Sequence record: OP557969.1
DNA length: 64,000 nt
DNA from: Escherichia phage ph0011
Strand: one strand, 5' to 3'
Under the pieces are notes generated by a model. It saw only the letters and a program-made list of their open reading frames with translations. It was not told the origin of the DNA and did no database searches. Below are positions 1-64,000 of the stretch, piece after piece. Each line of letters begins with the position of its first letter. Position 1 is the stretch's first letter. A program made the position numbers and the translations under genes.

Positions 1-2
1 TG

Positions 3-212
3 CATTTCAAGTACCAAGATGAAGAGGCAGACAATTATCCTTTACCTAATTTAGTACAAATACAGGAAGAGGAATTATTCCAGTACAGTTTAGTATACGA
101 CATTGATATTTGCACGATGCCAGTATTAATTAATATACAAAAAGTGATGCTCGATATGTATGATAAGCTAATACAAGGTATGTCAGGGAGGATCATTGAA
201 ATCGATATATAA
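3..212 (+). CDS. FQ-family paralog, 5' end truncated by window edge
   Basis: Open frame from window start to TAA at 210-212; contains family core motif EEELFQYSLVYD. Confidence 0.5.
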   Translation, partial: HFKYQDEEADNYPLPNLVQIQEEELFQYSLVYDIDICTMPVLINIQKVMLDMYDKLIQGMSGRIIEIDI

Positions 213-408
213 GAATTTACCTAATGCATATATGTTGAAGTACAAAGAGTTTATTAAAGATGTATATGTAGATCCTTTCAATATAAAATTATCAGAGTTC
301 GATGTATTATTTTATCTAGGGACAATAGTACAGGACCAATACGTTAATAATCTAATAAGGTGTTTGAAAAAGGAGATACAATGCAGACCCAAATGTACAA
401 AAAAATAA
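196..408 (+). CDS. small hypothetical protein, family B (LFYLGT motif)
   Basis: ORF track; probable TTG start after GGGAGG at 185-190; motif LSEFDVLFYLGTIVQ shared with ORFs at 381, 11717, 11913. Confidence 0.4.
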   Translation: MKSIYKNLPNAYMLKYKEFIKDVYVDPFNIKLSEFDVLFYLGTIVQDQYVNNLIRCLKKEIQCRPKCTKK

Positions 409-644
409 ACCGTTATTTGTATGCATCAAAGTACAGGGATTTTTGTTTACAAGGAGGTGAGGACGATTTCGGTCTGAGGTTATCGGAATTTAATATGTTA
501 TTTTATCTTGGTACATCCGTACAAGAAGAAATGGTTCAGAAATTTCTCAATAACCTTGTACAAAAAATTAATATTCAAATTATGATGCATAAATTACAGA
601 ATGAGATAAATGAATATGAATCTAGAAATAGTTCAGGATCTTAA
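381..644 (+). CDS. small hypothetical protein, family B (LFYLGT motif)
   Basis: ATG at 381 preceded by AGGAG; motif LSEFNMLFYLGTSVQ. Confidence 0.55.
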   Translation: MQTQMYKKINRYLYASKYRDFCLQGGEDDFGLRLSEFNMLFYLGTSVQEEMVQKFLNNLVQKINIQIMMHKLQNEINEYESRNSSGS

Positions 645-1005
645 AAAAGTAATATTTCTTTTGAATACAAGAAGCTCTTTATATAAGGAGTTCAAAGATA
701 AGGATAGTTCTTTTAAACCAGTATGTATAGAATTCAATGATTTAATTACAGATGCATTGTTTGAATTTTCCGAGAAATATCAAGATACAGTGTTTGGTGT
801 TAGGAATGCTATTCATCCAATTACAGGCACAAGGAAGATAACGTTATCTCATTTTACATTTGACAATAAAGATTTATTCAGTTATAATCCCAGTACATCT
901 TTATATTTTATTCCAAAAGGAGACAAGAATAGTCCGATTCATTACGGATGGATTATATCTTATGTAGTGCAAGGAAAGGAGTATCCTATCAAATGGCACG
1001 ATTAG
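610..1005 (+). CDS. hypothetical protein
   Basis: ATG-initiated 131-aa ORF, same strand, no FQ motif. Confidence 0.5.
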   Translation: MNMNLEIVQDLKKVIFLLNTRSSLYKEFKDKDSSFKPVCIEFNDLITDALFEFSEKYQDTVFGVRNAIHPITGTRKITLSHFTFDNKDLFSYNPSTSLYFIPKGDKNSPIHYGWIISYVVQGKEYPIKWHD

Positions 1006-1145
1006 GACAGGAAGATTATAGTTTAAATATATTATTAAGAAATATTAATGCGGATTATTGTGTATGGGTTAAGAATCGAGACATGATGTATTATGATTTT
1101 TATTTAGATTATGCCATCAAACGCTTTTTAAGAGAAGAATATTAA
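993..1145 (+). CDS. small hypothetical protein
   Basis: In-frame ATG at 993 after AAGGAAAGGAG; short, uncertain. Confidence 0.3.
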   Translation: MARLGQEDYSLNILLRNINADYCVWVKNRDMMYYDFYLDYAIKRFLREEY

Positions 1146-1321
1146 TGAAAGTGGTTAATACAAAAGCAATAAATGATTTAAATGATTCTTTATTAGTAAG
1201 TATTAAGTTGTATTATAATATTCATTTAAAGGGTGGTATTAACGATTTTAGTTATTACTTAAGTGCAATATCACAAGAGCATTTAAATTATCAAGATCAT
1301 TTATTACATCCAAATCATTAA
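1145..1321 (+). CDS. small hypothetical protein (58 aa)
   Basis: Hand-translated ORF below the track cutoff; TAATG start-stop overlap with upstream ORF; fills an otherwise empty interval. Confidence 0.3.
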   Translation: MKVVNTKAINDLNDSLLVSIKLYYNIHLKGGINDFSYYLSAISQEHLNYQDHLLHPNH

Positions 1322-1329
1322 GGCAAATT

Positions 1330-1890
1330 ATGAATGAGATAGAGTTATTATCACACAAGATTAGTACAATAGCTACAGTACTGAACAACAAAAATAAAGT
1401 ACATAGTTCCTTTTTAAGAATTAATAAAGTTGGTAGTAGTTTATATTTGGAAGTAAAAGCGGGTTTTGCAGGACAGTACAATGATAAAATCAAAGAAGAA
1501 GTTAAGGGAAATGAAGATGCTTTCATTGAGGTTTGTGCAACAGTTGGTTCAAATCCAATTTCAGTATCACCGTTAATGCGAAATGAAAATTCAGAATTTG
1601 ATTCCAGTTTCGAAGGTTATTTGTGGTACAATTATGGTGATAATTATTTTATATATCAGAATTCCAAAACGAATTATAGTGAAGAAGGTATAAAATTCAT
1701 TGATCCTTACAATGAAGCAGAAGTATTTCAGAAATCCCTAATATACAATACAAATCAAATGAAGTATCTTATGTTGTTTAGTACAATGCATTTGAATCCA
1801 TTGAAAGATAATTTAAAATTTTTCATTCGTTTAGAATTAGTTGATATTACTTATGATCTTTTAATCCAAGGAAGTAGTTATGAAGTATAA
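1330..1890 (+). CDS. FQ-family paralog
   Basis: ATG ORF; core motif EAEVFQKSLIYN. Confidence 0.65.
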   Translation: MNEIELLSHKISTIATVLNNKNKVHSSFLRINKVGSSLYLEVKAGFAGQYNDKIKEEVKGNEDAFIEVCATVGSNPISVSPLMRNENSEFDSSFEGYLWYNYGDNYFIYQNSKTNYSEEGIKFIDPYNEAEVFQKSLIYNTNQMKYLMLFSTMHLNPLKDNLKFFIRLELVDITYDLLIQGSSYEV

Positions 1891-2194
1891 AATGATGTAT
1901 ACACCATCATTAGTATATGTAGAATTAGAATCAAATGATAATGGGTGGAATTTCATTAAACATATCGATACCAATACATGGTACATGGCTCACTTGGATA
2001 ATAATGTGGTATCAGACCATTTTATGGATTTCAATATCTTAGATGAAGATGAATTTTTCCAAATGCAATTGGTGCTTGACACAAATGGTTTTGATATGGT
2101 ATTATTAAAGAATATACAGAAAGCTGTTGATGAATTAATAGCTGAACATAATTTGAGCGAAATAAGGATTAGTTATGACCTCGAAGTACTGTGA
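1880..2194 (+). CDS. FQ-family paralog
   Basis: ATG ORF after AGGAAG; core motif EDEFFQMQLVLD. Confidence 0.6.
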   Translation: MKYKMMYTPSLVYVELESNDNGWNFIKHIDTNTWYMAHLDNNVVSDHFMDFNILDEDEFFQMQLVLDTNGFDMVLLKNIQKAVDELIAEHNLSEIRISYDLEVL

Positions 2195-2525
2195 GTTTGA
2201 AATTAATAAGTTAAGAGAATGGTTTTATAATATTGAAATTGAGGCCATTCCTTATCATACATATGAACAAAGTGATTTACAATGTATTGATATTAGGGAG
2301 TTGTACAAATATTATCAAAGTGCGTTAGAGATGCATAAATTATTTTTGAGTACGGATTTCTTTATGCAGTATAATTTTGAGGAATATAATAATTATAACT
2401 TAGTACAGAAATACGTAGTAGCAAAGTACATGTACATTCAAGGTATTAAAGGTTGTATTGAATTCAATACTGTTCTTGCTTTAGTTGAGGTAATTTTATG
2501 TACAGCATGTGCATATCTAATTTAG
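2175..2525 (+). CDS. hypothetical protein
   Basis: ATG ORF 116 aa; no family motif. Confidence 0.5.
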   Translation: MTSKYCEFEINKLREWFYNIEIEAIPYHTYEQSDLQCIDIRELYKYYQSALEMHKLFLSTDFFMQYNFEEYNNYNLVQKYVVAKYMYIQGIKGCIEFNTVLALVEVILCTACAYLI

Positions 2526-3016
2526 AGTTTAGTTTAGATGCAGCCTTTAAATTTGCACATAAGATAGAAACAATATATAGTTTTTTTAGTGAAGTTTATG
2601 AAGTTTGTGCTAAACGATATATCGATACAATAGACATTAGCAATAAGTTCGATGTATGGCACAAAACAATCCAAAGCAAAAAGCAGTGTGCAGCAGTTTT
2701 TAGTGTTTTATCATTTAATCCCAGCAATTGTTACCCAGAGAAGCATGAACGTTATCCCAATGACGACATGTGGTTTGTGTACAAAGAAGATGCTGATATG
2801 TCGTCATTTGAAGTTCCTGATAATTTTGATATCAGTGATTTAACAGAAGAGTGGTGGTTCCAGCAGAATTTAGTACATGATGATATTGATTTATTTTTCT
2901 ATATCGTGTTCAAAATACTTTATCACAACAATATAGTTAAAGATAGTGTATCGTTTTCATGTCTATATATTGATGAGTTGTTCGAAGATATCAAAAATCT
3001 CAAGCCTGTATCGTAA
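2498..3016 (+). CDS. FQ-family paralog
   Basis: ATG ORF; core motif EEWWFQQNLVHD. Confidence 0.65.
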   Translation: MYSMCISNLEFSLDAAFKFAHKIETIYSFFSEVYEVCAKRYIDTIDISNKFDVWHKTIQSKKQCAAVFSVLSFNPSNCYPEKHERYPNDDMWFVYKEDADMSSFEVPDNFDISDLTEEWWFQQNLVHDDIDLFFYIVFKILYHNNIVKDSVSFSCLYIDELFEDIKNLKPVS

Positions 3017-3031
3017 GATATGGGCTTTTTT
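3002..3031 (+). terminator. candidate weak intrinsic terminator
   Basis: AAGCC...GGCTT stem around stop codon followed by TTTTTT. Confidence 0.35.
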
Positions 3032-3033
3032 GT

Positions 3034-3062
3034 TTGACTCAAGTACAAATGAATGGTACAAT
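3034..3062 (+). promoter_or_regulatory. sigma70-like early promoter
   Basis: TTGACT-N17-TACAAT about 25 nt upstream of the ATG at 3088. Confidence 0.45.
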
Positions 3063-3087
3063 GTGAAATCATTTTAAGGAGAACCCT

Positions 3088-3636
3088 ATGGAAAATTTTC
3101 AAATACCACAAGATTACGATACAGCGAAAGAGATGGTACACAAGGTTCATTACATTTTTAATGAATTAATTATTGCAAATTCATCCTGTATGCAAATTGA
3201 GTTAAAGGGTATTAATAGTGAAGAAGTTTTTTTGGCTTCTCCAAGTTCAATTATTCCGTTGTATGGTATGGACCGTTTATGGTTCATGAGAGATGCACCA
3301 ATTGACAGGTACAAAATACAAAAAAAATCAGAGAATGATTTTCTTTATGATTATTTTAATATTTCATTACAAGCACACGATATAAGTACAATGAGTGCAG
3401 AGGAATATTTTCAGCACAGTACAGTGTATAGTCCAGAAGAAATCTTTGTTGTTATGCTTGTTGCAAAATTGAGTACTGTTGATTTTGGGACGTACCCAAA
3501 TAAATCATTCAAGATTATTATTCCTGCATTTGTTGATCTTTATGATTTCATTGTGCACAAGAAAGAAAGTACAGTGTACGATATGCAGCGTTCAAATATC
3601 AGTTTAATTGCAGTAAGTGCAGGGGAATTAAAATGA
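3088..3636 (+). CDS. FQ-family paralog
   Basis: ATG after AAGGAG; core motif AEEYFQHSTVYS. Confidence 0.7.
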   Translation: MENFQIPQDYDTAKEMVHKVHYIFNELIIANSSCMQIELKGINSEEVFLASPSSIIPLYGMDRLWFMRDAPIDRYKIQKKSENDFLYDYFNISLQAHDISTMSAEEYFQHSTVYSPEEIFVVMLVAKLSTVDFGTYPNKSFKIIIPAFVDLYDFIVHKKESTVYDMQRSNISLIAVSAGELK

Positions 3637-4241
3637 ACATAGACCAATTAATGAAGTACAGTAAAAGTACAGTTCCAGTACTAAGTAAAGTGTTAGATGC
3701 CTTCACTGCTAAGTACCCTGAAGGTTCAGAGTTAAATATTCCTTTTACTACACCAGGGATTGATGATACTTACATGGTACACATTGGTAGTTCAGGTATT
3801 GTTTTGAAGCAAAAGTACAGTGATAGTGAATATTATGGTTTGAAACTGGATAAAATTTCAGGAGAGAAGACACCTTTTGAGTTTTGGATTCCGAATAGTA
3901 TTGAATCATGGAATACACATATTAATAAGAGAGACGAAGGTAATATTTCTCTTGTAAATTATAAGGAAAAAAGATTTGACGTATTTTATTATTACAGTAC
4001 AGATACGTTTCCAGAAGAGATTTATTTAAATTCAGAGATGTATGAAGATATTGAATCATTTTTCTTTCAGTTATCATTGGTACATGATATCATGCCATTG
4101 CAAGCGTTCAGGGATGAAATAAATTTAGCGAAAGAGATTTCGGATATGTTACCTGAATTTAGTGTTCTTTATGGTAGTAGAGCTTTACCTGAAAATGTGT
4201 ATATAGAATTTATTTCTTGTGTTCAAGGATTGAATATATAA
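3633..4241 (+). CDS. FQ-family paralog
   Basis: ATGA overlap with upstream stop; core motif ESFFFQLSLVHD. Confidence 0.7.
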   Translation: MNIDQLMKYSKSTVPVLSKVLDAFTAKYPEGSELNIPFTTPGIDDTYMVHIGSSGIVLKQKYSDSEYYGLKLDKISGEKTPFEFWIPNSIESWNTHINKRDEGNISLVNYKEKRFDVFYYYSTDTFPEEIYLNSEMYEDIESFFFQLSLVHDIMPLQAFRDEINLAKEISDMLPEFSVLYGSRALPENVYIEFISCVQGLNI

Positions 4242-4242
4242 T

Positions 4243-4437
4243 ATGAACGAAGATGATATCAAAAAAAGGCATACGAAGTTTGAACTGCTCCCTGACGAAA
4301 TCCACATTGATATAGTTAATTTTAACATCAAAGCGTCCTTGCATCCTATATCACAAGATGATTTTGACAACAGAGTGCTTAACATAGTGGTGATTTTGTG
4401 CTATAATCATTTCAGTGAATATTTTAACAAAAGATGA
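4243..4437 (+). CDS. small hypothetical protein
   Basis: ATG ORF 64 aa directly after upstream stop. Confidence 0.45.
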   Translation: MNEDDIKKRHTKFELLPDEIHIDIVNFNIKASLHPISQDDFDNRVLNIVVILCYNHFSEYFNKR

Positions 4438-4444
4438 GGTACAT

Positions 4445-4966
4445 ATGTATCAGCACACGTACAATACATCATATGAGTATGGGTACAGCATTTTGAAGAT
4501 TATCAAAGCGTTAGAGGGTGGATTGCTTAGTCATAAGTACACCAGAGTAGGTGACAATTGGTTCAGAAATGATGATGATGAGTTCAGAAGTCATAAAATC
4601 GTTTACAGTAATAATTACAGTGCTAATTATCTTCAGGATGTGGTTATGTGCTTTGAATACGTGTTACAGTTCAGGGGTTCCATCAGACCAGAGTTAAGAG
4701 AACACATGTACATTCGATACCTACCAATGCTTGAGGATGAGAAATCAATATTCAATTCAGTACACCACAGAGTACGAGATAGAACATTCAGGAATATTTT
4801 GGAAGATGAAGCTGCCTATTTTCAGCGATCATTGATTGATGCTCCTGATGTGTTACAGATGCAGAATTTGTATAATGTATTAGATGCGAACATCGATACT
4901 GATATCTTTTTTTCCTTAAGTGATTATGAAACATGTTTGGAAGATTTAAAGGAAATAGGATTATGA
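4445..4966 (+). CDS. FQ-family paralog
   Basis: In-frame ATG at 4445 after GAGG; core motif EAAYFQRSLIDA. Confidence 0.65.
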   Translation: MYQHTYNTSYEYGYSILKIIKALEGGLLSHKYTRVGDNWFRNDDDEFRSHKIVYSNNYSANYLQDVVMCFEYVLQFRGSIRPELREHMYIRYLPMLEDEKSIFNSVHHRVRDRTFRNILEDEAAYFQRSLIDAPDVLQMQNLYNVLDANIDTDIFFSLSDYETCLEDLKEIGL

Positions 4967-5307
4967 GTGGATTTACAGTATATATAGTAAACGTCAGTAC
5001 AGATGGTAGTTTAATTGAATTTGATGTAGTTGATGACGATGATAATGCATATGGTATTAAGGTGCAAGACAATGTTGTGCAGTTCAGTACAAGAACAAAT
5101 TACGAAAATCCAGTTCCTGTTCCTAATTTCATAGAAGACGAAGCTGTACGATTCCAATACGAAACTGCCTTTGACAATATAGCGATGCATATTATTATGC
5201 AACACAGTTTAGTTCAATTAGTTCCTTTATTTAGACAAAATGTATATGTACATGAATTGTCGATTAATAACGTTCAAAGTTCCGTTTTGTTCGGCACAAA
5301 TATGTAA
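4963..5307 (+). CDS. FQ-family paralog (divergent)
   Basis: ATG at 4963 overlapping upstream TGA (ATGA); motif EAVRFQYETAF. Confidence 0.55.
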   Translation: MSGFTVYIVNVSTDGSLIEFDVVDDDDNAYGIKVQDNVVQFSTRTNYENPVPVPNFIEDEAVRFQYETAFDNIAMHIIMQHSLVQLVPLFRQNVYVHELSINNVQSSVLFGTNM

Positions 5308-5316
5308 GGAAGGATA

Positions 5317-5859
5317 ATGAGTTTATTAGATACCATAGAAAAAGACAGAAGTGCCATTAAGAGATTAAAAAATCTGGTTCTGTGTATTGTGAACAACGTT
5401 GAAAAGTTTGAAGTCCAAGGAAGAATTGGTGATATTTCACATACAGGAATAAAATCCCTGAAGTCAGATTTATTAATTCATAAGGAAGATAAATTATTAT
5501 TTGTATTGAGTTCAGATTTATTGGTTGCAAGTAATGGTTTCAATTCGGTATCAACACAAGATGGTAGTACTGGATTATATCTATCACAGGGTGTACAGAC
5601 GAATGAACATAAGTGTTTTAGTTCAAGAGTACAGAATCCCTTTAAGTTTAATACAGAACAAGCTACAGAGCTTTTTGAGGCTTCAGAAGAGATGTTATTT
5701 CAGTACAAAATGGTCTATACAGATTTTGAAATACGATGCCTATACGCTGTTAAGCATTATGTACAAGAGTTCGAAGATTTAAATTATCTTTTAGTTCGAA
5801 CGAATACGAAGAACATTGACATATTAGAAGATTACATTTCAACAGTTGTTAGTGTGTAA
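5317..5859 (+). CDS. FQ-family paralog
   Basis: ATG after GGAAGGA; core motif SEEMLFQYKMVY. Confidence 0.65.
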   Translation: MSLLDTIEKDRSAIKRLKNLVLCIVNNVEKFEVQGRIGDISHTGIKSLKSDLLIHKEDKLLFVLSSDLLVASNGFNSVSTQDGSTGLYLSQGVQTNEHKCFSSRVQNPFKFNTEQATELFEASEEMLFQYKMVYTDFEIRCLYAVKHYVQEFEDLNYLLVRTNTKNIDILEDYISTVVSV

Positions 5860-6034
5860 TGGGATGTTGCTTATGAAGGAGTTATTTGATGAACAGTTCA
5901 ATGTATTAATGGATAATATTCTTTTTTATAGCCTTGGTAGTAAACGAGGAAATCGTGCTTACAATATAGATTACATATTAACTGTGTTGAGTTCACAGTA
6001 CACATATGCTGTGCAGAGGACATATTATGAATAG
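5846..6034 (+). CDS. small hypothetical protein (start uncertain)
   Basis: ORF track only; track start is TTG, in-frame ATG at 5873; weak. Confidence 0.25.
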   Translation: MLVCNGMLLMKELFDEQFNVLMDNILFYSLGSKRGNRAYNIDYILTVLSSQYTYAVQRTYYE

Positions 6035-6212
6035 TTATAGTGGTGTTGCTAAGGAGAAGTTAAATTGTAGTTTAGATTTTGGCTTAAATGATTTTCTTAC
6101 GTGCACAATGTTCAGGAATGATGATTATGAACAATCCGTAATTTCGTTGTATAGATATTTTGAAATAATTTACACAAGATACCTTAGAAGGTTAGAGGGA
6201 TTGGAATTATGA
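6027..6212 (+). CDS. small hypothetical protein
   Basis: In-frame ATG at 6027 after AGAGGA. Confidence 0.4.
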   Translation: MNSYSGVAKEKLNCSLDFGLNDFLTCTMFRNDDYEQSVISLYRYFEIIYTRYLRRLEGLEL

Positions 6213-6427
6213 TTTATGAACAAAAAGTACCAAGTGGTTATAGTGTTGATGGTTTTGAATTCATGATGGATTTGGTTTTAAAGAATACATTAGTAGTACA
6301 CCGTGCATTACCGGACCATGTAGATAGTGCGGTTCAACGAATAATGAATGTATACGAGATGACGAGTCGAAAGCTTTGTGCAATGAAAAGGATTGAAGAA
6401 ATCAAGCGTTCTAGGATGAATAATTAG
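6209..6427 (+). CDS. small hypothetical protein
   Basis: ATGA overlap with upstream stop; 72 aa. Confidence 0.45.
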   Translation: MIYEQKVPSGYSVDGFEFMMDLVLKNTLVVHRALPDHVDSAVQRIMNVYEMTSRKLCAMKRIEEIKRSRMNN

Positions 6428-6567
6428 AGACGTTTCGTATGATGTATTCAAACGTACAATAAAACAATACTATATAACTTTTTATAATTGATATTTTTTA
6501 AAAAATACACAATCACAACGTGCTCCTTTTATTGGAATTTACCTTATTAATTATAGTTGAGGGGAAG

Positions 6568-6945
6568 ATGGAAATGAAATATAAAGATTTTCATATAGGG
6601 ACATGGATGTACACTGGTGAGTTTATTACGTGCTGTAATTTATACAAGCGTGATTTAAACTACTCAAGGGAGAAGGTTATAAAGTTCGCAGATTCACAAT
6701 TTTATTTTATGGAGTTAAGTACTGGAATTCGTGTTAAATCAACCGTTATGCTGGATTATACAGTTCTGGATGAGGCACAATTATTTCAGGAGTCATTAGT
6801 ATTTGATAAGAAGTACAACTGTACATTAGAAGAGATAGTTGAAATCCAGCGTAGGATCAAATTTATTCACAAGGATTGTATCGATAAATGGTGTAAAACT
6901 GGTGAAACTAATTTTAGTAATTATTTCAATCTAGGGGAAGAGTGA
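6568..6945 (+). CDS. FQ-family paralog (short form)
   Basis: ATG at 6568 after GAGGGGAAG; core DEAQLFQESLVFDKKYNCTLEE. Confidence 0.7.
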   Translation: MEMKYKDFHIGTWMYTGEFITCCNLYKRDLNYSREKVIKFADSQFYFMELSTGIRVKSTVMLDYTVLDEAQLFQESLVFDKKYNCTLEEIVEIQRRIKFIHKDCIDKWCKTGETNFSNYFNLGEE

Positions 6946-7301
6946 TGGAATTTGATTTTGTAATATCAGTACATTCTTTCAAGAATAGTTTTCAGTACTT
7001 TTGTAATTTAAACAAAGGTGATTTAATGCACAGTGCAAATGAGTATATTCATTACACTGCTGGTAAATTTACATTTATTGATTACGATTCATTACAGTAT
7101 CCACATCAGGATATGCCGGACTTTACATTAATGGATGAGGCCGAACTATTCCAAGCTGCATTAGTATTCGATAAGAAGTACTTGTGTACACTAGAAGAAG
7201 TAATTGCCATACAAAATGAAATAAAAGAGTATGCTGCTTTGAATAAATCCAATGTAAGTATTAATCAAGAATACAAATTCAATATAGGAATTACAGAATG
7301 A
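6942..7301 (+). CDS. FQ-family paralog (short form)
   Basis: ATGA overlap; core DEAELFQAALVFDKKYLCTLEE. Confidence 0.7.
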   Translation: MMEFDFVISVHSFKNSFQYFCNLNKGDLMHSANEYIHYTAGKFTFIDYDSLQYPHQDMPDFTLMDEAELFQAALVFDKKYLCTLEEVIAIQNEIKEYAALNKSNVSINQEYKFNIGITE

Positions 7302-7663
7302 CATTTGATTATTCGATATACGTTTGCAAGTCCAGAACGGGGTGGGATTTGTGCTGTAATCTTGTCAAGGGTGACTCGGAACATGAGTTGAGTTTATATA
7401 TTCAGTACTCGGATTTGTGTTTTAATTTTATTGATGTATTGTATGATGACTTCGACTATAACTCTGAAAGTATTACAGATTATACAGTACTGGATGATGC
7501 TGAACTATTTCAAGCTTCTTTGGTGTTTGACAAGAATAAGTACTCATGTACAATAGAAGATATGATTTTTATACAAAATGAAATGAAGAGATATGTCAAA
7601 GAAAACACCTTTGATACATCTACACCAACAACAAGTAATTATTATTTCAATACAGGTGAGTAA
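7298..7663 (+). CDS. FQ-family paralog (short form)
   Basis: ATGA overlap; core DDAELFQASLVFDKNKYSCTIED. Confidence 0.7.
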   Translation: MTFDYSIYVCKSRTGWDLCCNLVKGDSEHELSLYIQYSDLCFNFIDVLYDDFDYNSESITDYTVLDDAELFQASLVFDKNKYSCTIEDMIFIQNEMKRYVKENTFDTSTPTTSNYYFNTGE

Positions 7664-7664
7664 T

Positions 7665-8006
7665 ATGGAATATGATTTTTCTATTTATATGCCTATAATT
7701 AGTTCACAAGATGTGTATTGTAATCTTAATAAAGGTGATTACGAACACAAAATGGATCAGTACATTAAATTTAATGGTGCGTACTTTAGCTTCATTGATT
7801 ATCAGGCCAAAGGATCAGTTGTAGAAAATATGAAAGACTATACAACAGTACATGGTGAGGCTGAAATATTTCAAGAGTCATTAATATTCGACAAGAAGTA
7901 CTTGTGTACTCTAGAGGAAGTAATTGAACTCCAACAGAAGATGAAAGAATATAGAAGAATCTACACAGAGACTGGTTCCAAAGATAGGTATCGTTTTAAG
8001 CTATGA
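7665..8006 (+). CDS. FQ-family paralog (short form)
   Basis: ATG at 7665 directly after upstream TAA; core GEAEIFQESLIFDKKYLCTLEE. Confidence 0.7.
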   Translation: MEYDFSIYMPIISSQDVYCNLNKGDYEHKMDQYIKFNGAYFSFIDYQAKGSVVENMKDYTTVHGEAEIFQESLIFDKKYLCTLEEVIELQQKMKEYRRIYTETGSKDRYRFKL

Positions 8007-8188
8007 ATAAAAAAGAACAAATGGAATCATTCATGAATACAATACTTCGACGATTCGTAATTGATATTAGACATAACAACATTACCAGGAATGACATGTG
8101 CTTCGGTACATATAATATTAGTGAATTGTATATAGCTAATATTCACATGGTGTACCGAGATTATATCCAGACACTACACGGGAGTTGA
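8003..8188 (+). CDS. small hypothetical protein
   Basis: ATGA overlap; 61 aa. Confidence 0.45.
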   Translation: MNKKEQMESFMNTILRRFVIDIRHNNITRNDMCFGTYNISELYIANIHMVYRDYIQTLHGS

Positions 8189-8189
8189 T

Positions 8190-8660
8190 ATGAGTTTTGA
8201 AAGAGCATTAGAAATTGCTAAGTTAATTGATGTATGTAAAAAAGAAATAGTGCTCAACAGACTCAATGGGTATCTATTCAAGGAAGGTAAATCTTATTGC
8301 CGAATGATATACGATGACAGTAGTGAATATATTCACATGTATGAAGAAAATCTTGATGAATCTGAAACAACACTCACTGGGTGTGATGTTAATCTGGAAG
8401 ATAATTACATGTACTTCTGTCGTGATGCTGATATTTTAATACAAGAAACATCATATCAAACTGGGAATCCAGAGGTATATCTTCCATATTCAGTACTGGA
8501 TAATGACTGGGGAAGTGAAGAGTTCTACTTCCAGCAGAATACTATCTACGATGAAGATGTACTTGACAAGCTTGTCATTCTGTGGTACTTTAAGAACACT
8601 GATACTCCTAACTTCTATATAGATTTGGATCTACTAAGAGTTATTAATGAGGATATATGA
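8190..8660 (+). CDS. FQ-family paralog (long form)
   Basis: ATG after GGGAG; N-terminal MSFERALEIAK; core PYSVLDNDWGSEEFYFQQNTIYD...WYFK. Confidence 0.7.
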   Translation: MSFERALEIAKLIDVCKKEIVLNRLNGYLFKEGKSYCRMIYDDSSEYIHMYEENLDESETTLTGCDVNLEDNYMYFCRDADILIQETSYQTGNPEVYLPYSVLDNDWGSEEFYFQQNTIYDEDVLDKLVILWYFKNTDTPNFYIDLDLLRVINEDI

Positions 8661-9097
8661 GTTTAGTAAGTGCACTTGAACTGGCACACAAAATACACAA
8701 CTTCCATGATAAAATAAAAAGTGGGTTTTATGGTGATAACGTAAGTGAATTTGGTAATGAGTATTATCTATCAAGTTCAAATACATACGCTGATGATATT
8801 TTACTTATGGGTCATGATAAAGACAATACTATACAGTACTCTTCATGTAGTCAATATGCTAGTTTTATGGTATATATTCCAGGAACTAAGATTACTTTTG
8901 ACACATCAAATACACCTGTTGACTTCGGGGTACTTGATGGTCCATGGGGTACTGAAGAGTATTACTTCCAACAGAGTCTTATTTTTAGCCAAGAGATGCT
9001 TGATACCTTGGTTGTGTTGTGGTACTTTAAAGAATTGAATTTTGAACCATTCTTTCTTGACTGGGGAGCATGTGAGTATTTAAGTTCAGGAGAATAA
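8657..9097 (+). CDS. FQ-family paralog (long form)
   Basis: ATGA overlap; N-terminal MSLVSALELAHK; core GPWGTEEYYFQQSLIFS...WYFK. Confidence 0.7.
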   Translation: MSLVSALELAHKIHNFHDKIKSGFYGDNVSEFGNEYYLSSSNTYADDILLMGHDKDNTIQYSSCSQYASFMVYIPGTKITFDTSNTPVDFGVLDGPWGTEEYYFQQSLIFSQEMLDTLVVLWYFKELNFEPFFLDWGACEYLSSGE

Positions 9098-9099
9098 TA

Positions 9100-9567
9100 A
9101 TGTCATTGCGAAGTGCATTGAAAGAAGCAAAGAAGATCCATAATTACATGATTATGGTACAAGAAGGTTCCGTGCCTGGTGTATATAAAACATCTGATAC
9201 TGAATTTTTCGTAAAAGATCGAGATGATTATGATGAGTCAGAGATATGTGCAGAAACGTTAGTACTGCACATTGATACGGATGATACTGATGACTGTGAA
9301 TATCAGATGCACAATCAATACCTTAGTTATTATAGGGATGAAGATATTATAATTTACACTCCTGATTACGATGATGATAACATAATCATTCCGTATTCAG
9401 TTCTGGAAGGTCCATGGGATAGTGAAGAATATTATTTCCAGCAAAGTACTGTGTATAATGAAGATGTTTTAGATGTTATTGTAATTATGTGGTACTTTAA
9501 AAGTATTGATTCTGACAGTTTCTATTTCGATTATGAATACGTAGAGAATACTGTAGGGGGAAGATAA
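9100..9567 (+). CDS. FQ-family paralog (long form)
   Basis: ATG after AGGAG; N-terminal MSLRSALKEAKK; core GPWDSEEYYFQQSTVYN...WYFK. Confidence 0.7.
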   Translation: MSLRSALKEAKKIHNYMIMVQEGSVPGVYKTSDTEFFVKDRDDYDESEICAETLVLHIDTDDTDDCEYQMHNQYLSYYRDEDIIIYTPDYDDDNIIIPYSVLEGPWDSEEYYFQQSTVYNEDVLDVIVIMWYFKSIDSDSFYFDYEYVENTVGGR

Positions 9568-10010
9568 TGTCATTACAAAGTGCTCTTGAAAAAGCAAAAG
9601 AACTTCATGCATATATTGAAGATATTAAGGCTGGGAAGTTCGAAGAAATATACAAAGCCGAGAATGGTAACTACTACAAGGATAGTGATTTTGCTACAAC
9701 TACAGTTATTCTTGGGTTGAATTCCAAAAGTCCAGTAGACTTTTCTCAATACAATCCAGATGCAGAATTTATTAGTTATGCTTATGGTGGCGAAATCCGT
9801 TTTTATAATCGCAGCAGACCTTTAAAATTGAACTTTGAAGTACTGAAAGGTCCGTGGGATAGTGAAGAGTACTACTTCCAGAATAGAACTTTGTATGATG
9901 ATGAAGTTCTAGATACTTTAGTTATTATGTGGTACTTTAAAAGTATTGATAGTACAAGATTTTATTTGGATTATGAATATGTACGTGAAGTTTATAAGGG
10001 TAAACGATGA
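9567..10010 (+). CDS. FQ-family paralog (long form)
   Basis: TAATG overlap; N-terminal MSLQSALEKAKE; core GPWDSEEYYFQNRTLYD...WYFK. Confidence 0.7.
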   Translation: MSLQSALEKAKELHAYIEDIKAGKFEEIYKAENGNYYKDSDFATTTVILGLNSKSPVDFSQYNPDAEFISYAYGGEIRFYNRSRPLKLNFEVLKGPWDSEEYYFQNRTLYDDEVLDTLVIMWYFKSIDSTRFYLDYEYVREVYKGKR

Positions 10011-10321
10011 AATTCTTATACAATATTCAGTACATTCCGGGTACAATTAGTTTAATGTATTTCTTCGACCATGATAATTTCCAACATCTTGCAGTTAGGA
10101 GATGTAATGAATCTTTAATGATCGAATATCTTCACGATTGTGATTATCTTCCTGACTTACTTGAATGTGATTACAGAGATGAGCATGAATCATTTCTGTT
10201 TCAGGAATCACTTGTATGGGACAAGAGAATAAATTTTTATGTTTTACTTGAGATACAAAAACAAGTAAAGTACTACTGGGATTACTTAATCACCCAAGAC
10301 TATATAGAGATTGAAATATAA
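10007..10321 (+). CDS. FQ-family paralog (short form)
   Basis: ATGA overlap; core HESFLFQESLVWDKR. Confidence 0.65.
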   Translation: MKFLYNIQYIPGTISLMYFFDHDNFQHLAVRRCNESLMIEYLHDCDYLPDLLECDYRDEHESFLFQESLVWDKRINFYVLLEIQKQVKYYWDYLITQDYIEIEI

Positions 10322-10764
10322 TGTACGAAAGTGATCTTAAGCACGCTGAAGAATTAGTTAATATAGTAAAGTTCTTTCAAAATAATGTAAAGTACTTAGA
10401 CTATAAAGGGGCTTATATTAGTACTATAAGTGTTGGTACAGATATTCTAGGATTAGGCAATGAATATAAGTACGAGTCCCATGATTATGACTTGGAATTC
10501 AAGTACTTCGTATGGGATTCTGGAACTTTCTATTCTATAGATGAAGATGGCAAATATTTTGAATTCACAGAAGAAGAAGTTCTATTCTTAAATTCAGAAG
10601 ATGCTTACTTTCAATATAGTACTATATACCCAAACGCGGCGTTAAGAGCTTTAGTAGTTTTTAATGCATTTCTGAAAGAGAACTTTAACAATTCTATATT
10701 CATTGATTTAGATTATGTATATGAACTAAATCAGGTGATATATATGGAGTCCAGAAAAGAATGA
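10321..10764 (+). CDS. FQ-family paralog
   Basis: TAATG overlap; core SEDAYFQYSTIYP. Confidence 0.65.
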   Translation: MYESDLKHAEELVNIVKFFQNNVKYLDYKGAYISTISVGTDILGLGNEYKYESHDYDLEFKYFVWDSGTFYSIDEDGKYFEFTEEEVLFLNSEDAYFQYSTIYPNAALRALVVFNAFLKENFNNSIFIDLDYVYELNQVIYMESRKE

Positions 10765-11216
10765 GTTATGAAAGTGCACTAAAAAAGGCTAATGATATTC
10801 TACGCGTTGTTCAGTTCTTAAAGGACTATCCTGTTTATGTAGATGATGAACGCAGAGAAGTTTCTAATGGCACGAAGATTACAATTGATTCTTTATTTGA
10901 CACTAGCAGCAACAACTGTAGTACTATTGAATTAGCATACGATTATATTTCATTGAACAGAAAATATGATGAAGTTACGATAGAGCGTCATGAGGATGAA
11001 GAATCTTTTAAAATTTCTGATATTTTATCCCTGAGTACTGAAGAAGGGTACTTCCAGGGAAGTACTCTTTATAATGAAGAAACACTTGACAATCTATGTA
11101 CATTTAGTGTACTATATCAGAAGTCAGTACTGGATATATTTTATCTAGACACTGAAAAACTTGATAGGTTAGTTGATTTCGTTACTATAGAAGAGGCATC
11201 CTTTGAGAAAAATTAA
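10761..11216 (+). CDS. FQ-family paralog
   Basis: ATGA overlap; N-terminal MSYESALKKAND; core TEEGYFQGSTLYN. Confidence 0.65.
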   Translation: MSYESALKKANDILRVVQFLKDYPVYVDDERREVSNGTKITIDSLFDTSSNNCSTIELAYDYISLNRKYDEVTIERHEDEESFKISDILSLSTEEGYFQGSTLYNEETLDNLCTFSVLYQKSVLDIFYLDTEKLDRLVDFVTIEEASFEKN

Positions 11217-11739
11217 CATTAATGATTATGATGCATTACAAGATTTATCAAAAAAGATTCGCACTATCGTACCAGTACTGAAGAAATGCAGTACTGGATT
11301 AATCGATCCTAGTACAGTTATTAGTGAGAAGTACAATTTTCATAAACTGTTACAAGGGAATGGTGCATTCCAGAAGTGTGAGATACGTGAGACACACGTA
11401 ATTGATACATCATTGTTTTCTATTGGTGCACCTGTGTCGAATAATACTATTTTCCTAGACAACGCTGGAAATATTCAACAATTAACATTTAAGAAAAGGA
11501 AAAAGAACAATAACATTGGTGTGTATGCGATGAAGTGGGGTCAACCTGATTTGAAGCGTGAAATTCACATCCCTAAGTACAATTACAATGCATTTGACGA
11601 ACAGTGTTTTCAACTATCGTGTACTGACCCTGACTATGCTATCATTCAGTTCTATATGGAATTGCAGATTGCATTTAACAGTAATTTGTATATTAACTTA
11701 TTGGCGATGAACATCGATGAAGTATTCAAAAACATTTAA
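11203..11739 (+). CDS. FQ-family paralog (divergent), probable TTG start
   Basis: No in-frame ATG near 5' end; TTG at 11203 after GAAGAGG; motif FDEQCFQLSCTDP. Confidence 0.5.
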   Translation: MRKININDYDALQDLSKKIRTIVPVLKKCSTGLIDPSTVISEKYNFHKLLQGNGAFQKCEIRETHVIDTSLFSIGAPVSNNTIFLDNAGNIQQLTFKKRKKNNNIGVYAMKWGQPDLKREIHIPKYNYNAFDEQCFQLSCTDPDYAIIQFYMELQIAFNSNLYINLLAMNIDEVFKNI

Positions 11740-11935
11740 TCGAATTGAATACATGAGAACTGTGAGTGCAGTGTGGGACATATGGTTCACTACTAAACCA
11801 AAAATGGATTACCATGACTTTAAGCTATTGTTCTTCGTTGGCTCTAACAAACAGGATGTTGCAATGAAGGGTTATATTCAGCACTTACAGGAACTAATCC
11901 AGAAGAGAATATATGAAAATAATAGACCAAGATGA
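11717..11935 (+). CDS. small hypothetical protein, family B
   Basis: ATG ORF; motif DFKLLFFVGSNKQ; overlaps upstream gene by 23 nt, start uncertain. Confidence 0.45.
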   Translation: MKYSKTFNRIEYMRTVSAVWDIWFTTKPKMDYHDFKLLFFVGSNKQDVAMKGYIQHLQELIQKRIYENNRPR

Positions 11936-12104
11936 TATTGCTAAACTATTCAATATATATTCTTCTAAAATGATGCAAATCGACTCATATAGTACTGAAT
12001 TCAAAGAATTAAAAGTACTGATGTATTTGGGTACACAACATCAGGAACAAGTTGTTAAAGAATATATTGATTCATTACAGAAGGATATACGTTATGTACA
12101 ATGA
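11913..12104 (+). CDS. small hypothetical protein, family B
   Basis: ATG ORF; motif LKVLMYLGTQHQEQVV. Confidence 0.5.
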   Translation: MKIIDQDDIAKLFNIYSSKMMQIDSYSTEFKELKVLMYLGTQHQEQVVKEYIDSLQKDIRYVQ

Positions 12105-12648
12105 GCTTGACTTAGCATTTGAACGTGTAAAAATCTTCATTGAAACTTATCTTATGCACAAAACTATATTGAAAACAAAAGGAATATGGTTCACTGATAA
12201 ATTTCTTACTATGGCTAAGAGAGATGGAATGGAACATCTTTACTGTACAGATAGTGCCAGAATTTCAGTACTGAATTATGATGAAAGTGTATCATCTGGT
12301 ACTAGTTTAATTTCGACATATAATGATAATATTACTAGTATTATGTATACTAAAAATTGTTCAAATGTTTCTGTATATAAAAACTGTGATAGTTCATTAT
12401 CGTACAATATCGATCAGTACTTTTATCCTAATACAGAAGAAAACATCTTTCAAAATAGTCTTATATTGGATGATACATCTAATAAATGTATATATCTTTA
12501 TAATAAATTAAAAGAGTACATTGATAACAGTTCAATTAGAACTAATACATTCAGTGTTTCTGTTTTAAATTATAATAAGGAAGATGTGTTTTATTATACA
12601 GAAATTGAAAGAATACATACAATGTATAAGGAACTACTATGTTATTAA
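12094..12648 (+). CDS. FQ-family paralog
   Basis: In-frame ATG at 12094 after GAAGGA; core TEENIFQNSLILD. Confidence 0.6.
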   Translation: MYNELDLAFERVKIFIETYLMHKTILKTKGIWFTDKFLTMAKRDGMEHLYCTDSARISVLNYDESVSSGTSLISTYNDNITSIMYTKNCSNVSVYKNCDSSLSYNIDQYFYPNTEENIFQNSLILDDTSNKCIYLYNKLKEYIDNSSIRTNTFSVSVLNYNKEDVFYYTEIERIHTMYKELLCY

Positions 12649-13241
12649 ATGCAAATAAATGTTGTAGTGCTGATGTTCATGTATATTTTAAGAAATTAGT
12701 CAATGATATCATCTATATGCAAGAAATCATTTATCACAAAAGAATGGACTTAGAAAAAGCATTAGCTCAGTTCTCTTTTAATCTAGATGGTGATATATCT
12801 TTAGATGGTGATGGGTTACGTATAACATTAGACAGCAATTCCAATAGAGTTTTCTTTTGGATAGATAATAAATTATGTTCCTCAATTTGTCGCACTTTTT
12901 ATAACCCTATTTCGGACTTGTATCAATTGGTTTATTCGAAAGGTGCGGTTGAAGCATCATATGGTGATAGTTTTGCACTAGGGAAGTCCATTCCATATAT
13001 GCAAACATTTGATATTGAATTAGTCAGTACTGATGAAGATGTAATGTTCACAAATGATCTAACGATGCAGCGTGAATCTGCAATGAGATATATAACAAAT
13101 TCAATGCATACCTTCTTTAAAATAGCAGAATTTGATAATGTATATATATCAAATGTAAATATTTTCACTGACTTGTGTCAGTTTTTGAGAAATATTTTTG
13201 ATTTTGATGAAAGATATTCTAAGTTTTATACTGAGGTTTAA
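12639..13241 (+). CDS. hypothetical protein (possibly a divergent FQ-family member)
   Basis: ATG ORF 200 aa; only a weak motif-like segment DEDVMFTNDL. Confidence 0.55.
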   Translation: MLLNANKCCSADVHVYFKKLVNDIIYMQEIIYHKRMDLEKALAQFSFNLDGDISLDGDGLRITLDSNSNRVFFWIDNKLCSSICRTFYNPISDLYQLVYSKGAVEASYGDSFALGKSIPYMQTFDIELVSTDEDVMFTNDLTMQRESAMRYITNSMHTFFKIAEFDNVYISNVNIFTDLCQFLRNIFDFDERYSKFYTEV

Positions 13242-13246
13242 ATCAA

Positions 13247-13606
13247 ATGAATACCATTAGTATTACGTACTACACAACTAAAAAATACGTTTGTTGTTTA
13301 CTTTCTTTGAAGACTAATGATGATATGTTCAATAATGTGGCATATACATTAGAATTGTCAGAAGATGGTTTTCAATGTCATGAAGCATACTCAAATACAC
13401 GTGAAGATACAATTGATACTACGCTCATGCAAGAGGATGAATTATTTCAAGAAAGTTTAGTATGGGATAAAAAGTACTATTGTGATTTTGATTTTCTATG
13501 TTTAATCCAGAAAGAAATGAAAAGGATCTTCGACAATTATCCAGTGAAGAGATTAAGTTCTGGACCAGAGCAGTACAGGAGGATGATATTCCGATATGAA
13601 GACTAG
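13247..13606 (+). CDS. FQ-family paralog (short form)
   Basis: ATG after GAGG; core QEDELFQESLVWDKKYYCD. Confidence 0.7.
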   Translation: MNTISITYYTTKKYVCCLLSLKTNDDMFNNVAYTLELSEDGFQCHEAYSNTREDTIDTTLMQEDELFQESLVWDKKYYCDFDFLCLIQKEMKRIFDNYPVKRLSSGPEQYRRMIFRYED

Positions 13607-13931
13607 ATTAGTAAAAGTAATGTATGCTACACATATTAAACTACTTCTTGTGAAATTTGATTATAATAAAAAACACAATGAGTTTTATACTTTAATTCGT
13701 AATGAAGAATCATTTTCATTGAGATGTAATAATATACCAATGAAAATAAACGATTACACCACATTAGATGAGGGAGAACTATTCCAAGAATCATTAGTTA
13801 TTGATAGTAATATAAAAATAGATATAGAAATTATTAAGCAGTACCAGACGTTATTAAACAAAATTATGAATTGTTATCCCTGTAGAATAGAAGGTAATAT
13901 GCAATTTAAATCGAAAATGTACGAGTTGTGA
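13596..13931 (+). CDS. FQ-family paralog (short form)
   Basis: ATG ORF; core DEGELFQESLVID. Confidence 0.65.
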   Translation: MKTRLVKVMYATHIKLLLVKFDYNKKHNEFYTLIRNEESFSLRCNNIPMKINDYTTLDEGELFQESLVIDSNIKIDIEIIKQYQTLLNKIMNCYPCRIEGNMQFKSKMYEL

Positions 13932-13938
13932 GGTTTTT

Positions 13939-14475
13939 ATGTTAGATAAAATAATCAATACTGGAACACCATACAACCATCTTAAGTTGGATACATTTGA
14001 GTCAGCATTAAGTACTGCCCAAGATATAATTGATATTATTAAGTACATTAAAGAAAATAAGATAAAATGTTTAAAAAAGATAAATCATTCAATGTACAAA
14101 GATGACGACATTCATGTATCAGTTCTAAAGCCAAAAGATAAAGTAAATGGGAGAGATTTTTATAATAATAGTGGACAGTATGAATGCGAATATGACCCAG
14201 AATTTCGTGGCGGGTTCATGTGCTACAGTAAAAATGACACATCACATATTGAGATACGTACAATAAACGGTGGTATAACTAGATTGGAGTTCATTGATAT
14301 AGTTTTAAATCAGGAAAATTACTTCCAACAAACATTAATTTATCCTTCTTATTATGTAGGAGTACTATTCATGTACAAGTACTTCTATGTGCACTTAAAT
14401 GAAGATTTCTATATAGACTTAGAAGATTACCAATTAGTATGGGAAGAAATGATAGAACTTCGCAATAACACTTGA
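13939..14475 (+). CDS. FQ-family paralog
   Basis: ATG after GAGG; core NQENYFQQTLIYP. Confidence 0.65.
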   Translation: MLDKIINTGTPYNHLKLDTFESALSTAQDIIDIIKYIKENKIKCLKKINHSMYKDDDIHVSVLKPKDKVNGRDFYNNSGQYECEYDPEFRGGFMCYSKNDTSHIEIRTINGGITRLEFIDIVLNQENYFQQTLIYPSYYVGVLFMYKYFYVHLNEDFYIDLEDYQLVWEEMIELRNNT

Positions 14476-14501
14476 CCCCCACCAAATCTTTGTGATATAA
14501 T
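14472..14501 (+). promoter_or_regulatory. sigma70-like early promoter with extended -10 (TGTGATATAAT)
   Basis: TTGACC-N18-TATAAT with TG two bases upstream of the -10; intergenic. Confidence 0.5.
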
Positions 14502-14534
14502 CTCTTTAAATTAATTGTAAAGGGTTATATCGCA

Positions 14535-15008
14535 ATGTCACCAGACCTCAATTTCGATAATGCACAAAAAATCGCACAATATATCATTAAACTTCATAAG
14601 TTTCTCATAACAGTTAAAGAGGATATAATTCTACCCAAAGGTAAACTTTATGTGGGCAAAAATTATTTGTCATATCGTGGAAATTTATTGTATACTACAG
14701 ATGAAAATTTCTGTGGTATTCGTGTAATTGACGATGTACCAACAGGAAACTTTATCTCATATTGTTTCCGTACATCTAGTCGTTTTAAGTACTATCATCC
14801 TAGATATGATGATGAACATGACACATTTGATGTTAGGACAGAAGAAGATTTTTTCCAGAACAGTACTTTACACGATGAGAGAATTGTGTTGAGTTCTACA
14901 ATTTTTACAGTTCTTAAAGATGAACTCAACGACGCAAATGATAGATTCTATATGGATTTAAACTTCGTAGATGAAATTATGGAGTACATGGAGACGAATG
15001 GTTTATGA
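14535..15008 (+). CDS. FQ-family paralog
   Basis: ATG after AAGGG; core TEEDFFQNSTLHD. Confidence 0.7.
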   Translation: MSPDLNFDNAQKIAQYIIKLHKFLITVKEDIILPKGKLYVGKNYLSYRGNLLYTTDENFCGIRVIDDVPTGNFISYCFRTSSRFKYYHPRYDDEHDTFDVRTEEDFFQNSTLHDERIVLSSTIFTVLKDELNDANDRFYMDLNFVDEIMEYMETNGL

Positions 15009-15475
15009 TTACAACAACATATGATTACGATGGTGTTTTGGAATTTGCATCTAACATTCATCGCATTGCTAAGGAGTTCAGAAGTCCCGAACCGTTTGGT
15101 GGAATGTTCCATTATGACATGTTCAGTTCACCCAAAGGAAAACTTGCCTATAAAAATAATAAGGGTAATCAAGTATATGCTGAAATCTTTGACGATAATG
15201 ACTTTCACTACAAAGCCGAATACATTTCATATTGTCCTGGGTCTGATTTGAAGATTTATATTGATAGGGATAAAGAAAATGTATTTGTTCCATATACTGA
15301 TTTAGTCTTCATGTCAGAGGAAATGTACTTTCAGGAATCATTGATTCATGATATAAAAGTTCTTAATGCTATATTATTATATGGTACACTACTTAATTAT
15401 TACAAATACAATCAAAGATTCTTTTTAGATTTAGAAGTATACTATATATGCGTGGATTATTTGAATGCAAAATAA
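15005..15475 (+). CDS. FQ-family paralog
   Basis: ATGA overlap; core SEEMYFQESLIHD. Confidence 0.7.
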   Translation: MITTTYDYDGVLEFASNIHRIAKEFRSPEPFGGMFHYDMFSSPKGKLAYKNNKGNQVYAEIFDDNDFHYKAEYISYCPGSDLKIYIDRDKENVFVPYTDLVFMSEEMYFQESLIHDIKVLNAILLYGTLLNYYKYNQRFFLDLEVYYICVDYLNAK

Positions 15476-15827
15476 GAAAACAATTCAGTACATCACTGAT
15501 GGCAATGAATACTTTGCTTCAAGATATGAATTCAGTGAGGGTCATTTCGTAACTTATATACCTGAATATAATCAGTTTTATCTCCAGATTTACCAAAAAG
15601 ATTCCAATATAAATGAATTATATACCGAAATAAAAATCCCAGATTATAGTACTTTATCAGAAGAGGAATTGTTTCAGGAGAGCACGATCAGTACTGAAGA
15701 TGTATACGAACTAATTGAATATCAGAAGGTACTTAAATATTTCCATAAATCACATGATATAGAAATGGATATGGTTAAACCGTGGCGTTATAATACATAT
15801 GAGGTAAATTATGTTAGAAATGATTAA
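15465..15827 (+). CDS. FQ-family paralog
   Basis: ATG ORF; core SEEELFQESTIST. Confidence 0.65.
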   Translation: MQNKKTIQYITDGNEYFASRYEFSEGHFVTYIPEYNQFYLQIYQKDSNINELYTEIKIPDYSTLSEEELFQESTISTEDVYELIEYQKVLKYFHKSHDIEMDMVKPWRYNTYEVNYVRND

Positions 15828-16224
15828 AATCATACAACGCTGTCTTGTTGACAAATATGGTATATATGGATATAGTTTAAGTGCTCCTATTGACAAAAAC
15901 AAAACAACCTATGTAAGCTATAATGCAGTGCGTGGGTTTGATATATTCATTAGTACTAATCATCAAATTAAACAAGCTAAAGATGTGTCTATGATGGCCC
16001 CTGACGAGTTGTTTCAGTACAGCTTAGTTCTTCCTACATGTATCGATATACATCGTCTAGGAGCTATACAGAAGGTTTTACGTGAACATAAAATACTACC
16101 TAATAAAATTACACACATCCCAGAAACAATCTTCAAAACCATAGAAGTAGAAACCCCTGATTATATGTTAAGTGATGATGAGTTCTACGAGAAGCACTTC
16201 CCTGGTAAAGTTTGGAGAGACTAA
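15811..16224 (+). CDS. FQ-family paralog
   Basis: ATG after GAGG; core APDELFQYSLVLP. Confidence 0.65.
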   Translation: MLEMIKIIQRCLVDKYGIYGYSLSAPIDKNKTTYVSYNAVRGFDIFISTNHQIKQAKDVSMMAPDELFQYSLVLPTCIDIHRLGAIQKVLREHKILPNKITHIPETIFKTIEVETPDYMLSDDEFYEKHFPGKVWRD

Positions 16225-16691
16225 TGAACCGAAAGTACAGAGAAACTATGAAGTTCACTAAGGAGTGTTTAGAGGTAGTTGATTTCATTTTCGATAACAA
16301 AGACTCTCTGGGTCATCACTTCGTAATTACAAAGAAAGAAGATAAGAGATACAAGTGTCAAAGACTAGGATACAGTATTGAGTTCTCCTTAATGAGTGAT
16401 GGAATGATTAACTCCTTATATGAATGTGGGAAGACTGATTACATTTCATTTAGATCATGGAGTGATAATATAATGTTCTTGAGTCCTAATGGAAGTAAAT
16501 ATCCATTTCTTAATGATTTATCAGAAGAAAGTTACTTTCAAAATAGTTTAATTTACACAGAAAAAGAACTCAAGATGCTATTCATTATGTCGTACTTTAA
16601 AAAGTACTGCAAATTTAAATTATTATCTTTTGAGATTTCATCAATGAAAGTATTCATTAAAAATGTAAAAGAATTAAAGAGGGTTTTTTGA
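16224..16691 (+). CDS. FQ-family paralog
   Basis: ATG at 16224 (TAATG overlap) after GGAGAG; core SEESYFQNSLIYT. Confidence 0.65.
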   Translation: MNRKYRETMKFTKECLEVVDFIFDNKDSLGHHFVITKKEDKRYKCQRLGYSIEFSLMSDGMINSLYECGKTDYISFRSWSDNIMFLSPNGSKYPFLNDLSEESYFQNSLIYTEKELKMLFIMSYFKKYCKFKLLSFEISSMKVFIKNVKELKRVF

Positions 16692-17233
16692 TGTACATAG
16701 AAAATGATAATGTAAAATGCATTTCTGACATTTGTATAAAATTAATGAAAATTTTCATTAACCCAAAATACAAGACTCGTTTATTACGTCATAACATTGA
16801 TGAACATTGTGTAATTACTATTTTAGGTAGTATGCTTGATGTAAAGTACGATGGAAAAATTCTTTTTGGTATAAGAGAAGAAAAGATTGAAGATTCCTTC
16901 TTTACTCCTAAAGATAAATTTGAACCTTCTGATTATAAAGTAATTATTCGTGATGATACACTATACATTAGTAGTGATTATTCCAACTTTTTGGACCAAA
17001 TATATACTGAAAATGTTGACTACTATCATGAATTATTAGATTTACCAAAAACTGACATAGATATGGAGAGAATTAAATTTTCATTATCATATAATGAGTT
17101 CTTAGGTATACAAACATATTATTCACTCAAAGGAAAGATTCCACCTTCTATGTATATAAGGATTGAGATTGGTAATGTATTCAATGAAAAAGTTCTATCA
17201 ATTGCTGATAAAATATTGAGGGTTGAATTATGA
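16691..17233 (+). CDS. hypothetical protein
   Basis: ATG at 16691 overlapping upstream TGA; 180 aa; no clear FQ motif. Confidence 0.55.
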   Translation: MYIENDNVKCISDICIKLMKIFINPKYKTRLLRHNIDEHCVITILGSMLDVKYDGKILFGIREEKIEDSFFTPKDKFEPSDYKVIIRDDTLYISSDYSNFLDQIYTENVDYYHELLDLPKTDIDMERIKFSLSYNEFLGIQTYYSLKGKIPPSMYIRIEIGNVFNEKVLSIADKILRVEL

Positions 17234-17802
17234 ATATTATGAATTTTACAAATTACCAATTTCATAGGCTTGAATTTCGTCATTGTGTTGCATTTGCAAA
17301 AACATTGATGTGTATCATTGACACTCTTTCAAACAAATCATTTCTAAAGGATAATGATTTATTTCTGAAAAAAAATCGTGTGGCATCATCCGATGTCGGT
17401 GTCGAACTATATGTTGAGATCAGTGTTGATACGGAAGATAGTTCAAGAGTGGGGTGTATTGGCACTATTGGTACACATTGTTTTACATGGAATCCAAATA
17501 CAAGTCAAGTTCGTATTGATAGAAACAATTCACGTTGGGTTAATCTTAGTACTGAACCCGATTTAGAATCAGTAATGTTTCAGTTGAGTTTAATACACGA
17601 ACCTAATGAACTTCTTTATATTATTGTATTCAGTTATCTTTCACAAAATTACGATAAACCAACAGGGTTTTTCATAGAATCGGATATAGATGAAATTATG
17701 GAAGAGATTCCTAGTTTAAAGCATATTTTAGTACAGAAAGATTTCTATGAAGACTTCAGAGATTTATATGACATGCACTTAGGGTTATTTAAGAATGGAT
17801 AA
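17230..17802 (+). CDS. FQ-family paralog
   Basis: ATGA overlap after GAGGG; core LESVMFQLSLIHE. Confidence 0.65.
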   Translation: MNIMNFTNYQFHRLEFRHCVAFAKTLMCIIDTLSNKSFLKDNDLFLKKNRVASSDVGVELYVEISVDTEDSSRVGCIGTIGTHCFTWNPNTSQVRIDRNNSRWVNLSTEPDLESVMFQLSLIHEPNELLYIIVFSYLSQNYDKPTGFFIESDIDEIMEEIPSLKHILVQKDFYEDFRDLYDMHLGLFKNG

Positions 17803-18313
17803 AGATGGTATTCTAATTAGACTAATTAAGAGTTTGATGAAGTTCACAAATAATGATGTCGATACATACAAAGTTGGGGATATTGAATTCAAATCATTTG
17901 GTATGTACGGTGAAGCCAAAACATATTATGCATCAATAAAATTACAAGAATCACACGAAATGTTAATATCGTTATCATACGAAGATGTTGACCCAAGATG
18001 GAGTTCCAGTATCTCGTTATCGAGAATGGTAATTCGTAATAATCACCGATACATTTCGTCAAGGAATACTCCTAACTTGTTTGATATTGTTTTGAATGAA
18101 AATACCAACCCTATATCTAAACATGATATCGTACCTTTAACTGATGAAGTTCGTTTTCAGTTGAGCACCATTTGTGACGAAGATGTAATATCATGTATGA
18201 AAATTTACGAGAAGGTTGGGAGTGATATTCCCATGAACTATTACCTAACCATCGATGGAACGTACATCCGAGATGATGTTCTTGTGTACATTGACAGTGT
18301 TTTACCAAAATAA
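17795..18313 (+). CDS. FQ-family paralog
   Basis: ATG ORF; core TDEVRFQLSTICD. Confidence 0.65.
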   Translation: MDKDGILIRLIKSLMKFTNNDVDTYKVGDIEFKSFGMYGEAKTYYASIKLQESHEMLISLSYEDVDPRWSSSISLSRMVIRNNHRYISSRNTPNLFDIVLNENTNPISKHDIVPLTDEVRFQLSTICDEDVISCMKIYEKVGSDIPMNYYLTIDGTYIRDDVLVYIDSVLPK

Positions 18314-18334
18314 AGACCCGTATGGGTCTTTTTG
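18313..18334 (+). terminator. rho-independent terminator
   Basis: AAGACCC-GTAT-GGGTCTT hairpin followed by a T-run, immediately after the stop at 18313. Confidence 0.6.
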
Positions 18335-18344
18335 TGTTTTAGGC

Positions 18345-18373
18345 TTTACATAAGCATTCAGGTGTGTTATACT
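18345..18373 (+). promoter_or_regulatory. candidate sigma70-like promoter
   Basis: TTTACA-N17-TATACT upstream of the ATG at 18401. Confidence 0.4.
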
Positions 18374-18400
18374 TGATTTTAAATAAAATTGGAGGAATAT

Positions 18401-18964
18401 ATGAGTACTGAATTAATTAAAGAAGTCACATTACTTCTGAAACATTGTTTTAAGTACATTCCTGATACTGGTTCACGCCAGTACATTAAAGTTAATGAGA
18501 AATATAACATTAATGTCTTAAAGAATGAAACCGTTAACAGTTATGCAAACATTGAGTTAGATGTTGAGGACAAATACACAGCATTACACATCATTTCGTC
18601 AGGCGATAGAAAACAAGATTATCGTTCTACATTTTATGATGAGAGTGTTACTGTTGGTTATAACTTTCATAAAAATAAAATTGCGTACAAGAATACATAC
18701 ACACATGAAGTAATTGAAGAGTACAATTATAAAATTAAAAAAGACGAGTACGATGTACTTTTATTCAATGCGAACCTCATACATAATGCTTGCACAGTTC
18801 GCAATCTTATGTTAGCATATGAAATTCCAAAGGTGATAGAAAGAAATGAATTGATAATCTTCAAAACTATTTTAAAATTCAGTACAGAAGAATTAGAAGA
18901 ACTAGTACTGGCTCTTAAGATGTTCATCAATGAATATGTGCCTGTTAAATTAGAGGACTTATAA
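18401..18964 (+). CDS. FQ-family paralog (divergent)
   Basis: ATG at 18401 after GGAGGA; C-terminal region LLFNANLIHN...LMLAYEIPK parallels downstream paralog (IFQRSLLNN...LMLCYEAAK). Confidence 0.6.
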   Translation: MSTELIKEVTLLLKHCFKYIPDTGSRQYIKVNEKYNINVLKNETVNSYANIELDVEDKYTALHIISSGDRKQDYRSTFYDESVTVGYNFHKNKIAYKNTYTHEVIEEYNYKIKKDEYDVLLFNANLIHNACTVRNLMLAYEIPKVIERNELIIFKTILKFSTEELEELVLALKMFINEYVPVKLEDL

Positions 18965-19548
18965 TGCAAGCTGAACACATTCAAATTATGAATTTGATGC
19001 ATGACATTGCGGAACTATCTGATAAGTACGATATTACTGTTCATGAGTCTATTGGAAATTATCGACTTAAAGTTGAAAACAAATCACCACATCGTTTTGG
19101 TTCTGTGACACTGGAGTCTTATAAAGATTACGGTTATGGAACGGCAAAAAAGGGTTTCTGGGATACTATGGCAATGTATATACGTACATCAAGACGTAGA
19201 GAACAAATCGGTTCAATTACGCCAAATATGATATTTGTCAATGCTGTACACAGTGATATTAATCGAATTGTTGAATCTAATTTTGGTGACGTTGAGAACG
19301 ATACATATTTGGAAATTCCACCAGAACTAGACCAATGTGAAGACATTCGTGAAGCATACATTTTCCAGAGATCATTACTTAACAACTTCAATGAGTTTCA
19401 GTACTTGATGCTTTGTTATGAAGCTGCAAAAGCTATTAAGACTGGTGAATTGGTAATGTATAATAATTTCATTAACTGCAAATCCGATACACTTAAAGAG
19501 TTACACACTGCCATCAAAAACATCAAGGATACATATGAACGCTTATAG
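18964..19548 (+). CDS. FQ-family paralog
   Basis: TAATG overlap after GAGGA; core REAYIFQRSLLNN. Confidence 0.65.
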   Translation: MQAEHIQIMNLMHDIAELSDKYDITVHESIGNYRLKVENKSPHRFGSVTLESYKDYGYGTAKKGFWDTMAMYIRTSRRREQIGSITPNMIFVNAVHSDINRIVESNFGDVENDTYLEIPPELDQCEDIREAYIFQRSLLNNFNEFQYLMLCYEAAKAIKTGELVMYNNFINCKSDTLKELHTAIKNIKDTYERL

Positions 19549-20113
19549 TTATATGACAGAACGTCATCAGATATTATATGATATCAGTACTAAAATGTTA
19601 TCAATCGTTAATAGTGGAAAAGAAATTGAAAAACAATACCTCATCCGTGATGTAGCAATTTCATCTAAATGTTGGTCCAATGAATATTACAACCACGGTA
19701 TTCTTACGATTTCTGGTGCTAGAAATATTTGTATTGTAAAAAATAAAAACAAAAGTAATGAAGAGTGTGAGATTAGAACCGATATACAAATTAAGGATGA
19801 TGGAAGTTTTTCACACTACCCATTTCATATTAGTACTATTGGTGTTTTATATAATATTAAAGTACTATTCGGTGATGAAGAGTATAAGTTAAAATATATC
19901 GACCCAGAATCGAGTACAGTCCAAGAAGACCTGTTTCAGATGAGCACAATTATGCCCGAAGAAGTTCTTAGTACTGTTGTTTTTTGTAGTTTAATTTATC
20001 ACGAATACAAAAAGAACCAATTCGATTTCCACATGATAGGAACGTACATCTTCAATAATTTGAATGTAGATCGTTTAAAAGCATTAAATTCAGCAATGGA
20101 TAAGGTGCTATAA
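19535..20113 (+). CDS. FQ-family paralog
   Basis: ATG ORF; core VQEDLFQMSTIMP. Confidence 0.65.
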   Translation: MNAYSYMTERHQILYDISTKMLSIVNSGKEIEKQYLIRDVAISSKCWSNEYYNHGILTISGARNICIVKNKNKSNEECEIRTDIQIKDDGSFSHYPFHISTIGVLYNIKVLFGDEEYKLKYIDPESSTVQEDLFQMSTIMPEEVLSTVVFCSLIYHEYKKNQFDFHMIGTYIFNNLNVDRLKALNSAMDKVL

Positions 20114-20541
20114 TGACAAGAGATGATTGTTTGTACATATGGGATGTAGTTGAAAATACACTTTCAAATCCAGAAAAATATAAAACACAAAAAAGACAGC
20201 GACATAAAACATGGATAGATTTGTTCGTTGAGGACATACACGCAGTGACTATTTGGGATTCACCGAGGGCATCAGCATCTACTCTATTGGACAATGAATG
20301 TATTGATTGCATTAATTCCACTTTTCATCTACACGGTTCTACAATTTTCGGTACATTTCTGGATATTGAAAATAAAGATGATATTGATTCACTTGCGTTA
20401 CAATATCAAGTACTGTATAATACTAAATTAATTTATGATTTAGTTCTAGCTTCTTATGTGTATAAATTAATGAAGAAATATAATTATATTTCTGTTTCAG
20501 TTTATACTAAGGATATTCTTTCATTAAGAGACAAAACATGA
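20113..20541 (+). CDS. hypothetical protein
   Basis: TAATG overlap; 142 aa; no clear FQ motif. Confidence 0.55.
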   Translation: MTRDDCLYIWDVVENTLSNPEKYKTQKRQRHKTWIDLFVEDIHAVTIWDSPRASASTLLDNECIDCINSTFHLHGSTIFGTFLDIENKDDIDSLALQYQVLYNTKLIYDLVLASYVYKLMKKYNYISVSVYTKDILSLRDKT

Positions 20542-21047
20542 ATTTATTAAATGCACGCGAATTGGTTGAGATGTATGAGATATTGTCTACATATAAAAAT
20601 TCACCTGACGATGTAATTATCAACAAAAAGTTCCATGTCAGTGTTGATCATATGACAAATATAGATATGATTTCTTTGGTTGAAAGTAATAAGTCAGGTC
20701 TTGAACGTGATATCATGCGTTTGATTTATATTCCCAAACCATCATATCCTAATGATAGTTCAATTAGTAATGAGACTTTTATATATAATCCTTATACTGA
20801 TTGTACTTTAGTTTCGGTATCGAATCAGAAACAAGATACTTTTCAATTCATCTATACCAGTACTGATAACCTTGAAGAAATCGAATTCCAAAATAATACA
20901 TTAAGTCCATGTGGAAGTATTATTGCATTCATGTCATATCTGTGGTCAATCAAATCAGATACCATAGTATATAGTTCAAATTATACACAGGATTGTATTG
21001 TTGAATCATTTAAAGTTCTAAAGGAATACTATGAAAATAACAAATGA
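20538..21047 (+). CDS. FQ-family paralog
   Basis: ATGA overlap; core LEEIEFQNNTLSP. Confidence 0.65.
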   Translation: MNLLNARELVEMYEILSTYKNSPDDVIINKKFHVSVDHMTNIDMISLVESNKSGLERDIMRLIYIPKPSYPNDSSISNETFIYNPYTDCTLVSVSNQKQDTFQFIYTSTDNLEEIEFQNNTLSPCGSIIAFMSYLWSIKSDTIVYSSNYTQDCIVESFKVLKEYYENNK

Positions 21048-21612
21048 TTTTATTAAAAGTTTAGTACACCCTATGCTTAGTGTTATGAAAAAATCACAGT
21101 CTCTACCTGAAGATAACGATTACAAGTATAATCGTTTTGATTCAGATGTGTTTTGTATTGAAATGGAAATTAATAACAATCGTGATTTTTATTTAAAATT
21201 CAAAGAATCTTCAAGTTCGTACTACAATTTTGACATGAATTTCAAAATGGACACAAATATTGAAGAAAACGCAATTTCAAATCATATTAGTAGAAATGGT
21301 TTTATGTATAGATCTAATATGCATAATAATAAAAAAAGTGTTAGATCTAAATGGAACCAGCAATTCACTAAAATTTGTGAAATTGATAGCAGTACTTTTG
21401 GTGAAGAACAATATTTTCAATTAAGCACAATTCATGAACTACCACCATATGATTTTGTTAAAACATGGTTTGATATTCATAATATAATTGATGAAACAAT
21501 TGAACTTCCATTTAGTTTATCAATATCATATACTGCAACTAAAACGTTTATTTTTACTGAAGATATGATTATGAAAAAAATATGGGCAATGCTCCCTCTT
21601 ATGAGTGATTAA
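21031..21612 (+). CDS. FQ-family paralog
   Basis: ATG after AAGGA; core GEEQYFQLSTIHE. Confidence 0.65.
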   Translation: MKITNDFIKSLVHPMLSVMKKSQSLPEDNDYKYNRFDSDVFCIEMEINNNRDFYLKFKESSSSYYNFDMNFKMDTNIEENAISNHISRNGFMYRSNMHNNKKSVRSKWNQQFTKICEIDSSTFGEEQYFQLSTIHELPPYDFVKTWFDIHNIIDETIELPFSLSISYTATKTFIFTEDMIMKKIWAMLPLMSD

Positions 21613-21624
21613 CGGAGAAACTAC

Positions 21625-22176
21625 ATGAATCAAAGTCATGATCTTTTTAAATTATGTGCATCCAAAGATGTTGAAGGATGGACAGATAAAGTCAATACAA
21701 TCATCAATAGATTCCGAGTCTTTAGTGCTCGTGCACGAAGTGATGGTTCTATGAATTTCAAATATTCAATGACAATTGATGGTGTTGTAATTCATGTAGA
21801 TGAAGAAAAACTATCTATTAATCTACATGATTCATGTGTATTTGCTATTCATCAAAAGATGGGTTCAGGATGGGGTTGCAACAACATGAACTCAAAAGCA
21901 TTCTTTTGGGTTGGTCATTACAATACAGTTCTTGATCCTTCCATCAAATCCAATCTATTAGTTAATAATATCGTTTATGATTTATCGTATCCAGAAGAGT
22001 CACATTTTCAATTGAGTACATTACATAATTTAGTCAAATATGAAGATTGTGTCAAAGCATTAGAATTATGTCATTCAATTGATCTTAAAGATAAGTTGAT
22101 ACAAATTTACCCGTTGTTCTTCCATGAAGAAGTACAATGCACACTTGAACATATTTTATATGGGTACGATAAATGA
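21625..22176 (+). CDS. FQ-family paralog
   Basis: ATG after GGAG; core PEESHFQLSTLHN. Confidence 0.65.
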   Translation: MNQSHDLFKLCASKDVEGWTDKVNTIINRFRVFSARARSDGSMNFKYSMTIDGVVIHVDEEKLSINLHDSCVFAIHQKMGSGWGCNNMNSKAFFWVGHYNTVLDPSIKSNLLVNNIVYDLSYPEESHFQLSTLHNLVKYEDCVKALELCHSIDLKDKLIQIYPLFFHEEVQCTLEHILYGYDK

Positions 22177-22775
22177 GAAAAAGTTACCAAGAAGCTATTG
22201 ACCTAATTCGAGAAGTTATTAAGGTTGCACCAGGTGCAATAGCATTCAAGAAGTCTCTATATAAGAAATATGGTCCCATGTCAAGTATGTGCTGTCAAAA
22301 GAAACGTAGTAAATTCACTACGCAGTACTGGCATGACTCTATTATCTTGAGTAATGAACATCAGCGTATTTTAACAATCGAATCAGTAGATAATCAATAT
22401 GGGGAAGGATTGATTTGTATTCCTGACTATGATGAAATTAATTTCAATTGTGGGGATTATGAGACAACATTATTATTACACGAGGGTTATCCTGAAGGTG
22501 ATGTAATGGCAGAGTATAATCCAAAAACAAAAATACTGAAACGTGGTATACAGTTCAAAATCGATAACAAAGATGATGTGGAAGCTGCACTAATGCAACT
22601 GAGTACAAGCGAACCTATCTCTATTGATGTAGAAGAGTTATGGGGAATCATTTCAGTACTTAATGAGTGTTATAAAATTAAATCATTGCATAAGTACTCT
22701 ATAATTTTACATACTAATTGTGCAATGATAAAATGTAAGAACATACAAGAGATGGTGGTTCCAGATGAACTTTAA
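22173..22775 (+). CDS. FQ-family paralog (divergent, F replaced by M)
   Basis: ATGA overlap; motif VEAALMQLSTSEP. Confidence 0.6.
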   Translation: MRKSYQEAIDLIREVIKVAPGAIAFKKSLYKKYGPMSSMCCQKKRSKFTTQYWHDSIILSNEHQRILTIESVDNQYGEGLICIPDYDEINFNCGDYETTLLLHEGYPEGDVMAEYNPKTKILKRGIQFKIDNKDDVEAALMQLSTSEPISIDVEELWGIISVLNECYKIKSLHKYSIILHTNCAMIKCKNIQEMVVPDEL

Positions 22776-23349
22776 AGAAATAGAAAGTAAAATTAAGTAC
22801 TTCAAAGATATCAAAAAACTTTGGGAAAAGTATAAAATTGTTTATCAATTCCAAGATGATGATACTGTTCAAACCATTGATATTAGTATTCGTGTGAAGT
22901 TCAAGAATGGTAGTTATGGTGAAGTTAAATTGAATTCTATGGGTGTATATCTTAGAGACTATGATGGTTCCACTCTTGCACAATTTGACTTCACACCTGA
23001 CCCTGATGATATGTTACTGAGTGAAATCAATGCGTATGACCTTGAGATGTTTGGTGGGAAACCTTTATTATTCCGCTTATCAGATGAATGGGATGAGGTT
23101 TACTACACATACAAAGATGGAGTGATTCGAGACGTGAATGATGAGGTTGTAAATGATATGGAAGAACGTCTATTCCAAGAATCATGTGTGTCATCTGAGT
23201 CATATACATACCAATACCTACTTGACATGTTCGATTTGTATAGTAAAATAGATTCAGAAATGGGTACATTGGGTATTCATTATCTCACAATAAATGACTA
23301 TGCTCAACTCGAAACCGCAGTGAAAGCATTATCTAAAGTTCTGAAATAG
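22765..23349 (+). CDS. FQ-family paralog
   Basis: ATG ORF; core MEERLFQESCVSS. Confidence 0.65.
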   Translation: MNFKEIESKIKYFKDIKKLWEKYKIVYQFQDDDTVQTIDISIRVKFKNGSYGEVKLNSMGVYLRDYDGSTLAQFDFTPDPDDMLLSEINAYDLEMFGGKPLLFRLSDEWDEVYYTYKDGVIRDVNDEVVNDMEERLFQESCVSSESYTYQYLLDMFDLYSKIDSEMGTLGIHYLTINDYAQLETAVKALSKVLK

Positions 23350-23358
23350 GAATGAATT

Positions 23359-23772
23359 ATGAAACTGTATCATGCGAGTACTGTAAAAATTGATAACTTT
23401 TATATCCCGTATGGTGGCCTTCATATGGGAGGTAAACACAGTGCACTTGAAGCTGCATTACGCAAGCTAAGAAGCCCACTGAACGTTGTTGCCGCTGATA
23501 CAGTATACTTGCATACTTTAGAAGTTGATGTTGACAACGTGCTTCTATGGGAGGATTTGGGTAGTGATGATGAGTGGCGTTCACTAATTGAACATTGTAA
23601 TTCTAAAGGTTACGATGCTGTTCAATACACAAATGAATACGAGCCGGATAATGTTCCTAGTTATATGATTTGGGATACGTCTAAGGTTCGCATTGTCGAA
23701 GTTGATGCTATGCATATGGATGATGCAGAAATGATCATCGAAGATTTCCTTGATGAATATGAAGGTGTATAA
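23359..23772 (+). CDS. hypothetical protein (non-family gene within the array)
   Basis: ATG ORF 137 aa; no FQ motif. Confidence 0.6.
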   Translation: MKLYHASTVKIDNFYIPYGGLHMGGKHSALEAALRKLRSPLNVVAADTVYLHTLEVDVDNVLLWEDLGSDDEWRSLIEHCNSKGYDAVQYTNEYEPDNVPSYMIWDTSKVRIVEVDAMHMDDAEMIIEDFLDEYEGV

Positions 23773-24290
23773 TGATTGAACCTATGACAGTACTAGCACG
23801 TACTAAATTATTATTGAAGATTGGTGAGATATTAACTGATATTTTGTACAGTGAGATTGATATACATGAATTATGCATTATACAACCATGGGAATTAACC
23901 AAATTCTCTGCGTTCTATCGTTTATCATATAAAGGGGAAACAGTTCTGGACTGGAACCCCAAAGCCAGATTTATGGAGTATGCAGCTTTATATGGAACAT
24001 GTGGTGGAATAACAAATGATTTTAAAGAAATTAAAACTCAAACAGCGTCACATGAATTTAATGATTTATTATATCCAGAATTTAAGTTAACAGAAGAATC
24101 ATTATTCCAGCACTCATTAATTTTAAAAGATCTTAATGATTTAGAGTACTACAAAGAATTAGTAGATATTTTTATGAATACACGACTTTCAAAAGATATT
24201 GTGATATTCTGGTATACAGAGCATGTTACGGAGGAATTGCTTACTGAATTTCTTCTAAATATGACAGCTATAAAGGAGAAGTTATGTTAG
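23772..24290 (+). CDS. FQ-family paralog
   Basis: TAATG overlap; core TEESLFQHSLILK. Confidence 0.65.
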   Translation: MIEPMTVLARTKLLLKIGEILTDILYSEIDIHELCIIQPWELTKFSAFYRLSYKGETVLDWNPKARFMEYAALYGTCGGITNDFKEIKTQTASHEFNDLLYPEFKLTEESLFQHSLILKDLNDLEYYKELVDIFMNTRLSKDIVIFWYTEHVTEELLTEFLLNMTAIKEKLC

Positions 24291-24757
24291 ATATTTTAGG
24301 AAACATCGATACTGCAAATTATTTTATCCAAGACGCACTGTTTAATACACTACAAAAAGGTTTAGAAGTTCGTCACAATGTATACCAAGGTGATGGTTAT
24401 TTCGTTGATATTATTGAGGCACGAAAGAATACGTTTAATCTTAACGTTACGACGCTTGGAAGACAGAACATTGCACGAATTTTAGTAAGTAAAGATGAAA
24501 TTGTATTAAGATACAGTGCTAAGTTTATGCTGACTTACAAGAAAAAAACTGACATGTTCAGTACTAATTTATTTGATGAGCCATTTGACCTTGAAGATAT
24601 TGAAGCTACTTTCTTCACTCAAAGTACTATGGTAAAATACACTGATGTTCAATTTTCAGCAGACGTTATGTCTGAAACATTACAAATGATCAAGGTATTA
24701 TTTTATGCTTTTGAGCAATTTAGAGAAGAAAGAAATAAGGTTAACAACCACAGATGA
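24284..24757 (+). CDS. FQ-family paralog (divergent)
   Basis: ATG after AAGGAGAAG; motif IEATFFTQSTMVK. Confidence 0.6.
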   Translation: MLDILGNIDTANYFIQDALFNTLQKGLEVRHNVYQGDGYFVDIIEARKNTFNLNVTTLGRQNIARILVSKDEIVLRYSAKFMLTYKKKTDMFSTNLFDEPFDLEDIEATFFTQSTMVKYTDVQFSADVMSETLQMIKVLFYAFEQFREERNKVNNHR

Positions 24758-25118
24758 ACTAATAGAGGCGATTACTAAGGATTCAAAATACCATAAAGGG
24801 ATTCGTCTATACTTTATAGATACTGGCTCAATGGAAGGTACATACATTTATGGCTCACAATCTTTGTCTTATGTTGTAATACCAAATAAAAATGTAAAAA
24901 TCTTTTTAGGTTCAAGTAAAAAAGCGTTCTTGACAGTTAATGACAACAGTGTTATTATGAATTCCTTGGGTCATGACAAGGTAGAAATTGATCTAAACAC
25001 ATTAGAAGAAATGGATTTTTTTCAGTACGAGTGTTTAGGCGTTGACTTACATGGTATCAGTAGTGATATGATAAAATCATTAATTAAATATTTCAAGGGT
25101 GTTTATAAATGTATCTAA
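24705..25118 (+). CDS. FQ-family paralog (start unresolved)
   Basis: Core LEEMDFFQYECLG; only in-frame ATG lies 53 nt inside the upstream gene with no RBS. Confidence 0.5.
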   Translation: MLLSNLEKKEIRLTTTDELIEAITKDSKYHKGIRLYFIDTGSMEGTYIYGSQSLSYVVIPNKNVKIFLGSSKKAFLTVNDNSVIMNSLGHDKVEIDLNTLEEMDFFQYECLGVDLHGISSDMIKSLIKYFKGVYKCI

Positions 25119-25606
25119 CAAAATCGATGAAAAATTCATTTGATAAGATCAAGAGTGTTCTTGGTGGTGAGCATATTACTAGTGTGACTCAAACGGCTGA
25201 CCAAATTCAATGCAGTTCAAATGATTATACTGTAATTCTAGGTTTACATAGTCTACGTTTGACAATAGTAAATAATATTGACAACACTGCAATTGTAATA
25301 ACACCATGCCATATCAAAAATGAAAATGGTGTATATCTTCATCATATGGGAACAGTATTTCATATTTTTAATACAAATGAAAATATTGTTAAAGAATACA
25401 ATACACTTAATATTGATTCAGGTGAATTATTTCAAATGAGCACGTTGTACTCATGTAATTTTACAGATACTTCACGTATTTTACCATTCTTCTTAGAAAT
25501 TATTAAGAAAATGGAAAATTTAAAACGTGAATACAATAAAGAAATGGTTCCTGAAGCTATATTAAATATTACTAATGCTATAGAGAAGTATAATTCAGTG
25601 ACTTAA
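25109..25606 (+). CDS. FQ-family paralog
   Basis: ATG ORF; core DSGELFQMSTLYS. Confidence 0.65.
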   Translation: MYLTKSMKNSFDKIKSVLGGEHITSVTQTADQIQCSSNDYTVILGLHSLRLTIVNNIDNTAIVITPCHIKNENGVYLHHMGTVFHIFNTNENIVKEYNTLNIDSGELFQMSTLYSCNFTDTSRILPFFLEIIKKMENLKREYNKEMVPEAILNITNAIEKYNSVT

Positions 25607-25648
25607 TAAAAACGCACATGGAGTGCATGAGAAGATCAAGGATAGATC

Positions 25649-26122
25649 ATGGAGATTAAAACCGTTGAAAATGGGGAAATTGATGACATTTTAGAGTTGG
25701 ATGCCTTCAAAGTTCATGATATAATGTTCAATGTGAAAGACATTATTCAATGTCTGTTTTTGTGCAGCAAGACTATGCATGACTTTTTTCACAACCCAAA
25801 TACAAATGTTTTTATACTAACAATCAGTACTGAAAGCTCGTTCATCATGGGTATGCCTATGAGTACGAATGAACAGTATATTGATTGTGTTATTCGCAAT
25901 AACGATAGTATTACACCTCAATCTGAAGTACGTAAAAAGAAAAACACTTACACAATCAAAGATGATAAAATTATGATGTGCTGTAGTAAGGGGTTTATAT
26001 TAGATAATTTTATTGTCAAAGATAGTTATCATGACTTTAAAGTTTCCGAAAACCAATCTAATGTAGTTCTTTATGCAAGTGACATAGAAAGTCTAACAGT
26101 AAAAGATCCCAGTTTGGAGTAA
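25649..26122 (+). CDS. hypothetical protein
   Basis: ATG ORF 157 aa; no family motif. Confidence 0.55.
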   Translation: MEIKTVENGEIDDILELDAFKVHDIMFNVKDIIQCLFLCSKTMHDFFHNPNTNVFILTISTESSFIMGMPMSTNEQYIDCVIRNNDSITPQSEVRKKKNTYTIKDDKIMMCCSKGFILDNFIVKDSYHDFKVSENQSNVVLYASDIESLTVKDPSLE

Positions 26123-26234
26123 TTATGTCGAAGAAAGTTAATAATTTCGTACAGAAACACATGAATGAGTTTAATAAACCTCAAACACATGTGGATCGTA
26201 AAAAAGAAATGAAAAATGGTAAAGTAAAACATAA

Positions 26235-26262
26235 GTCGAGATTTATTCTCGACTAATTTTTT
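26235..26262 (+). terminator. candidate rho-independent terminator
   Basis: GTCGAG-ATTTATT-CTCGAC hairpin followed by TAATTTTTT. Confidence 0.45.
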
Positions 26263-26285
26263 GTCCAAATTTATGGAGATTGTAT

Positions 26286-27134
26286 ATGTTAGATAGTACA
26301 GAATTTCGCAACTTCAAAAAGTATTCAGTACTTGAACATATCAACGAATTTCTGAATTCTCCAACACCATTTGGTATCAGTACATCAGATTCATACGATG
26401 GATATAGAATCTTCACATGTAATGACTTTCAAATTTCTGTCAAAAAAGGTACTTCAAAAGAAGTTGCAATTCGTGATGTAGTACTGTATAGCGATTCTTC
26501 CATTTCTTACTGTCATGATGTGAACAATTTTGAATCTCTTTCAACACCTAATTGTTCATACTACAAATCCCATGACACGATGATGTATAAAGAACAACAT
26601 ATCAATGGCGTTTCGTTCTATAAAACTAGCAGTGATAAATCATATACATCTAGAGATGATTTTGGAAAATACACATGTACTATGTACACGGATAATGAAA
26701 AAACAAATTACACTCATTCATTCGAGTCCAAATTCAAAGAAAGTGAAGTTTCAAATATCACTATACAAGAACAGGTATCAGAAGGCATTGTTTATCGTAG
26801 CACTGCATTCTTTCGCATGAAAGATATTGAATCTGGTAGGCCAATGATGTATAATATTGATATATACATGCAAGGTGAAATATCTGAAGTAGTGATTAGT
26901 GTTGGATATCGTACTAGCTTCACATTTACGATAAACTCACCAGATGCATCATTGGTACACCTCTTTGACAAATTGTATACATTCCAAGTTGAGTTTTGTC
27001 TCAATTCAAACGAATATCAAATATTCGATATATTAAAAAGTAATATCATTAATAAATTAGAATATTACTATAAGTTGGGTGGGAAGATGAGTATAGTTAA
27101 TACAATGATACATAATATAAAAGAAACATTATAA
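26286..27134 (+). CDS. hypothetical protein
   Basis: ATG at 26286 after GGAG; 282 aa. Confidence 0.6.
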   Translation: MLDSTEFRNFKKYSVLEHINEFLNSPTPFGISTSDSYDGYRIFTCNDFQISVKKGTSKEVAIRDVVLYSDSSISYCHDVNNFESLSTPNCSYYKSHDTMMYKEQHINGVSFYKTSSDKSYTSRDDFGKYTCTMYTDNEKTNYTHSFESKFKESEVSNITIQEQVSEGIVYRSTAFFRMKDIESGRPMMYNIDIYMQGEISEVVISVGYRTSFTFTINSPDASLVHLFDKLYTFQVEFCLNSNEYQIFDILKSNIINKLEYYYKLGGKMSIVNTMIHNIKETL

Positions 27135-27150
27135 ATCTGGAGGATTTGGT

Positions 27151-27444
27151 ATGGATACTAAATTCAAAATTATTTTTAAAACGAAGCCGTATATACCATA
27201 TACTGCCGAACGTTTTATACCACCTGGTGCAGAGGAAATTATTCACCAAGATGGTACAAAGTTATATCTAGTTCCATGTTCATATGAACGTGCAGTAGAA
27301 ATGCTACTCATGAATTCTAAACTATGCACAAATAAGTATATTAGTTACCTATATAATGAACATATCTTAGAGTTCAATGATGAAAATATGTTTATTCTTG
27401 CAATTGAAGATTTTAATAAATGGTTTGAATTTATTAAAGTCTAA
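27151..27444 (+). CDS. hypothetical protein
   Basis: ATG after GGAGGA; 97 aa. Confidence 0.6.
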   Translation: MDTKFKIIFKTKPYIPYTAERFIPPGAEEIIHQDGTKLYLVPCSYERAVEMLLMNSKLCTNKYISYLYNEHILEFNDENMFILAIEDFNKWFEFIKV

Positions 27445-27457
27445 TGAAAAAAATAAT

Positions 27458-27486
27458 GTGGACAAATTAAATCCCTGTGATATAAT
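27458..27486 (+). promoter_or_regulatory. sigma70-like early promoter with extended -10 (TGTGATATAAT)
   Basis: GTGGACA -35-like, about 16-17 nt spacer, TGaTATAAT; intergenic upstream of 27517. Confidence 0.5.
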
Positions 27487-27516
27487 GTTCGCATCTTTTT
27501 GATAACGGAGATATAG

Positions 27517-27903
27517 ATGAATACAAGTTCAATCCTAAAAGCAATTGGTGGTGTTTTACTCATTGAGGTGAAAGGTGAACCAAAACTATGCTGTTTAGAA
27601 GATATGAAGAACACAAAACACTTCAGTACTGGTCAGATTTTCAATGCAATTCGCGTTCTGAATGACAAATCCATTGCTGATTATGGTAAAGTTTGGCCTG
27701 TATATCAAAATTCTGATGGTGAGATCAGTTCTGATTGGAAAACAATTGAAGAAGTTCGACAAAATTGTGATTGTGATTGGGACTTTATCGTTGAAGTATG
27801 TGACCAACTACAAGAAGATGTACCAGAAATCGTAGAACGAAAGGAAGTTCTGGCAAATCTAGAAAAATTCCGTAATGGAACACTCCAATACGACACAATC
27901 TAA
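27517..27903 (+). CDS. hypothetical protein
   Basis: ATG after GGAG; 128 aa. Confidence 0.6.
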   Translation: MNTSSILKAIGGVLLIEVKGEPKLCCLEDMKNTKHFSTGQIFNAIRVLNDKSIADYGKVWPVYQNSDGEISSDWKTIEEVRQNCDCDWDFIVEVCDQLQEDVPEIVERKEVLANLEKFRNGTLQYDTI

Positions 27904-27952
27904 TCTGCTTATTTAAAAATAGCTAGTTAACATTATATAAAAGGAATTTAAA

Positions 27953-28258
27953 ATGGAAGACAATGGAATGAAATTTGATATGTTTGAGGGTGTGCCTGAG
28001 TTTGATTTTAACAAACTTGAAGAAGGTGAAGCCACTGAACTTGTCAGTGTTACGCTTAAAGCTGATACTAAAAAGAAATATTCACCATCAGTTCGTGCAC
28101 GCTCAAAAGAAGAATATGAAACATTTATTGAGAGTATTCATTATGAAACATTCTATCACAAAGATGGAACTCCATATGAAGTACGTGTAACAGTTCTGAA
28201 GCCTGAAGTAAACCCAATGGAAAATCTACGTCCTGTTTACTGCTGGGCAAGCCACTAA
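27953..28258 (+). CDS. hypothetical protein
   Basis: ATG after AAGGA; 101 aa. Confidence 0.6.
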   Translation: MEDNGMKFDMFEGVPEFDFNKLEEGEATELVSVTLKADTKKKYSPSVRARSKEEYETFIESIHYETFYHKDGTPYEVRVTVLKPEVNPMENLRPVYCWASH

Positions 28259-28267
28259 TAAACCATA

Positions 28268-28298
28268 GGACGGGATATAATATCTCGTCCTTTTTTTT
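28268..28298 (+). terminator. rho-independent terminator
   Basis: GGACGGGAT...ATCTCGTCC hairpin followed by T8, just after the stop at 28258. Confidence 0.55.
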
Positions 28299-28310
28299 GT
28301 CTGGAGATAT

Positions 28311-29159
28311 ATGAAACTTTATCTAATCGTTGACTACAGTAAGGGTTATTATGACTACGCAGAAGAATCTGAAGGGTATTGCTCGTCTACTAATGTCAAT
28401 GTACGCACCAGTAGTACACATGAGCATGAATCTATTACAAATCTAAAAGATTTTATTGCATATCGAGCATTTGAAAAGAATTTCTGTCGTAGTAGATATT
28501 CGAAGTTTGAGTACCCGTTAATTGATGTTCCTGATGAATTGATGTTCCAGTTAATGCTCACTGGAGTACAAGATTATGATTACATTGCGTACAATCACAT
28601 TACTAAGAAAATTTATATCGGTACGTCAACGCATGACATTTCTATGTATGCATCATGCCCCGATGATCGAATGAATGATAGAAAATCATACTATAGTGGT
28701 TCAGTTGGTTCAAATGTTCCATCAAATAAAAATTTATTCTTTGAGTACGAGTTTGATAATCATCGAGGGAAAACAGACCGAGAAGATTATTGTACTGAAA
28801 TTAATAGTTCAAATGGATATGAAGAAGTGAAAGAAGCAATAATGCCATATATCCTAGACAAGTACTACAAAGATTTTCAGTACTGTAGTAATTTTCTAAT
28901 CCGAAATTCTATCAAAATCGGTCGTCAAAGCACTGCATTCTCTAAGTACTACAATGATTCCCCTGTTGCTGAAAATGAATACTGTAATGTTCTCTCAATC
29001 CCACGTGAAGATATGGTATTCATGTTCACATCTTTCATTGAAGATGATGAGTTGTATGTAAAAAACAAGCACAGGTTCATGCTAAGTAATATTGAGGTTA
29101 TGAGAAGCTTAAGTGCAGATATATTAACGAATTTCACTGAAAAAACAGAATACAACTGA
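28311..29159 (+). CDS. FQ-family-related protein (atypical, long C-terminal extension)
   Basis: ATG after GGAG; motif PDELMFQLMLTG near residue 75 of 282. Confidence 0.6.
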   Translation: MKLYLIVDYSKGYYDYAEESEGYCSSTNVNVRTSSTHEHESITNLKDFIAYRAFEKNFCRSRYSKFEYPLIDVPDELMFQLMLTGVQDYDYIAYNHITKKIYIGTSTHDISMYASCPDDRMNDRKSYYSGSVGSNVPSNKNLFFEYEFDNHRGKTDREDYCTEINSSNGYEEVKEAIMPYILDKYYKDFQYCSNFLIRNSIKIGRQSTAFSKYYNDSPVAENEYCNVLSIPREDMVFMFTSFIEDDELYVKNKHRFMLSNIEVMRSLSADILTNFTEKTEYN

Positions 29160-29189
29160 GACATACCATAAGTTTATGATATAATATAA

Positions 29190-29220
29190 GGTGACAGCAG
29201 AATATGTTGTCACCTTTTTT
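29190..29220 (+). terminator. rho-independent terminator
   Basis: GGTGACA-11 nt loop-TGTCACC hairpin followed by TTTTTT, 30 nt after the stop at 29159. Confidence 0.6.
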
Positions 29221-29762
29221 AATCCTGAAAGGTTCCTTTAAAGGAAACGTTTAAAACCTAATCCACTCGAAAATGTAGAGGGTAGATGAGTAGTCCTTTC
29301 AGTACGAACAGCAGATGAAACCCGTTAGATGATGGCATAGTTTGAACCACTCACGGCAATGCGGCTGTATAAAGAACTCCAATAGGATAAAGAGAGTTCC
29401 TCGATAGACATATAAGGATCGCACCTTACCAATTATCTAAGGGAGATTTCATGAGAAATATGCGGTCGGAATTATACAATATAGTTGCGTCCAAATTTTG
29501 TGAAATCAAATACAAGTACTGGTCATATGGTATTTGTATTATGTGTTGGGATGTTTAAGACCAACGACCGTTGCTACAAGAACCGCGATAGAGAGAAACC
29601 GAGCAACCCGCTTTCGTCTCGTATGAGAATTCGTGATATGAACTATGTGAAGACCACCAGCGTCAAATTTTTTTGTTCTTTCCCCTGCGGGGGGATGAAA
29701 TATGCTCAAACAAACCTCGTCAATATTAATTAAAAGAATTATTATTACTTGTAGAATTTGAC
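29221..29762 (+). other. ORF-free island of about 540 bp; candidate structured non-coding RNA or regulatory region
   Basis: No convincing ORF on either strand in an otherwise densely coding genome; appears locally G+C-richer by eye with several short inverted repeats (e.g. CCCCTGCGGGG at about 29682-29692). Confidence 0.3.
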
Positions 29763-30386
29763 ATGCGTAGCATGGATAATTCTACTGGTGTTGATGTAAT
29801 CAACATCACGTATATATTCATTGAAGTTTCCACAGGAATAATGATGGCATTTATTAAAAAACAAAAAACATTTACCTATAAGACTTTGGATTTTATTGAT
29901 TGCGAAAATCAAACACAGAATGAAGATAACTTTACTGGATTTGTTGTTATTAAAGAAAAAGGATGTATTTCGTATATCAAGGAATTACAAAATGGAATTG
30001 AAGTAACGTCGGTTAAATTACTTCCTACACAAAAGCCAACAATATCCAAAGCACAATATGGTAATTATTTTGAGGAAAGATATAGTAATAATTTAATAAG
30101 TGTTAAGGCTCATATTATAAAAGGAGAACTAGAAGGAGAATATAGAAAATTCAATCCACAAGGAAAATGTGTTTGGGTTAAATACTTCAATTCAGGAAAT
30201 GATGTAACATCTGAAATAATTGAGTTTTTAGGTTTAACATGTACCCCTGAAACTCTTCATGACTACAAATTTAATGCTGAAGAAGAGTTTAATCTGATGA
30301 TGCGTTATGGAACACATTTTAAATTTTTATATGAATATAACATTGACAGTGGTGTTTTTGATAGGATAGTACAAAACTGTCTTTAA
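29763..30386 (+). CDS. hypothetical protein with MORN/YwqK-like repeat segment (start uncertain)
   Basis: ATG ORF; segment GEYRKFNPQGKCVWVKYFNSG resembles MORN-type repeats; alternative ATG further downstream. Confidence 0.45.
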   Translation: MRSMDNSTGVDVINITYIFIEVSTGIMMAFIKKQKTFTYKTLDFIDCENQTQNEDNFTGFVVIKEKGCISYIKELQNGIEVTSVKLLPTQKPTISKAQYGNYFEERYSNNLISVKAHIIKGELEGEYRKFNPQGKCVWVKYFNSGNDVTSEIIEFLGLTCTPETLHDYKFNAEEEFNLMMRYGTHFKFLYEYNIDSGVFDRIVQNCL

Positions 30387-30402
30387 CAAAAGGATTTATA
30401 AC

Positions 30403-30927
30403 ATGTCGAAGAAGGATACTTCGAAGAAAAAGCAATCAGTACATTTCAGTACTGGAAAAGATAACTGGACAACTCCAAAGGATTTCTTTGAAGAGTTGGA
30501 TGAGTTATGGGGATTCACACTTGATGCTGCTTGTGTTGATGAGACGGCATTATGTGAAAATTATTTTACACCAAATGACGATTCTCTATCACAGGATTGG
30601 GGAAAGAATATAGTTTGGTTAAACCCGCCATATAGTGATTTGAAAACATGGTTATCTAAAGCAGTAGATGCGTATAATAAAGGAGCAACAGTCGTAATTC
30701 TAGTTCCATCACGAACTGATACAATAGCCTTCCATGAATATGCTGCAAAAGTTTGTGATTGTATTTGTTTCATTAAAGGAAGATTACGATTTGGTATCCC
30801 AGAAGAACCAGAGAAGAAGACAGATTCAGCACCATTTCCTTCATGTCTTATAGTTCTTGATAATTACTTAACTACTGCTAAAATAAATTATCTTAAATCT
30901 ATTGGGTTGGTAATGAAGAAACTATGA
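30403..30927 (+). CDS. dam: DNA N6-adenine methyltransferase, phage Dam family
   Basis: ATG after AAGGA; motifs WTTPKDFFEEL and catalytic NPPY (VWLNPPYS) typical of phage N6-adenine methyltransferases. Confidence 0.88.
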   Translation: MSKKDTSKKKQSVHFSTGKDNWTTPKDFFEELDELWGFTLDAACVDETALCENYFTPNDDSLSQDWGKNIVWLNPPYSDLKTWLSKAVDAYNKGATVVILVPSRTDTIAFHEYAAKVCDCICFIKGRLRFGIPEEPEKKTDSAPFPSCLIVLDNYLTTAKINYLKSIGLVMKKL

Positions 30928-31457
30928 AAGAAACATGTATTTTATCATTTATGAGATGTAACCCTGTACATAATGGACATGGTTTAGTTTTTGAAAAGGC
31001 CAAAACATTACAAGAACAGTACAATGCTGATTTGAAAATATATCTAAGTACCAGTACTGACAATATAAAAAACCAACTCCCACCTGAACTAAAAATGTAT
31101 TATACAGAGGGATTTTATCCTTCAGTACAAGAGAACATCTACACCGAAGACAATCTATTTGATATAATGAGAGAACTGGATGGAAAATACTTAGATGTAT
31201 TTTTCATATGTGGTTCAGACCGTATTGAATCTTTTCAGAAAACTCTTGACAGTTACAATGGGAAATTATATAATTTTTGTAATATAAAAGCAATTCAAGC
31301 AGGTATTGATCGCCAATCAAGTCAATATAGTTCAACACAAATGCGTAACTTCGCAAAAAATGAAGATTTTGATAATTTTCGAGAATTTTTACCAGGTAAT
31401 GATGAGGACTTAAAAATTCAATTATTTGAAGATGTTATCAAATACATGAGGAAATAA
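30924..31457 (+). CDS. HxGH-motif nucleotidyltransferase (NMN/NaMN adenylyltransferase-like)
   Basis: ATGA overlap with dam; N-terminal CNPVHNGHG (HxGH) and C-terminal SSTQMRN (ISSTxxR-like) motifs. Confidence 0.7.
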   Translation: MKETCILSFMRCNPVHNGHGLVFEKAKTLQEQYNADLKIYLSTSTDNIKNQLPPELKMYYTEGFYPSVQENIYTEDNLFDIMRELDGKYLDVFFICGSDRIESFQKTLDSYNGKLYNFCNIKAIQAGIDRQSSQYSSTQMRNFAKNEDFDNFREFLPGNDEDLKIQLFEDVIKYMRK

Positions 31458-31459
31458 CT

Positions 31460-31753
31460 ATGACAGTACTGTTCAAAACTAATCCAGTTCTTTGGGAACA
31501 AAATGAGCAAGCAGGATTCCGTTCTATCCATGTTGAATACAAGGGTAACACGGTAGTTGCAATTATTGCTAATAAAACTTTAGGAAAATGGACTGCACAA
31601 GTTGTTCCTATGGGATATTCTTATACATCTGATGAGGTAGAATTTTTGGCTGATCTTTATCGTCAAATGCCTTTTATCATTAATGTTCTAGAACAAAGTG
31701 ATACATTAACACATGAAGATGTAATCAACTTTCTTGGAAACTTACATGTGTGA
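31460..31753 (+). CDS. hypothetical protein
   Basis: ATG after GAGGA; 97 aa. Confidence 0.6.
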   Translation: MTVLFKTNPVLWEQNEQAGFRSIHVEYKGNTVVAIIANKTLGKWTAQVVPMGYSYTSDEVEFLADLYRQMPFIINVLEQSDTLTHEDVINFLGNLHV

Positions 31754-32033
31754 TGTGATTAATCTTACTGGATATTTTTTACAAGAATCAATGATTAAAT
31801 TTAGTGAACACTTTCCAGTACTGGATGGTATAGAAATGTGGCATGTTAAGCCACTTTTCAACTCTTTCAGTAAAGAGCACAAAATGTTATTGACAGAAGC
31901 GAGTAAATCTAATAACATATGTGAAATCAAGATTGGTGTGAATGTCTATAAAGGGTTGGTAATCTTTTTTGACAATAACAGCAATTATTTTTATATTGTT
32001 AAGGAGCATTACGTTGACAAATACAAATACTAA
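31746..32033 (+). CDS. hypothetical protein
   Basis: In-frame ATG at 31746; 95 aa. Confidence 0.45.
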   Translation: MCDVINLTGYFLQESMIKFSEHFPVLDGIEMWHVKPLFNSFSKEHKMLLTEASKSNNICEIKIGVNVYKGLVIFFDNNSNYFYIVKEHYVDKYKY

Positions 32034-32625
32034 TACATACTTTAGATATCTTCGCCTTGGTCTTTCCCTACGTCCTATTCGTGGTAAGTGTGATTCGCTT
32101 ACAGATCTTGATTATGCATATGCATTACATCATGAAGGTGTACAGTATGTATTAGGTGATTATGGCGAATTTGAAGAAACAAATGACAGTACTGCTATTA
32201 ATGCAGGTGTTGAAAATCTTAACAACATTGCTAATAGTTCTCGTCATGATATTGTGTTACAAATCCAGAACTTTATTGAACAACACACAGGTAAACGTGT
32301 TTGGTGCTATGTAGGCACTGATGCACAAATGTCAATTTCCTTCGGGAACGATGAAGGATATGTTGCACAGCTTATTATGGATTTTGAATCTGAAGAGAAG
32401 TTTTTAGAATTTAAAGAGAAAATCATCCAGTCACTCGTTGATATGGGTATCCCAGAAGATAAAATGCCAGAAGTTCAAAACATCGATGAATTTGTTTTGA
32501 TTCCATCTGATGAAAAGTATGATGCAATGTTTACTGCTCTTAATATTCCCGGAGTTATTGTGGAGTACTTTGATGATGGTGATGATAGTATCTATATCGA
32601 CCTAGATGATGATGATGATGAATAA
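32014..32625 (+). CDS. hypothetical protein with poly-acidic C-terminus, probable TTG start
   Basis: No in-frame ATG; TTG at 32014 is 7 nt after AAGGAG; C-terminal DDGDDSIYIDLDDDDDE. Confidence 0.45.
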   Translation: MTNTNTNTYFRYLRLGLSLRPIRGKCDSLTDLDYAYALHHEGVQYVLGDYGEFEETNDSTAINAGVENLNNIANSSRHDIVLQIQNFIEQHTGKRVWCYVGTDAQMSISFGNDEGYVAQLIMDFESEEKFLEFKEKIIQSLVDMGIPEDKMPEVQNIDEFVLIPSDEKYDAMFTALNIPGVIVEYFDDGDDSIYIDLDDDDDE

Positions 32626-32632
32626 TGCAAAC

Positions 32633-32659
32633 AGCCCGACATAAGTTCGGGCTATTTTT
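32633..32659 (+). terminator. rho-independent terminator
   Basis: AGCCCGA-CATAAGT-TCGGGCT hairpin followed by ATTTTT. Confidence 0.6.
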
Positions 32660-32671
32660 GTAAGGAAAAAT

Positions 32672-32941
32672 ATGAATTACAAAAATATACAATTCACTTA
32701 TATGGAATTATTTAAATTACACCATAAAAACAGAAGTTCTAACACAATTATTAAAAATGCGTTTACCCATAAACTATGGACAAATTACCTAGAAGAATTG
32801 CGTGAATATTTTGTTGATACTGAAATTTTCATTGGTGGTAAAAAACGAAAAATACTTAGAGTCGATAGTTTTGGTGGTCGATTAGTTCTTTCATATAAAC
32901 TTAATAACGATCTATGTTCTGTGAATTTGGTAGATTTATGA
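32672..32941 (+). CDS. small hypothetical protein, family C (N-terminal NIQFTY motif)
   Basis: ATG after AAGGA; MNYKNIQFTY; C-terminal beta-rich segment shared with next four genes. Confidence 0.6.
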   Translation: MNYKNIQFTYMELFKLHHKNRSSNTIIKNAFTHKLWTNYLEELREYFVDTEIFIGGKKRKILRVDSFGGRLVLSYKLNNDLCSVNLVDL

Positions 32942-33198
32942 ATTATAAAGATTTCCAATTTACATTCAAATATATTCGTAGTATAGCAGATAAAAATAAT
33001 AGTGTGTTTTTAGAAGACACATGTTCTGAAATGATTAATACTGTTCGTGATAGGATTAAAGAAAAATTCAGTACTGTTATTATTAACGATGAACATGCAG
33101 AATTTTCAGATATAATAATTCGACGAGATGGTAAAGTTGAGGTTCAGTACTACACTGATTTTGGATTTACCAGTGTTACGTTGGAGATATTCCCTTGA
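32938..33198 (+). CDS. small hypothetical protein, family C
   Basis: ATG at 32938 (ATGA overlap); MNYKDFQFTF. Confidence 0.55.
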   Translation: MNYKDFQFTFKYIRSIADKNNSVFLEDTCSEMINTVRDRIKEKFSTVIINDEHAEFSDIIIRRDGKVEVQYYTDFGFTSVTLEIFP

Positions 33199-33506
33199 GA
33201 TTAAATTTAAATGATATTCAATTTACATATAAAAATATATACGATTTGTATGATATGTATCTTTTTAGTGGGAAGATTGGTAACCATACTGAATCAAAAG
33301 AATCACCATTTATCCAAAATTACTTTGATTACTTAGATGCAGTTGGTGAATATATAAAAAAGAATTACAGTACTTACACTGATGGAGATGATATGTTTGA
33401 ATATTCAGGTATAAAATCTTATCAAGGAATTATCCATGTTGAGTTTCTTGAAAAAACTGATAGGGAGTTTATAGAGATCAAAGTGATGAAGTTAACGGAC
33501 CTGTAA
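33195..33506 (+). CDS. small hypothetical protein, family C, probable TTG start
   Basis: TTG after GGAG; LNDIQFTY motif. Confidence 0.5.
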   Translation: MRLNLNDIQFTYKNIYDLYDMYLFSGKIGNHTESKESPFIQNYFDYLDAVGEYIKKNYSTYTDGDDMFEYSGIKSYQGIIHVEFLEKTDREFIEIKVMKLTDL

Positions 33507-33516
33507 GGATTGACAT

Positions 33517-33807
33517 ATGATTCTTAATGATATACAATTCACATATAGAGTTTTATACATGGAGTACTCTCATACTGATCCTAAAGACTATCACTATTAT
33601 GAAACCTTTCGAACGATATGGATTGAATTTTTAGATGAATTAAAAGCGTATTACGGTAGTGTTCGTATTGTTCGTGATGGTAGAATTTACACTTGTAAAG
33701 ATGTTGTCAGTCATAGTGGTAAGCTACGATTAGAATTATATACAGAAGGACATGGTTGGATTGGTGTAAATTTACTGGATTTAGATAATGAAACACAACT
33801 TAAATGA
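33517..33807 (+). CDS. small hypothetical protein, family C
   Basis: ATG after AAGGA; MILNDIQFTY. Confidence 0.6.
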   Translation: MILNDIQFTYRVLYMEYSHTDPKDYHYYETFRTIWIEFLDELKAYYGSVRIVRDGRIYTCKDVVSHSGKLRLELYTEGHGWIGVNLLDLDNETQLK

Positions 33808-34066
33808 CATACAAGTGTTCTATAGCTTCGTATATGAATCTTATGCATCAGAAGGTTACTATGAAAGTGTGTATTATTTTTTATGGCAACAATACCGTAC
33901 TATAGTACGAGATTTATATATAGGAAAATATATAACATACTGTGATAGTAGAATGATGTGCACAGATGTTCTTAGTTATCATGGTAGGTTGGTATTCCAG
34001 TTCGAAGACAGTGAAGGTAGTATGTCTTTAAATGTAAGAGATTTAAAAGGAGTGCATTTTGAATAA
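33788..34066 (+). CDS. small hypothetical protein, family C
   Basis: ATG ORF; NLNDIQVFY motif. Confidence 0.55.
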   Translation: MKHNLNDIQVFYSFVYESYASEGYYESVYYFLWQQYRTIVRDLYIGKYITYCDSRMMCTDVLSYHGRLVFQFEDSEGSMSLNVRDLKGVHFE

Positions 34067-34259
34067 GTGTCCATATTGTAACAGTACTCAATTAGCTCGT
34101 TTCCGTTTAGATTCAGACTGGGCCACTGGTGCTGGTGATTTCTTTCCTATCAATGATGATGCAGAATATACAGAAGAACAGCACAAAGATTTTGATAAAT
34201 CATGGCGACCTGACATTGAGTGCATTTATTGTCTTAATTGTGAGCGTATACATGACTAA
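34059..34259 (+). CDS. small zinc-ribbon protein (CxxC...CxxC), probable TTG start
   Basis: TTG after AAAGGAG; CPYC ... CIYCLNC cysteine pairs. Confidence 0.45.
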   Translation: MNKCPYCNSTQLARFRLDSDWATGAGDFFPINDDAEYTEEQHKDFDKSWRPDIECIYCLNCERIHD

Positions 34260-34515
34260 AGCTGAACTGATCGTACAAACACTGCGTTTATTGAGGGATT
34301 TAGATATCCCACGCATGGATGTGAAACTTGAAGATATCTACATTGAATCTCTTAGTGAAGATTACACCGATACCGTAATGATGCTGAATGACGTGCTTTA
34401 TCGTATAGATAGCATCAGTCGTCTTGGAAGTACTTTAAAAGTGAATATGGAAAGAGTTGATAAACTTTATGTACATATATATAGTCTACCTATTTCAATA
34501 TTAAACTATAGATGA
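34252..34515 (+). CDS. small hypothetical protein
   Basis: In-frame ATG at 34252; 87 aa. Confidence 0.4.
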   Translation: MTKAELIVQTLRLLRDLDIPRMDVKLEDIYIESLSEDYTDTVMMLNDVLYRIDSISRLGSTLKVNMERVDKLYVHIYSLPISILNYR

Positions 34516-34802
34516 ATATTATATTGATACAAAAAACATATGCGTTATTGATGAAAGAATATACTAATACTTATGATGAAAAGTGCAGTGCAAATCATAA
34601 TATGTATAAATTCATTACCCAAGAGTACAGGGATTATATATATGCTGCGTTAGTGGGTAGATATTTCAGTACTAAAAAACGTAAAGAACTCAAAGTTGTA
34701 GATATTACTTTTTTCTACAACGGGCATATAACAATTCATGGTGTTGAACATAATTCACAAATATATCGTAACTATTCATTCAATGAGGTAACAATTATAT
34801 GA
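34512..34802 (+). CDS. small hypothetical protein
   Basis: ATGA overlap; 96 aa. Confidence 0.5.
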   Translation: MNIILIQKTYALLMKEYTNTYDEKCSANHNMYKFITQEYRDYIYAALVGRYFSTKKRKELKVVDITFFYNGHITIHGVEHNSQIYRNYSFNEVTII

Positions 34803-34981
34803 GAGTAGTATTTTTTATCTGGAGTCTTTTCTCACTAGCAGTACTGACAGTTTCAGGTGCTTATTCTTTTTTAACAATGAACACATGGTATGTTAATTTA
34901 CTATTCCCAATTGTTGGTGTCGGTTTAGGATTTACTTTACATAGTGTATGTAAGGATTACAATGACAAATACAACAAATGA
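34799..34981 (+). CDS. small predicted membrane protein
   Basis: ATGA overlap; two hydrophobic segments in 60 aa. Confidence 0.45.
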   Translation: MRVVFFIWSLFSLAVLTVSGAYSFLTMNTWYVNLLFPIVGVGLGFTLHSVCKDYNDKYNK

Positions 34982-35240
34982 AGTTCTTATTGCTGAAACA
35001 ATGAATATGATTTATTTTATTACTACGGCACAGGATTTGTCTTATCCAGTGAAATCGTTACTTAGGTCAATGTATATTGATATTGTAAAAGAATATTATA
35101 AATCTAAACACAGAAGTATTATTAGTGTTTATCGTGATTATGAAAGGATTCGTATTTTATTCTGGAACAAGAACCGAGTTCGTGAGGAATGTGATCTAGT
35201 AGATTTTAAATTAGAGAATCTTTATTGTTACAAAATTTAA
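34962..35240 (+). CDS. small hypothetical protein
   Basis: In-frame ATG at 34962 after AAGGA. Confidence 0.5.
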   Translation: MTNTTNEVLIAETMNMIYFITTAQDLSYPVKSLLRSMYIDIVKEYYKSKHRSIISVYRDYERIRILFWNKNRVREECDLVDFKLENLYCYKI

Positions 35241-35296
35241 AAGATGATAAATATTTTACAAAAGAATGTTTTTTTAGAAAAAAAAGGATTTTGTAA

Positions 35297-36781
35297 ATGA
35301 AAGTATGTACGAATTTAAATGTTACTGGTGATATAACGTCTAATGGGATGACGTTAAGCAAGAATCATAATTATGAGAATTTTAGTGACCTACAAGAAAG
35401 ATGTACTAAAATGCTTTTACAATTTGATAAACCTGAAGTATACGATCCTGATATTACTATTACAATAACTACTAAAAATGTAAATTATACATATAAAGGA
35501 CCAATTGATGGTATGTGTGATATAGAAAATCCTTCATTGTATAAAATTTCCATGTATGTATACACTGACAAAGAGTATTTTATAAACGATGTACAATTAT
35601 CAGATGATGGTAGTTTTCATTTTTCTAAAACGAATAATGGCTCAAAACAATTTAGACTAATTAGAATATCTGATAATAAATGGATTGATACATTAGAATA
35701 TGCATTATTGACTAGAAGTTATATAATACCAGAAACTGAAGATTCGCAAGTTAGAAATACAATGAAAGATCGTTGTTACACATATGATCAAGCGGCAGTT
35801 GCTATTGCATTAATGGTACAAAACCACCCAGAGATGGATAGATATGTATATGGTTTGTGTCAATTGGTTGAGGAAAATGGTGGAATAAAATTTTTTGTTA
35901 ATAGGATATCGGCATTTTCCAATAGAGCATACTATAGAATGGGTAATGCTGCATGGGTATTATATGGATTAGCTTTTTACTTATGGAAATTCCCAGATGG
36001 GGTATATGCGAATTTGGCCCGTGAAAAACTTTTGTTAGGGTTAGAATGGGTATCAACTTTTAAAGTAACTACACCCGGTGATAAAAGAGAAGGTTTATAT
36101 ATGGGTGGAAAAGGAAAATTTATCAATAATGGTTCTCAATTTGACCCGAATTACATTGCTAGTTGGTGTGCAATGGAACACAATTTAGATCTTTGGTTTT
36201 TATTTGATCTATGCTCTGTTATTGGAATTCAGAATTATGATACAATAGCAAAGGAATTACATAATAATATAAATGATAAATTGTGGATAGAAAGTGAAGG
36301 ACGTTTTCGTCAAGGTGTACATGAAACAACAGATGATAATGCTGCTGCATTAGATCAATCATCATGGGGTGGTTTGTATTCTTTATATGCAGATGGTAAT
36401 GATACAAAAGCAGTAAAATGTCACAAATATATGGAACGTTTTATGTTTGGTACGTTGGAATGTGAGGGATATACGCCTTATAATAAATTATTTGGTTATC
36501 CAAATGCAGTACAAGGTGTATGGACTGAAGGAACTGCTGGTGTGGCTTTGTTTGAACGTGCATTGGGTAATGACAGAACTGCCGCAAAATTAATTGCTAA
36601 TTTGAAGCCTATATGTGACCCAGTTTATGGATATCGTGACTCATGTGATGACCCAGATTACGATGTTCTTCCAGATTGGCCTTCCTCGTGTAATACAGCA
36701 TGGATTATTCTGGCTATTAACCCACAAGGTTTCTGGAAAGTTGAAGCCCCACTGATGGATATTGGGCTTGTGAAATATTAA
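35297..36781 (+). CDS. large hypothetical protein, possible alpha/alpha-toroid (six-hairpin) glycoside-hydrolase-like fold
   Basis: ATG after AAGGA; 494 aa; repeated aromatic/Gly-rich segments (NAAWVLYGLAFY, LDQSSWGGLY, VWTEGTAGVALF, SCNTAWIILA); fold call is my pattern-based guess. Confidence 0.5.
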   Translation: MKVCTNLNVTGDITSNGMTLSKNHNYENFSDLQERCTKMLLQFDKPEVYDPDITITITTKNVNYTYKGPIDGMCDIENPSLYKISMYVYTDKEYFINDVQLSDDGSFHFSKTNNGSKQFRLIRISDNKWIDTLEYALLTRSYIIPETEDSQVRNTMKDRCYTYDQAAVAIALMVQNHPEMDRYVYGLCQLVEENGGIKFFVNRISAFSNRAYYRMGNAAWVLYGLAFYLWKFPDGVYANLAREKLLLGLEWVSTFKVTTPGDKREGLYMGGKGKFINNGSQFDPNYIASWCAMEHNLDLWFLFDLCSVIGIQNYDTIAKELHNNINDKLWIESEGRFRQGVHETTDDNAAALDQSSWGGLYSLYADGNDTKAVKCHKYMERFMFGTLECEGYTPYNKLFGYPNAVQGVWTEGTAGVALFERALGNDRTAAKLIANLKPICDPVYGYRDSCDDPDYDVLPDWPSSCNTAWIILAINPQGFWKVEAPLMDIGLVKY

Positions 36782-36793
36782 TTATAATAAAAA

Positions 36794-36825
36794 ATGAACA
36801 TATAAAAATATATGTTCATTTTTTT
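36794..36825 (+). terminator. rho-independent terminator
   Basis: ATGAACATATA-loop-TATATGTTCAT hairpin followed by T7. Confidence 0.6.
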
Positions 36826-36826
36826 A

Positions 36827-36854
36827 TGGACATTATTAATATTTGTGATATAAT
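36827..36854 (+). promoter_or_regulatory. sigma70-like early promoter with extended -10 (TGTGATATAAT)
   Basis: TGGACA-N16-TGaTATAAT directly downstream of the terminator. Confidence 0.5.
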
Positions 36855-36894
36855 ATTGGATAAGGAACAATAACTAACACAAGGAGTGTGGAAA

Positions 36895-37623
36895 GTGCTT
36901 GACCGTATCCGTTTTGCCACAGAGATGGCGAATGAATTAAACATGGCAAATTTTCAAATGTTAACATCAGTGATGGCTGAACATGCATGTGCTTATTCTG
37001 TAAGTGGTGTGCAGTGTGGTCAGGAGAATATGTTAGCAGATGTATATAGCGAAGTTCAAAGTAAACAATACAGTGTAAAGACGTACAAGGATAAGTTCGT
37101 TAGTCTTTATATGAATGAAGACATTTCAGAAGACCGCAAATATACTGATTTTATTATTGAACGAAGAGTATCAGGTGTATCTAATCCTAACGCACCAAGT
37201 GATGAAGTTTTTTCAGAAGTACTGAAAGATATATACGAAAATGAATTGAAAAGTAAGAATCATTACAATGTACGTGAAACTAACACTGTGCTCTTGGGAT
37301 ATGATGAAGACGATCAATATTATTATTTCCGTATGACAGAAGTCCCTTTTGAATACAAATCACCAAGTACTACTGCTGTAAAAGAATTTACCGAGAAAAG
37401 CAAGAACTACAAGAAACATGAAGGCAACCGTTGTAGTATAAATGGTTATAATGAAGATGGTGTTCATATATATGAATGGGTTCATCCTAATTGCCAGACA
37501 TATACCCGTTGCTTGAAGAAACGTTATAATTTAGAAGACAATGAATCCTTCTACTTTAAAGTTAAGAAACAAAGCTATACTCGCCCTGAAGATTCAGAAT
37601 TGATGGGTATGGTATATTTCTAA
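36895..37623 (+). CDS. hypothetical protein (start uncertain: GTG at 36895 or ATG at 36925)
   Basis: ORF track frame; AAGGAG at 36881-36886. Confidence 0.5.
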   Translation: MLDRIRFATEMANELNMANFQMLTSVMAEHACAYSVSGVQCGQENMLADVYSEVQSKQYSVKTYKDKFVSLYMNEDISEDRKYTDFIIERRVSGVSNPNAPSDEVFSEVLKDIYENELKSKNHYNVRETNTVLLGYDEDDQYYYFRMTEVPFEYKSPSTTAVKEFTEKSKNYKKHEGNRCSINGYNEDGVHIYEWVHPNCQTYTRCLKKRYNLEDNESFYFKVKKQSYTRPEDSELMGMVYF

Positions 37624-37632
37624 GGAACTGTT

Positions 37633-37914
37633 ATGGATTTTTACCTACACACATGGTCATACGAACAATACATTACATTATATCTTGAGATTATTAATAC
37701 TGATCCCAGATATGGTTGTGATTTTGCTGATATTATAAAAGAGTATGCAGATGAGTTTGAGTTTGTATATCTTGGCTCTGACCTATTCGTGAAGAGTGTA
37801 GGTAAAACCGGACGCATCACTGAGATTGATTATGATACTGTTAGTGTGAATTTCTATGTTGATTTTCCTTGTGATGGCGTTGATGGTGTATATTGTCTAT
37901 ATGAAATAATTTAA
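37633..37914 (+). CDS. hypothetical protein
   Basis: ATG after AAGGA; 93 aa. Confidence 0.6.
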   Translation: MDFYLHTWSYEQYITLYLEIINTDPRYGCDFADIIKEYADEFEFVYLGSDLFVKSVGKTGRITEIDYDTVSVNFYVDFPCDGVDGVYCLYEII

Positions 37915-37931
37915 ATTTTTAGGCCAGCGTT

Positions 37932-37955
37932 TGCTGGTCTTTTTTCGCAGGTACA
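37932..37955 (+). terminator. rho-independent terminator
   Basis: GGCCAGC-GTTT-GCTGGTC hairpin followed by T6. Confidence 0.6.
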
Positions 37956-37958
37956 AAG

Positions 37959-38258
37959 ATGATTAGTATAGATTTAATTAACAGTACTATAAAGTTGTTG
38001 GCTGATGTAGTGAGAGAATCCAATGGAACTGTATACCCATCAATGTATAAAATCTTTGAACGATACATCAAGGATTGTAACATATCCTTATATGGACTGG
38101 CGGTTGATATAGACGACCACTATGAAATTAATACTTCATATAAAACAGGAATGTTAATTGGTATTAATATGATGGGATATTTTCCTTATTACTGTATAGG
38201 ATTACCAGATAGTACTATGGTAGATTACCCAGCCAGTACTATTAAATTAAGAGGATAA
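37959..38258 (+). CDS. hypothetical protein
   Basis: ATG ORF 99 aa. Confidence 0.55.
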   Translation: MISIDLINSTIKLLADVVRESNGTVYPSMYKIFERYIKDCNISLYGLAVDIDDHYEINTSYKTGMLIGINMMGYFPYYCIGLPDSTMVDYPASTIKLRG

Positions 38259-38265
38259 AACTAAA

Positions 38266-38844
38266 ATGAATGTATTAGAATTAAGTACTAAGCTTATTAG
38301 TATGCGTAATGAGTGGTACGATTGGTTTTATAAAGGCACTGATATGGATTTTTCAAAATATCCATTTATGGAATCAGGATGTGATGCAAACTACCGCTGG
38401 TTGAGCAAAAGTGATTCTGGTTTATTCATTCGAATTGATGATAGTGGTCAAGGAATTTTAAAAGATTTAATTCGAGTTGAAGAACTCGTCCATGACAATT
38501 GGTGTGATAATGATCCATACCTTGGAAATATGATTTATGTAAGTGAAAATGATTGCATATTCGTTATCCAGCGTCATGGTGATTCTATGTTTTATGTAGC
38601 AGACAACAGTACACCTGACGGTGCGGCAGCCAGTGAACTTATGCCTAAGATTGGTATATTGGAATTTGGATTACCTGAGCACTTTCAGATTAGTACTTTA
38701 TACGATATTCCACCACTTGAGTTCTTTGAAGAATTTAAATTATACTACAATGATCTTCAAAAATTGAGTTCTGAACATCGAATTGAAATAATAGTCAAGT
38801 ACATGGATGGGACAAAATTAACCGATACGGGGATAGAATTTTGA
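38266..38844 (+). CDS. FQ-family paralog (outlier copy)
   Basis: ATG after GAGGA; core LPEHFQISTLYD. Confidence 0.65.
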   Translation: MNVLELSTKLISMRNEWYDWFYKGTDMDFSKYPFMESGCDANYRWLSKSDSGLFIRIDDSGQGILKDLIRVEELVHDNWCDNDPYLGNMIYVSENDCIFVIQRHGDSMFYVADNSTPDGAAASELMPKIGILEFGLPEHFQISTLYDIPPLEFFEEFKLYYNDLQKLSSEHRIEIIVKYMDGTKLTDTGIEF

Positions 38845-39530
38845 TTAAAGATTTAGATAGAATTTTATATGTACTAAGGGGTGTGATTACATTGCATCCA
38901 CAGATTAATCGCATGGAGCGTGTATTTGAATTAAAATCAATAGAAACTCCATATTCACATATATCAAATGTAGTTGGATCATTCAGTACTGAAGACTCTC
39001 CATATGATATTTGTGTATGTGAAGTACAACCAAGTTCGGATATTGGATTTGCTATTTTTGATAAAAATCGAAATCTTATTAGTATGTTTCAGTGCAATAA
39101 TCCTTTTTGGAAAACATGCCTGTATCCAGAGTGGGCTATGCTTGATCCAACAAAGAGTAACATTAAAGTGTACGACTCTAAAAACAAAGAAGTCGTTATT
39201 GATTTGGATGAGTCAATGACTGAGGAAGAACACTTTCAGTTAATGATGTTGCGAGCTATGCCTGAATACAATGCAATGATTAACACTGTGAAATATATTA
39301 ATGATACTATGCAATCATTGCGTACACATGAGTTTTGTCATCCAGTATTGTATGAAAATTTAGATTTAGACTTCAGTACTATTAAATTTAAAGATAATGT
39401 TGTAAATTACATTCAAGAGAATGTTAAATTTGATTTTATTAATACTATGAATAATAATCCAAAAACAAATTTCAGGCATCAGTATAATGAATCGCTCTCT
39501 AATGGACGCGATACCAGTTGGTGGAAATAA
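38841..39530 (+). CDS. FQ-family paralog (outlier copy), probable TTG start
   Basis: TTG overlapping upstream TGA; core TEEEHFQLMMLRA. Confidence 0.5.
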   Translation: MIKDLDRILYVLRGVITLHPQINRMERVFELKSIETPYSHISNVVGSFSTEDSPYDICVCEVQPSSDIGFAIFDKNRNLISMFQCNNPFWKTCLYPEWAMLDPTKSNIKVYDSKNKEVVIDLDESMTEEEHFQLMMLRAMPEYNAMINTVKYINDTMQSLRTHEFCHPVLYENLDLDFSTIKFKDNVVNYIQENVKFDFINTMNNNPKTNFRHQYNESLSNGRDTSWWK

Positions 39531-39531
39531 T

Positions 39532-39795
39532 ATGAATATCCAAGATAGATTACAATTGTTGTGCACACTTGAACAAGCTGCTTATGAACTTGTTAATAAA
39601 ATCTCTGAAGAACTTCCCAAAGGAACTAGAGTTCGTGTTCGTGAAATGGATTATGTAACGGGTGAAATTGAAGAAAAAGTTTTAACAGTGGTTAAAGTAA
39701 CATACTATGAGTCAGAGCTATCAATTCAATGTAAGTCAGATAATGGTTACATTTCCTACTATGGCACTGATATAGAGATGGAGGTAATCAAATGA
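39532..39795 (+). CDS. small hypothetical protein
   Basis: In-frame ATG at 39532 after GGTGGA. Confidence 0.5.
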   Translation: MNIQDRLQLLCTLEQAAYELVNKISEELPKGTRVRVREMDYVTGEIEEKVLTVVKVTYYESELSIQCKSDNGYISYYGTDIEMEVIK

Positions 39796-40934
39796 CCCTT
39801 TTACAAATATATGAAGATTTGATGCACTTATGTAATACCCGTGAGGCTTTCTTTTATGTAGATCATAAAAGTCCTGCTGGTGGCACATATCGTGTATTCA
39901 GTTATCGACTAGCATCATATACTGATTTCATGCAACCGAATGCATTGGAAACCCGTGGTTCTATGTGGGAAATCGATGACGATGGCAACATGATACGTTG
40001 TGCATCACGTTGTATGAAAAAGTTCTTTAATGCTTACGAAAATCCTGCTACGATGTTCCCTGCTGATACCAAATGTGATGACATTGCAGTAGTGATGCCT
40101 AAGTTGGATGGTTCAATTATCAGTTCTTACCGTGATAATGATGGTATTATTCGTTGTAAATCACATACCTCATTGTATTCTGACCATGCAATTAACAGTA
40201 CTCGACTAATTAACGAGAACCAGAATTTGTATCAGTACATTGATGAAGCTGAACGTTTGGGTTACACGGTTAACATGGAGTACACAAGCCCAGAGTACCG
40301 AATCGTATTGCCATATCAGGTAGAACAACTATTTGTTCTAAACGTCCGTCATCGTGTAAGTGGTGAATTGTTGTGTGGTAAAGCATTACGCGAAAAGTTT
40401 CCTTGTCTTTCACAGTACAGCACCAATATGACAGGTAAAGATATTCATCACACGTTTCCGGTAAGAAATACATTTCGTGAAAGTGTTGAAGAAGTTCATA
40501 AAATGCTTGATATTGAGGGTTTTGTTTGTATTCTAAAAGATGGGACAATGTGTAAAATAAAGACGGATTGGTATAGTTCATTACATCTAACAAAAGACAG
40601 TATCATTATTGATTCACATTTGTTCGAAGCTGTGTTAAATGGTTCAAGTGACGACTTGAAACAATTATTCAGTACTGACGAATATGCTATGCAAAAGATA
40701 TTGAGAATGGAACAATTGGTATTTTCGTGCTATAATTCATTACAAGATGAGGTAGAAAACTTCGTCAATACACACAAGCACTTGGGACGAAAGGAATTCG
40801 CAATGAAGGTTCAGGAGTGTTTGACTAATGAACTAAATCGTCAGGGCTTGGCCTTTGCAATGTATAACAATAAGTATGTTGATTATAAAGAAACTCTTAT
40901 CAAATACATGAAAGTAGTACTAAAGGACTTTTAG
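39792..40934 (+). CDS. rnlA: RNA ligase 1 (T4 Rnl1/gp63-like)
   Basis: ATGA overlap after GAGG; 380 aa; N-terminal segment FFYVDHKSPAGGTYRVFSYRLASYTDFMQPNALETRGSMWEID closely parallels T4 Rnl1 as I recall it, including the adenylylation-site lysine context. Confidence 0.9.
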   Translation: MTLLQIYEDLMHLCNTREAFFYVDHKSPAGGTYRVFSYRLASYTDFMQPNALETRGSMWEIDDDGNMIRCASRCMKKFFNAYENPATMFPADTKCDDIAVVMPKLDGSIISSYRDNDGIIRCKSHTSLYSDHAINSTRLINENQNLYQYIDEAERLGYTVNMEYTSPEYRIVLPYQVEQLFVLNVRHRVSGELLCGKALREKFPCLSQYSTNMTGKDIHHTFPVRNTFRESVEEVHKMLDIEGFVCILKDGTMCKIKTDWYSSLHLTKDSIIIDSHLFEAVLNGSSDDLKQLFSTDEYAMQKILRMEQLVFSCYNSLQDEVENFVNTHKHLGRKEFAMKVQECLTNELNRQGLAFAMYNNKYVDYKETLIKYMKVVLKDF

Positions 40935-40966
40935 TATAATCTATAGCCTAAGCACAAGGAGAAGTG

Positions 40967-41221
40967 ATGGCTAAACCTAAGTATAGAAATGACGGTTCCC
41001 TTTCTCCAACAGAGTTCAGGAAGATACAAGAAGAAATCGATACATTACAGCACAAACGCTCTAAGAAAGGTGTGAAGATTAGTAAGAAACGAATCGAGAA
41101 TACTTTCGGTTGTAGTAGTACTGAATATAAAAAGAAAAGGAAACCGAAAGATGTTAGACCGAGAATATATGATATTACTCGTTATACATCAAGACGTGAA
41201 AATAAGTTTGATCCACTATAA
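40967..41221 (+). CDS. small basic hypothetical protein
   Basis: ATG after AAGGAG; Lys/Arg-rich 84 aa. Confidence 0.55.
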   Translation: MAKPKYRNDGSLSPTEFRKIQEEIDTLQHKRSKKGVKISKKRIENTFGCSSTEYKKKRKPKDVRPRIYDITRYTSRRENKFDPL

Positions 41222-41230
41222 GGAGTTCAT

Positions 41231-41461
41231 ATGAAAGTTGAAGTTCAGCATAGTATTGTTCAAGATATGTCGGTAGTGAAATTTCATTCTCTGAAAGATT
41301 ACTTCAGGTGTATCAAGTTTCTAGAAGAATCTCATTTACAGTGGACTCCATTGAAATACAGTTCATTTAATGATACAGCTAGTATTCGTTGTGATGAATC
41401 TGTACTTGTAAAAATTACAAAACGATTTGGGTTAGGTAAAATTAATGAGCACAGTAAATGA
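41231..41461 (+). CDS. small hypothetical protein
   Basis: ATG after AAGGAG. Confidence 0.55.
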   Translation: MKVEVQHSIVQDMSVVKFHSLKDYFRCIKFLEESHLQWTPLKYSSFNDTASIRCDESVLVKITKRFGLGKINEHSK

Positions 41462-41699
41462 CCTAAAATACTACAACCAAACTGCGGATACCTTTATTAC
41501 CCATTTATATGAAGAATTCAGTCGTATCCGCAATGAATATACTGGTAAATGTATTTTATATAGCTTTTATCATAGTGGTGAAATTGAACTTGCTTACATT
41601 ACTAAAGTGAAGTTTTCAGATGACTATCAATTACTCTTTGAATTAGACAATAGTTTCGTTATTGAAGCTAATTTGATAGTTGATGTACTAGATAAGTGA
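41445..41699 (+). CDS. small hypothetical protein
   Basis: ATG ORF 84 aa. Confidence 0.5.
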   Translation: MSTVNDLKYYNQTADTFITHLYEEFSRIRNEYTGKCILYSFYHSGEIELAYITKVKFSDDYQLLFELDNSFVIEANLIVDVLDK

Positions 41700-41705
41700 G
41701 GACAC

Positions 41706-42020
41706 ATGAATAAAGAACTTGCTCAAAAAGGCATTGATCAGTTAAAGTACATTGAAAAGGAACTAATAGAATCAGTTGAATTAATGGTCGAAGATTTCGT
41801 GTTTGATTTTAAGAAAACATTGATTGGATGTAAAGTCAAATGCTGGGACCATACTATCAGGGAATGGTTTAGTACTATAATCCTTGATGTTAAAGTATCG
41901 CGTACTGCTTTTGGTAACTTAGTAAATGGTGAATGCTTTGTATACACTGAATACAATAACGGAACAAGACACCTTTCAAAAGGATGGCACAGACTCGAAG
42001 ATGTAGAATTCATTGAGTAG
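41706..42020 (+). CDS. small hypothetical protein
   Basis: ATG after GAGGA. Confidence 0.55.
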   Translation: MNKELAQKGIDQLKYIEKELIESVELMVEDFVFDFKKTLIGCKVKCWDHTIREWFSTIILDVKVSRTAFGNLVNGECFVYTEYNNGTRHLSKGWHRLEDVEFIE

Positions 42021-42032
42021 TAAGGAGTAATA

Positions 42033-42965
42033 ATGCCGACTATCACACTAACAGTTGGTTTACCTGGATGTGGTAAAACAACATGGGCAGTACAAGAGAT
42101 TAAAAAAGCCAAATCCAAGACTATCAATATCAACCGTGATGATATTCGTGAATCGATGGCTGGGTCACATGATGCTTACAAATTCAATGATGCTAATGAG
42201 AAGTACGTAACTAATTTACAGTTCAGTGCAGCAAAATTAGCAGCAGAGAATGGTTGGAATATTATTGTATCCGACACAAACCTTAAACCACATTTCCGTG
42301 AACAATGGAAAATGTGGGCTAAAGATAATGGTTATGATTATAAAGAAAAGAACTTCTATGATGATTTTGTACCAAAGGAAGACCGTGGTGCAGATGTTCA
42401 TGAATTCTTTAAGATTAAAGAGTTTGTAAAACTTTGTAAGAAATATAACCTCCAGCGTGAGCGTTCAGTACAAGATAATATCATTGACACAATGGCAGAT
42501 ACGTACTATTATAGTAAGGCATTGCATATTGGTTACTATGGTAATTCTCGTGAAGAAGCGATTATCGTTGATATCGATGGAACTCTTGCTCATAAATGGA
42601 ACCGCAATCCATTTGATGAAAGTACAGTTCTCCAAGATACACCAGACGAAGAAGTTATTTTGTCTGTTATCGCCGAAGCAGTTTTTCATAAACGCAAGAT
42701 TATTGTCATGAGTGGTCGTACTGAAGGGTGTCGTGCTGACACAGAACAGTGGTTGAAGAATTGGGGTGTTCCCTACGATGCATTGTTTATGCGAGGCATT
42801 GATGATAAACGTCCCGATGATGTTGTTAAATTCGACCTGTACATGAAAAATGTGGTTGATCATTACGATGTTAAAAAAGTATATGATGACAGAGCACAAG
42901 TCGTATTCATGTGGCGTAAACTACTTGGATTGAAAGTGATGCAAGTTGCGGAAGGAAATTTTTAG
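42033..42965 (+). CDS. pseT: polynucleotide 5'-kinase/3'-phosphatase (T4 Pnk-like)
   Basis: ATG after AAGGAG; P-loop GLPGCGKTT in kinase domain; phosphatase DxDGT motif (VDIDGTL); collinear with T4 PseT as I recall it. Confidence 0.92.
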   Translation: MPTITLTVGLPGCGKTTWAVQEIKKAKSKTININRDDIRESMAGSHDAYKFNDANEKYVTNLQFSAAKLAAENGWNIIVSDTNLKPHFREQWKMWAKDNGYDYKEKNFYDDFVPKEDRGADVHEFFKIKEFVKLCKKYNLQRERSVQDNIIDTMADTYYYSKALHIGYYGNSREEAIIVDIDGTLAHKWNRNPFDESTVLQDTPDEEVILSVIAEAVFHKRKIIVMSGRTEGCRADTEQWLKNWGVPYDALFMRGIDDKRPDDVVKFDLYMKNVVDHYDVKKVYDDRAQVVFMWRKLLGLKVMQVAEGNF

Positions 42966-42973
42966 TACAAAAA

Positions 42974-42997
42974 GGGATCAGTATATGATCCCTTTTT
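42974..42997 (+). terminator. rho-independent terminator
   Basis: GGGATCA-GTATA-TGATCCC hairpin followed by T5. Confidence 0.65.
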
Positions 42998-43034
42998 CTT
43001 TTAAGGTACATTATAGTGAATGTAACAACACAAA

Positions 43035-43193
43035 TGTTATTACGAAAAGATTATTTAGAAAATATAGAAAGATTCTATAGAATGTCTTTGTATGAAAATA
43101 AGCATAAAAATTATAATTTTGATAAACTGCTAAATTCCAGTACTGATGATTATTTATTTTCATCAATGTTTTATGTGAGAGGATTATTGTAAT
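43035..43193 (+). CDS. small hypothetical protein (52 aa)
   Basis: Hand-translated ORF below the track cutoff; TAATG overlap with the next gene. Confidence 0.25.
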
Positions 43194-43452
43194 GGATAAA
43201 TTTCATACAGATATAACACAGATAGGTAACCTTATCAATAGTCTAATTACTGATTTAGAAGAAAAGTACTTAGGGCGAAATGTATACGTAGAAATGTATG
43301 AAACATATGGTGTTATTGATATGATTTATTATAGTGCATTGAAATATGAAATACGTTTAACTGTATGTTTATATGAAAAAGGTACATTTAAAAGAAGTTC
43401 TGCAATCCGTCAAGTCGGAGTTGACGACATTGAATTATACGAGGAACAATGA
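43192..43452 (+). CDS. small hypothetical protein
   Basis: ATG ORF 86 aa. Confidence 0.55.
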   Translation: MDKFHTDITQIGNLINSLITDLEEKYLGRNVYVEMYETYGVIDMIYYSALKYEIRLTVCLYEKGTFKRSSAIRQVGVDDIELYEEQ

Positions 43453-43703
43453 TGTTTGAGCAGGACTTAGAGCTATTCAAAAGTTATATTGAGTACTTAG
43501 TTACTTTAGAAAAAGAGCTAACTGCAAAGTACAAGGGTGTTCGTGTTCAGTGCTGGTATGACGATTGTGATTATAAACGTGAACTTATTATTGACCGAAT
43601 ATATTTCATCGATGGTGTATTGAATGTACATGGTGTTAATGATTTTGGACATTCATATACTTATTCAAATAATGCAAAATTCAAGAGGATTGACAATGAA
43701 TGA
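43449..43703 (+). CDS. small hypothetical protein
   Basis: ATGA overlap after GAGGAA. Confidence 0.55.
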   Translation: MMFEQDLELFKSYIEYLVTLEKELTAKYKGVRVQCWYDDCDYKRELIIDRIYFIDGVLNVHGVNDFGHSYTYSNNAKFKRIDNE

Positions 43704-43998
43704 GTATTATCAAAATTTATTCAAATACATAAAACTAATAGATGATCTTGCTTTTGATTTTCTTAGTACTGATAAAGTTGATGAGCCTTTATATTATGAT
43801 TGTATTGGTTCACTTTGTTCATATGAAAAAGAAATATTAGAAAACAATTTACCATCAACGCTCTGTATTATCAATGGTTCTAAAGCGGTGGTGGTAGATG
43901 TTAATTTTTATAAATCACTTAATACAATTGTTTACAAGTTTGATAACACTGGGTTTAATCATATAACAGGTAATATTAAATCTGTGAGGTTCTTATGA
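43696..43998 (+). CDS. small hypothetical protein
   Basis: In-frame ATG at 43696 after AGAGGA. Confidence 0.5.
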   Translation: MNEYYQNLFKYIKLIDDLAFDFLSTDKVDEPLYYDCIGSLCSYEKEILENNLPSTLCIINGSKAVVVDVNFYKSLNTIVYKFDNTGFNHITGNIKSVRFL

Positions 43999-44291
43999 AT
44001 TTAAAACATTTGTTAGAACAGGCTCATTTATTGTATAGCTGTGCTGATGGTTCTGGTAAGGAGTATAGTGAAGTTTATTTAGAACTGTTTAGAACGGAAA
44101 TACACATAATTAGAAGATACTTAATTGATAATAAAACTGAAGTAAAAGTTAGATACCATAATGGTACTTTAAAGAATGGTATAATTATTGGATTGATAGT
44201 TTCACGAATGTCTAGTAATATTAAAGTTGCAATTAGATTAATGACTGATGATGGTGTCTACACCATAGAAGTAAGTGAGATTATATATTAA
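43995..44291 (+). CDS. small hypothetical protein
   Basis: ATGA overlap. Confidence 0.55.
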   Translation: MNLKHLLEQAHLLYSCADGSGKEYSEVYLELFRTEIHIIRRYLIDNKTEVKVRYHNGTLKNGIIIGLIVSRMSSNIKVAIRLMTDDGVYTIEVSEIIY

Positions 44292-44597
44292 ATGGATATA
44301 CAAACATTCAATAAACTTAAGTACTACGACAATGGTTTTACTATTATTATTAATGAACTGGATGGGATACCATATGAGTATCATAATGGTGTAATGAAAA
44401 TATTAAAAAGTATTTGTGATGATTTAAAAACTATATTTGAAAATGAATATGTTTACGACTTAGGCATAAACAATAAAAAATTATACATAAAGAAATTCAG
44501 TGGGACGCATTGTGGGCTGATGGTTAATTTGGGTTTATGTGCTGACAATAATTTTGAAGCATGTAGTTTATATCTGGATGAAATGCGAATCTCATGA
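44292..44597 (+). CDS. small hypothetical protein
   Basis: ATG directly after upstream TAA. Confidence 0.55.
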   Translation: MDIQTFNKLKYYDNGFTIIINELDGIPYEYHNGVMKILKSICDDLKTIFENEYVYDLGINNKKLYIKKFSGTHCGLMVNLGLCADNNFEACSLYLDEMRIS

Positions 44598-44655
44598 GAC
44601 ATATCTTGAATCGGTGATATAATTTCATTACAACACTGACAATGGAGTAGATGTT

Positions 44656-44985
44656 GTGGATGACGATTTTTTTAAAACGTTGGATAAAACGATAGTTATT
44701 CTATCTAGTTCATTAATGCACATTTTCAGTACTGATAATTCTTATAGTTCACATACATTTGATTTAATATGTAATAACTATGTAAATGGTATATCAGATG
44801 ATTTATGTCCATTTATTGCATATTTACTCGATGATAGTGAAGAATTTAATATATGCAACATTAGTTGTGGATTTGGTGATTGGATTGTGTTAAATGAACG
44901 TGGTGGGATCTGTTTATACACCGAAGATATTGGTAAATTTATATATAAAGGAGTAGAATATGTTAACAATCGCAGCAGTTATTAG
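44656..44985 (+). CDS. hypothetical protein, probable GTG start
   Basis: ORF track frame; GTG 9 nt after GGAG. Confidence 0.4.
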   Translation: MDDDFFKTLDKTIVILSSSLMHIFSTDNSYSSHTFDLICNNYVNGISDDLCPFIAYLLDDSEEFNICNISCGFGDWIVLNERGGICLYTEDIGKFIYKGVEYVNNRSSY

Positions 44986-45550
44986 TGTACTAGGCGTAGC
45001 CATTACAGGTATGCTTGCTTACAATTACAACCGTAGTGTTATCGGTTATGTACTACTTAGTCTAGTACTAACACCAGTACTAGCCATCGTTACTTTATTA
45101 GTATTAGGTGAACGTAAAATCAACTTCATTATTAATGATAAACGTGATCAAGTTACACCCGAACCCGAAAAAGTTATCAATGAAGAACGAGAAGAGCAAA
45201 AAGTTGAAGTTCAAATGAAAGTGAATGTTCACAACGCACTTGATGAAACTGACCCTAAAGTTAATATTACTGTTGTTCCTAAAGTCAATGAAGTAAAGCC
45301 TAAAACAGCAACAAAAAGTTCTAAATCAAAGAAAAGCACCAAGACCACAAAGAAAGCTCGCAACACAAAAGGTAAGAATAAAAACAAAGTTCAAGATGAA
45401 CCACAACAAGACACACATGATCATACTTCCCATATTATTACAGCAGCTACAACCGCAGCAGTTGTGACACCATATATCTCTTCTGCTGATACTGGTTCAT
45501 ATGATAGCTCTAGCTGTGATTCAAACACTAGTTCTGGAAGCGGTGATTAA
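44960..45550 (+). CDS. predicted membrane protein with Lys-rich basic tail
   Basis: ATG after AAGGAG; two N-terminal hydrophobic helices then KSSKSKKSTKTTKKARNTKGKNKNK. Confidence 0.6.
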   Translation: MLTIAAVISVLGVAITGMLAYNYNRSVIGYVLLSLVLTPVLAIVTLLVLGERKINFIINDKRDQVTPEPEKVINEEREEQKVEVQMKVNVHNALDETDPKVNITVVPKVNEVKPKTATKSSKSKKSTKTTKKARNTKGKNKNKVQDEPQQDTHDHTSHIITAATTAAVVTPYISSADTGSYDSSSCDSNTSSGSGD

Positions 45551-45552
45551 CA

Positions 45553-45885
45553 ATGAAACATCTTGTACAATATAATCAGTACTTGATTTCATTACACAAA
45601 ATGAAAGATGATTTCTTTAGAAGTGCTGAGATTGAACTCGTTGGTAAGATAGTAAAATTTACTGACGAGTATATCAAAAGATACACTGACATAGATGATG
45701 ACCCAGAGTATGAATCATACTACCAGTACATAAATCAATATACTAGAATGCGAATTGTTGGAATTTTAAAATTCGGTATACGATTAGTTGCACATGTGGA
45801 ATTCATCAATTACGAAGCAATTGATGCAGCAGCCTTTGGGGATGAAATTAGTTTAGATCATCTTATACTAGTTGATGAGGAATAA
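45553..45885 (+). CDS. hypothetical protein
   Basis: ATG ORF 110 aa. Confidence 0.55.
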   Translation: MKHLVQYNQYLISLHKMKDDFFRSAEIELVGKIVKFTDEYIKRYTDIDDDPEYESYYQYINQYTRMRIVGILKFGIRLVAHVEFINYEAIDAAAFGDEISLDHLILVDEE

Positions 45886-45887
45886 TA

Positions 45888-46103
45888 ATGATTACATTTT
45901 TTGCAATATATGGGTTTGTTGCGTTTTGTTCATTTATATGTAACTTTCTAGTACTAAATTGGAATTGTTTCAAAGATGAAATCATAACTGCAATGAGTCT
46001 GCAATCAGCAGCACTAATGGCTATAATTTGGCCTGTAACTATGGTGTATCTTTTTATCTCAATAATAAAAGATATCACATCCCACTTCAAGAGAAAGAAA
46101 TAA
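45888..46103 (+). CDS. small predicted membrane protein
   Basis: ATG ORF; hydrophobic 71 aa. Confidence 0.5.
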   Translation: MITFFAIYGFVAFCSFICNFLVLNWNCFKDEIITAMSLQSAALMAIIWPVTMVYLFISIIKDITSHFKRKK

Positions 46104-46354
46104 TGTTTAACACAGACTATTCACATTTACGATATCTTATGTCTTTGGCTGATGATTTTATTAATGATTTGAAGCCTAAGTATATTGGACAGGAAGTAAG
46201 TTTGATAAACTCTAGGGGTTATGGAAAGTACATTATTACTGATATGTATATTAGCGGTGGAGAATGGCGTTTCAAAGTTAATACGTATCTTAAAGATGGT
46301 TCTTTTGCAGGTACACAAGTTACAAAACACACTAACATTATATGGTTGAAATAA
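46103..46354 (+). CDS. small hypothetical protein
   Basis: ATG at 46103 (TAATG overlap). Confidence 0.5.
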   Translation: MFNTDYSHLRYLMSLADDFINDLKPKYIGQEVSLINSRGYGKYIITDMYISGGEWRFKVNTYLKDGSFAGTQVTKHTNIIWLK

Positions 46355-46356
46355 TA

Positions 46357-47100
46357 ATGAAACATTTCTTAGAAGTTACAGTACCGGATGATAAAGATTT
46401 ATATATTGTTGGTGATTTACATGGTAATGGAAAACTGTGGGACGCGACTAAGAAAGAGTTCGGTGTCACCAACGAAGATTACGTGTTTTCTGTTGGTGAT
46501 GTTATTGACCGTGGTGACCAGAACTCTAAGCTTCTATTTGAATTCCTTTTCGGTGAAAACCGTTTTATGATTACTGGGAACCACGAGATGATGTGTGTTG
46601 ATTCTGAAACTCATCGTGACTGGTATCACTGTTGGGTCCAAAATGGTGGAGATAAGTTCATTGATGAAGTTGGGGTAACAGGCATTCAATTCTTTCGTCA
46701 GTACTTAAATGATCTCCCTATGATTATCCAAATCAATCACCGAGGATTGAAGATTGGGTTAGTTCATGCAGGTGTTCCATTGGAATATACAACATGGGAA
46801 CGTTTCGTTAATGGGACAAAATCACTTAGTGCTGATATAATTGAGAAGTGCTTGTGGGAACGTGATACATTTGACTACTGCAAGAAAAATAACACATATT
46901 ACGCCCCTAGACTTGATGGTATCCATTGCGTATTTAGTGGTCATACCGCAGTATCTGACCCACTCATTTATGGTAATCGTATTTGGATTGATAGTCAGTT
47001 TTTAACAGGTGATTTGACTCTTGCAACTCCACAAAGCGGTGGGATGAGATACTTACGTAAAGAAAAAGATGAGTACTCATTCAATCGTTTCAAAAGGTAA
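46357..47100 (+). CDS. metallophosphoesterase (Ser/Thr-phosphatase-like)
   Basis: Motifs GDLHG, GDVIDRG, GNHE characteristic of calcineurin-like phosphoesterases; start could also be the ATG at 46342. Confidence 0.75.
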   Translation: MKHFLEVTVPDDKDLYIVGDLHGNGKLWDATKKEFGVTNEDYVFSVGDVIDRGDQNSKLLFEFLFGENRFMITGNHEMMCVDSETHRDWYHCWVQNGGDKFIDEVGVTGIQFFRQYLNDLPMIIQINHRGLKIGLVHAGVPLEYTTWERFVNGTKSLSADIIEKCLWERDTFDYCKKNNTYYAPRLDGIHCVFSGHTAVSDPLIYGNRIWIDSQFLTGDLTLATPQSGGMRYLRKEKDEYSFNRFKR

Positions 47101-47105
47101 TAATT

Positions 47106-47366
47106 ATGCATGACGTAATTAAAAAATACTTAAATGATAGATATGTCCTGACAAAATCTATTAATTCTATACTAAAAGACCATGCTAATCAAATACATGA
47201 GATTCTATCCGAGAAACTTATTGGTTGTTCAGTTGAATTTGACTACAAAAAGAATATCGGAGTTATTCGACGTGTAGTTGATGTTTATGAACAAAATGTA
47301 TATGTTGAAATTGTATATGATGGTAAATTATTACAACTAAGTACTGAAGATTTGACATTTTTATAA
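47106..47366 (+). CDS. small hypothetical protein
   Basis: ATG after AAAGG. Confidence 0.55.
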   Translation: MHDVIKKYLNDRYVLTKSINSILKDHANQIHEILSEKLIGCSVEFDYKKNIGVIRRVVDVYEQNVYVEIVYDGKLLQLSTEDLTFL

Positions 47367-47376
47367 GGAAATAGAA

Positions 47377-47604
47377 ATGAAAGTAATTCAAGTTATGGTA
47401 GAAAAATACCAAACTGAAGATGGTCGCATTTTTGATTCAGCAAAACAAGCTGAACATCATGAACGTATTATTTCTGGTACACGTAAAGTGTGTCCTACAT
47501 GTAATGGAACACAACAAGTACCGTCAGAGGATTACCGCAGCTTTTATGCTTGTCCACAGTGTGACGGTAAAGGTTACGTAGAAAAACAAGAGGTATGGAA
47601 ATGA
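47377..47604 (+). CDS. small zinc-ribbon protein
   Basis: ATG after AAGGA; CPTC ... CPQC cysteine pairs. Confidence 0.55.
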   Translation: MKVIQVMVEKYQTEDGRIFDSAKQAEHHERIISGTRKVCPTCNGTQQVPSEDYRSFYACPQCDGKGYVEKQEVWK

Positions 47605-48014
47605 AATTATATTGCTTAACTAATATGTATTGTCAAGGTGTCCAAGCTGGTATTCAAGCATTTCATGCTGGAGTTAAACTAATCAAAGAATATGAAGGTT
47701 CTTCGTTCAGTACTATGATTGATGAATGGTACAATGAGCATGAAACTATTGTAGTACTAAATGCGGGTGGACATGATAAATTAAATTCTTATTATAAAGA
47801 CCTTAACAAACAGGGAACAGTTCCGTTTGCCAAATTCAATGAAGCTGGATTGAATGATGCTATTACATGTATAGCAGTACTGTGTACATCTGAAATGGTT
47901 GAAGATATGTCTATTATGCGTATGAATCTTCCTGCTGGTGATCAGTTAATGCAGGTGAAATATGGATCATTATTTGACACATTAAAAGCAATTAGTACTA
48001 TGAGGACTATTTGA
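47601..48014 (+). CDS. hypothetical protein
   Basis: ATG at 47601 (ATGA overlap) 8 nt after AGAGG. Confidence 0.55.
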   Translation: MKLYCLTNMYCQGVQAGIQAFHAGVKLIKEYEGSSFSTMIDEWYNEHETIVVLNAGGHDKLNSYYKDLNKQGTVPFAKFNEAGLNDAITCIAVLCTSEMVEDMSIMRMNLPAGDQLMQVKYGSLFDTLKAISTMRTI

Positions 48015-49213
48015 TGGATTTTCCAGAGAAGTTATTTGTTGCACGTTCCTATATAAACCACAACCAAGTTAATGGTTATATTATCGATGCAACAAAATCA
48101 CACACAAAAGCATTCGAAACAAAGAAAGAAAGAGCTGAGTACTGGGCCAACAAGAACAAACTCCCATCGTTGTATATTGATAATGTACCAACTACAGGTT
48201 TTTGTGTAGTTGATAAATTGACAATTCATGCACGTGAAACATATTTCACTATCCGACATCCTGAAGGATTTGAATTTATGATTAGTTCCAAAAACATGAA
48301 TGATTTGATTATTAATAATGATATAATTAAAGGTGTTTTTGTTGACCCAATGTTTTTCAATAATAACTTAGAGTTGATCAATGGTAAAACAAAAGCATTT
48401 GCTAAGTTGGTTGATAAAGAAAATAAAAAAGAAAAACAAAAAGAAATTGTAGCAGGACTCAAAGTTGGTGATGGCTTCACTTATAACAAAGAAGATTACT
48501 ATTACTGTGGTAAAGTACATGCAATTTGTATAAAGAAAACTAAAGAATTTGCATACCCAGATAAAAGTTCAGTATATCATTTAGTGTTTAATAGTTCTCG
48601 TGGAACTTATGCTTTGAATCAACGTTTGGATAATTACAAACTGGAACCTCGTGCTCTTTTGAATAAGAAGACTACAACAGATGAAGAAATTAAACTTGCT
48701 AATGAATTTTGGCAAAGCTATAGAACAAACAGACATAACCCATTAGGTGAATCTAACATTCCAGTACTGGTACACAATAAATCATTTAAAGCAAAAGACC
48801 TTAAAATTAAATACGAAGAAATAAATGTTGATGATCTTATGAACAATGGACGTTTCAACGAAAACGTACCATTCATGACTAAAGATAATGAACAATCTTA
48901 TCGCGTATTTTTTGGTGTAAGTAATAATACAACACGTAGTTATTACGGGCGTAGTGGAGATTACACTATCCATTACAATGATAAATTTGAACGATTTAGT
49001 GCATATCCAGTTCAAATAGATGATAATGGAATTATGGTAATGGATGTTGATATTAACACACACTCTTCATTCAGTACATGGAATGGTCATCGTTCTCCAT
49101 TCTTTCCACCAAATGAACGCAAAACATCAAGTACTCGTTACTATCAAGATAAGCCGTGTCACGTACAACTAGCAATCAGCAATCCACTTTACATTGGAAA
49201 GTATTATCTATAA
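48014..49213 (+). CDS. hypothetical protein (399 aa)
   Basis: ATG at 48014 overlapping upstream TGA, 8 nt after GAGGA. Confidence 0.65.
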   Translation: MDFPEKLFVARSYINHNQVNGYIIDATKSHTKAFETKKERAEYWANKNKLPSLYIDNVPTTGFCVVDKLTIHARETYFTIRHPEGFEFMISSKNMNDLIINNDIIKGVFVDPMFFNNNLELINGKTKAFAKLVDKENKKEKQKEIVAGLKVGDGFTYNKEDYYYCGKVHAICIKKTKEFAYPDKSSVYHLVFNSSRGTYALNQRLDNYKLEPRALLNKKTTTDEEIKLANEFWQSYRTNRHNPLGESNIPVLVHNKSFKAKDLKIKYEEINVDDLMNNGRFNENVPFMTKDNEQSYRVFFGVSNNTTRSYYGRSGDYTIHYNDKFERFSAYPVQIDDNGIMVMDVDINTHSSFSTWNGHRSPFFPPNERKTSSTRYYQDKPCHVQLAISNPLYIGKYYL

Positions 49214-49224
49214 AGGAATATACA

Positions 49225-50643
49225 ATGAGCATTTTAGCAATTATTGAAAGCATTAAAAATACTAGTAGTACACTAGGCAAAAAAGCTATCCTTGAACAAA
49301 ATAAAGATAACTTAACTTTACAAAAAGTACTGAAATATACTCTCGACCCTTCAATTGTAAGTGGCTATAAGAAACTCCCTGCCGCTGATGACGTAGATCA
49401 ACATATGACGTTAGATGAAGCAATTGATAAGCTAGAATGCATTTACAAGCGTAGCTTGACAGGAAATGCGGGGCGTGATTTCATTGCTTCAGTACTGGGT
49501 TCAGTATCAGAAGATGATCAGGAAGTTCTCCGTAAAATGCTCACTAAGAACCTTGATTGTGGTATCCAAGAAAAGAACTGCAATGATGTGTTTGGTAAAG
49601 GATTCATCAAAGACGAACCATATATGCGTTGTTCTTTGATTGACAAAAAGACTGCAAAGAACATTAACTTCAAAGACTATGGCTATGCAGTCTCTGAGGT
49701 GAAAATGGATGGTCAGTACTTGAACCACGTTGTCATTAATGGTTCATTAACTTCTACATCCCGTAATGGTAAACTCTACGACTTCCTGGGTTGTCGTGAT
49801 GGTGAGATGGCAGGTCTTGCTCACATCATCCAAAGTAAAGATGAACGTTTTAGTAGTGGTGTAGTCTTTATGGGTGAAGGTGTAGTACTGGATACTGATG
49901 GAGAAACCATTCTCCCGCGTACTACAGGTAATGGTATTATTCAGAAAGCTGGAAAAGATTCAATCACTCAAAGTGAAGCAATGCGTACTGTATTCGTTCT
50001 ATGGGATGTTGTTCCATATGATGCATTCAGTGAAGGTGTATGGAATGTAAAACGTAAAGAACGCCGCGAGATCTTAGTTGGTGCAATCAATGAACTCGGT
50101 AGTGAATTTGTTCGTATGGTTGGGTTCCGTAAAGTTAACAACATCAAAGAAGCATTTGAGTACAACAGTGAACTGATGAACAAAGGTGAAGAAGGTTCAG
50201 TACTGAAATGTGAAGATGGTATCTGGAAATCTCATACTTCTCCTAAGCAGTTGAAAATGAAACTTAAGATGCAATTGGATTTGCGTATTGTTGGTTTCAA
50301 TGAAGGTGAAGGTAAGCGTAAAGGTAGCCTTGGTTCTTTACAACTGGAAAGTGCATGTGGTACACTAAAAGTAAATGTAGGTACAGGTATCCGTGAAAAA
50401 GATGCCGAATGGACGTTTAAAACCATTTGGGAAAGAATGCAAGAACTCATTGGTAAAGTAGTAACCGTGGAGTGCAATGATATAGTACAAGATAAGCGTA
50501 CTGGCGAACCATCACTATTTTTACCTGTGTTTATTGAATTTAGATTTGACAAAAACACTTGCGACGATTATACTCGTATCTTAGAAATTCGTGATAGTGC
50601 AGTTGAAGTGTTTTCAAACAGTATTATTGAAGTTTTAGGTTAA
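49225..50643 (+). CDS. 30: ATP-dependent DNA ligase (T4 gp30-like)
   Basis: ATG at 49225 after AAAGGAA; N-terminal KKAILEQNKDN and active-site KMDG (Kx-DG) motif; overall collinear with T4 DNA ligase as I recall it. Confidence 0.9.
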   Translation: MSILAIIESIKNTSSTLGKKAILEQNKDNLTLQKVLKYTLDPSIVSGYKKLPAADDVDQHMTLDEAIDKLECIYKRSLTGNAGRDFIASVLGSVSEDDQEVLRKMLTKNLDCGIQEKNCNDVFGKGFIKDEPYMRCSLIDKKTAKNINFKDYGYAVSEVKMDGQYLNHVVINGSLTSTSRNGKLYDFLGCRDGEMAGLAHIIQSKDERFSSGVVFMGEGVVLDTDGETILPRTTGNGIIQKAGKDSITQSEAMRTVFVLWDVVPYDAFSEGVWNVKRKERREILVGAINELGSEFVRMVGFRKVNNIKEAFEYNSELMNKGEEGSVLKCEDGIWKSHTSPKQLKMKLKMQLDLRIVGFNEGEGKRKGSLGSLQLESACGTLKVNVGTGIREKDAEWTFKTIWERMQELIGKVVTVECNDIVQDKRTGEPSLFLPVFIEFRFDKNTCDDYTRILEIRDSAVEVFSNSIIEVLG

Positions 50644-50662
50644 CCATTTATTGGAGGTAATT

Positions 50663-51454
50663 ATGAAATTTGTCGTAACATCTGATGTACACGGTAGTAC
50701 TGATTACCTCCATAGTGGGGATTACAGCGATACAGTACTGATTATTGCGGGAGACTTCGATGAAGTTAAACGAAGTCGTTATCGTACTGGTATTGAATCA
50801 CTGTGTAAGCAGTTCAAGAATGTAGTTCTGGTTCCAGGAAACCATGAGTATTATGGTTCAAACATTCACAAAACGCATCGAGTACTGTCCGATATGCAAG
50901 ATGAGATTCCAAATTTCATCTTTTTGCAAAACAAATTTGTATGGCTGGATGGTGTACTGCTCGTTGGTAGCACACTATGGACTGACTTTGATAAAGGCAA
51001 TGCACTGGTTAAGTTTGATGCTCAACAAAAGATGAATGATTATAAACACATTCGTCATGGAACAACATCAGAACCGTGGAAACGTAAACTCAAACCTGAT
51101 GATGTTGAGTTCATGCATTATCAGGATAAACAATTTATCAAAAATTCAGTTGATACAGTTCGTCTAATGAATGATAATGATATCAAGGTTGTGGTGGTAA
51201 CACATCATGCACCAAGTTATCAGAGTGTATCTCCGAGATACAAGAATGACTCACTGAATGGATGTTATTGTTCTGATATGGACCAGTACATCGAAGATTT
51301 GGGTGCTGATGTTTGGATTCATGGTCACGTTCATAGTAGCTTTGACTACCACATTGGTAAGACACGTATCATTTGTAATCCACGAGGCTATGAATCGTAC
51401 AGTGGTGCTTGTGAGAATTTTGATTACAATCCAAAATTTGTAGTTGAAATCTAA
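50663..51454 (+). CDS. metallophosphoesterase
   Basis: ATG after GGAGG; motifs SDVHG, GDFDE, GNHE, GHVH typical of the calcineurin-like superfamily. Confidence 0.75.
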   Translation: MKFVVTSDVHGSTDYLHSGDYSDTVLIIAGDFDEVKRSRYRTGIESLCKQFKNVVLVPGNHEYYGSNIHKTHRVLSDMQDEIPNFIFLQNKFVWLDGVLLVGSTLWTDFDKGNALVKFDAQQKMNDYKHIRHGTTSEPWKRKLKPDDVEFMHYQDKQFIKNSVDTVRLMNDNDIKVVVVTHHAPSYQSVSPRYKNDSLNGCYCSDMDQYIEDLGADVWIHGHVHSSFDYHIGKTRIICNPRGYESYSGACENFDYNPKFVVEI

Positions 51455-51463
51455 GGTAAGGTT

Positions 51464-51859
51464 ATGATACATACATTTCACATTGATGATAAGATGCTTG
51501 TTATATTGAGTTGCTGTCATATGTTTCAACGATTGGGTATGCGTATGCTATACTCTTGTGACAAAATCCAATACTACAATCCTGATGGTACTGGTACAGT
51601 GATGAAAGATAGATATAACTTCACCCGTGATGTAAAACGAGCAGACGATTTAGATTCATTTGTGGGAAAGGCGTATGTTCTTGTTCATGATGACAGTCGT
51701 GGTGATGTGTTACCATTCAGCACTTTATCAATTAATATGTTCTTTAAATATGAACAATTTTCAAATACACTAAGAATGATTGAGATTGATTTTGATAACA
51801 TTCCTGTTGGTACACGTTATGAATTTCTTTATGCCCTTACCACAATAGGGGTGTACTGA
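51464..51859 (+). CDS. hypothetical protein
   Basis: ATG after AAGG; 131 aa. Confidence 0.55.
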   Translation: MIHTFHIDDKMLVILSCCHMFQRLGMRMLYSCDKIQYYNPDGTGTVMKDRYNFTRDVKRADDLDSFVGKAYVLVHDDSRGDVLPFSTLSINMFFKYEQFSNTLRMIEIDFDNIPVGTRYEFLYALTTIGVY

Positions 51860-52242
51860 TGGAAAATGTCGTTGTATATGTATTTGAGATCAATAATGAA
51901 ATCAAGTACGTAATTAATGGTTATAAACATTACACAAGAGCAGACCGAAAGCTGGAAATATATTCAAAAGAAGCAAGAAACTACTGCTTAGGTGATGATT
52001 CAGTTGAGGTTTGGATTGATGGAAATGCAGAGTATTTTGATGCTGACTTCTATGATGATCTTGACAAATCAAATGACTTGTACATTTATGTAGAAAATGA
52101 ACATTATTACACAAATTCTTTGTTTGACATTACCGACAGTACAGTATATGATACTGCTATGGTTAAGTTACTAAAGATTGACCACGATATGTTTAATAAA
52201 CATACAATTTGTGGTTTATTAGATTTTTTCAGAAACTTGTAG
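51859..52242 (+). CDS. hypothetical protein
   Basis: ATG overlapping upstream TGA; 127 aa. Confidence 0.55.
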   Translation: MENVVVYVFEINNEIKYVINGYKHYTRADRKLEIYSKEARNYCLGDDSVEVWIDGNAEYFDADFYDDLDKSNDLYIYVENEHYYTNSLFDITDSTVYDTAMVKLLKIDHDMFNKHTICGLLDFFRNL

Positions 52243-52267
52243 ACAAATACGATCACTGTGATATAAT
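52240..52267 (+). promoter_or_regulatory. sigma70-like early promoter with extended -10 (TGTGATATAAT)
   Basis: TAGACA-N16-TGaTATAAT in the intergenic region upstream of the ClpP-like gene. Confidence 0.45.
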
Positions 52268-52301
52268 ACTCACATAAATGAAACAATAGAGGAAAATAAC
52301 A

Positions 52302-52997
52302 ATGGTTGAACAATTCAATTTTGGTGGTTATGCTAATGGTGAAGTAAGTAACATTTCTATTCCATATGTAGTTGAGAAAGTTAATGGTTCAGAACGTACA
52401 TATGATCTAGCATCTCGTATGATGCAAGACCGTATCATTTTCCTTGATACTGACTTCAATGACCAAATGGCACATATCATCAAACAACAATTGGTGTGGT
52501 TAGACTCACAAGGTGATTCCCCTATTACATTCTATATTAGCTCACCGGGCGGTTCAGTACACGCAGGATTGGGTATTGCAGATGTTGCCAAGTCTTGTGT
52601 TTCACCAATTCGTACTGTAGTAATGGGTTATGCAGCTTCAATGGGGTGTTATACTCAATCGGTAATTGGTACTAAAGGTTTTCGTTTAGGTGGTAAGCGT
52701 TCTTACTTTATGTGTCATCAAGTAAGTTCTGGCACACAAGGTTTAATTACCGACCAGAAGATTTCACTTAAACATTCTGATGAATTGAATACACTATTGA
52801 CCAAAGAAATCGCAGAAGCAGTAGGTGTTTCTCATGAACAACTACTGAAAGATGCAGACCGTGATTTGTGGTTGAATGCTGAAGAAGCACTCGAATATGG
52901 TGAAAAAGGATTTATCGATGGTATTATCCTTGGACCACGCAACGAGAAAGGTCAATACCTAGTCAAGCGTCGTGGTGGTGTTGAAGAGTGGGTGTAA
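52302..52997 (+). CDS. ClpP-like serine protease (peptidase S14 family)
   Basis: ATG after GAGGAAAA; segments RIIFLDTDFND, ISSPGGSVHAG, GYAASMGC (Ser), MCHQ (His) align with canonical ClpP. Confidence 0.85.
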   Translation: MVEQFNFGGYANGEVSNISIPYVVEKVNGSERTYDLASRMMQDRIIFLDTDFNDQMAHIIKQQLVWLDSQGDSPITFYISSPGGSVHAGLGIADVAKSCVSPIRTVVMGYAASMGCYTQSVIGTKGFRLGGKRSYFMCHQVSSGTQGLITDQKISLKHSDELNTLLTKEIAEAVGVSHEQLLKDADRDLWLNAEEALEYGEKGFIDGIILGPRNEKGQYLVKRRGGVEEWV

Positions 52998-53045
52998 AAT
53001 AGTTTTATTGATACCCCAAATGGGGTATCATCTTTTGGAGATTAT

Positions 53046-53336
53046 ATGAAAGTTCTAGTTCGTAATAATACTGAAGTGGAAAGTGTATTAGATGATTCCG
53101 ATTTTATTAATGTTGCATTCGACCAAATGAGCACAGTAGTGCTTGAATTAAAAAATATAGATGAAGCCGAACGTGTACTGAATGGATTTGCAATTGTGCT
53201 TGAATTAATGAAAGAAGTATTAATTAAAAAGAACATGAATCCAGGTGATGTGGTTAAACATGCAGAAGCTGAGCGTAAAGAACACGGGTCATTCTCTGAT
53301 AAAAAATACATTCAAACTGATGAGGTAAAAGAATAA
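53046..53336 (+). CDS. hypothetical protein
   Basis: ATG after GGAG; 96 aa. Confidence 0.55.
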   Translation: MKVLVRNNTEVESVLDDSDFINVAFDQMSTVVLELKNIDEAERVLNGFAIVLELMKEVLIKKNMNPGDVVKHAEAERKEHGSFSDKKYIQTDEVKE

Positions 53337-53337
53337 T

Positions 53338-53784
53338 ATGTCCAATGCACAATATAAAGATGGTTATGACGCATACAAAGCAAAAGTAGTTCTAAGTGCT
53401 GAACAACTAAAAATGCAGCACCCATTGTATCGTCAGGGTTATCGTGCAGCACAAGCAGAATCGATGAAGAAAAATAATGTAACTTTCCCTACGACGTTAT
53501 ATGATATTCCAAAACGCCCACACATTTTTAAAGCAGAATGGACTGATATTATGGCAGCAACTAAACGTCCTCGTTTTGCTAAACTTCACACTGATGAAGG
53601 TCGATGGCTACTAATGGGTATTATGAAAGCAGTTGAGAATCAATCTCACAAAATCGTTCGTTATAAAGATGTTGTGGCTATGGTTGATAAAGCATTTGAT
53701 CTCGTGCTACAATACGGCTATGAAGAAGGCGTATTAACTGTTGCAGATTGTGAACAATATCAGTACACACCTTTTCAAAAATAG
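53338..53784 (+). CDS. hypothetical protein
   Basis: ATG ORF 148 aa. Confidence 0.55.
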   Translation: MSNAQYKDGYDAYKAKVVLSAEQLKMQHPLYRQGYRAAQAESMKKNNVTFPTTLYDIPKRPHIFKAEWTDIMAATKRPRFAKLHTDEGRWLLMGIMKAVENQSHKIVRYKDVVAMVDKAFDLVLQYGYEEGVLTVADCEQYQYTPFQK

Positions 53785-53795
53785 TATAACAAAAA

Positions 53796-53822
53796 GGAAT
53801 CCAGATCTGGATTCCTTTTCTT
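53796..53822 (+). terminator. rho-independent terminator
   Basis: GGAATCCAGA/TCTGGATTCC palindrome followed by a T-run. Confidence 0.65.
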
Positions 53823-53875
53823 ATTACTGTATACTTAAATGAATATATGAAATTAGTTCTGGTTTAGAGGACATA

Positions 53876-54400
53876 ATGAAATATACACAACTAAACAACA
53901 ATGATACTAATATATGGTTAGGAAATATATCTAAAACACTTGAATTGGTTAAATTCACACTACAAAAATCGGTCGATATTGAAATTAATATTAAGAAAGA
54001 AATATTAAAACATTATCATAAAAATAAATTTTACAAGTTTATTTCTAAATTAATCTATGGGTTATATGATATTGAAGATATTTGTATTGGGTACAGTACT
54101 GGTATTTGTTTCACTACTGATGGTATAATGAATGATTTAAATTTTCGACTAACCCGCGAAGAACAAGATTTTCGTATATTTTGTGATAATATCATGAATG
54201 AAGATAAAATCCAATTTGTGATTGAATTGAGTCAGATATGGTCTGTATATGCAGACAAACCATTCGAAATTAATGAATCAGATATATTAAACTATATTCG
54301 AATAATGAAAATTCATGATTTATGTAAAAACGCATTACTAAGTATTGGAGCCTATGATGAAGCATACGACGTGGTTAAAGATAGCAGAAGTGGTTGCTGA
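53876..54400 (+). CDS. hypothetical protein
   Basis: ATG after GAGGA; 174 aa; 3' end overlaps the cd start by about 44 nt in another frame. Confidence 0.5.
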   Translation: MKYTQLNNNDTNIWLGNISKTLELVKFTLQKSVDIEINIKKEILKHYHKNKFYKFISKLIYGLYDIEDICIGYSTGICFTTDGIMNDLNFRLTREEQDFRIFCDNIMNEDKIQFVIELSQIWSVYADKPFEINESDILNYIRIMKIHDLCKNALLSIGAYDEAYDVVKDSRSGC

Positions 54401-54836
54401 AGAAAGTAAATGTCTTTCTCAAAAAGTTGGGTGTGTGATTGTTAAAAATAACCGAGTATTGAGTACTGGTTATAATGGTACTCCATCTAAACAACCTAAT
54501 TGTTGTGATGTTAATCAACATTTAGTTAAGAATGGTCGTTTTCAAGACTGGATTAGTGATGAAGCAAAGCATGAACACCATGAGTGGAGTAATATTCATG
54601 AAATACATGCAGAAATGAATGCACTGTTATATAGTTCTCCGACTGAGCGTCAAGGTTCAACACTTTACACAACACTCCAACCGTGTTATACTTGTTCTAA
54701 ATTGATAGCGGGGAGTGGTGTTTCTCGTGTAATTTATCAAAAAAGTTATCCTCGTACTCCACCAGAGGCTATTAAAGTACTGGAAGATGCTGGGATTATT
54801 GTAAATTGCATTTATGATAAGGATCTTGACAAATGA
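54357..54836 (+). CDS. cd: dCMP deaminase
   Basis: ATG 6 nt after GGAG; zinc-binding motifs HAEMNAL and PCYTCSKLI (HAE...PCxxC) and ESKC N-terminal segment as in T4 Cd; the ATG at 54354 is an alternative start. Confidence 0.88.
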   Translation: MKHTTWLKIAEVVAEESKCLSQKVGCVIVKNNRVLSTGYNGTPSKQPNCCDVNQHLVKNGRFQDWISDEAKHEHHEWSNIHEIHAEMNALLYSSPTERQGSTLYTTLQPCYTCSKLIAGSGVSRVIYQKSYPRTPPEAIKVLEDAGIIVNCIYDKDLDK

Positions 54837-55090
54837 CATTATTGGCAATCGCTGGTTTTTTGTTTATATTAGTTTTCTTGTTATTATTGGTAATGTTTGT
54901 TATTGATGATAACGATGGATATTTCAGAAATTATAAAGTACGCTTTTCTGCACAAAATAATAAGTATTATATTGTGAATTGTATTAAACATCGTGAAAAG
55001 AATGTAACAAATAGATTTGGATTTACAATTTATTACAAAGACCGCGTAGAGGCTGATATGATTTGTCAAAAACTTAACACAGTAGAATAA
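54833..55090 (+). CDS. small predicted membrane protein
   Basis: ATGA overlap; N-terminal hydrophobic helix. Confidence 0.5.
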   Translation: MTLLAIAGFLFILVFLLLLVMFVIDDNDGYFRNYKVRFSAQNNKYYIVNCIKHREKNVTNRFGFTIYYKDRVEADMICQKLNTVE

Positions 55091-55118
55091 AAAAAGGAGC
55101 CATATGGCTCCTTTTTTA
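55088..55118. terminator. bidirectional rho-independent terminator
   Basis: A-run, GGAGCCA-TA-TGGCTCC hairpin, T-run; sits between convergent + genes and the minus-strand gene. Confidence 0.7.
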
Positions 55119-55320
55119 TGTTTTTACGTAAGATGTATAGATCATTATTCAATTTGATTTTGTGAATCATATACATAGAACAAAAACCTCCAACACCTGC
55201 TTTTTCATCTTTTAATTTAATGAAGAAAGTATCATCTCTTAGACTTTCATCTGAATTTTCGATACTATCAATAGAAAAAGGAAGTCTTCCGGTTAATGCA
55301 ATTATGCTACTCTAAGGAAA

Positions 55321-55342
55321 GTGCATGATAATTATCATGCAC
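55321..55342 (-). terminator. candidate hairpin downstream of the minus-strand gene
   Basis: GTGCATGATA/TATCATGCAC palindrome 15 nt beyond the stop; weak U-run. Confidence 0.3.
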
Positions 55343-55356
55343 TATATTATTAAAAA

Positions 55357-58029
55357 TTAAGCACTGATTGTTACAGTTGCAGTATCTTTTTTATTACCAT
55401 CCACTGTAGTCACTGTAATGATTACAGAACCTTCTTCTAGAGCAGTTACTAATCCATCATCACTAATAGATACTTTAGTAGGTTTATCTGCACTATAAGT
55501 TACTGATTTGTTAGTTGCTTTAGCTGGTAGAACTTCTGGAACTAGTTGAACTGTTTTAGTTCCTGATAGTGAAAGTTCAGTAGTTTTAGGTGTTAAACTA
55601 ACACTGGATACTGGAACTGGAATATTAACGATTACTGATGTTTGACCAGTAACATCACTACCATCAGCGGCAGTAGCGATAATATTTGCAGTACCATTAG
55701 TTAGTGCAGTTACGATACCAGTATTAGCATCTACTTTAGCAATTTCTGGAGCACTGGATGACCAAATTACATTTTTATTGGTTGCATCACTTGGGGTAAT
55801 TGCAGCAGCCATTTGTTTAGTTGCATTCAATGTAGTCAAAGTTTGATCTTTAGGAGTTACATCAATTGCAGTTACTGGCACTGGAATATTAACAGTAATA
55901 ACACCTTGACCTGTTTTACCACTTCCATCAGCAGCAGTTGCGATAATGTTTGCAGAACCGTTAGTTAACGCAGTTACAACACCAGTACTAGCATCTACTT
56001 TCGCTACAGCAGGTTTACTGGAAGACCATGTTACAGATTTATTTGTTGCGTTAGTTGGAAGAACTTCAGCAGCCATTGCTTGAGTTGCGTTAACAGCAGT
56101 CAATGTTTTAGTTGCTGGAGTAACATTAATAGATGCGACTGGAACTGGAATTGCTACAGTTACCGCACATTTTGCAGTTTTTGCTCCATCAGCAGTTGTT
56201 ACTGTGATATCAGCAGTGCCATTTGCTACAGCAGTGATTAAACCAGTTGGACTAACAGTTGCCACTCCATCAGCAGAAGTACTATAAGTTACTGCTTTGT
56301 TGGTAGCATTAGGTGGTAGTACAGTTGGTGTTAGTTGTTGAGTATCACCGACTGAAGTTAATTTAGCACTTGTTGGAGATACTGATACACTTGCAACAGG
56401 AACTGGAATGTTAACAGTTACCACGCAAACTTTAGAAAATCCACCATCAGATGTGGTTGCTGTAATATTTGCAGTACCGTTTGCAACAGCAGTGATTAAA
56501 CCAGTTGGACTTACCGTTGCGACACCCTCAGCAGAAGTAGTGTATGAAATATCTTTACGACGAGCGTTATCTGGAATAACAGATGCAGTTAGTTGTTGAG
56601 TAGCACCTACAGAAGTTAGGGTTGCTGTCAACGGAGTCATATTAATTCCAGTTACTGGGATCGTTACATCAATCACTGATTCAGCAGTTTTAGCACCATC
56701 ATCAGTGGTAACAGTAATAGTTGTAGTACCGTTATCAACCGAAGTTACTAGACCAGTATTACTAACTTTTGCTACGTCTGGATATGAAGAAACATATGAA
56801 ACTGCTTTATTGGATGCAGTTGCAGGAGCAACGGTTGTTTCTAATTGTTTAGTATCACCTAATGTTGAGAATGTATAAGTACTAGGAGTCATTGTGACAC
56901 CAGATACTGGTGTTTTCACTGTGATTGTAGTAGTGTCCGTTTTAGCACCATCTTCGGTTGTAGCTGTAATCACCACTGTGCCGTTAGCCACACCAGTTAC
57001 TAGACCAGAAGTAGGGTTAACAGTTGCTATATCAGGTGTTGCTGAAGACCACGTGACGTTTTTATTAGTTGCATCATCAGGAGATATTGTAGCAGTTAAT
57101 TGTTGAGTACTGCCAACGTTAATTGATGCAGTTTTAGGAGAAACAACAACACCACTAACTGGAGTTGTTACAGTAACAGTACATTTTGAAACAAATGAAC
57201 CATCAACTGTAGTTGCAATTACATCAGTACTGCCATCTGCAATACCAGTTACCATACCAGTTGGACTTACAGTTGCGAAGCGTGGTATACTGGATGACCA
57301 AATAACACTTTTATCACTTGCATCATCGGGTGATACGGTAGCTGTTAGTTGATGAGTTTTACCAACACCAAGAGATAGAGTTGAAGGAGAAACAACAACA
57401 CCACTAACTGGAGTTGTTACAGTAAATGCACAAACATCGGTGAAACCACCATCATGAGTAGTAACTGTTACATTTGCATTACCATTAGCACGGGCAATTG
57501 CTAAACCAGTTTGAGCATCAACTTCAACTATTGTTGGAGCAGAGGAACTATAACTTACTGTTGGATCATTTGCATAATCTGGATTAATTGTAGCTGATAG
57601 TTGTTGTGTGCTACCAACTTTAAGTGCTACTACTTTGGGTGAAATAATAACACCATTAACTGGTGTAGTATAATCACGTTTAACCACACGACCATTGTTC
57701 AATTTAATAATACGACCCATATAAAGAGTAGCATATCCCTTACTAATCCCATCATCTACATAAATCATAAATGAATTGTCTTGAACCATATTAATTGCGT
57801 CTACTGGCTTAACAGTATTTGGAATGTCGATACCACGGGTATCATACCAACACATGGAAACTTTGTAATATATATCACCATTATCATTGATGAGATCATA
57901 CACGTTACTGGAACGTTGACGGTTAATATATAAAGTTTCGGTTAATACCTTACCATCGATTTTAGCGACAGAAACTTTAATACCACCAATACCAAATGGC
58001 AATTTACCTTCACTAGATATTGCTTTCAT
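55357..58029 (-). CDS. large virion-surface-type protein with about nine to ten tandem Ig-like (Big_2-type) domains
   Basis: 890-aa ORF, the only strong minus-strand gene; AAGGAAA RBS; repeated 85-90-aa units TPVSGV..SP...L.VG.TQQLTATV.P.DATNK.V.WSS..P..A.V...G.VT.VA.GT..ITATT.DG; ~120-aa non-repeat N-terminal domain. Confidence 0.85.
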   Translation of the reverse strand: MKAISSEGKLPFGIGGIKVSVAKIDGKVLTETLYINRQRSSNVYDLINDNGDIYYKVSMCWYDTRGIDIPNTVKPVDAINMVQDNSFMIYVDDGISKGYATLYMGRIIKLNNGRVVKRDYTTPVNGVIISPKVVALKVGSTQQLSATINPDYANDPTVSYSSSAPTIVEVDAQTGLAIARANGNANVTVTTHDGGFTDVCAFTVTTPVSGVVVSPSTLSLGVGKTHQLTATVSPDDASDKSVIWSSSIPRFATVSPTGMVTGIADGSTDVIATTVDGSFVSKCTVTVTTPVSGVVVSPKTASINVGSTQQLTATISPDDATNKNVTWSSATPDIATVNPTSGLVTGVANGTVVITATTEDGAKTDTTTITVKTPVSGVTMTPSTYTFSTLGDTKQLETTVAPATASNKAVSYVSSYPDVAKVSNTGLVTSVDNGTTTITVTTDDGAKTAESVIDVTIPVTGINMTPLTATLTSVGATQQLTASVIPDNARRKDISYTTSAEGVATVSPTGLITAVANGTANITATTSDGGFSKVCVVTVNIPVPVASVSVSPTSAKLTSVGDTQQLTPTVLPPNATNKAVTYSTSADGVATVSPTGLITAVANGTADITVTTADGAKTAKCAVTVAIPVPVASINVTPATKTLTAVNATQAMAAEVLPTNATNKSVTWSSSKPAVAKVDASTGVVTALTNGSANIIATAADGSGKTGQGVITVNIPVPVTAIDVTPKDQTLTTLNATKQMAAAITPSDATNKNVIWSSSAPEIAKVDANTGIVTALTNGTANIIATAADGSDVTGQTSVIVNIPVPVSSVSLTPKTTELSLSGTKTVQLVPEVLPAKATNKSVTYSADKPTKVSISDDGLVTALEEGSVIITVTTVDGNKKDTATVTISA
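55360..57670 (-). repeat. in-frame tandem repeats of about 255-270 bp encoding Ig-like domains
   Basis: Recurrent nucleotide and peptide units visible across the gene body. Confidence 0.65.
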
Positions 58030-58066
58030 ATACTTTCCTTTATAAAATTGTATTGTATTGTTATAT

Positions 58067-58074
58067 TATTTATA
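58067..58074 (-). promoter_or_regulatory. T4-type late promoter (TATAAATA)
   Basis: TATAAATA on the minus strand 38 nt upstream of the ATG at 58029. Confidence 0.45.
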
Positions 58075-58265
58075 TTATAACAAAATTATTTTAGTATTAA
58101 AAAGGTGTTCGAATGCTTCTTGAAATCTGGCTTGGACAGGTCAATCTTTGCTTTTAAAATGGAATTGTAAACTGCCTCCTGATATGATATCATAGTTTAA
58201 ATGGTAAATCAATAAACTTAACAAAAAAAACTTGCTACTACAGTCATAATTGTTCAATTTTGTAC

Positions 58266-58294
58266 TTGACATAATTAATCAATTATTGTACTAT
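58266..58294 (+). promoter_or_regulatory. candidate sigma70-like promoter
   Basis: TTGACA-N17-TACTAT about 35 nt upstream of the ATG at 58330. Confidence 0.4.
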
Positions 58295-58329
58295 TGTTAA
58301 TGTTCCTTAACTCAAATCCGAGGTAATCA

Positions 58330-58935
58330 ATGAAACTATTCTTGAAAGAGATTGTACAAACCGTTGTTTTAATCGCTGCATTAAATTTTCCAGCAGCGGC
58401 AGAAGTTTCAAAAAAAGCATCTGTTCTTCTATTAAATGAACAGGTTGTATCAATGGATGGTGAACTAAATGATAATACGGTACAAGAAGTAGAGCAGTTG
58501 TGGAAAGAAAAAAGATTTAAAATTTTAACAATTACATCACCTGGGGGTGATTTTGATGCTGGTATTAAAATGGCAAATTTTGTTAGAGACAATGGTATAA
58601 ATTTAATTGTTTCTAAATATTGCAATTCGGCATGTACTGTGGTATTCTTTAGTGTATCCCCAGAAAAGCGATATATGACAAATCAATCAGTACTGGGATT
58701 GCATAATATTTCAATCAAAAGTAACGTTAAAGATATGGATCATACTTTCGTATCTGTTAGACAACTATCATCATTTACTGAAGAAATGGCAACAAAAGTA
58801 GGATTTTTATTTACACTATATTCAGCTAATGGTATTCCACCTAGCATTCTATATAAAGTTAGTCGTTCACGTGGTGAAGATGTTGTTATCTTAACAAAAA
58901 CAGACCTAATAAATTACGGTTCAGTCAATCCATGA
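58330..58935 (+). CDS. putative secreted ClpP/SppA-fold serine peptidase-like protein
   Basis: ATG after GAGG; N-terminal signal-peptide-like hydrophobic segment; ITSPGGDFDAG and CNSACTVVFF resemble the ClpP/S49 SPGG and Ser regions. Confidence 0.45.
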   Translation: MKLFLKEIVQTVVLIAALNFPAAAEVSKKASVLLLNEQVVSMDGELNDNTVQEVEQLWKEKRFKILTITSPGGDFDAGIKMANFVRDNGINLIVSKYCNSACTVVFFSVSPEKRYMTNQSVLGLHNISIKSNVKDMDHTFVSVRQLSSFTEEMATKVGFLFTLYSANGIPPSILYKVSRSRGEDVVILTKTDLINYGSVNP

Positions 58936-59003
58936 AAATAATTATAATAACAGGATGATTATGTTGTTCTTCCTTTGTTATTAACTATATCGGAAATATA
59001 ACC

Positions 59004-59264
59004 ATGACAAACATCCAGAATTTGACATCTATTATTTTTTATGCTACAGTGGTGATATATGCTATTGTACTTATTTTAACAGTTTTTATATACAAAGATT
59101 ACAAAAAAGGCTTTATTAATAGCACAACAATCAAGTTCAATTCTAAATTTAAAGAAATTATATTTTATGTTTTGACAACATCATATTTGTTGTGTATATT
59201 GTTACTAGGGCCATTGATTTATATTTTATATACAACATTATTTGCAATTGGAGCTATTTTATGA
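59004..59264 (+). CDS. small predicted membrane protein
   Basis: ATG ORF; two hydrophobic helices; stop overlaps next start (ATGA). Confidence 0.5.
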   Translation: MTNIQNLTSIIFYATVVIYAIVLILTVFIYKDYKKGFINSTTIKFNSKFKEIIFYVLTTSYLLCILLLGPLIYILYTTLFAIGAIL

Positions 59265-59857
59265 CATGTATTATTGCACACACTAACGGTGTAACTTCAT
59301 TTATTGCAGGGGACAAGATGGGGAGTGATGGTTTTACGAAATCAATCCAAACAGAGCCGAAAGTGTTTGAGAAAGAATTCGTAAAGATTAGTGGTGATGA
59401 CGGCTTGACTCGTACAAAAGATGTTATGACTTTTGGATTCACTACATCATTTCGTATGGGGCAACTGCTAACTTACAATTTAAATTTACCAGACCAAAAT
59501 TCAAATGAGACGTTTCTACAGTACTTAGTACTGAAAGTTATTCCTATTATTCGCCAAATGTTTAAAGACGAATGGGGTGCACGTGATACATCACAAGATG
59601 TTGGTGGTGGTCAATTTATTATTTTACACAATCATAAGATTTATGAAATTCAGGAAGATTTTTCAGTTCTCCAGTCAAAATCAAGTATTGCATCAGTTGG
59701 TAGTGGTACATATCATGCAATTGCAGCGATGCAAGCATACATTGAACTCGAAAAAGAAACTAACGTACAACTTCATGAACGTATCAAATCTATTTTCAAA
59801 ATTGTCAGTGATAATGTGTCGAGTGTAAGTGAAGAGTTTGATGTATTAAAATATTAA
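59261..59857 (+). CDS. proteasome-type Ntn-hydrolase (HslV-like peptidase)
   Basis: ATG at 59261; N-terminal MTCIIAHTNGVTSFIAGD (Thr directly after Met) and IASVGSGTYHAIAAMQAYIE parallel HslV TTIV...IAGD and IAIGSGGPYA segments. Confidence 0.65.
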   Translation: MTCIIAHTNGVTSFIAGDKMGSDGFTKSIQTEPKVFEKEFVKISGDDGLTRTKDVMTFGFTTSFRMGQLLTYNLNLPDQNSNETFLQYLVLKVIPIIRQMFKDEWGARDTSQDVGGGQFIILHNHKIYEIQEDFSVLQSKSSIASVGSGTYHAIAAMQAYIELEKETNVQLHERIKSIFKIVSDNVSSVSEEFDVLKY

Positions 59858-59872
59858 AATTATAAGAGAGAA

Positions 59873-60067
59873 ATGATGGCATACACAATTTATGAATGGA
59901 TTTTGAGTTTTATTATAGTATTTTTTATGGTTGTAATTTACAATAATGCTAAATGCTTATATAGAGATTTAAAATCCAATGGTTATCATGCAAACAATAA
60001 TTTAATGTATGCCTATCATATTGGAATCATTCTATTATTATCAATATATTTAATTGGCTTTATATAA
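59873..60067 (+). CDS. small predicted membrane protein
   Basis: ATG ORF; hydrophobic 64 aa. Confidence 0.5.
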   Translation: MMAYTIYEWILSFIIVFFMVVIYNNAKCLYRDLKSNGYHANNNLMYAYHIGIILLLSIYLIGFI

Positions 60068-60076
60068 GGATTACGT

Positions 60077-60829
60077 ATGATATCAGAAAAATTCATAAGT
60101 AATGAGGGAAACAAGAGATTACTTATCATCTCAGGAGCAGGTCTTTCCGTTGAAAGTGGTATGGACCCATTTCGTTTCGATGATGGCCTATGGGATACAT
60201 TTAAAATTAATGATGTATGTAATATTGCAAATTTAGATACAAAATATCATATTGTTCATTCGTTTTATAACACGCTGCGTGTTAAACTGGGTCAATGTGA
60301 ACCAAATGCAATGCATTATTTTATAAAATCATTAGAGGAACAATATGGTGATTGTTTCCTTCATATGACTTCAAATATGGATGATCTTTACACCCGTATT
60401 GGCGGTAAAGAACTTAAACTTCATGGTAATTTATGTGAAGTGATAGAAAATTATAGTATTAATGGTGATGATTACAACATTGTTAACTGTGGTTATGAGC
60501 CATATATCCCAAAACATGATATTTTTGCTAAACCAAATGTAGTGATGATTGGTGAGTATCATCGTTATGTAGATGGTGTACGCCTACCAATATATGAAGA
60601 ACGAAATAATGTCTTGAAATCCCTTGATGAAAATGATACAGTTATTGTTATTGGTAGCAGCGATACTGTTCTTGTATGGTCCCGATTGGTAGCATCATTG
60701 CCATGTTATAGTGTCAATGTTAATATTAGAAAGAATGATAATGATTTTTTGTTTAATGAAAAAATTATCAAGCCAGCAACCAAAGCAATACCACAACTAG
60801 AGACTATAATTAAGGAACGTATGAAATGA
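60077..60829 (+). CDS. Sir2-like (sirtuin family) protein
   Basis: ATG after AAGGA; LLIISGAGLSVESGMDPFR (GAGxS.ESG..FR), LHGNL (catalytic His), VVMIGE and TVIVIGSS motifs; canonical Zn CxxC pairs not evident. Confidence 0.78.
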   Translation: MISEKFISNEGNKRLLIISGAGLSVESGMDPFRFDDGLWDTFKINDVCNIANLDTKYHIVHSFYNTLRVKLGQCEPNAMHYFIKSLEEQYGDCFLHMTSNMDDLYTRIGGKELKLHGNLCEVIENYSINGDDYNIVNCGYEPYIPKHDIFAKPNVVMIGEYHRYVDGVRLPIYEERNNVLKSLDENDTVIVIGSSDTVLVWSRLVASLPCYSVNVNIRKNDNDFLFNEKIIKPATKAIPQLETIIKERMK

Positions 60830-61377
60830 GTGTTAAAGAAGTTCCCTTTGGTGAATATGGTTCACGTGCAAATTTTGTATTCTGCTATTTCTTTGCAAGA
60901 GGATGTAATCCCTACGAAAACTATGAGTTGAATGATATACCAGAAGTAAATTTAGTATTACTTCAACTACGATGGGATGGCCTTCTGGGTGGATGTGGTG
61001 GTACAGTTGAAAGTACTGATATCTCATTAGAAGATGCGTTGCGTCGTGAAATACAAGAAGAAATGAACTACTATATTTTTGTTTCTCACCTAAAACCACT
61101 TAAAACGTTTGAAATTTACCCAGGTGCAAACAGTCATAGTTTCAGTTATGAAGTAACATATGATGAGTTAAAATACATTCGTGATGGGTATACAACTGCC
61201 AAACATGCAAGTGCCGAAGTTGCTGGTGTAAATTTATGTCACATTTCTCGTTATTCTAAGGGACAAAATCGAGAAGCGGGATATAATAATCTTATGACAC
61301 AGAACTTCATCGGTACAGCAAAACACGAATTAGCGTATCTGGTACAAAAAGAGAACTTACTAATTAGCTATCTATAG
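60826..61377 (+). CDS. Nudix-like hydrolase (tentative)
   Basis: ATGA overlap with the Sir2-like gene; Nudix-box-like GCGGTVE...RREIQEEMN with non-canonical spacing. Confidence 0.45.
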   Translation: MSVKEVPFGEYGSRANFVFCYFFARGCNPYENYELNDIPEVNLVLLQLRWDGLLGGCGGTVESTDISLEDALRREIQEEMNYYIFVSHLKPLKTFEIYPGANSHSFSYEVTYDELKYIRDGYTTAKHASAEVAGVNLCHISRYSKGQNREAGYNNLMTQNFIGTAKHELAYLVQKENLLISYL

Positions 61378-61387
61378 GAGTTTAAAA

Positions 61388-61708
61388 ATGTCTTACTCTA
61401 TGTTTTTGGATGACATTCGTGATGCAAAACAATATTACCCTAATCAAGATATGGTAGTATGTCGTGATTTTAACAGTGCGTGTGAATATGTTGTTAAAAA
61501 TGGAATTCCAGCATTTGTATCATTTGACCATGACTTGGGTGATATGAGTGGAGACGAAAAAACTGGATATTCTTTTGCTAAATTTCTTATTGATTATATG
61601 TTTGATAATAATATTAAAGAACCGTTTGAGTACTTTGTGCACAGTAGTAACCCAGTTGGTAAAGTTAACATTGAAACATACTTAAACAATGGATTTAATG
61701 CATTATGA
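61388..61708 (+). CDS. hypothetical protein
   Basis: ATG after AGGAG; 106 aa. Confidence 0.55.
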   Translation: MSYSMFLDDIRDAKQYYPNQDMVVCRDFNSACEYVVKNGIPAFVSFDHDLGDMSGDEKTGYSFAKFLIDYMFDNNIKEPFEYFVHSSNPVGKVNIETYLNNGFNAL

Positions 61709-62007
61709 TTCAAACACATATTAAAAGTATCATTTGCACTATACTACTAGGTGTAGGAGTTCTATGGTTCAGTAATTATCACGAGAACACTAAGCGTACA
61801 AATATTCACTATAATACCGCAGAAGTTGTAAGTTTAGGACAATGTAGTGAGTACAAATGTTCGTTTATGTACAAAACCAGTAATGGTGAAGTACGTAATG
61901 GACTATCTAGTGAACCAGTTTCGATTGGTCAAATTGTTTACCAGGAGTGCTGGGAAGAAAAGGTTCGAGGTTCACGATGTTATGTTGAATACGAACCAAA
62001 AATGTAA
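61705..62007 (+). CDS. hypothetical protein with N-terminal transmembrane segment
   Basis: ATGA overlap; hydrophobic N-terminus. Confidence 0.5.
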   Translation: MIQTHIKSIICTILLGVGVLWFSNYHENTKRTNIHYNTAEVVSLGQCSEYKCSFMYKTSNGEVRNGLSSEPVSIGQIVYQECWEEKVRGSRCYVEYEPKM

Positions 62008-62070
62008 TAATAACATGAGTCAATAATAATAGCCGAGTACAAGGATGTACTCACAATTCAAGGATGTTTT

Positions 62071-63510
62071 ATGAAAAAATATACAATTGACACAAACGTA
62101 CTACTATCTGATCCAAATGCATCTGTTGCTTTTGATGGTGCTGCAATCATTCTACCATTTACAGTACTGGAAGAATTGGATTCGATTAAGAGTCGCAATG
62201 TTGATGTTTCACGTGATGCTCGTGTTGCGATTCGTAACATTGAAGCAATTATTGCAGAGGCATCACATAATGAGATTAGTTGTACTGGTGTTAATATTGC
62301 TGATGTTCATACCAATATGAGTCCTGAAAGCAAATTGTTTGTTATTACAAACGAAGAAGCTGAAGCACTAATTCGTACTAAGGCAATTGAAGATAAAGTT
62401 CAAACACTTCTCAAAAGTTCTGTACCAGATGATAAAATTATCTTAGTCGCTTTAGCAACTGATTCAGTACTGGTTACCCGTGATATCAATATGCGTATCA
62501 AGGCTCTTAGTTATGGAGTTGAAGTACAGGATTATCGTCATGATGTGGTTATCGGTGATAGCGATCTAATGCACGTAGGTCAACATCATCTCGATATCGA
62601 TTTCTGGGCAGAATTCAGTGGGATTGAAAATGCTGAAATTAAATCTGAAAAAACAGGTCGCCGCCTGTATCATTATATCCCAACACATCTAATCAAAGAT
62701 CTTCTTCCACAAAATCTTTGTATTGGTGACTATCTATATGATAATGCTGATGTGCTCTTTGTTTACGAAGGTCAGTCTGCAATCGAAGAAGATGATGGTA
62801 GTCTAACACCAGAAGATATTTTGGTCTTCCAAGATATTGGTCAATCTGTTGCATTACGTGCTAATGTATGGGATATTAAAGCTAAGAATGTCAAACAAGC
62901 ACTAGCTATTAATAGTATTCTCGATCCCGATGTACATCTAACAGTTCTACTAGGTTCTGCTGGGACAGGAAAAACACTAATTACGATTGCTACTGCACTA
63001 GAGTTAGTTCTGGAAAAACGTAAATACGACCGTATTATCTTCTCTAAAACACAAGATTCACAGTTTGAAGATATCGGATTCTTGCCTGGTTCAGAGGCCG
63101 AGAAAGTGATTCCATTTTGTGGTCCAGCGATTGACGCACTAGAGTACCTACATAAAGATGATGCAAATCCACAAGGTAGCATTGAGGAAATCATGAAACG
63201 TAATGTTATCCAGTTCAAAGCATTGAACTTTATTCGTGGTCGTTCTTTTGCCAATACAATTCTAATTGTGGATGAAGCACAGAACTTAACACCAGCCCAG
63301 CTAAAAACTGTCTTGACAAGAGCCGGAGAAAACTGTAAAGTAATCATACTTGGTAACCTAGCACAGATCGATAACAAGTTTATCAGTCCAGTAAACAGCG
63401 GTCTAACTTATGTAACTGAGAAATTTAAAAATTGGTCTGGTTGTCGTATCATTGAATTGGAAGGTGTTGTTCGTTCACCACTTGCTGAATTTGCTGAAGA
63501 AAATATGTAA
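62071..63510 (+). CDS. phoH: PhoH-like ATPase with N-terminal PIN domain (YlaK type)
   Basis: ATG after AAGGA; PIN-like N-terminus (YTIDTNVLLSDPNA...LEELD); Walker A LLGSAGTGKT, Walker B ILIVDEAQNL. Confidence 0.88.
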   Translation: MKKYTIDTNVLLSDPNASVAFDGAAIILPFTVLEELDSIKSRNVDVSRDARVAIRNIEAIIAEASHNEISCTGVNIADVHTNMSPESKLFVITNEEAEALIRTKAIEDKVQTLLKSSVPDDKIILVALATDSVLVTRDINMRIKALSYGVEVQDYRHDVVIGDSDLMHVGQHHLDIDFWAEFSGIENAEIKSEKTGRRLYHYIPTHLIKDLLPQNLCIGDYLYDNADVLFVYEGQSAIEEDDGSLTPEDILVFQDIGQSVALRANVWDIKAKNVKQALAINSILDPDVHLTVLLGSAGTGKTLITIATALELVLEKRKYDRIIFSKTQDSQFEDIGFLPGSEAEKVIPFCGPAIDALEYLHKDDANPQGSIEEIMKRNVIQFKALNFIRGRSFANTILIVDEAQNLTPAQLKTVLTRAGENCKVIILGNLAQIDNKFISPVNSGLTYVTEKFKNWSGCRIIELEGVVRSPLAEFAEENM

Positions 63511-63538
63511 TATTGTATGGGACAATATGTCCCATACA

Positions 63539-63547
63539 TGATATAAT
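63539..63547 (+). promoter_or_regulatory. candidate extended -10 promoter (TGaTATAAT)
   Basis: Follows an 8-bp hairpin immediately after the phoH stop; upstream of the ATG at 63580. Confidence 0.4.
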
Positions 63548-63579
63548 GCTGTTATCATAATACAGAAGGAGATAGTAAA

Positions 63580-63768
63580 ATGGCTAAACAACCTAAGAAA
63601 AAAGAACCAGTAGCTAAAGTTAAAAAAGCAAAAGTTATTACATCCACAGAACAACGTATGTACGAACAACGTAAGAGTGAAACACTTTCTGGTCTACAAG
63701 CTCTTCGCAAACAAGGAGTCCTAACTCGTGCACAATATCGTAAGTTGGTAACACAAAAAGGTTATTGA
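63580..63768 (+). CDS. small basic hypothetical protein
   Basis: ATG after AAGGAG; Lys-rich 62 aa. Confidence 0.55.
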   Translation: MAKQPKKKEPVAKVKKAKVITSTEQRMYEQRKSETLSGLQALRKQGVLTRAQYRKLVTQKGY

Positions 63769-63870
63769 TACATTTGAAGTAATATTATGGGGTTCTTAAT
63801 AAATAACCTTATAAGAATAATAATACTTTTTATTAAATTAAAAAGAACTCCATGTGTTATTTCAGTTTTT

Positions 63871-63897
63871 ATCCCTGTCGGTTGGCAGGGATTTTTT
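63871..63897 (+). terminator. rho-independent terminator
   Basis: ATCCCTG-loop-CAGGGAT hairpin followed by T6. Confidence 0.5.
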
Positions 63898-63994
63898 CTA
63901 TCTATGTATTGACAAAAGGATTAATTTATGAGAACATGTATAAAAGGCCGTATGACATTCCATTAGGTTAGTTTTTAACTTAAAGGAGATATAT

Positions 63995-64000
63995 ATGTTT
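63995..64000 (+). CDS. start of a gene truncated by the window end
   Basis: ATG 8 nt after AAGGAG at the last six bases of the window. Confidence 0.3.

Follow-up and report, generated by a model that had tools for sequence, protein, structure and literature searches.

The locus

What does a jumbo coliphage do with a sirtuin-like gene placed directly before a Nudix gene? The question is raised by the window analysed here, a 64-kb stretch of DNA from an Asteriusvirus-like (121Q/PBECO4/UE-S1) jumbo coliphage. A zinc-less CobB-like (class III-like) sirtuin of 250 aa is encoded at 60077..60829 (+ strand). A Nudix pyrophosphohydrolase of the NUDT16/X29 type (183 aa) follows at 60826..61377 (+ strand). 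Both assignments are based on Pfam, PHROG, PDB and fold comparisons.

The sequence of the two genes overlaps by ATGA (60826..60829, + strand), with the Nudix ATG at 60826-60828 and the sirtuin TGA at 60827-60829. A previous reading of this DNA, made from the sequence only, had described this overlap correctly and had taken it to imply a functional pair. The overlap is uninformative in this respect: 4-nt NTGA overlaps are found at 24 of 123 same-strand gene junctions in the window, which is no more than chance for this genome. In related phages, the genes are separated by ~50 nt or by a 123-aa ORF. The overlap was therefore discarded as evidence of coupling. A functional linkage is nevertheless supported by comparison of the sequences, as the gene order is kept across phages whose sirtuins are 42–63% identical.

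The two genes had been regarded as an isolated pair, but they open a block of five genes. The sirtuin, the Nudix enzyme, a cREC protein and a PIN-PhoH2 protein are encoded on one strand within 3.4 kb. No + strand terminator was found between 57.9 and 63.87 kb in a terminator scan, and promoter-like sites in the window numbered 39 (expected: 34.9±6.3); neither result is informative on the limits of an operon. The tRNA and Rfam scans of the 64 kb gave no matches. The sirtuin gene sits among early-looking metabolic and repair genes of a virulent-type phage.

The pair is already annotated in Asteriusvirus-like phages, and a paper of 2022 (PMC9503650) described its neighbourhood and predicted a mechanism. 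In 121Q, gp476 (Sir2-like) and gp477 (nudix hydrolase) are orthologues whose order and overlap are identical; this also applies to PBECO4 and UE-S1 (Asteriusvirus). DNA identity of the locus to these and other genomes was 88.8–91.3% over 2.3 kb, with protein identity of ~94%, i.e. the sequences differ at strain level only. An Ig-repeat gene 2 kb upstream is much longer in the window than in the 121Q-type genomes. The window adds nothing beyond the 121Q/PBECO4 genomes and the comparative-genomics paper of 2022.

The sirtuin

The protein matched Pfam SIR2 (PF02146) with 71.5 bits (cut-off 24, E 1.1e-19), with residues 20-198 aligned to profile positions 1-178 of 180. It matched PHROG 2162 with an E of 2e-77. 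E. coli CobB was the top solved relative by sequence (E 4e-22), and the AF2 model (pLDDT 89.4) gave Foldseek TM values to CobB of 0.76–0.85. The initial Sir2 assignment is thus correct, with a CobB-like fold. The nearest proteins by sequence and fold were CobB, SIRT5 and the archaeal sirtuins Sir2Af1/Af2, with which the phage protein shares the Rossmann fold plus small domain, GAGxS, the Asn/Asp of TQNxD, the His of HG, GSS and the G-E of the FGE loop.

The NAD+ site comprises G20-A21-G22, S27, F32-R33, N100, D102, H116 and G193-S194-S195. Asn100 and Asp102 align with TQNID of CobB, and His116-G117 with HMHGE. The catalytic His and Asn, on which the sequence-only reading had made its assignment depend, are therefore present. 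G20, G22, S27, G28, Asn100, Asp102 and His116 were invariant in 19 sirtuin homologues. In a RaK2-like lineage, A21 of GAGxS is replaced by Asn, and the NAD-binding loop is degraded.

Unlike CobB and class III sirtuins, to which identity is ~27%, the protein has no zinc-binding cysteines. The usual CxxC pairs are missing, as was originally stated, and C120 and C138 are the only cysteines in the zinc-module region. This region is still modelled as beta-strands (AF2, block pLDDT 85–91). Two CxxC pairs are kept in distant phage sirtuins (P0030, L068, L069, L072 and L076). The FGE-type loop is kept as IGE and is followed by an insert of eight residues with respect to CobB and class III sirtuins.

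A true NAD-dependent lysine deacylase, i.e. a phage CobB acting on host or phage proteins, is a possible but rather doubtful explanation. The Nudix enzyme would then convert O-acyl-ADP-ribose or ADP-ribose to AMP and (acyl)ribose-5-phosphate. Such chemistry is close to that of the sequence-only reading. The top relatives by sequence and fold are all deacylases, all NCBIfam matches of the protein are deacylase models, and the protein has conserved the catalytic residues (Asn, Asp and His) as well as G-E in the FGE loop. However, the scores were only 85–93 bits against cut-offs of 243–320. For the CobB equivalogs, they were 84.9 bits (NF040867, cut-off 320) and 92.6 bits (NF001755, cut-off 318), and CobB orthology was rejected on this basis.

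Moreover, three features have changed. Y-x-x-R is the acyl-recognition motif of class III. When FYNARRRQL of CobB is aligned with FYNTLRVKL of the phage protein, Tyr64 is kept and R68 is kept and invariant, but the first Arg is Leu67, so that the Y-x-x-R motif is not present. The V-x-P strand proline helps to hold the substrate peptide. This proline, located after GSS, is lost in the lineage of the protein (TVLVW) and in T5-like phages. The third change is the loss of the zinc module.

The sequence-only reading had placed the protein in the context of defence SIR2 domains, as a decoy, a regulator or an agent of NAD depletion. ThsA, DSR1/DSR2, SIR2-HerA and SIR2-APAZ/pAgo share the superfamily and the NAD+-binding core with the phage sirtuin. 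The one point in favour of a defence-type NADase or decoy, which would serve to exclude superinfecting phages, deplete NAD or mimic the SIR2 effectors of the host, is a general one: several anti-phage systems use SIR2 domains as NADase effectors (PMC9503650). None of the PADLOC-DB defence profiles matched at E≤0.01 (0 families). The sirtuin is a single domain, and no sensor or partner (SLOG, HerA, APAZ/pAgo or TIR) is fused to it or adjoins it. Its top sequence and fold matches are all canonical sirtuins, and the gene belongs to a repair and metabolism context in a virulent-type phage. A defence-type SIR2 identity was rejected because there was no PADLOC match, and we consider this whole explanation very improbable. 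A Macro-domain gene, the partner of SirTM-type sirtuins, was not found among eight genes scanned around the locus.

The Nudix hydrolase

The second gene had been called Nudix-like, and the profile search bore this out with a genuine Nudix box. The protein matched the Nudt16-like model PF22327 with 67.3 bits (cut-off 27), the general NUDIX model PF00293 with 28.4 bits (cut-off 21.1) and PHROG 9999 with E 2e-86. Its box reads G59-x5-D65-x8-R74-E75-x2-E78-E79, with REIQEE intact and the spacing as in human NUDT16. The box was invariant in an alignment of 18 sequences, with one substitution of D65 in a wider set of 27. R49 and the extra metal-binding E131 were invariant.

NUDT16 was the top PDB match by sequence (E 3e-12). 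The AF2 model (pLDDT 93.6) matched it in Foldseek with a TM of 0.80 (E 1e-13), against an E of 6e-7 for the next non-NUDT16 Nudix family. Shared with human NUDT16 and Xenopus X29 are the Nudix fold, the unusual box spacing and the equivalents of R49, E75, E78, E79 and E131. The phage protein differs from both in its identity (24–26%), its frequent fusion to cREC and the terminal G of xGU, which is Asn81. TIRR/syndesmos is a NUDT16-like paralogue that is not known to retain the catalytic residues; in contrast, these residues are kept in the phage enzyme. As the NAD+ site of the sirtuin and the metal site of the Nudix protein are intact, both are probably active enzymes.

A HMMER search with the Nudix protein found 214 cluster representatives at E≤1e-3. 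One distant Nudt16-like relative (L096) lies within an NAD salvage cluster, together with NAPRTase, an NMNAT-like gene and NAD synthase, which links these enzymes with NAD/ADP-ribose dinucleotides. ADP-ribose is both a ligand and a substrate of NUDT16 (structures 5w6x and 6b09), which fits a deacylase whose products are cleared by the Nudix enzyme. Some Nudix enzymes hydrolyse O-acetyl-ADP-ribose, and this counts for the deacylase as well.

The five-gene block

The three further genes of the block follow on the + strand. The first encodes cREC (61388..61708, 106 aa), a receiver-like protein predicted to process cyclic phosphates. It matched Pfam cREC_REC (PF20274, E 1.5e-22) and PHROG 1479, and its motifs LDD, FDHDLG and HSSNP are common to the cREC of an rV5-like locus. 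The second (61705..62007) overlaps cREC by ATGA and encodes a protein of 100 aa that carries four cysteines and, at its N-terminus, a membrane anchor (PHROG 14661, E 1.4e-41). It occupies the same slot in every complete related jumbo locus, with 39–60% identity. The last gene (62071..63510, 479 aa) is of the PIN-PhoH2 type, with an N-terminal PIN nuclease domain (PIN_4, E 2.9e-20) and a C-terminal PhoH ATPase/RNA helicase domain (E 2.8e-47). Conservation within the block is highest for this gene (66–79% identity across jumbo loci).

Of 16 related jumbo-phage loci, 15 keep the order sirtuin–Nudix–cREC–membrane protein–PIN/PhoH2; the remaining one ends just past Sir2. Nudix and cREC are fused to a protein of ~300 aa in about 20 of 56 homologue clusters, e.g. 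in GAP32 and fHe-Yen9-04. These fusions argue that both act on the same molecule. The Nudix gene is tied more tightly to cREC than to the sirtuin, and it is also tied to PIN-PhoH2. Three loci (L098-L100) have Nudix-cREC-PIN/PhoH without any nearby Sir2. In L098, proteins of 248 aa and 155 aa take the Sir2 and 2H slots. An identity as cryptic sirtuins or ARTs found no support (hhalign probability 0.2%, no Pfam matches).

In another explanation, the block would remodel the 5' ends of RNA and promote its decay. Host transcripts would lose their NAD caps, other nucleotide caps or 5' pyrophosphate to the Nudix enzyme and would then be unwound and cut by PIN-PhoH2, while the sirtuin would have NAD-capped RNA as its substrate or play a regulatory part. 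RNA decapping is the defining activity of the NUDT16/X29 family, a crystal structure of NUDT16 with FAD exists (6x7u), and PIN-PhoH2 is always adjacent and matches the NCBIfam model for RNA 5'-3' helicase PhoH2, although under the cut-off (166.7 bits). However, such a process gives no role to cREC or the sirtuin, and the homologue in the NAD salvage cluster points to small dinucleotides, not RNA. We regard it as improbable.

The slot upstream of the sirtuin

In 14 of the 16 related jumbo loci (L004-L017), the slot directly upstream of Sir2 holds a 2H phosphoesterase that passes the Pfam model of Acb1 (anti-CBASS) with 57.9 bits. A homologue was not found in the 64-kb window (tblastn, best E 0.39), and a Pfam scan gave none among the seven genes that follow PhoH in 121Q. 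The gene is also missing in 121Q and RaK2. In the window, its place is taken by a small ORF of 64 aa (59873..60067, + strand), which adjoins the 5' side of Sir2 and reads as a two-helix membrane protein. This ORF is conserved in 121Q only (86% identity) and gave no Pfam or PHROG match; its place in the block is uncertain.

The 2H gene fits a counter-defence island equally well, in which the block destroys immune signals or toxic ADP-ribose derivatives of host TIR, SIR2, RES and CBASS systems. Nudix-cREC would be the scavengers, joined by the Acb1-like 2H enzyme in the relatives. The occurrence of Nudix-cREC-PIN/PhoH without Sir2 and of a distant Nudt16-like enzyme in an NAD salvage cluster agrees with this. 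The Aravind group had earlier proposed that cREC, Nudix and Macro domains of jumbo phages degrade signals derived from ADP-ribose (PMC7824862). However, the Acb1-like gene is absent from the window, and a sirtuin that consumes NAD is an odd partner for a module guarding the NAD/ADP-ribose pool. Neither cREC nor a NUDT16-like enzyme is known to act on an immune signal. Nor does a counter-defence role explain why the sirtuin clade has RNA ligase and kinase neighbours (see the following subsection), unless these are also counted as counter-defence genes. We consider such an island unlikely, including its accessory sirtuin, which would e.g. convert or ADP-ribosylate a host factor.

Related sirtuins in other phages

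A phage-borne sirtuin had been thought unusual, but the zinc-less clade comprises 80 IMG/VR loci of jumbo, T5-like and rV5-like phages. A separate PHROG exists for it, and members are already annotated in 121Q, PBECO4 and other phages. In rV5-like loci (L044, L046 and L047), the order is Rnl1-type RNA ligase, cREC, a kinase-only P-loop protein of 134 aa and Sir2. The same gene set is found in L035, L036 and L048 in a looser or partial arrangement. About 35 T5-like loci have the gene of a HAD_SAK_2 RNA-repair phosphatase after Sir2.

These neighbourhoods reproduce the rV5-type (RNA ligase, cREC and kinase) and T5/SP15-type (HAD 'Swiss army knife' phosphatase) neighbourhoods of PMC9503650. The type 1 neighbourhood in that paper (Iyer, Burroughs, Anantharaman & Aravind 2022) is a sirtuin-centred predicted RNA-repair neighbourhood of jumbo phages, with Serratia phage BF as the prototype. 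The block agrees with type 1 in its four linked genes (sirtuin, Nudix, cREC and PIN-PhoH2) and in the Nudix-cREC fusions of its relatives. It differs in the small membrane ORF in place of 2H and in the conserved 100-aa membrane protein between cREC and PIN-PhoH2. The function of type 1 is a published prediction.

Genes for RNA repair also exist in the window itself. An RNA ligase of the T4 Rnl1 type (39792..40934, + strand; Pfam RNA_lig_T4_1 and T4_Rnl1_C) lies ~19 kb upstream of the block. A polynucleotide kinase/3'-phosphatase of the T4 PNKP type (42033..42965, + strand; Pfam AAA_33 and HAD_PNKP, E 6.9e-43) lies ~17 kb upstream. The deacylase explanation leaves the adjacency to cREC, RNA ligase, kinase and HAD phosphatase in three phage lineages unexplained, as well as the Nudix-cREC fusions.

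A proposed NAD-dependent processing of RNA ends

For the same neighbourhoods, Iyer et al. (PMC9503650, section 3.7.3) proposed a NAD-dependent removal of RNA 2'-phosphates like that by Tpt1/KptA. Following this model, the explanation we rank first is that the block couples NAD+ chemistry to RNA ends. We hold it tentatively, as the best of several candidates and still with more doubt than confidence.

With NAD+ as the donor, the sirtuin would transfer ADP-ribosyl to a phosphate of RNA that has been cleaved or ligated again, much as Tpt1/KptA does with an unrelated fold. cREC would open the cyclic phosphate. The NUDT16-like enzyme would cleave the ADP-ribose pyrophosphate to AMP and a phosphoribose product, and it may also strip ADP-ribose remaining on RNA phosphate ends. 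The Nudix and cREC steps would keep a dead-end or toxic derivative of ADP-ribose from accumulating. We infer all of these substrates and reaction steps, and the activity of cREC is itself a prediction.

Several lines of evidence favour the RNA-end model: the intact sites of both enzymes, the gene order in 15 of 16 loci, the Nudix-cREC fusions, the RNA-repair neighbours of the zinc-less clade in rV5-like and T5-like loci, and the Rnl1 and PNKP genes within the same window. The NAD salvage setting of the distant Nudix relative (L096) also counts for it, as does the activity of human NUDT16, which removes ADP-ribose put on RNA phosphate ends by TRPT1 (human Tpt1) or PARP10 (PMC6582358). NUDT16 was crystallised with ADP-ribose (5w6x in the Foldseek match list). 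Moreover, the same neighbourhoods and model were put forward independently (PMC9503650).

A fungal parallel exists. Ligase, cyclic phosphodiesterase, kinase and 2'-phosphotransferase make up the component list of the fungal Trl1 and Tpt1 pathway (PMC10946426), and the ligase/cREC/kinase/Sir2 set of rV5-like phages matches this list. The Tpt1 product carries a pyrophosphate and a cyclic phosphate, and this matches a Nudix-cREC fusion. The phage sirtuin as proposed and Tpt1/KptA have in common that they consume NAD+ and are encoded beside RNA ligase, kinase and cyclic-phosphate enzymes. The proposed likeness is a functional analogy only: the sirtuin has a Rossmann fold, not the ADP-ribosyltransferase-type fold of Tpt1, and is not a member of the Tpt1/KptA family.

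A more far-reaching claim is that the zinc-less clade is the first sirtuin family with a nucleic-acid phosphate as the natural acceptor instead of acyl-lysine. It would be a non-homologous replacement of Tpt1/KptA, using NAD+ for RNA 2'-phosphate removal or RNA-end ADP-ribosylation. This is somewhat less probable than the RNA-end model in general, and we put it forward as a speculative possibility.

Several observations argue against the RNA-end model. The nearest relative of the sirtuin, CobB, is a true lysine deacylase, and the IGE loop is kept. No sirtuin is known to have RNA or a phosphate acceptor as its substrate. Cyclic phosphate ends are not expected from PIN nucleases, which are metal-dependent enzymes. 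The phage has a complete T4-type PNKP with a 3'-phosphatase, which leaves no 2'-phosphate, so that the need for 2'-phosphate removal is not obvious. The loci without Sir2 mean that the clean-up enzymes are not strictly sirtuin-dependent. The absence of 2H from the window and the degraded NAD loop of the RaK2-like sirtuins also count against the model. Literature searches for experimental studies of the phage sirtuin, of cREC or of a sirtuin as a 2'-phosphotransferase found only two comparative papers of the Aravind group. The NARP3 paper proved to be unrelated.

Implications

If the sirtuin is a deacylase after all, the phage would encode an eraser of host protein acylation. If the RNA-end model is true, it would mean a new class of sirtuin reaction, ADP-ribosyl transfer to RNA phosphate, and a first biochemical role for cREC. 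The phage would have an NAD-dependent branch of RNA repair with its own disposal of by-products. With a phosphate as the acceptor, phages would carry a fungal/plant-style 2'-phosphate route of RNA repair beside the classical T4 route. The RNA-end model is of interest for phage survival under the ribonuclease defences of the host and for the use of NAD+ in infected cells.

Gene pair and gene order

The source of the window is a jumbo coliphage belonging to the genus Asteriusvirus (121Q/PBECO4/UE-S1 group), and its genome is AT-rich and very compact (32.5% GC in the 64-kb window). No tRNA genes or Rfam families were found in the 64 kb scanned. Two plus-strand ORFs lie exactly where the sequence-only reading had placed them: a Sir2-like ORF (60077-60829, 250 aa) and a Nudix-like ORF (60826-61377, 183 aa), the Nudix ATG overlapping the Sir2 TGA in an ATGA at 60826-60829. 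Over a 2.3-kb stretch around the pair, DNA identity was 91.3% to UE-S1 and 88.8% to 121Q. The records of these phages already list a 'Sir2-like protein' or 'NAD-dependent deacetylase' plus a 'nudix hydrolase'; the 121Q counterparts are gp476 (Sir2-like) and gp477 (nudix hydrolase).

The overlap had been taken to imply a functional pair. By itself it says little: of the 123 same-strand junctions in the window, 24 overlap by 4 nt as NTGA and another 45 overlap in other ways. The next junction but one, between cREC and the membrane protein (61705), is among the 24. Related phages have a gap of about 50 nt or a 123-aa ORF between the two genes. This ORF (L004:6750-7121, also in loci L005-L007) occurs in one jumbo subgroup and had no Pfam match.

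Comparative gene order was informative instead. We fetched 80 viral loci with sirtuin relatives, 16 of them from jumbo phages. The order Sir2, Nudix, cREC (a receiver-like, predicted cyclic-phosphate-processing protein), 100-aa membrane-anchored protein and PIN-PhoH2-type protein was kept in 15 jumbo loci, and the sixteenth stops at Sir2. The lowest Sir2 identity among them was 42%. The cREC of the window matched Pfam PF20274 (E 1.5e-22). The pair therefore opens a block of five genes (60077-63510).

Immediately 5' of Sir2, 14 of the 16 jumbo loci carry a 148-aa 2H phosphoesterase (L004:5537-5983; also L005-L017), which exceeds the threshold of the Pfam Acb1 (anti-CBASS) model (57.9 bits, E 1.2e-15). 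This Acb1-like companion would suit a block serving as a counter-defence scavenger island, which we consider unlikely. Neither the window nor 121Q nor RaK2 has the 2H gene, whose place in the window is taken by a 64-aa membrane ORF.

The sirtuin

The first protein passed the Pfam SIR2 cut-off (71.5 vs 24 bits) and matched PHROG 2162. By sequence, E. coli CobB was its nearest solved relative (E 4e-22); Sir2Af1/Af2, SIRT5 and Sir2Tm came next. AlphaFold, given 19 homologues, produced a confident model (pLDDT 89.4), whose top Foldseek matches were CobB (TM 0.76-0.85), with class III sirtuins next. CobB orthology was rejected, as the NCBIfam deacylase equivalogs have cut-offs of 243-320 bits and the scores reached 85-93.

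The motifs for NAD+ binding and catalysis are intact: G20-A21-G22...S27-G28, F32-R33, N100/D102 (TQNID in CobB), H116-G117 (HMHGE in CobB) and G193-S194-S195. G20, G22, S27, G28, N100, D102 and H116 were invariant in the alignment. Compared with the CobB YNARR motif, the first Arg is Leu67, while Y64 and R68 are retained; the strand after GSS has lost its V-x-P proline in this phage lineage. In a RaK2-like sublineage (L003:6001-6732 on a 345,809-bp contig; proteins P0011 and P0013), GNG replaces GAG and the FR cofactor-loop residues are lost, with Asn, Asp and His retained. This sublineage may bind NAD poorly or in a different way.

The usual CxxC zinc pairs had been reported missing, and indeed no CxxC pair was found in the sequence. 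In a wider phage-sirtuin alignment, the zinc cysteines are absent from jumbo-phage, T5-like and rV5-like sirtuins alike, so zinc loss is a feature of the clade. More distant phage sirtuins (P0030, L068, L069, L072, L076) retain both pairs.

A defence-type SIR2 identity was rejected, as no PADLOC model matched at E ≤ 0.01. The suggestion that the sirtuin acts as a defence-type NADase or a decoy is unsupported by the data and highly improbable.

The Nudix protein

The second protein is a NUDT16/X29-family Nudix. It passed the Pfam Nudt16-like cut-off (PF22327, 67.3 vs 27 bits), and its best PDB sequence match was human NUDT16 (E 3e-12). The model (pLDDT 93.6) matched the NUDT16 fold with E 1e-13 and TM 0.80, whereas the second-best Nudix family reached only E 6e-7. 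The catalytic box (G59-x5-D65-x8-R74-E75-I-Q-E78-E79) shares its unusual spacing with NUDT16. The box, R49 and E131 were invariant across 18 homologues; in a 27-sequence set, D65 was the only one of these residues that was no longer invariant. The reading of the pair was to be given up if the catalytic His/Asn were missing on alignment or if a profile search found no genuine Nudix box. Sirtuin motifs and box are both intact, so neither point speaks against it.

With 214 cluster representatives at E ≤ 1e-3 out of 1.84 billion, this is a small family. A distant Nudt16-like member of 278 aa was seen on an 888-kb metagenomic contig (L096:3798-8837), flanked by nicotinate phosphoribosyltransferase and NMNAT-like genes and by a glutamine-dependent NAD synthase. 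These surroundings resemble a cluster for NAD salvage or biosynthesis and tie the family to NAD/ADP-ribose dinucleotides.

The Nudix is linked more tightly to cREC than to Sir2. Of 56 homologue clusters, about 20 have Nudix and cREC joined in a single protein of roughly 300 aa; Cronobacter phage GAP32 and Yersinia phage fHe-Yen9-04 are examples. A distant group of metagenomic phage contigs (L098:6001-8309; also L099 and L100) has Nudix, cREC and PIN/PhoH in the same order, with no sirtuin within 6 kb. The upstream slots there are filled by 248-aa and 155-aa proteins that could not be annotated. That Nudix and PIN-PhoH2 belong to a module for 5'-end decapping and RNA decay is quite improbable.

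RNA-repair context and proposed mechanism

A T4 Rnl1-type RNA ligase (39792-40934) and a T4 PNKP-type kinase/phosphatase (42033-42965), both on the plus strand 17-19 kb upstream of the block, make up a classical phage tRNA-repair pair. Between them and the block lie plus-strand genes for a PTH2-like peptidyl-tRNA hydrolase (47595-48014), two calcineurin-like phosphoesterases (46342-47100, 50651-51454) and an ATP-dependent DNA ligase (49156-50643). Three plus-strand protease-like genes are also clustered here: ClpP (52302-52997), a divergent ClpP-like protein with a hydrophobic signal-like N-terminal stretch (58330-58935) and an HslV-family peptidase (59258-59857), whose end lies shortly before the small ORF that precedes Sir2. 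The only long minus-strand gene of the region (55357-58029) encodes an 890-aa protein with nine Big_2 Ig-like repeats. The Ig-domain structural protein at the matching place in 121Q has merely 126 aa, so the array is strongly expanded in the window.

In rV5-like loci (L044, L046, L047), the order is T4 Rnl1-type RNA ligase, cREC, a 134-aa kinase-only P-loop protein, Sir2 and DNA ligase; L035, L036 and L048 show looser or partial versions. About 35 T5-like loci have an RNA-repair phosphatase of the HAD_SAK_2 'Swiss army knife' type after Sir2. All three kinds of sirtuin neighbourhood had appeared in the work of Iyer, Burroughs, Anantharaman and Aravind (PMC9503650, section 3.7.3; Viruses 2022), and the present analysis reproduced them independently.

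The analysis establishes identities, motifs, folds and genomic associations only, and all substrates are inferred. Ranked first, and tentatively, is the sirtuin as a Tpt1-like, NAD-dependent remover of RNA 2'-phosphates. It is favoured by the rV5-type combination of ligase, cREC as putative cyclic phosphodiesterase, phosphatase-less kinase and NAD-using transferase, which parallels the fungal Trl1 and Tpt1 pathway as outlined in PMC10946426 and PMC11417386. The pyrophosphate and cyclic phosphate of a Tpt1 product would also suit a fused Nudix-cREC. A further point in favour is that human NUDT16 reverses the ADP-ribosylation that TRPT1, the human Tpt1, carries out on RNA phosphate ends (PMC6582358).

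Against Tpt1-like activity, a 2'-phosphate is not expected after the T4-type PNKP of the same phage, the Nudix-cREC-PhoH2 trio can occur without the sirtuin, and cREC activity is a prediction. Moreover, we know of no sirtuin that uses a phosphate acceptor, and this one most resembles a true deacylase. If the sirtuin were instead a real lysine deacylase, with the Nudix hydrolysing its product (O-acyl-ADP-ribose or ADP-ribose), the fold would be accounted for but the RNA-repair neighbours and the cREC fusion would not; we regard this alternative as doubtful.

Relation to earlier work

No experimental study of a phage sirtuin, cREC or this Nudix was found in the literature searched. Both genes are annotated in many deposited genomes, each family has its own PHROG, and the neighbourhood and mechanistic hypothesis were published in 2022 (PMC9503650). 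The finding is thus real though not new, and the window brings no new variant. Four points may not be explicit in the literature searched: that the Nudix belongs to the NUDT16 family, that the accompanying 2H matches the Acb1 model, that Nudix-cREC-PhoH2 loci without a sirtuin exist and that a distant NUDT16-like gene lies in an NAD-salvage context. The sirtuin-Nudix system is biologically interesting as a putative enzyme system.
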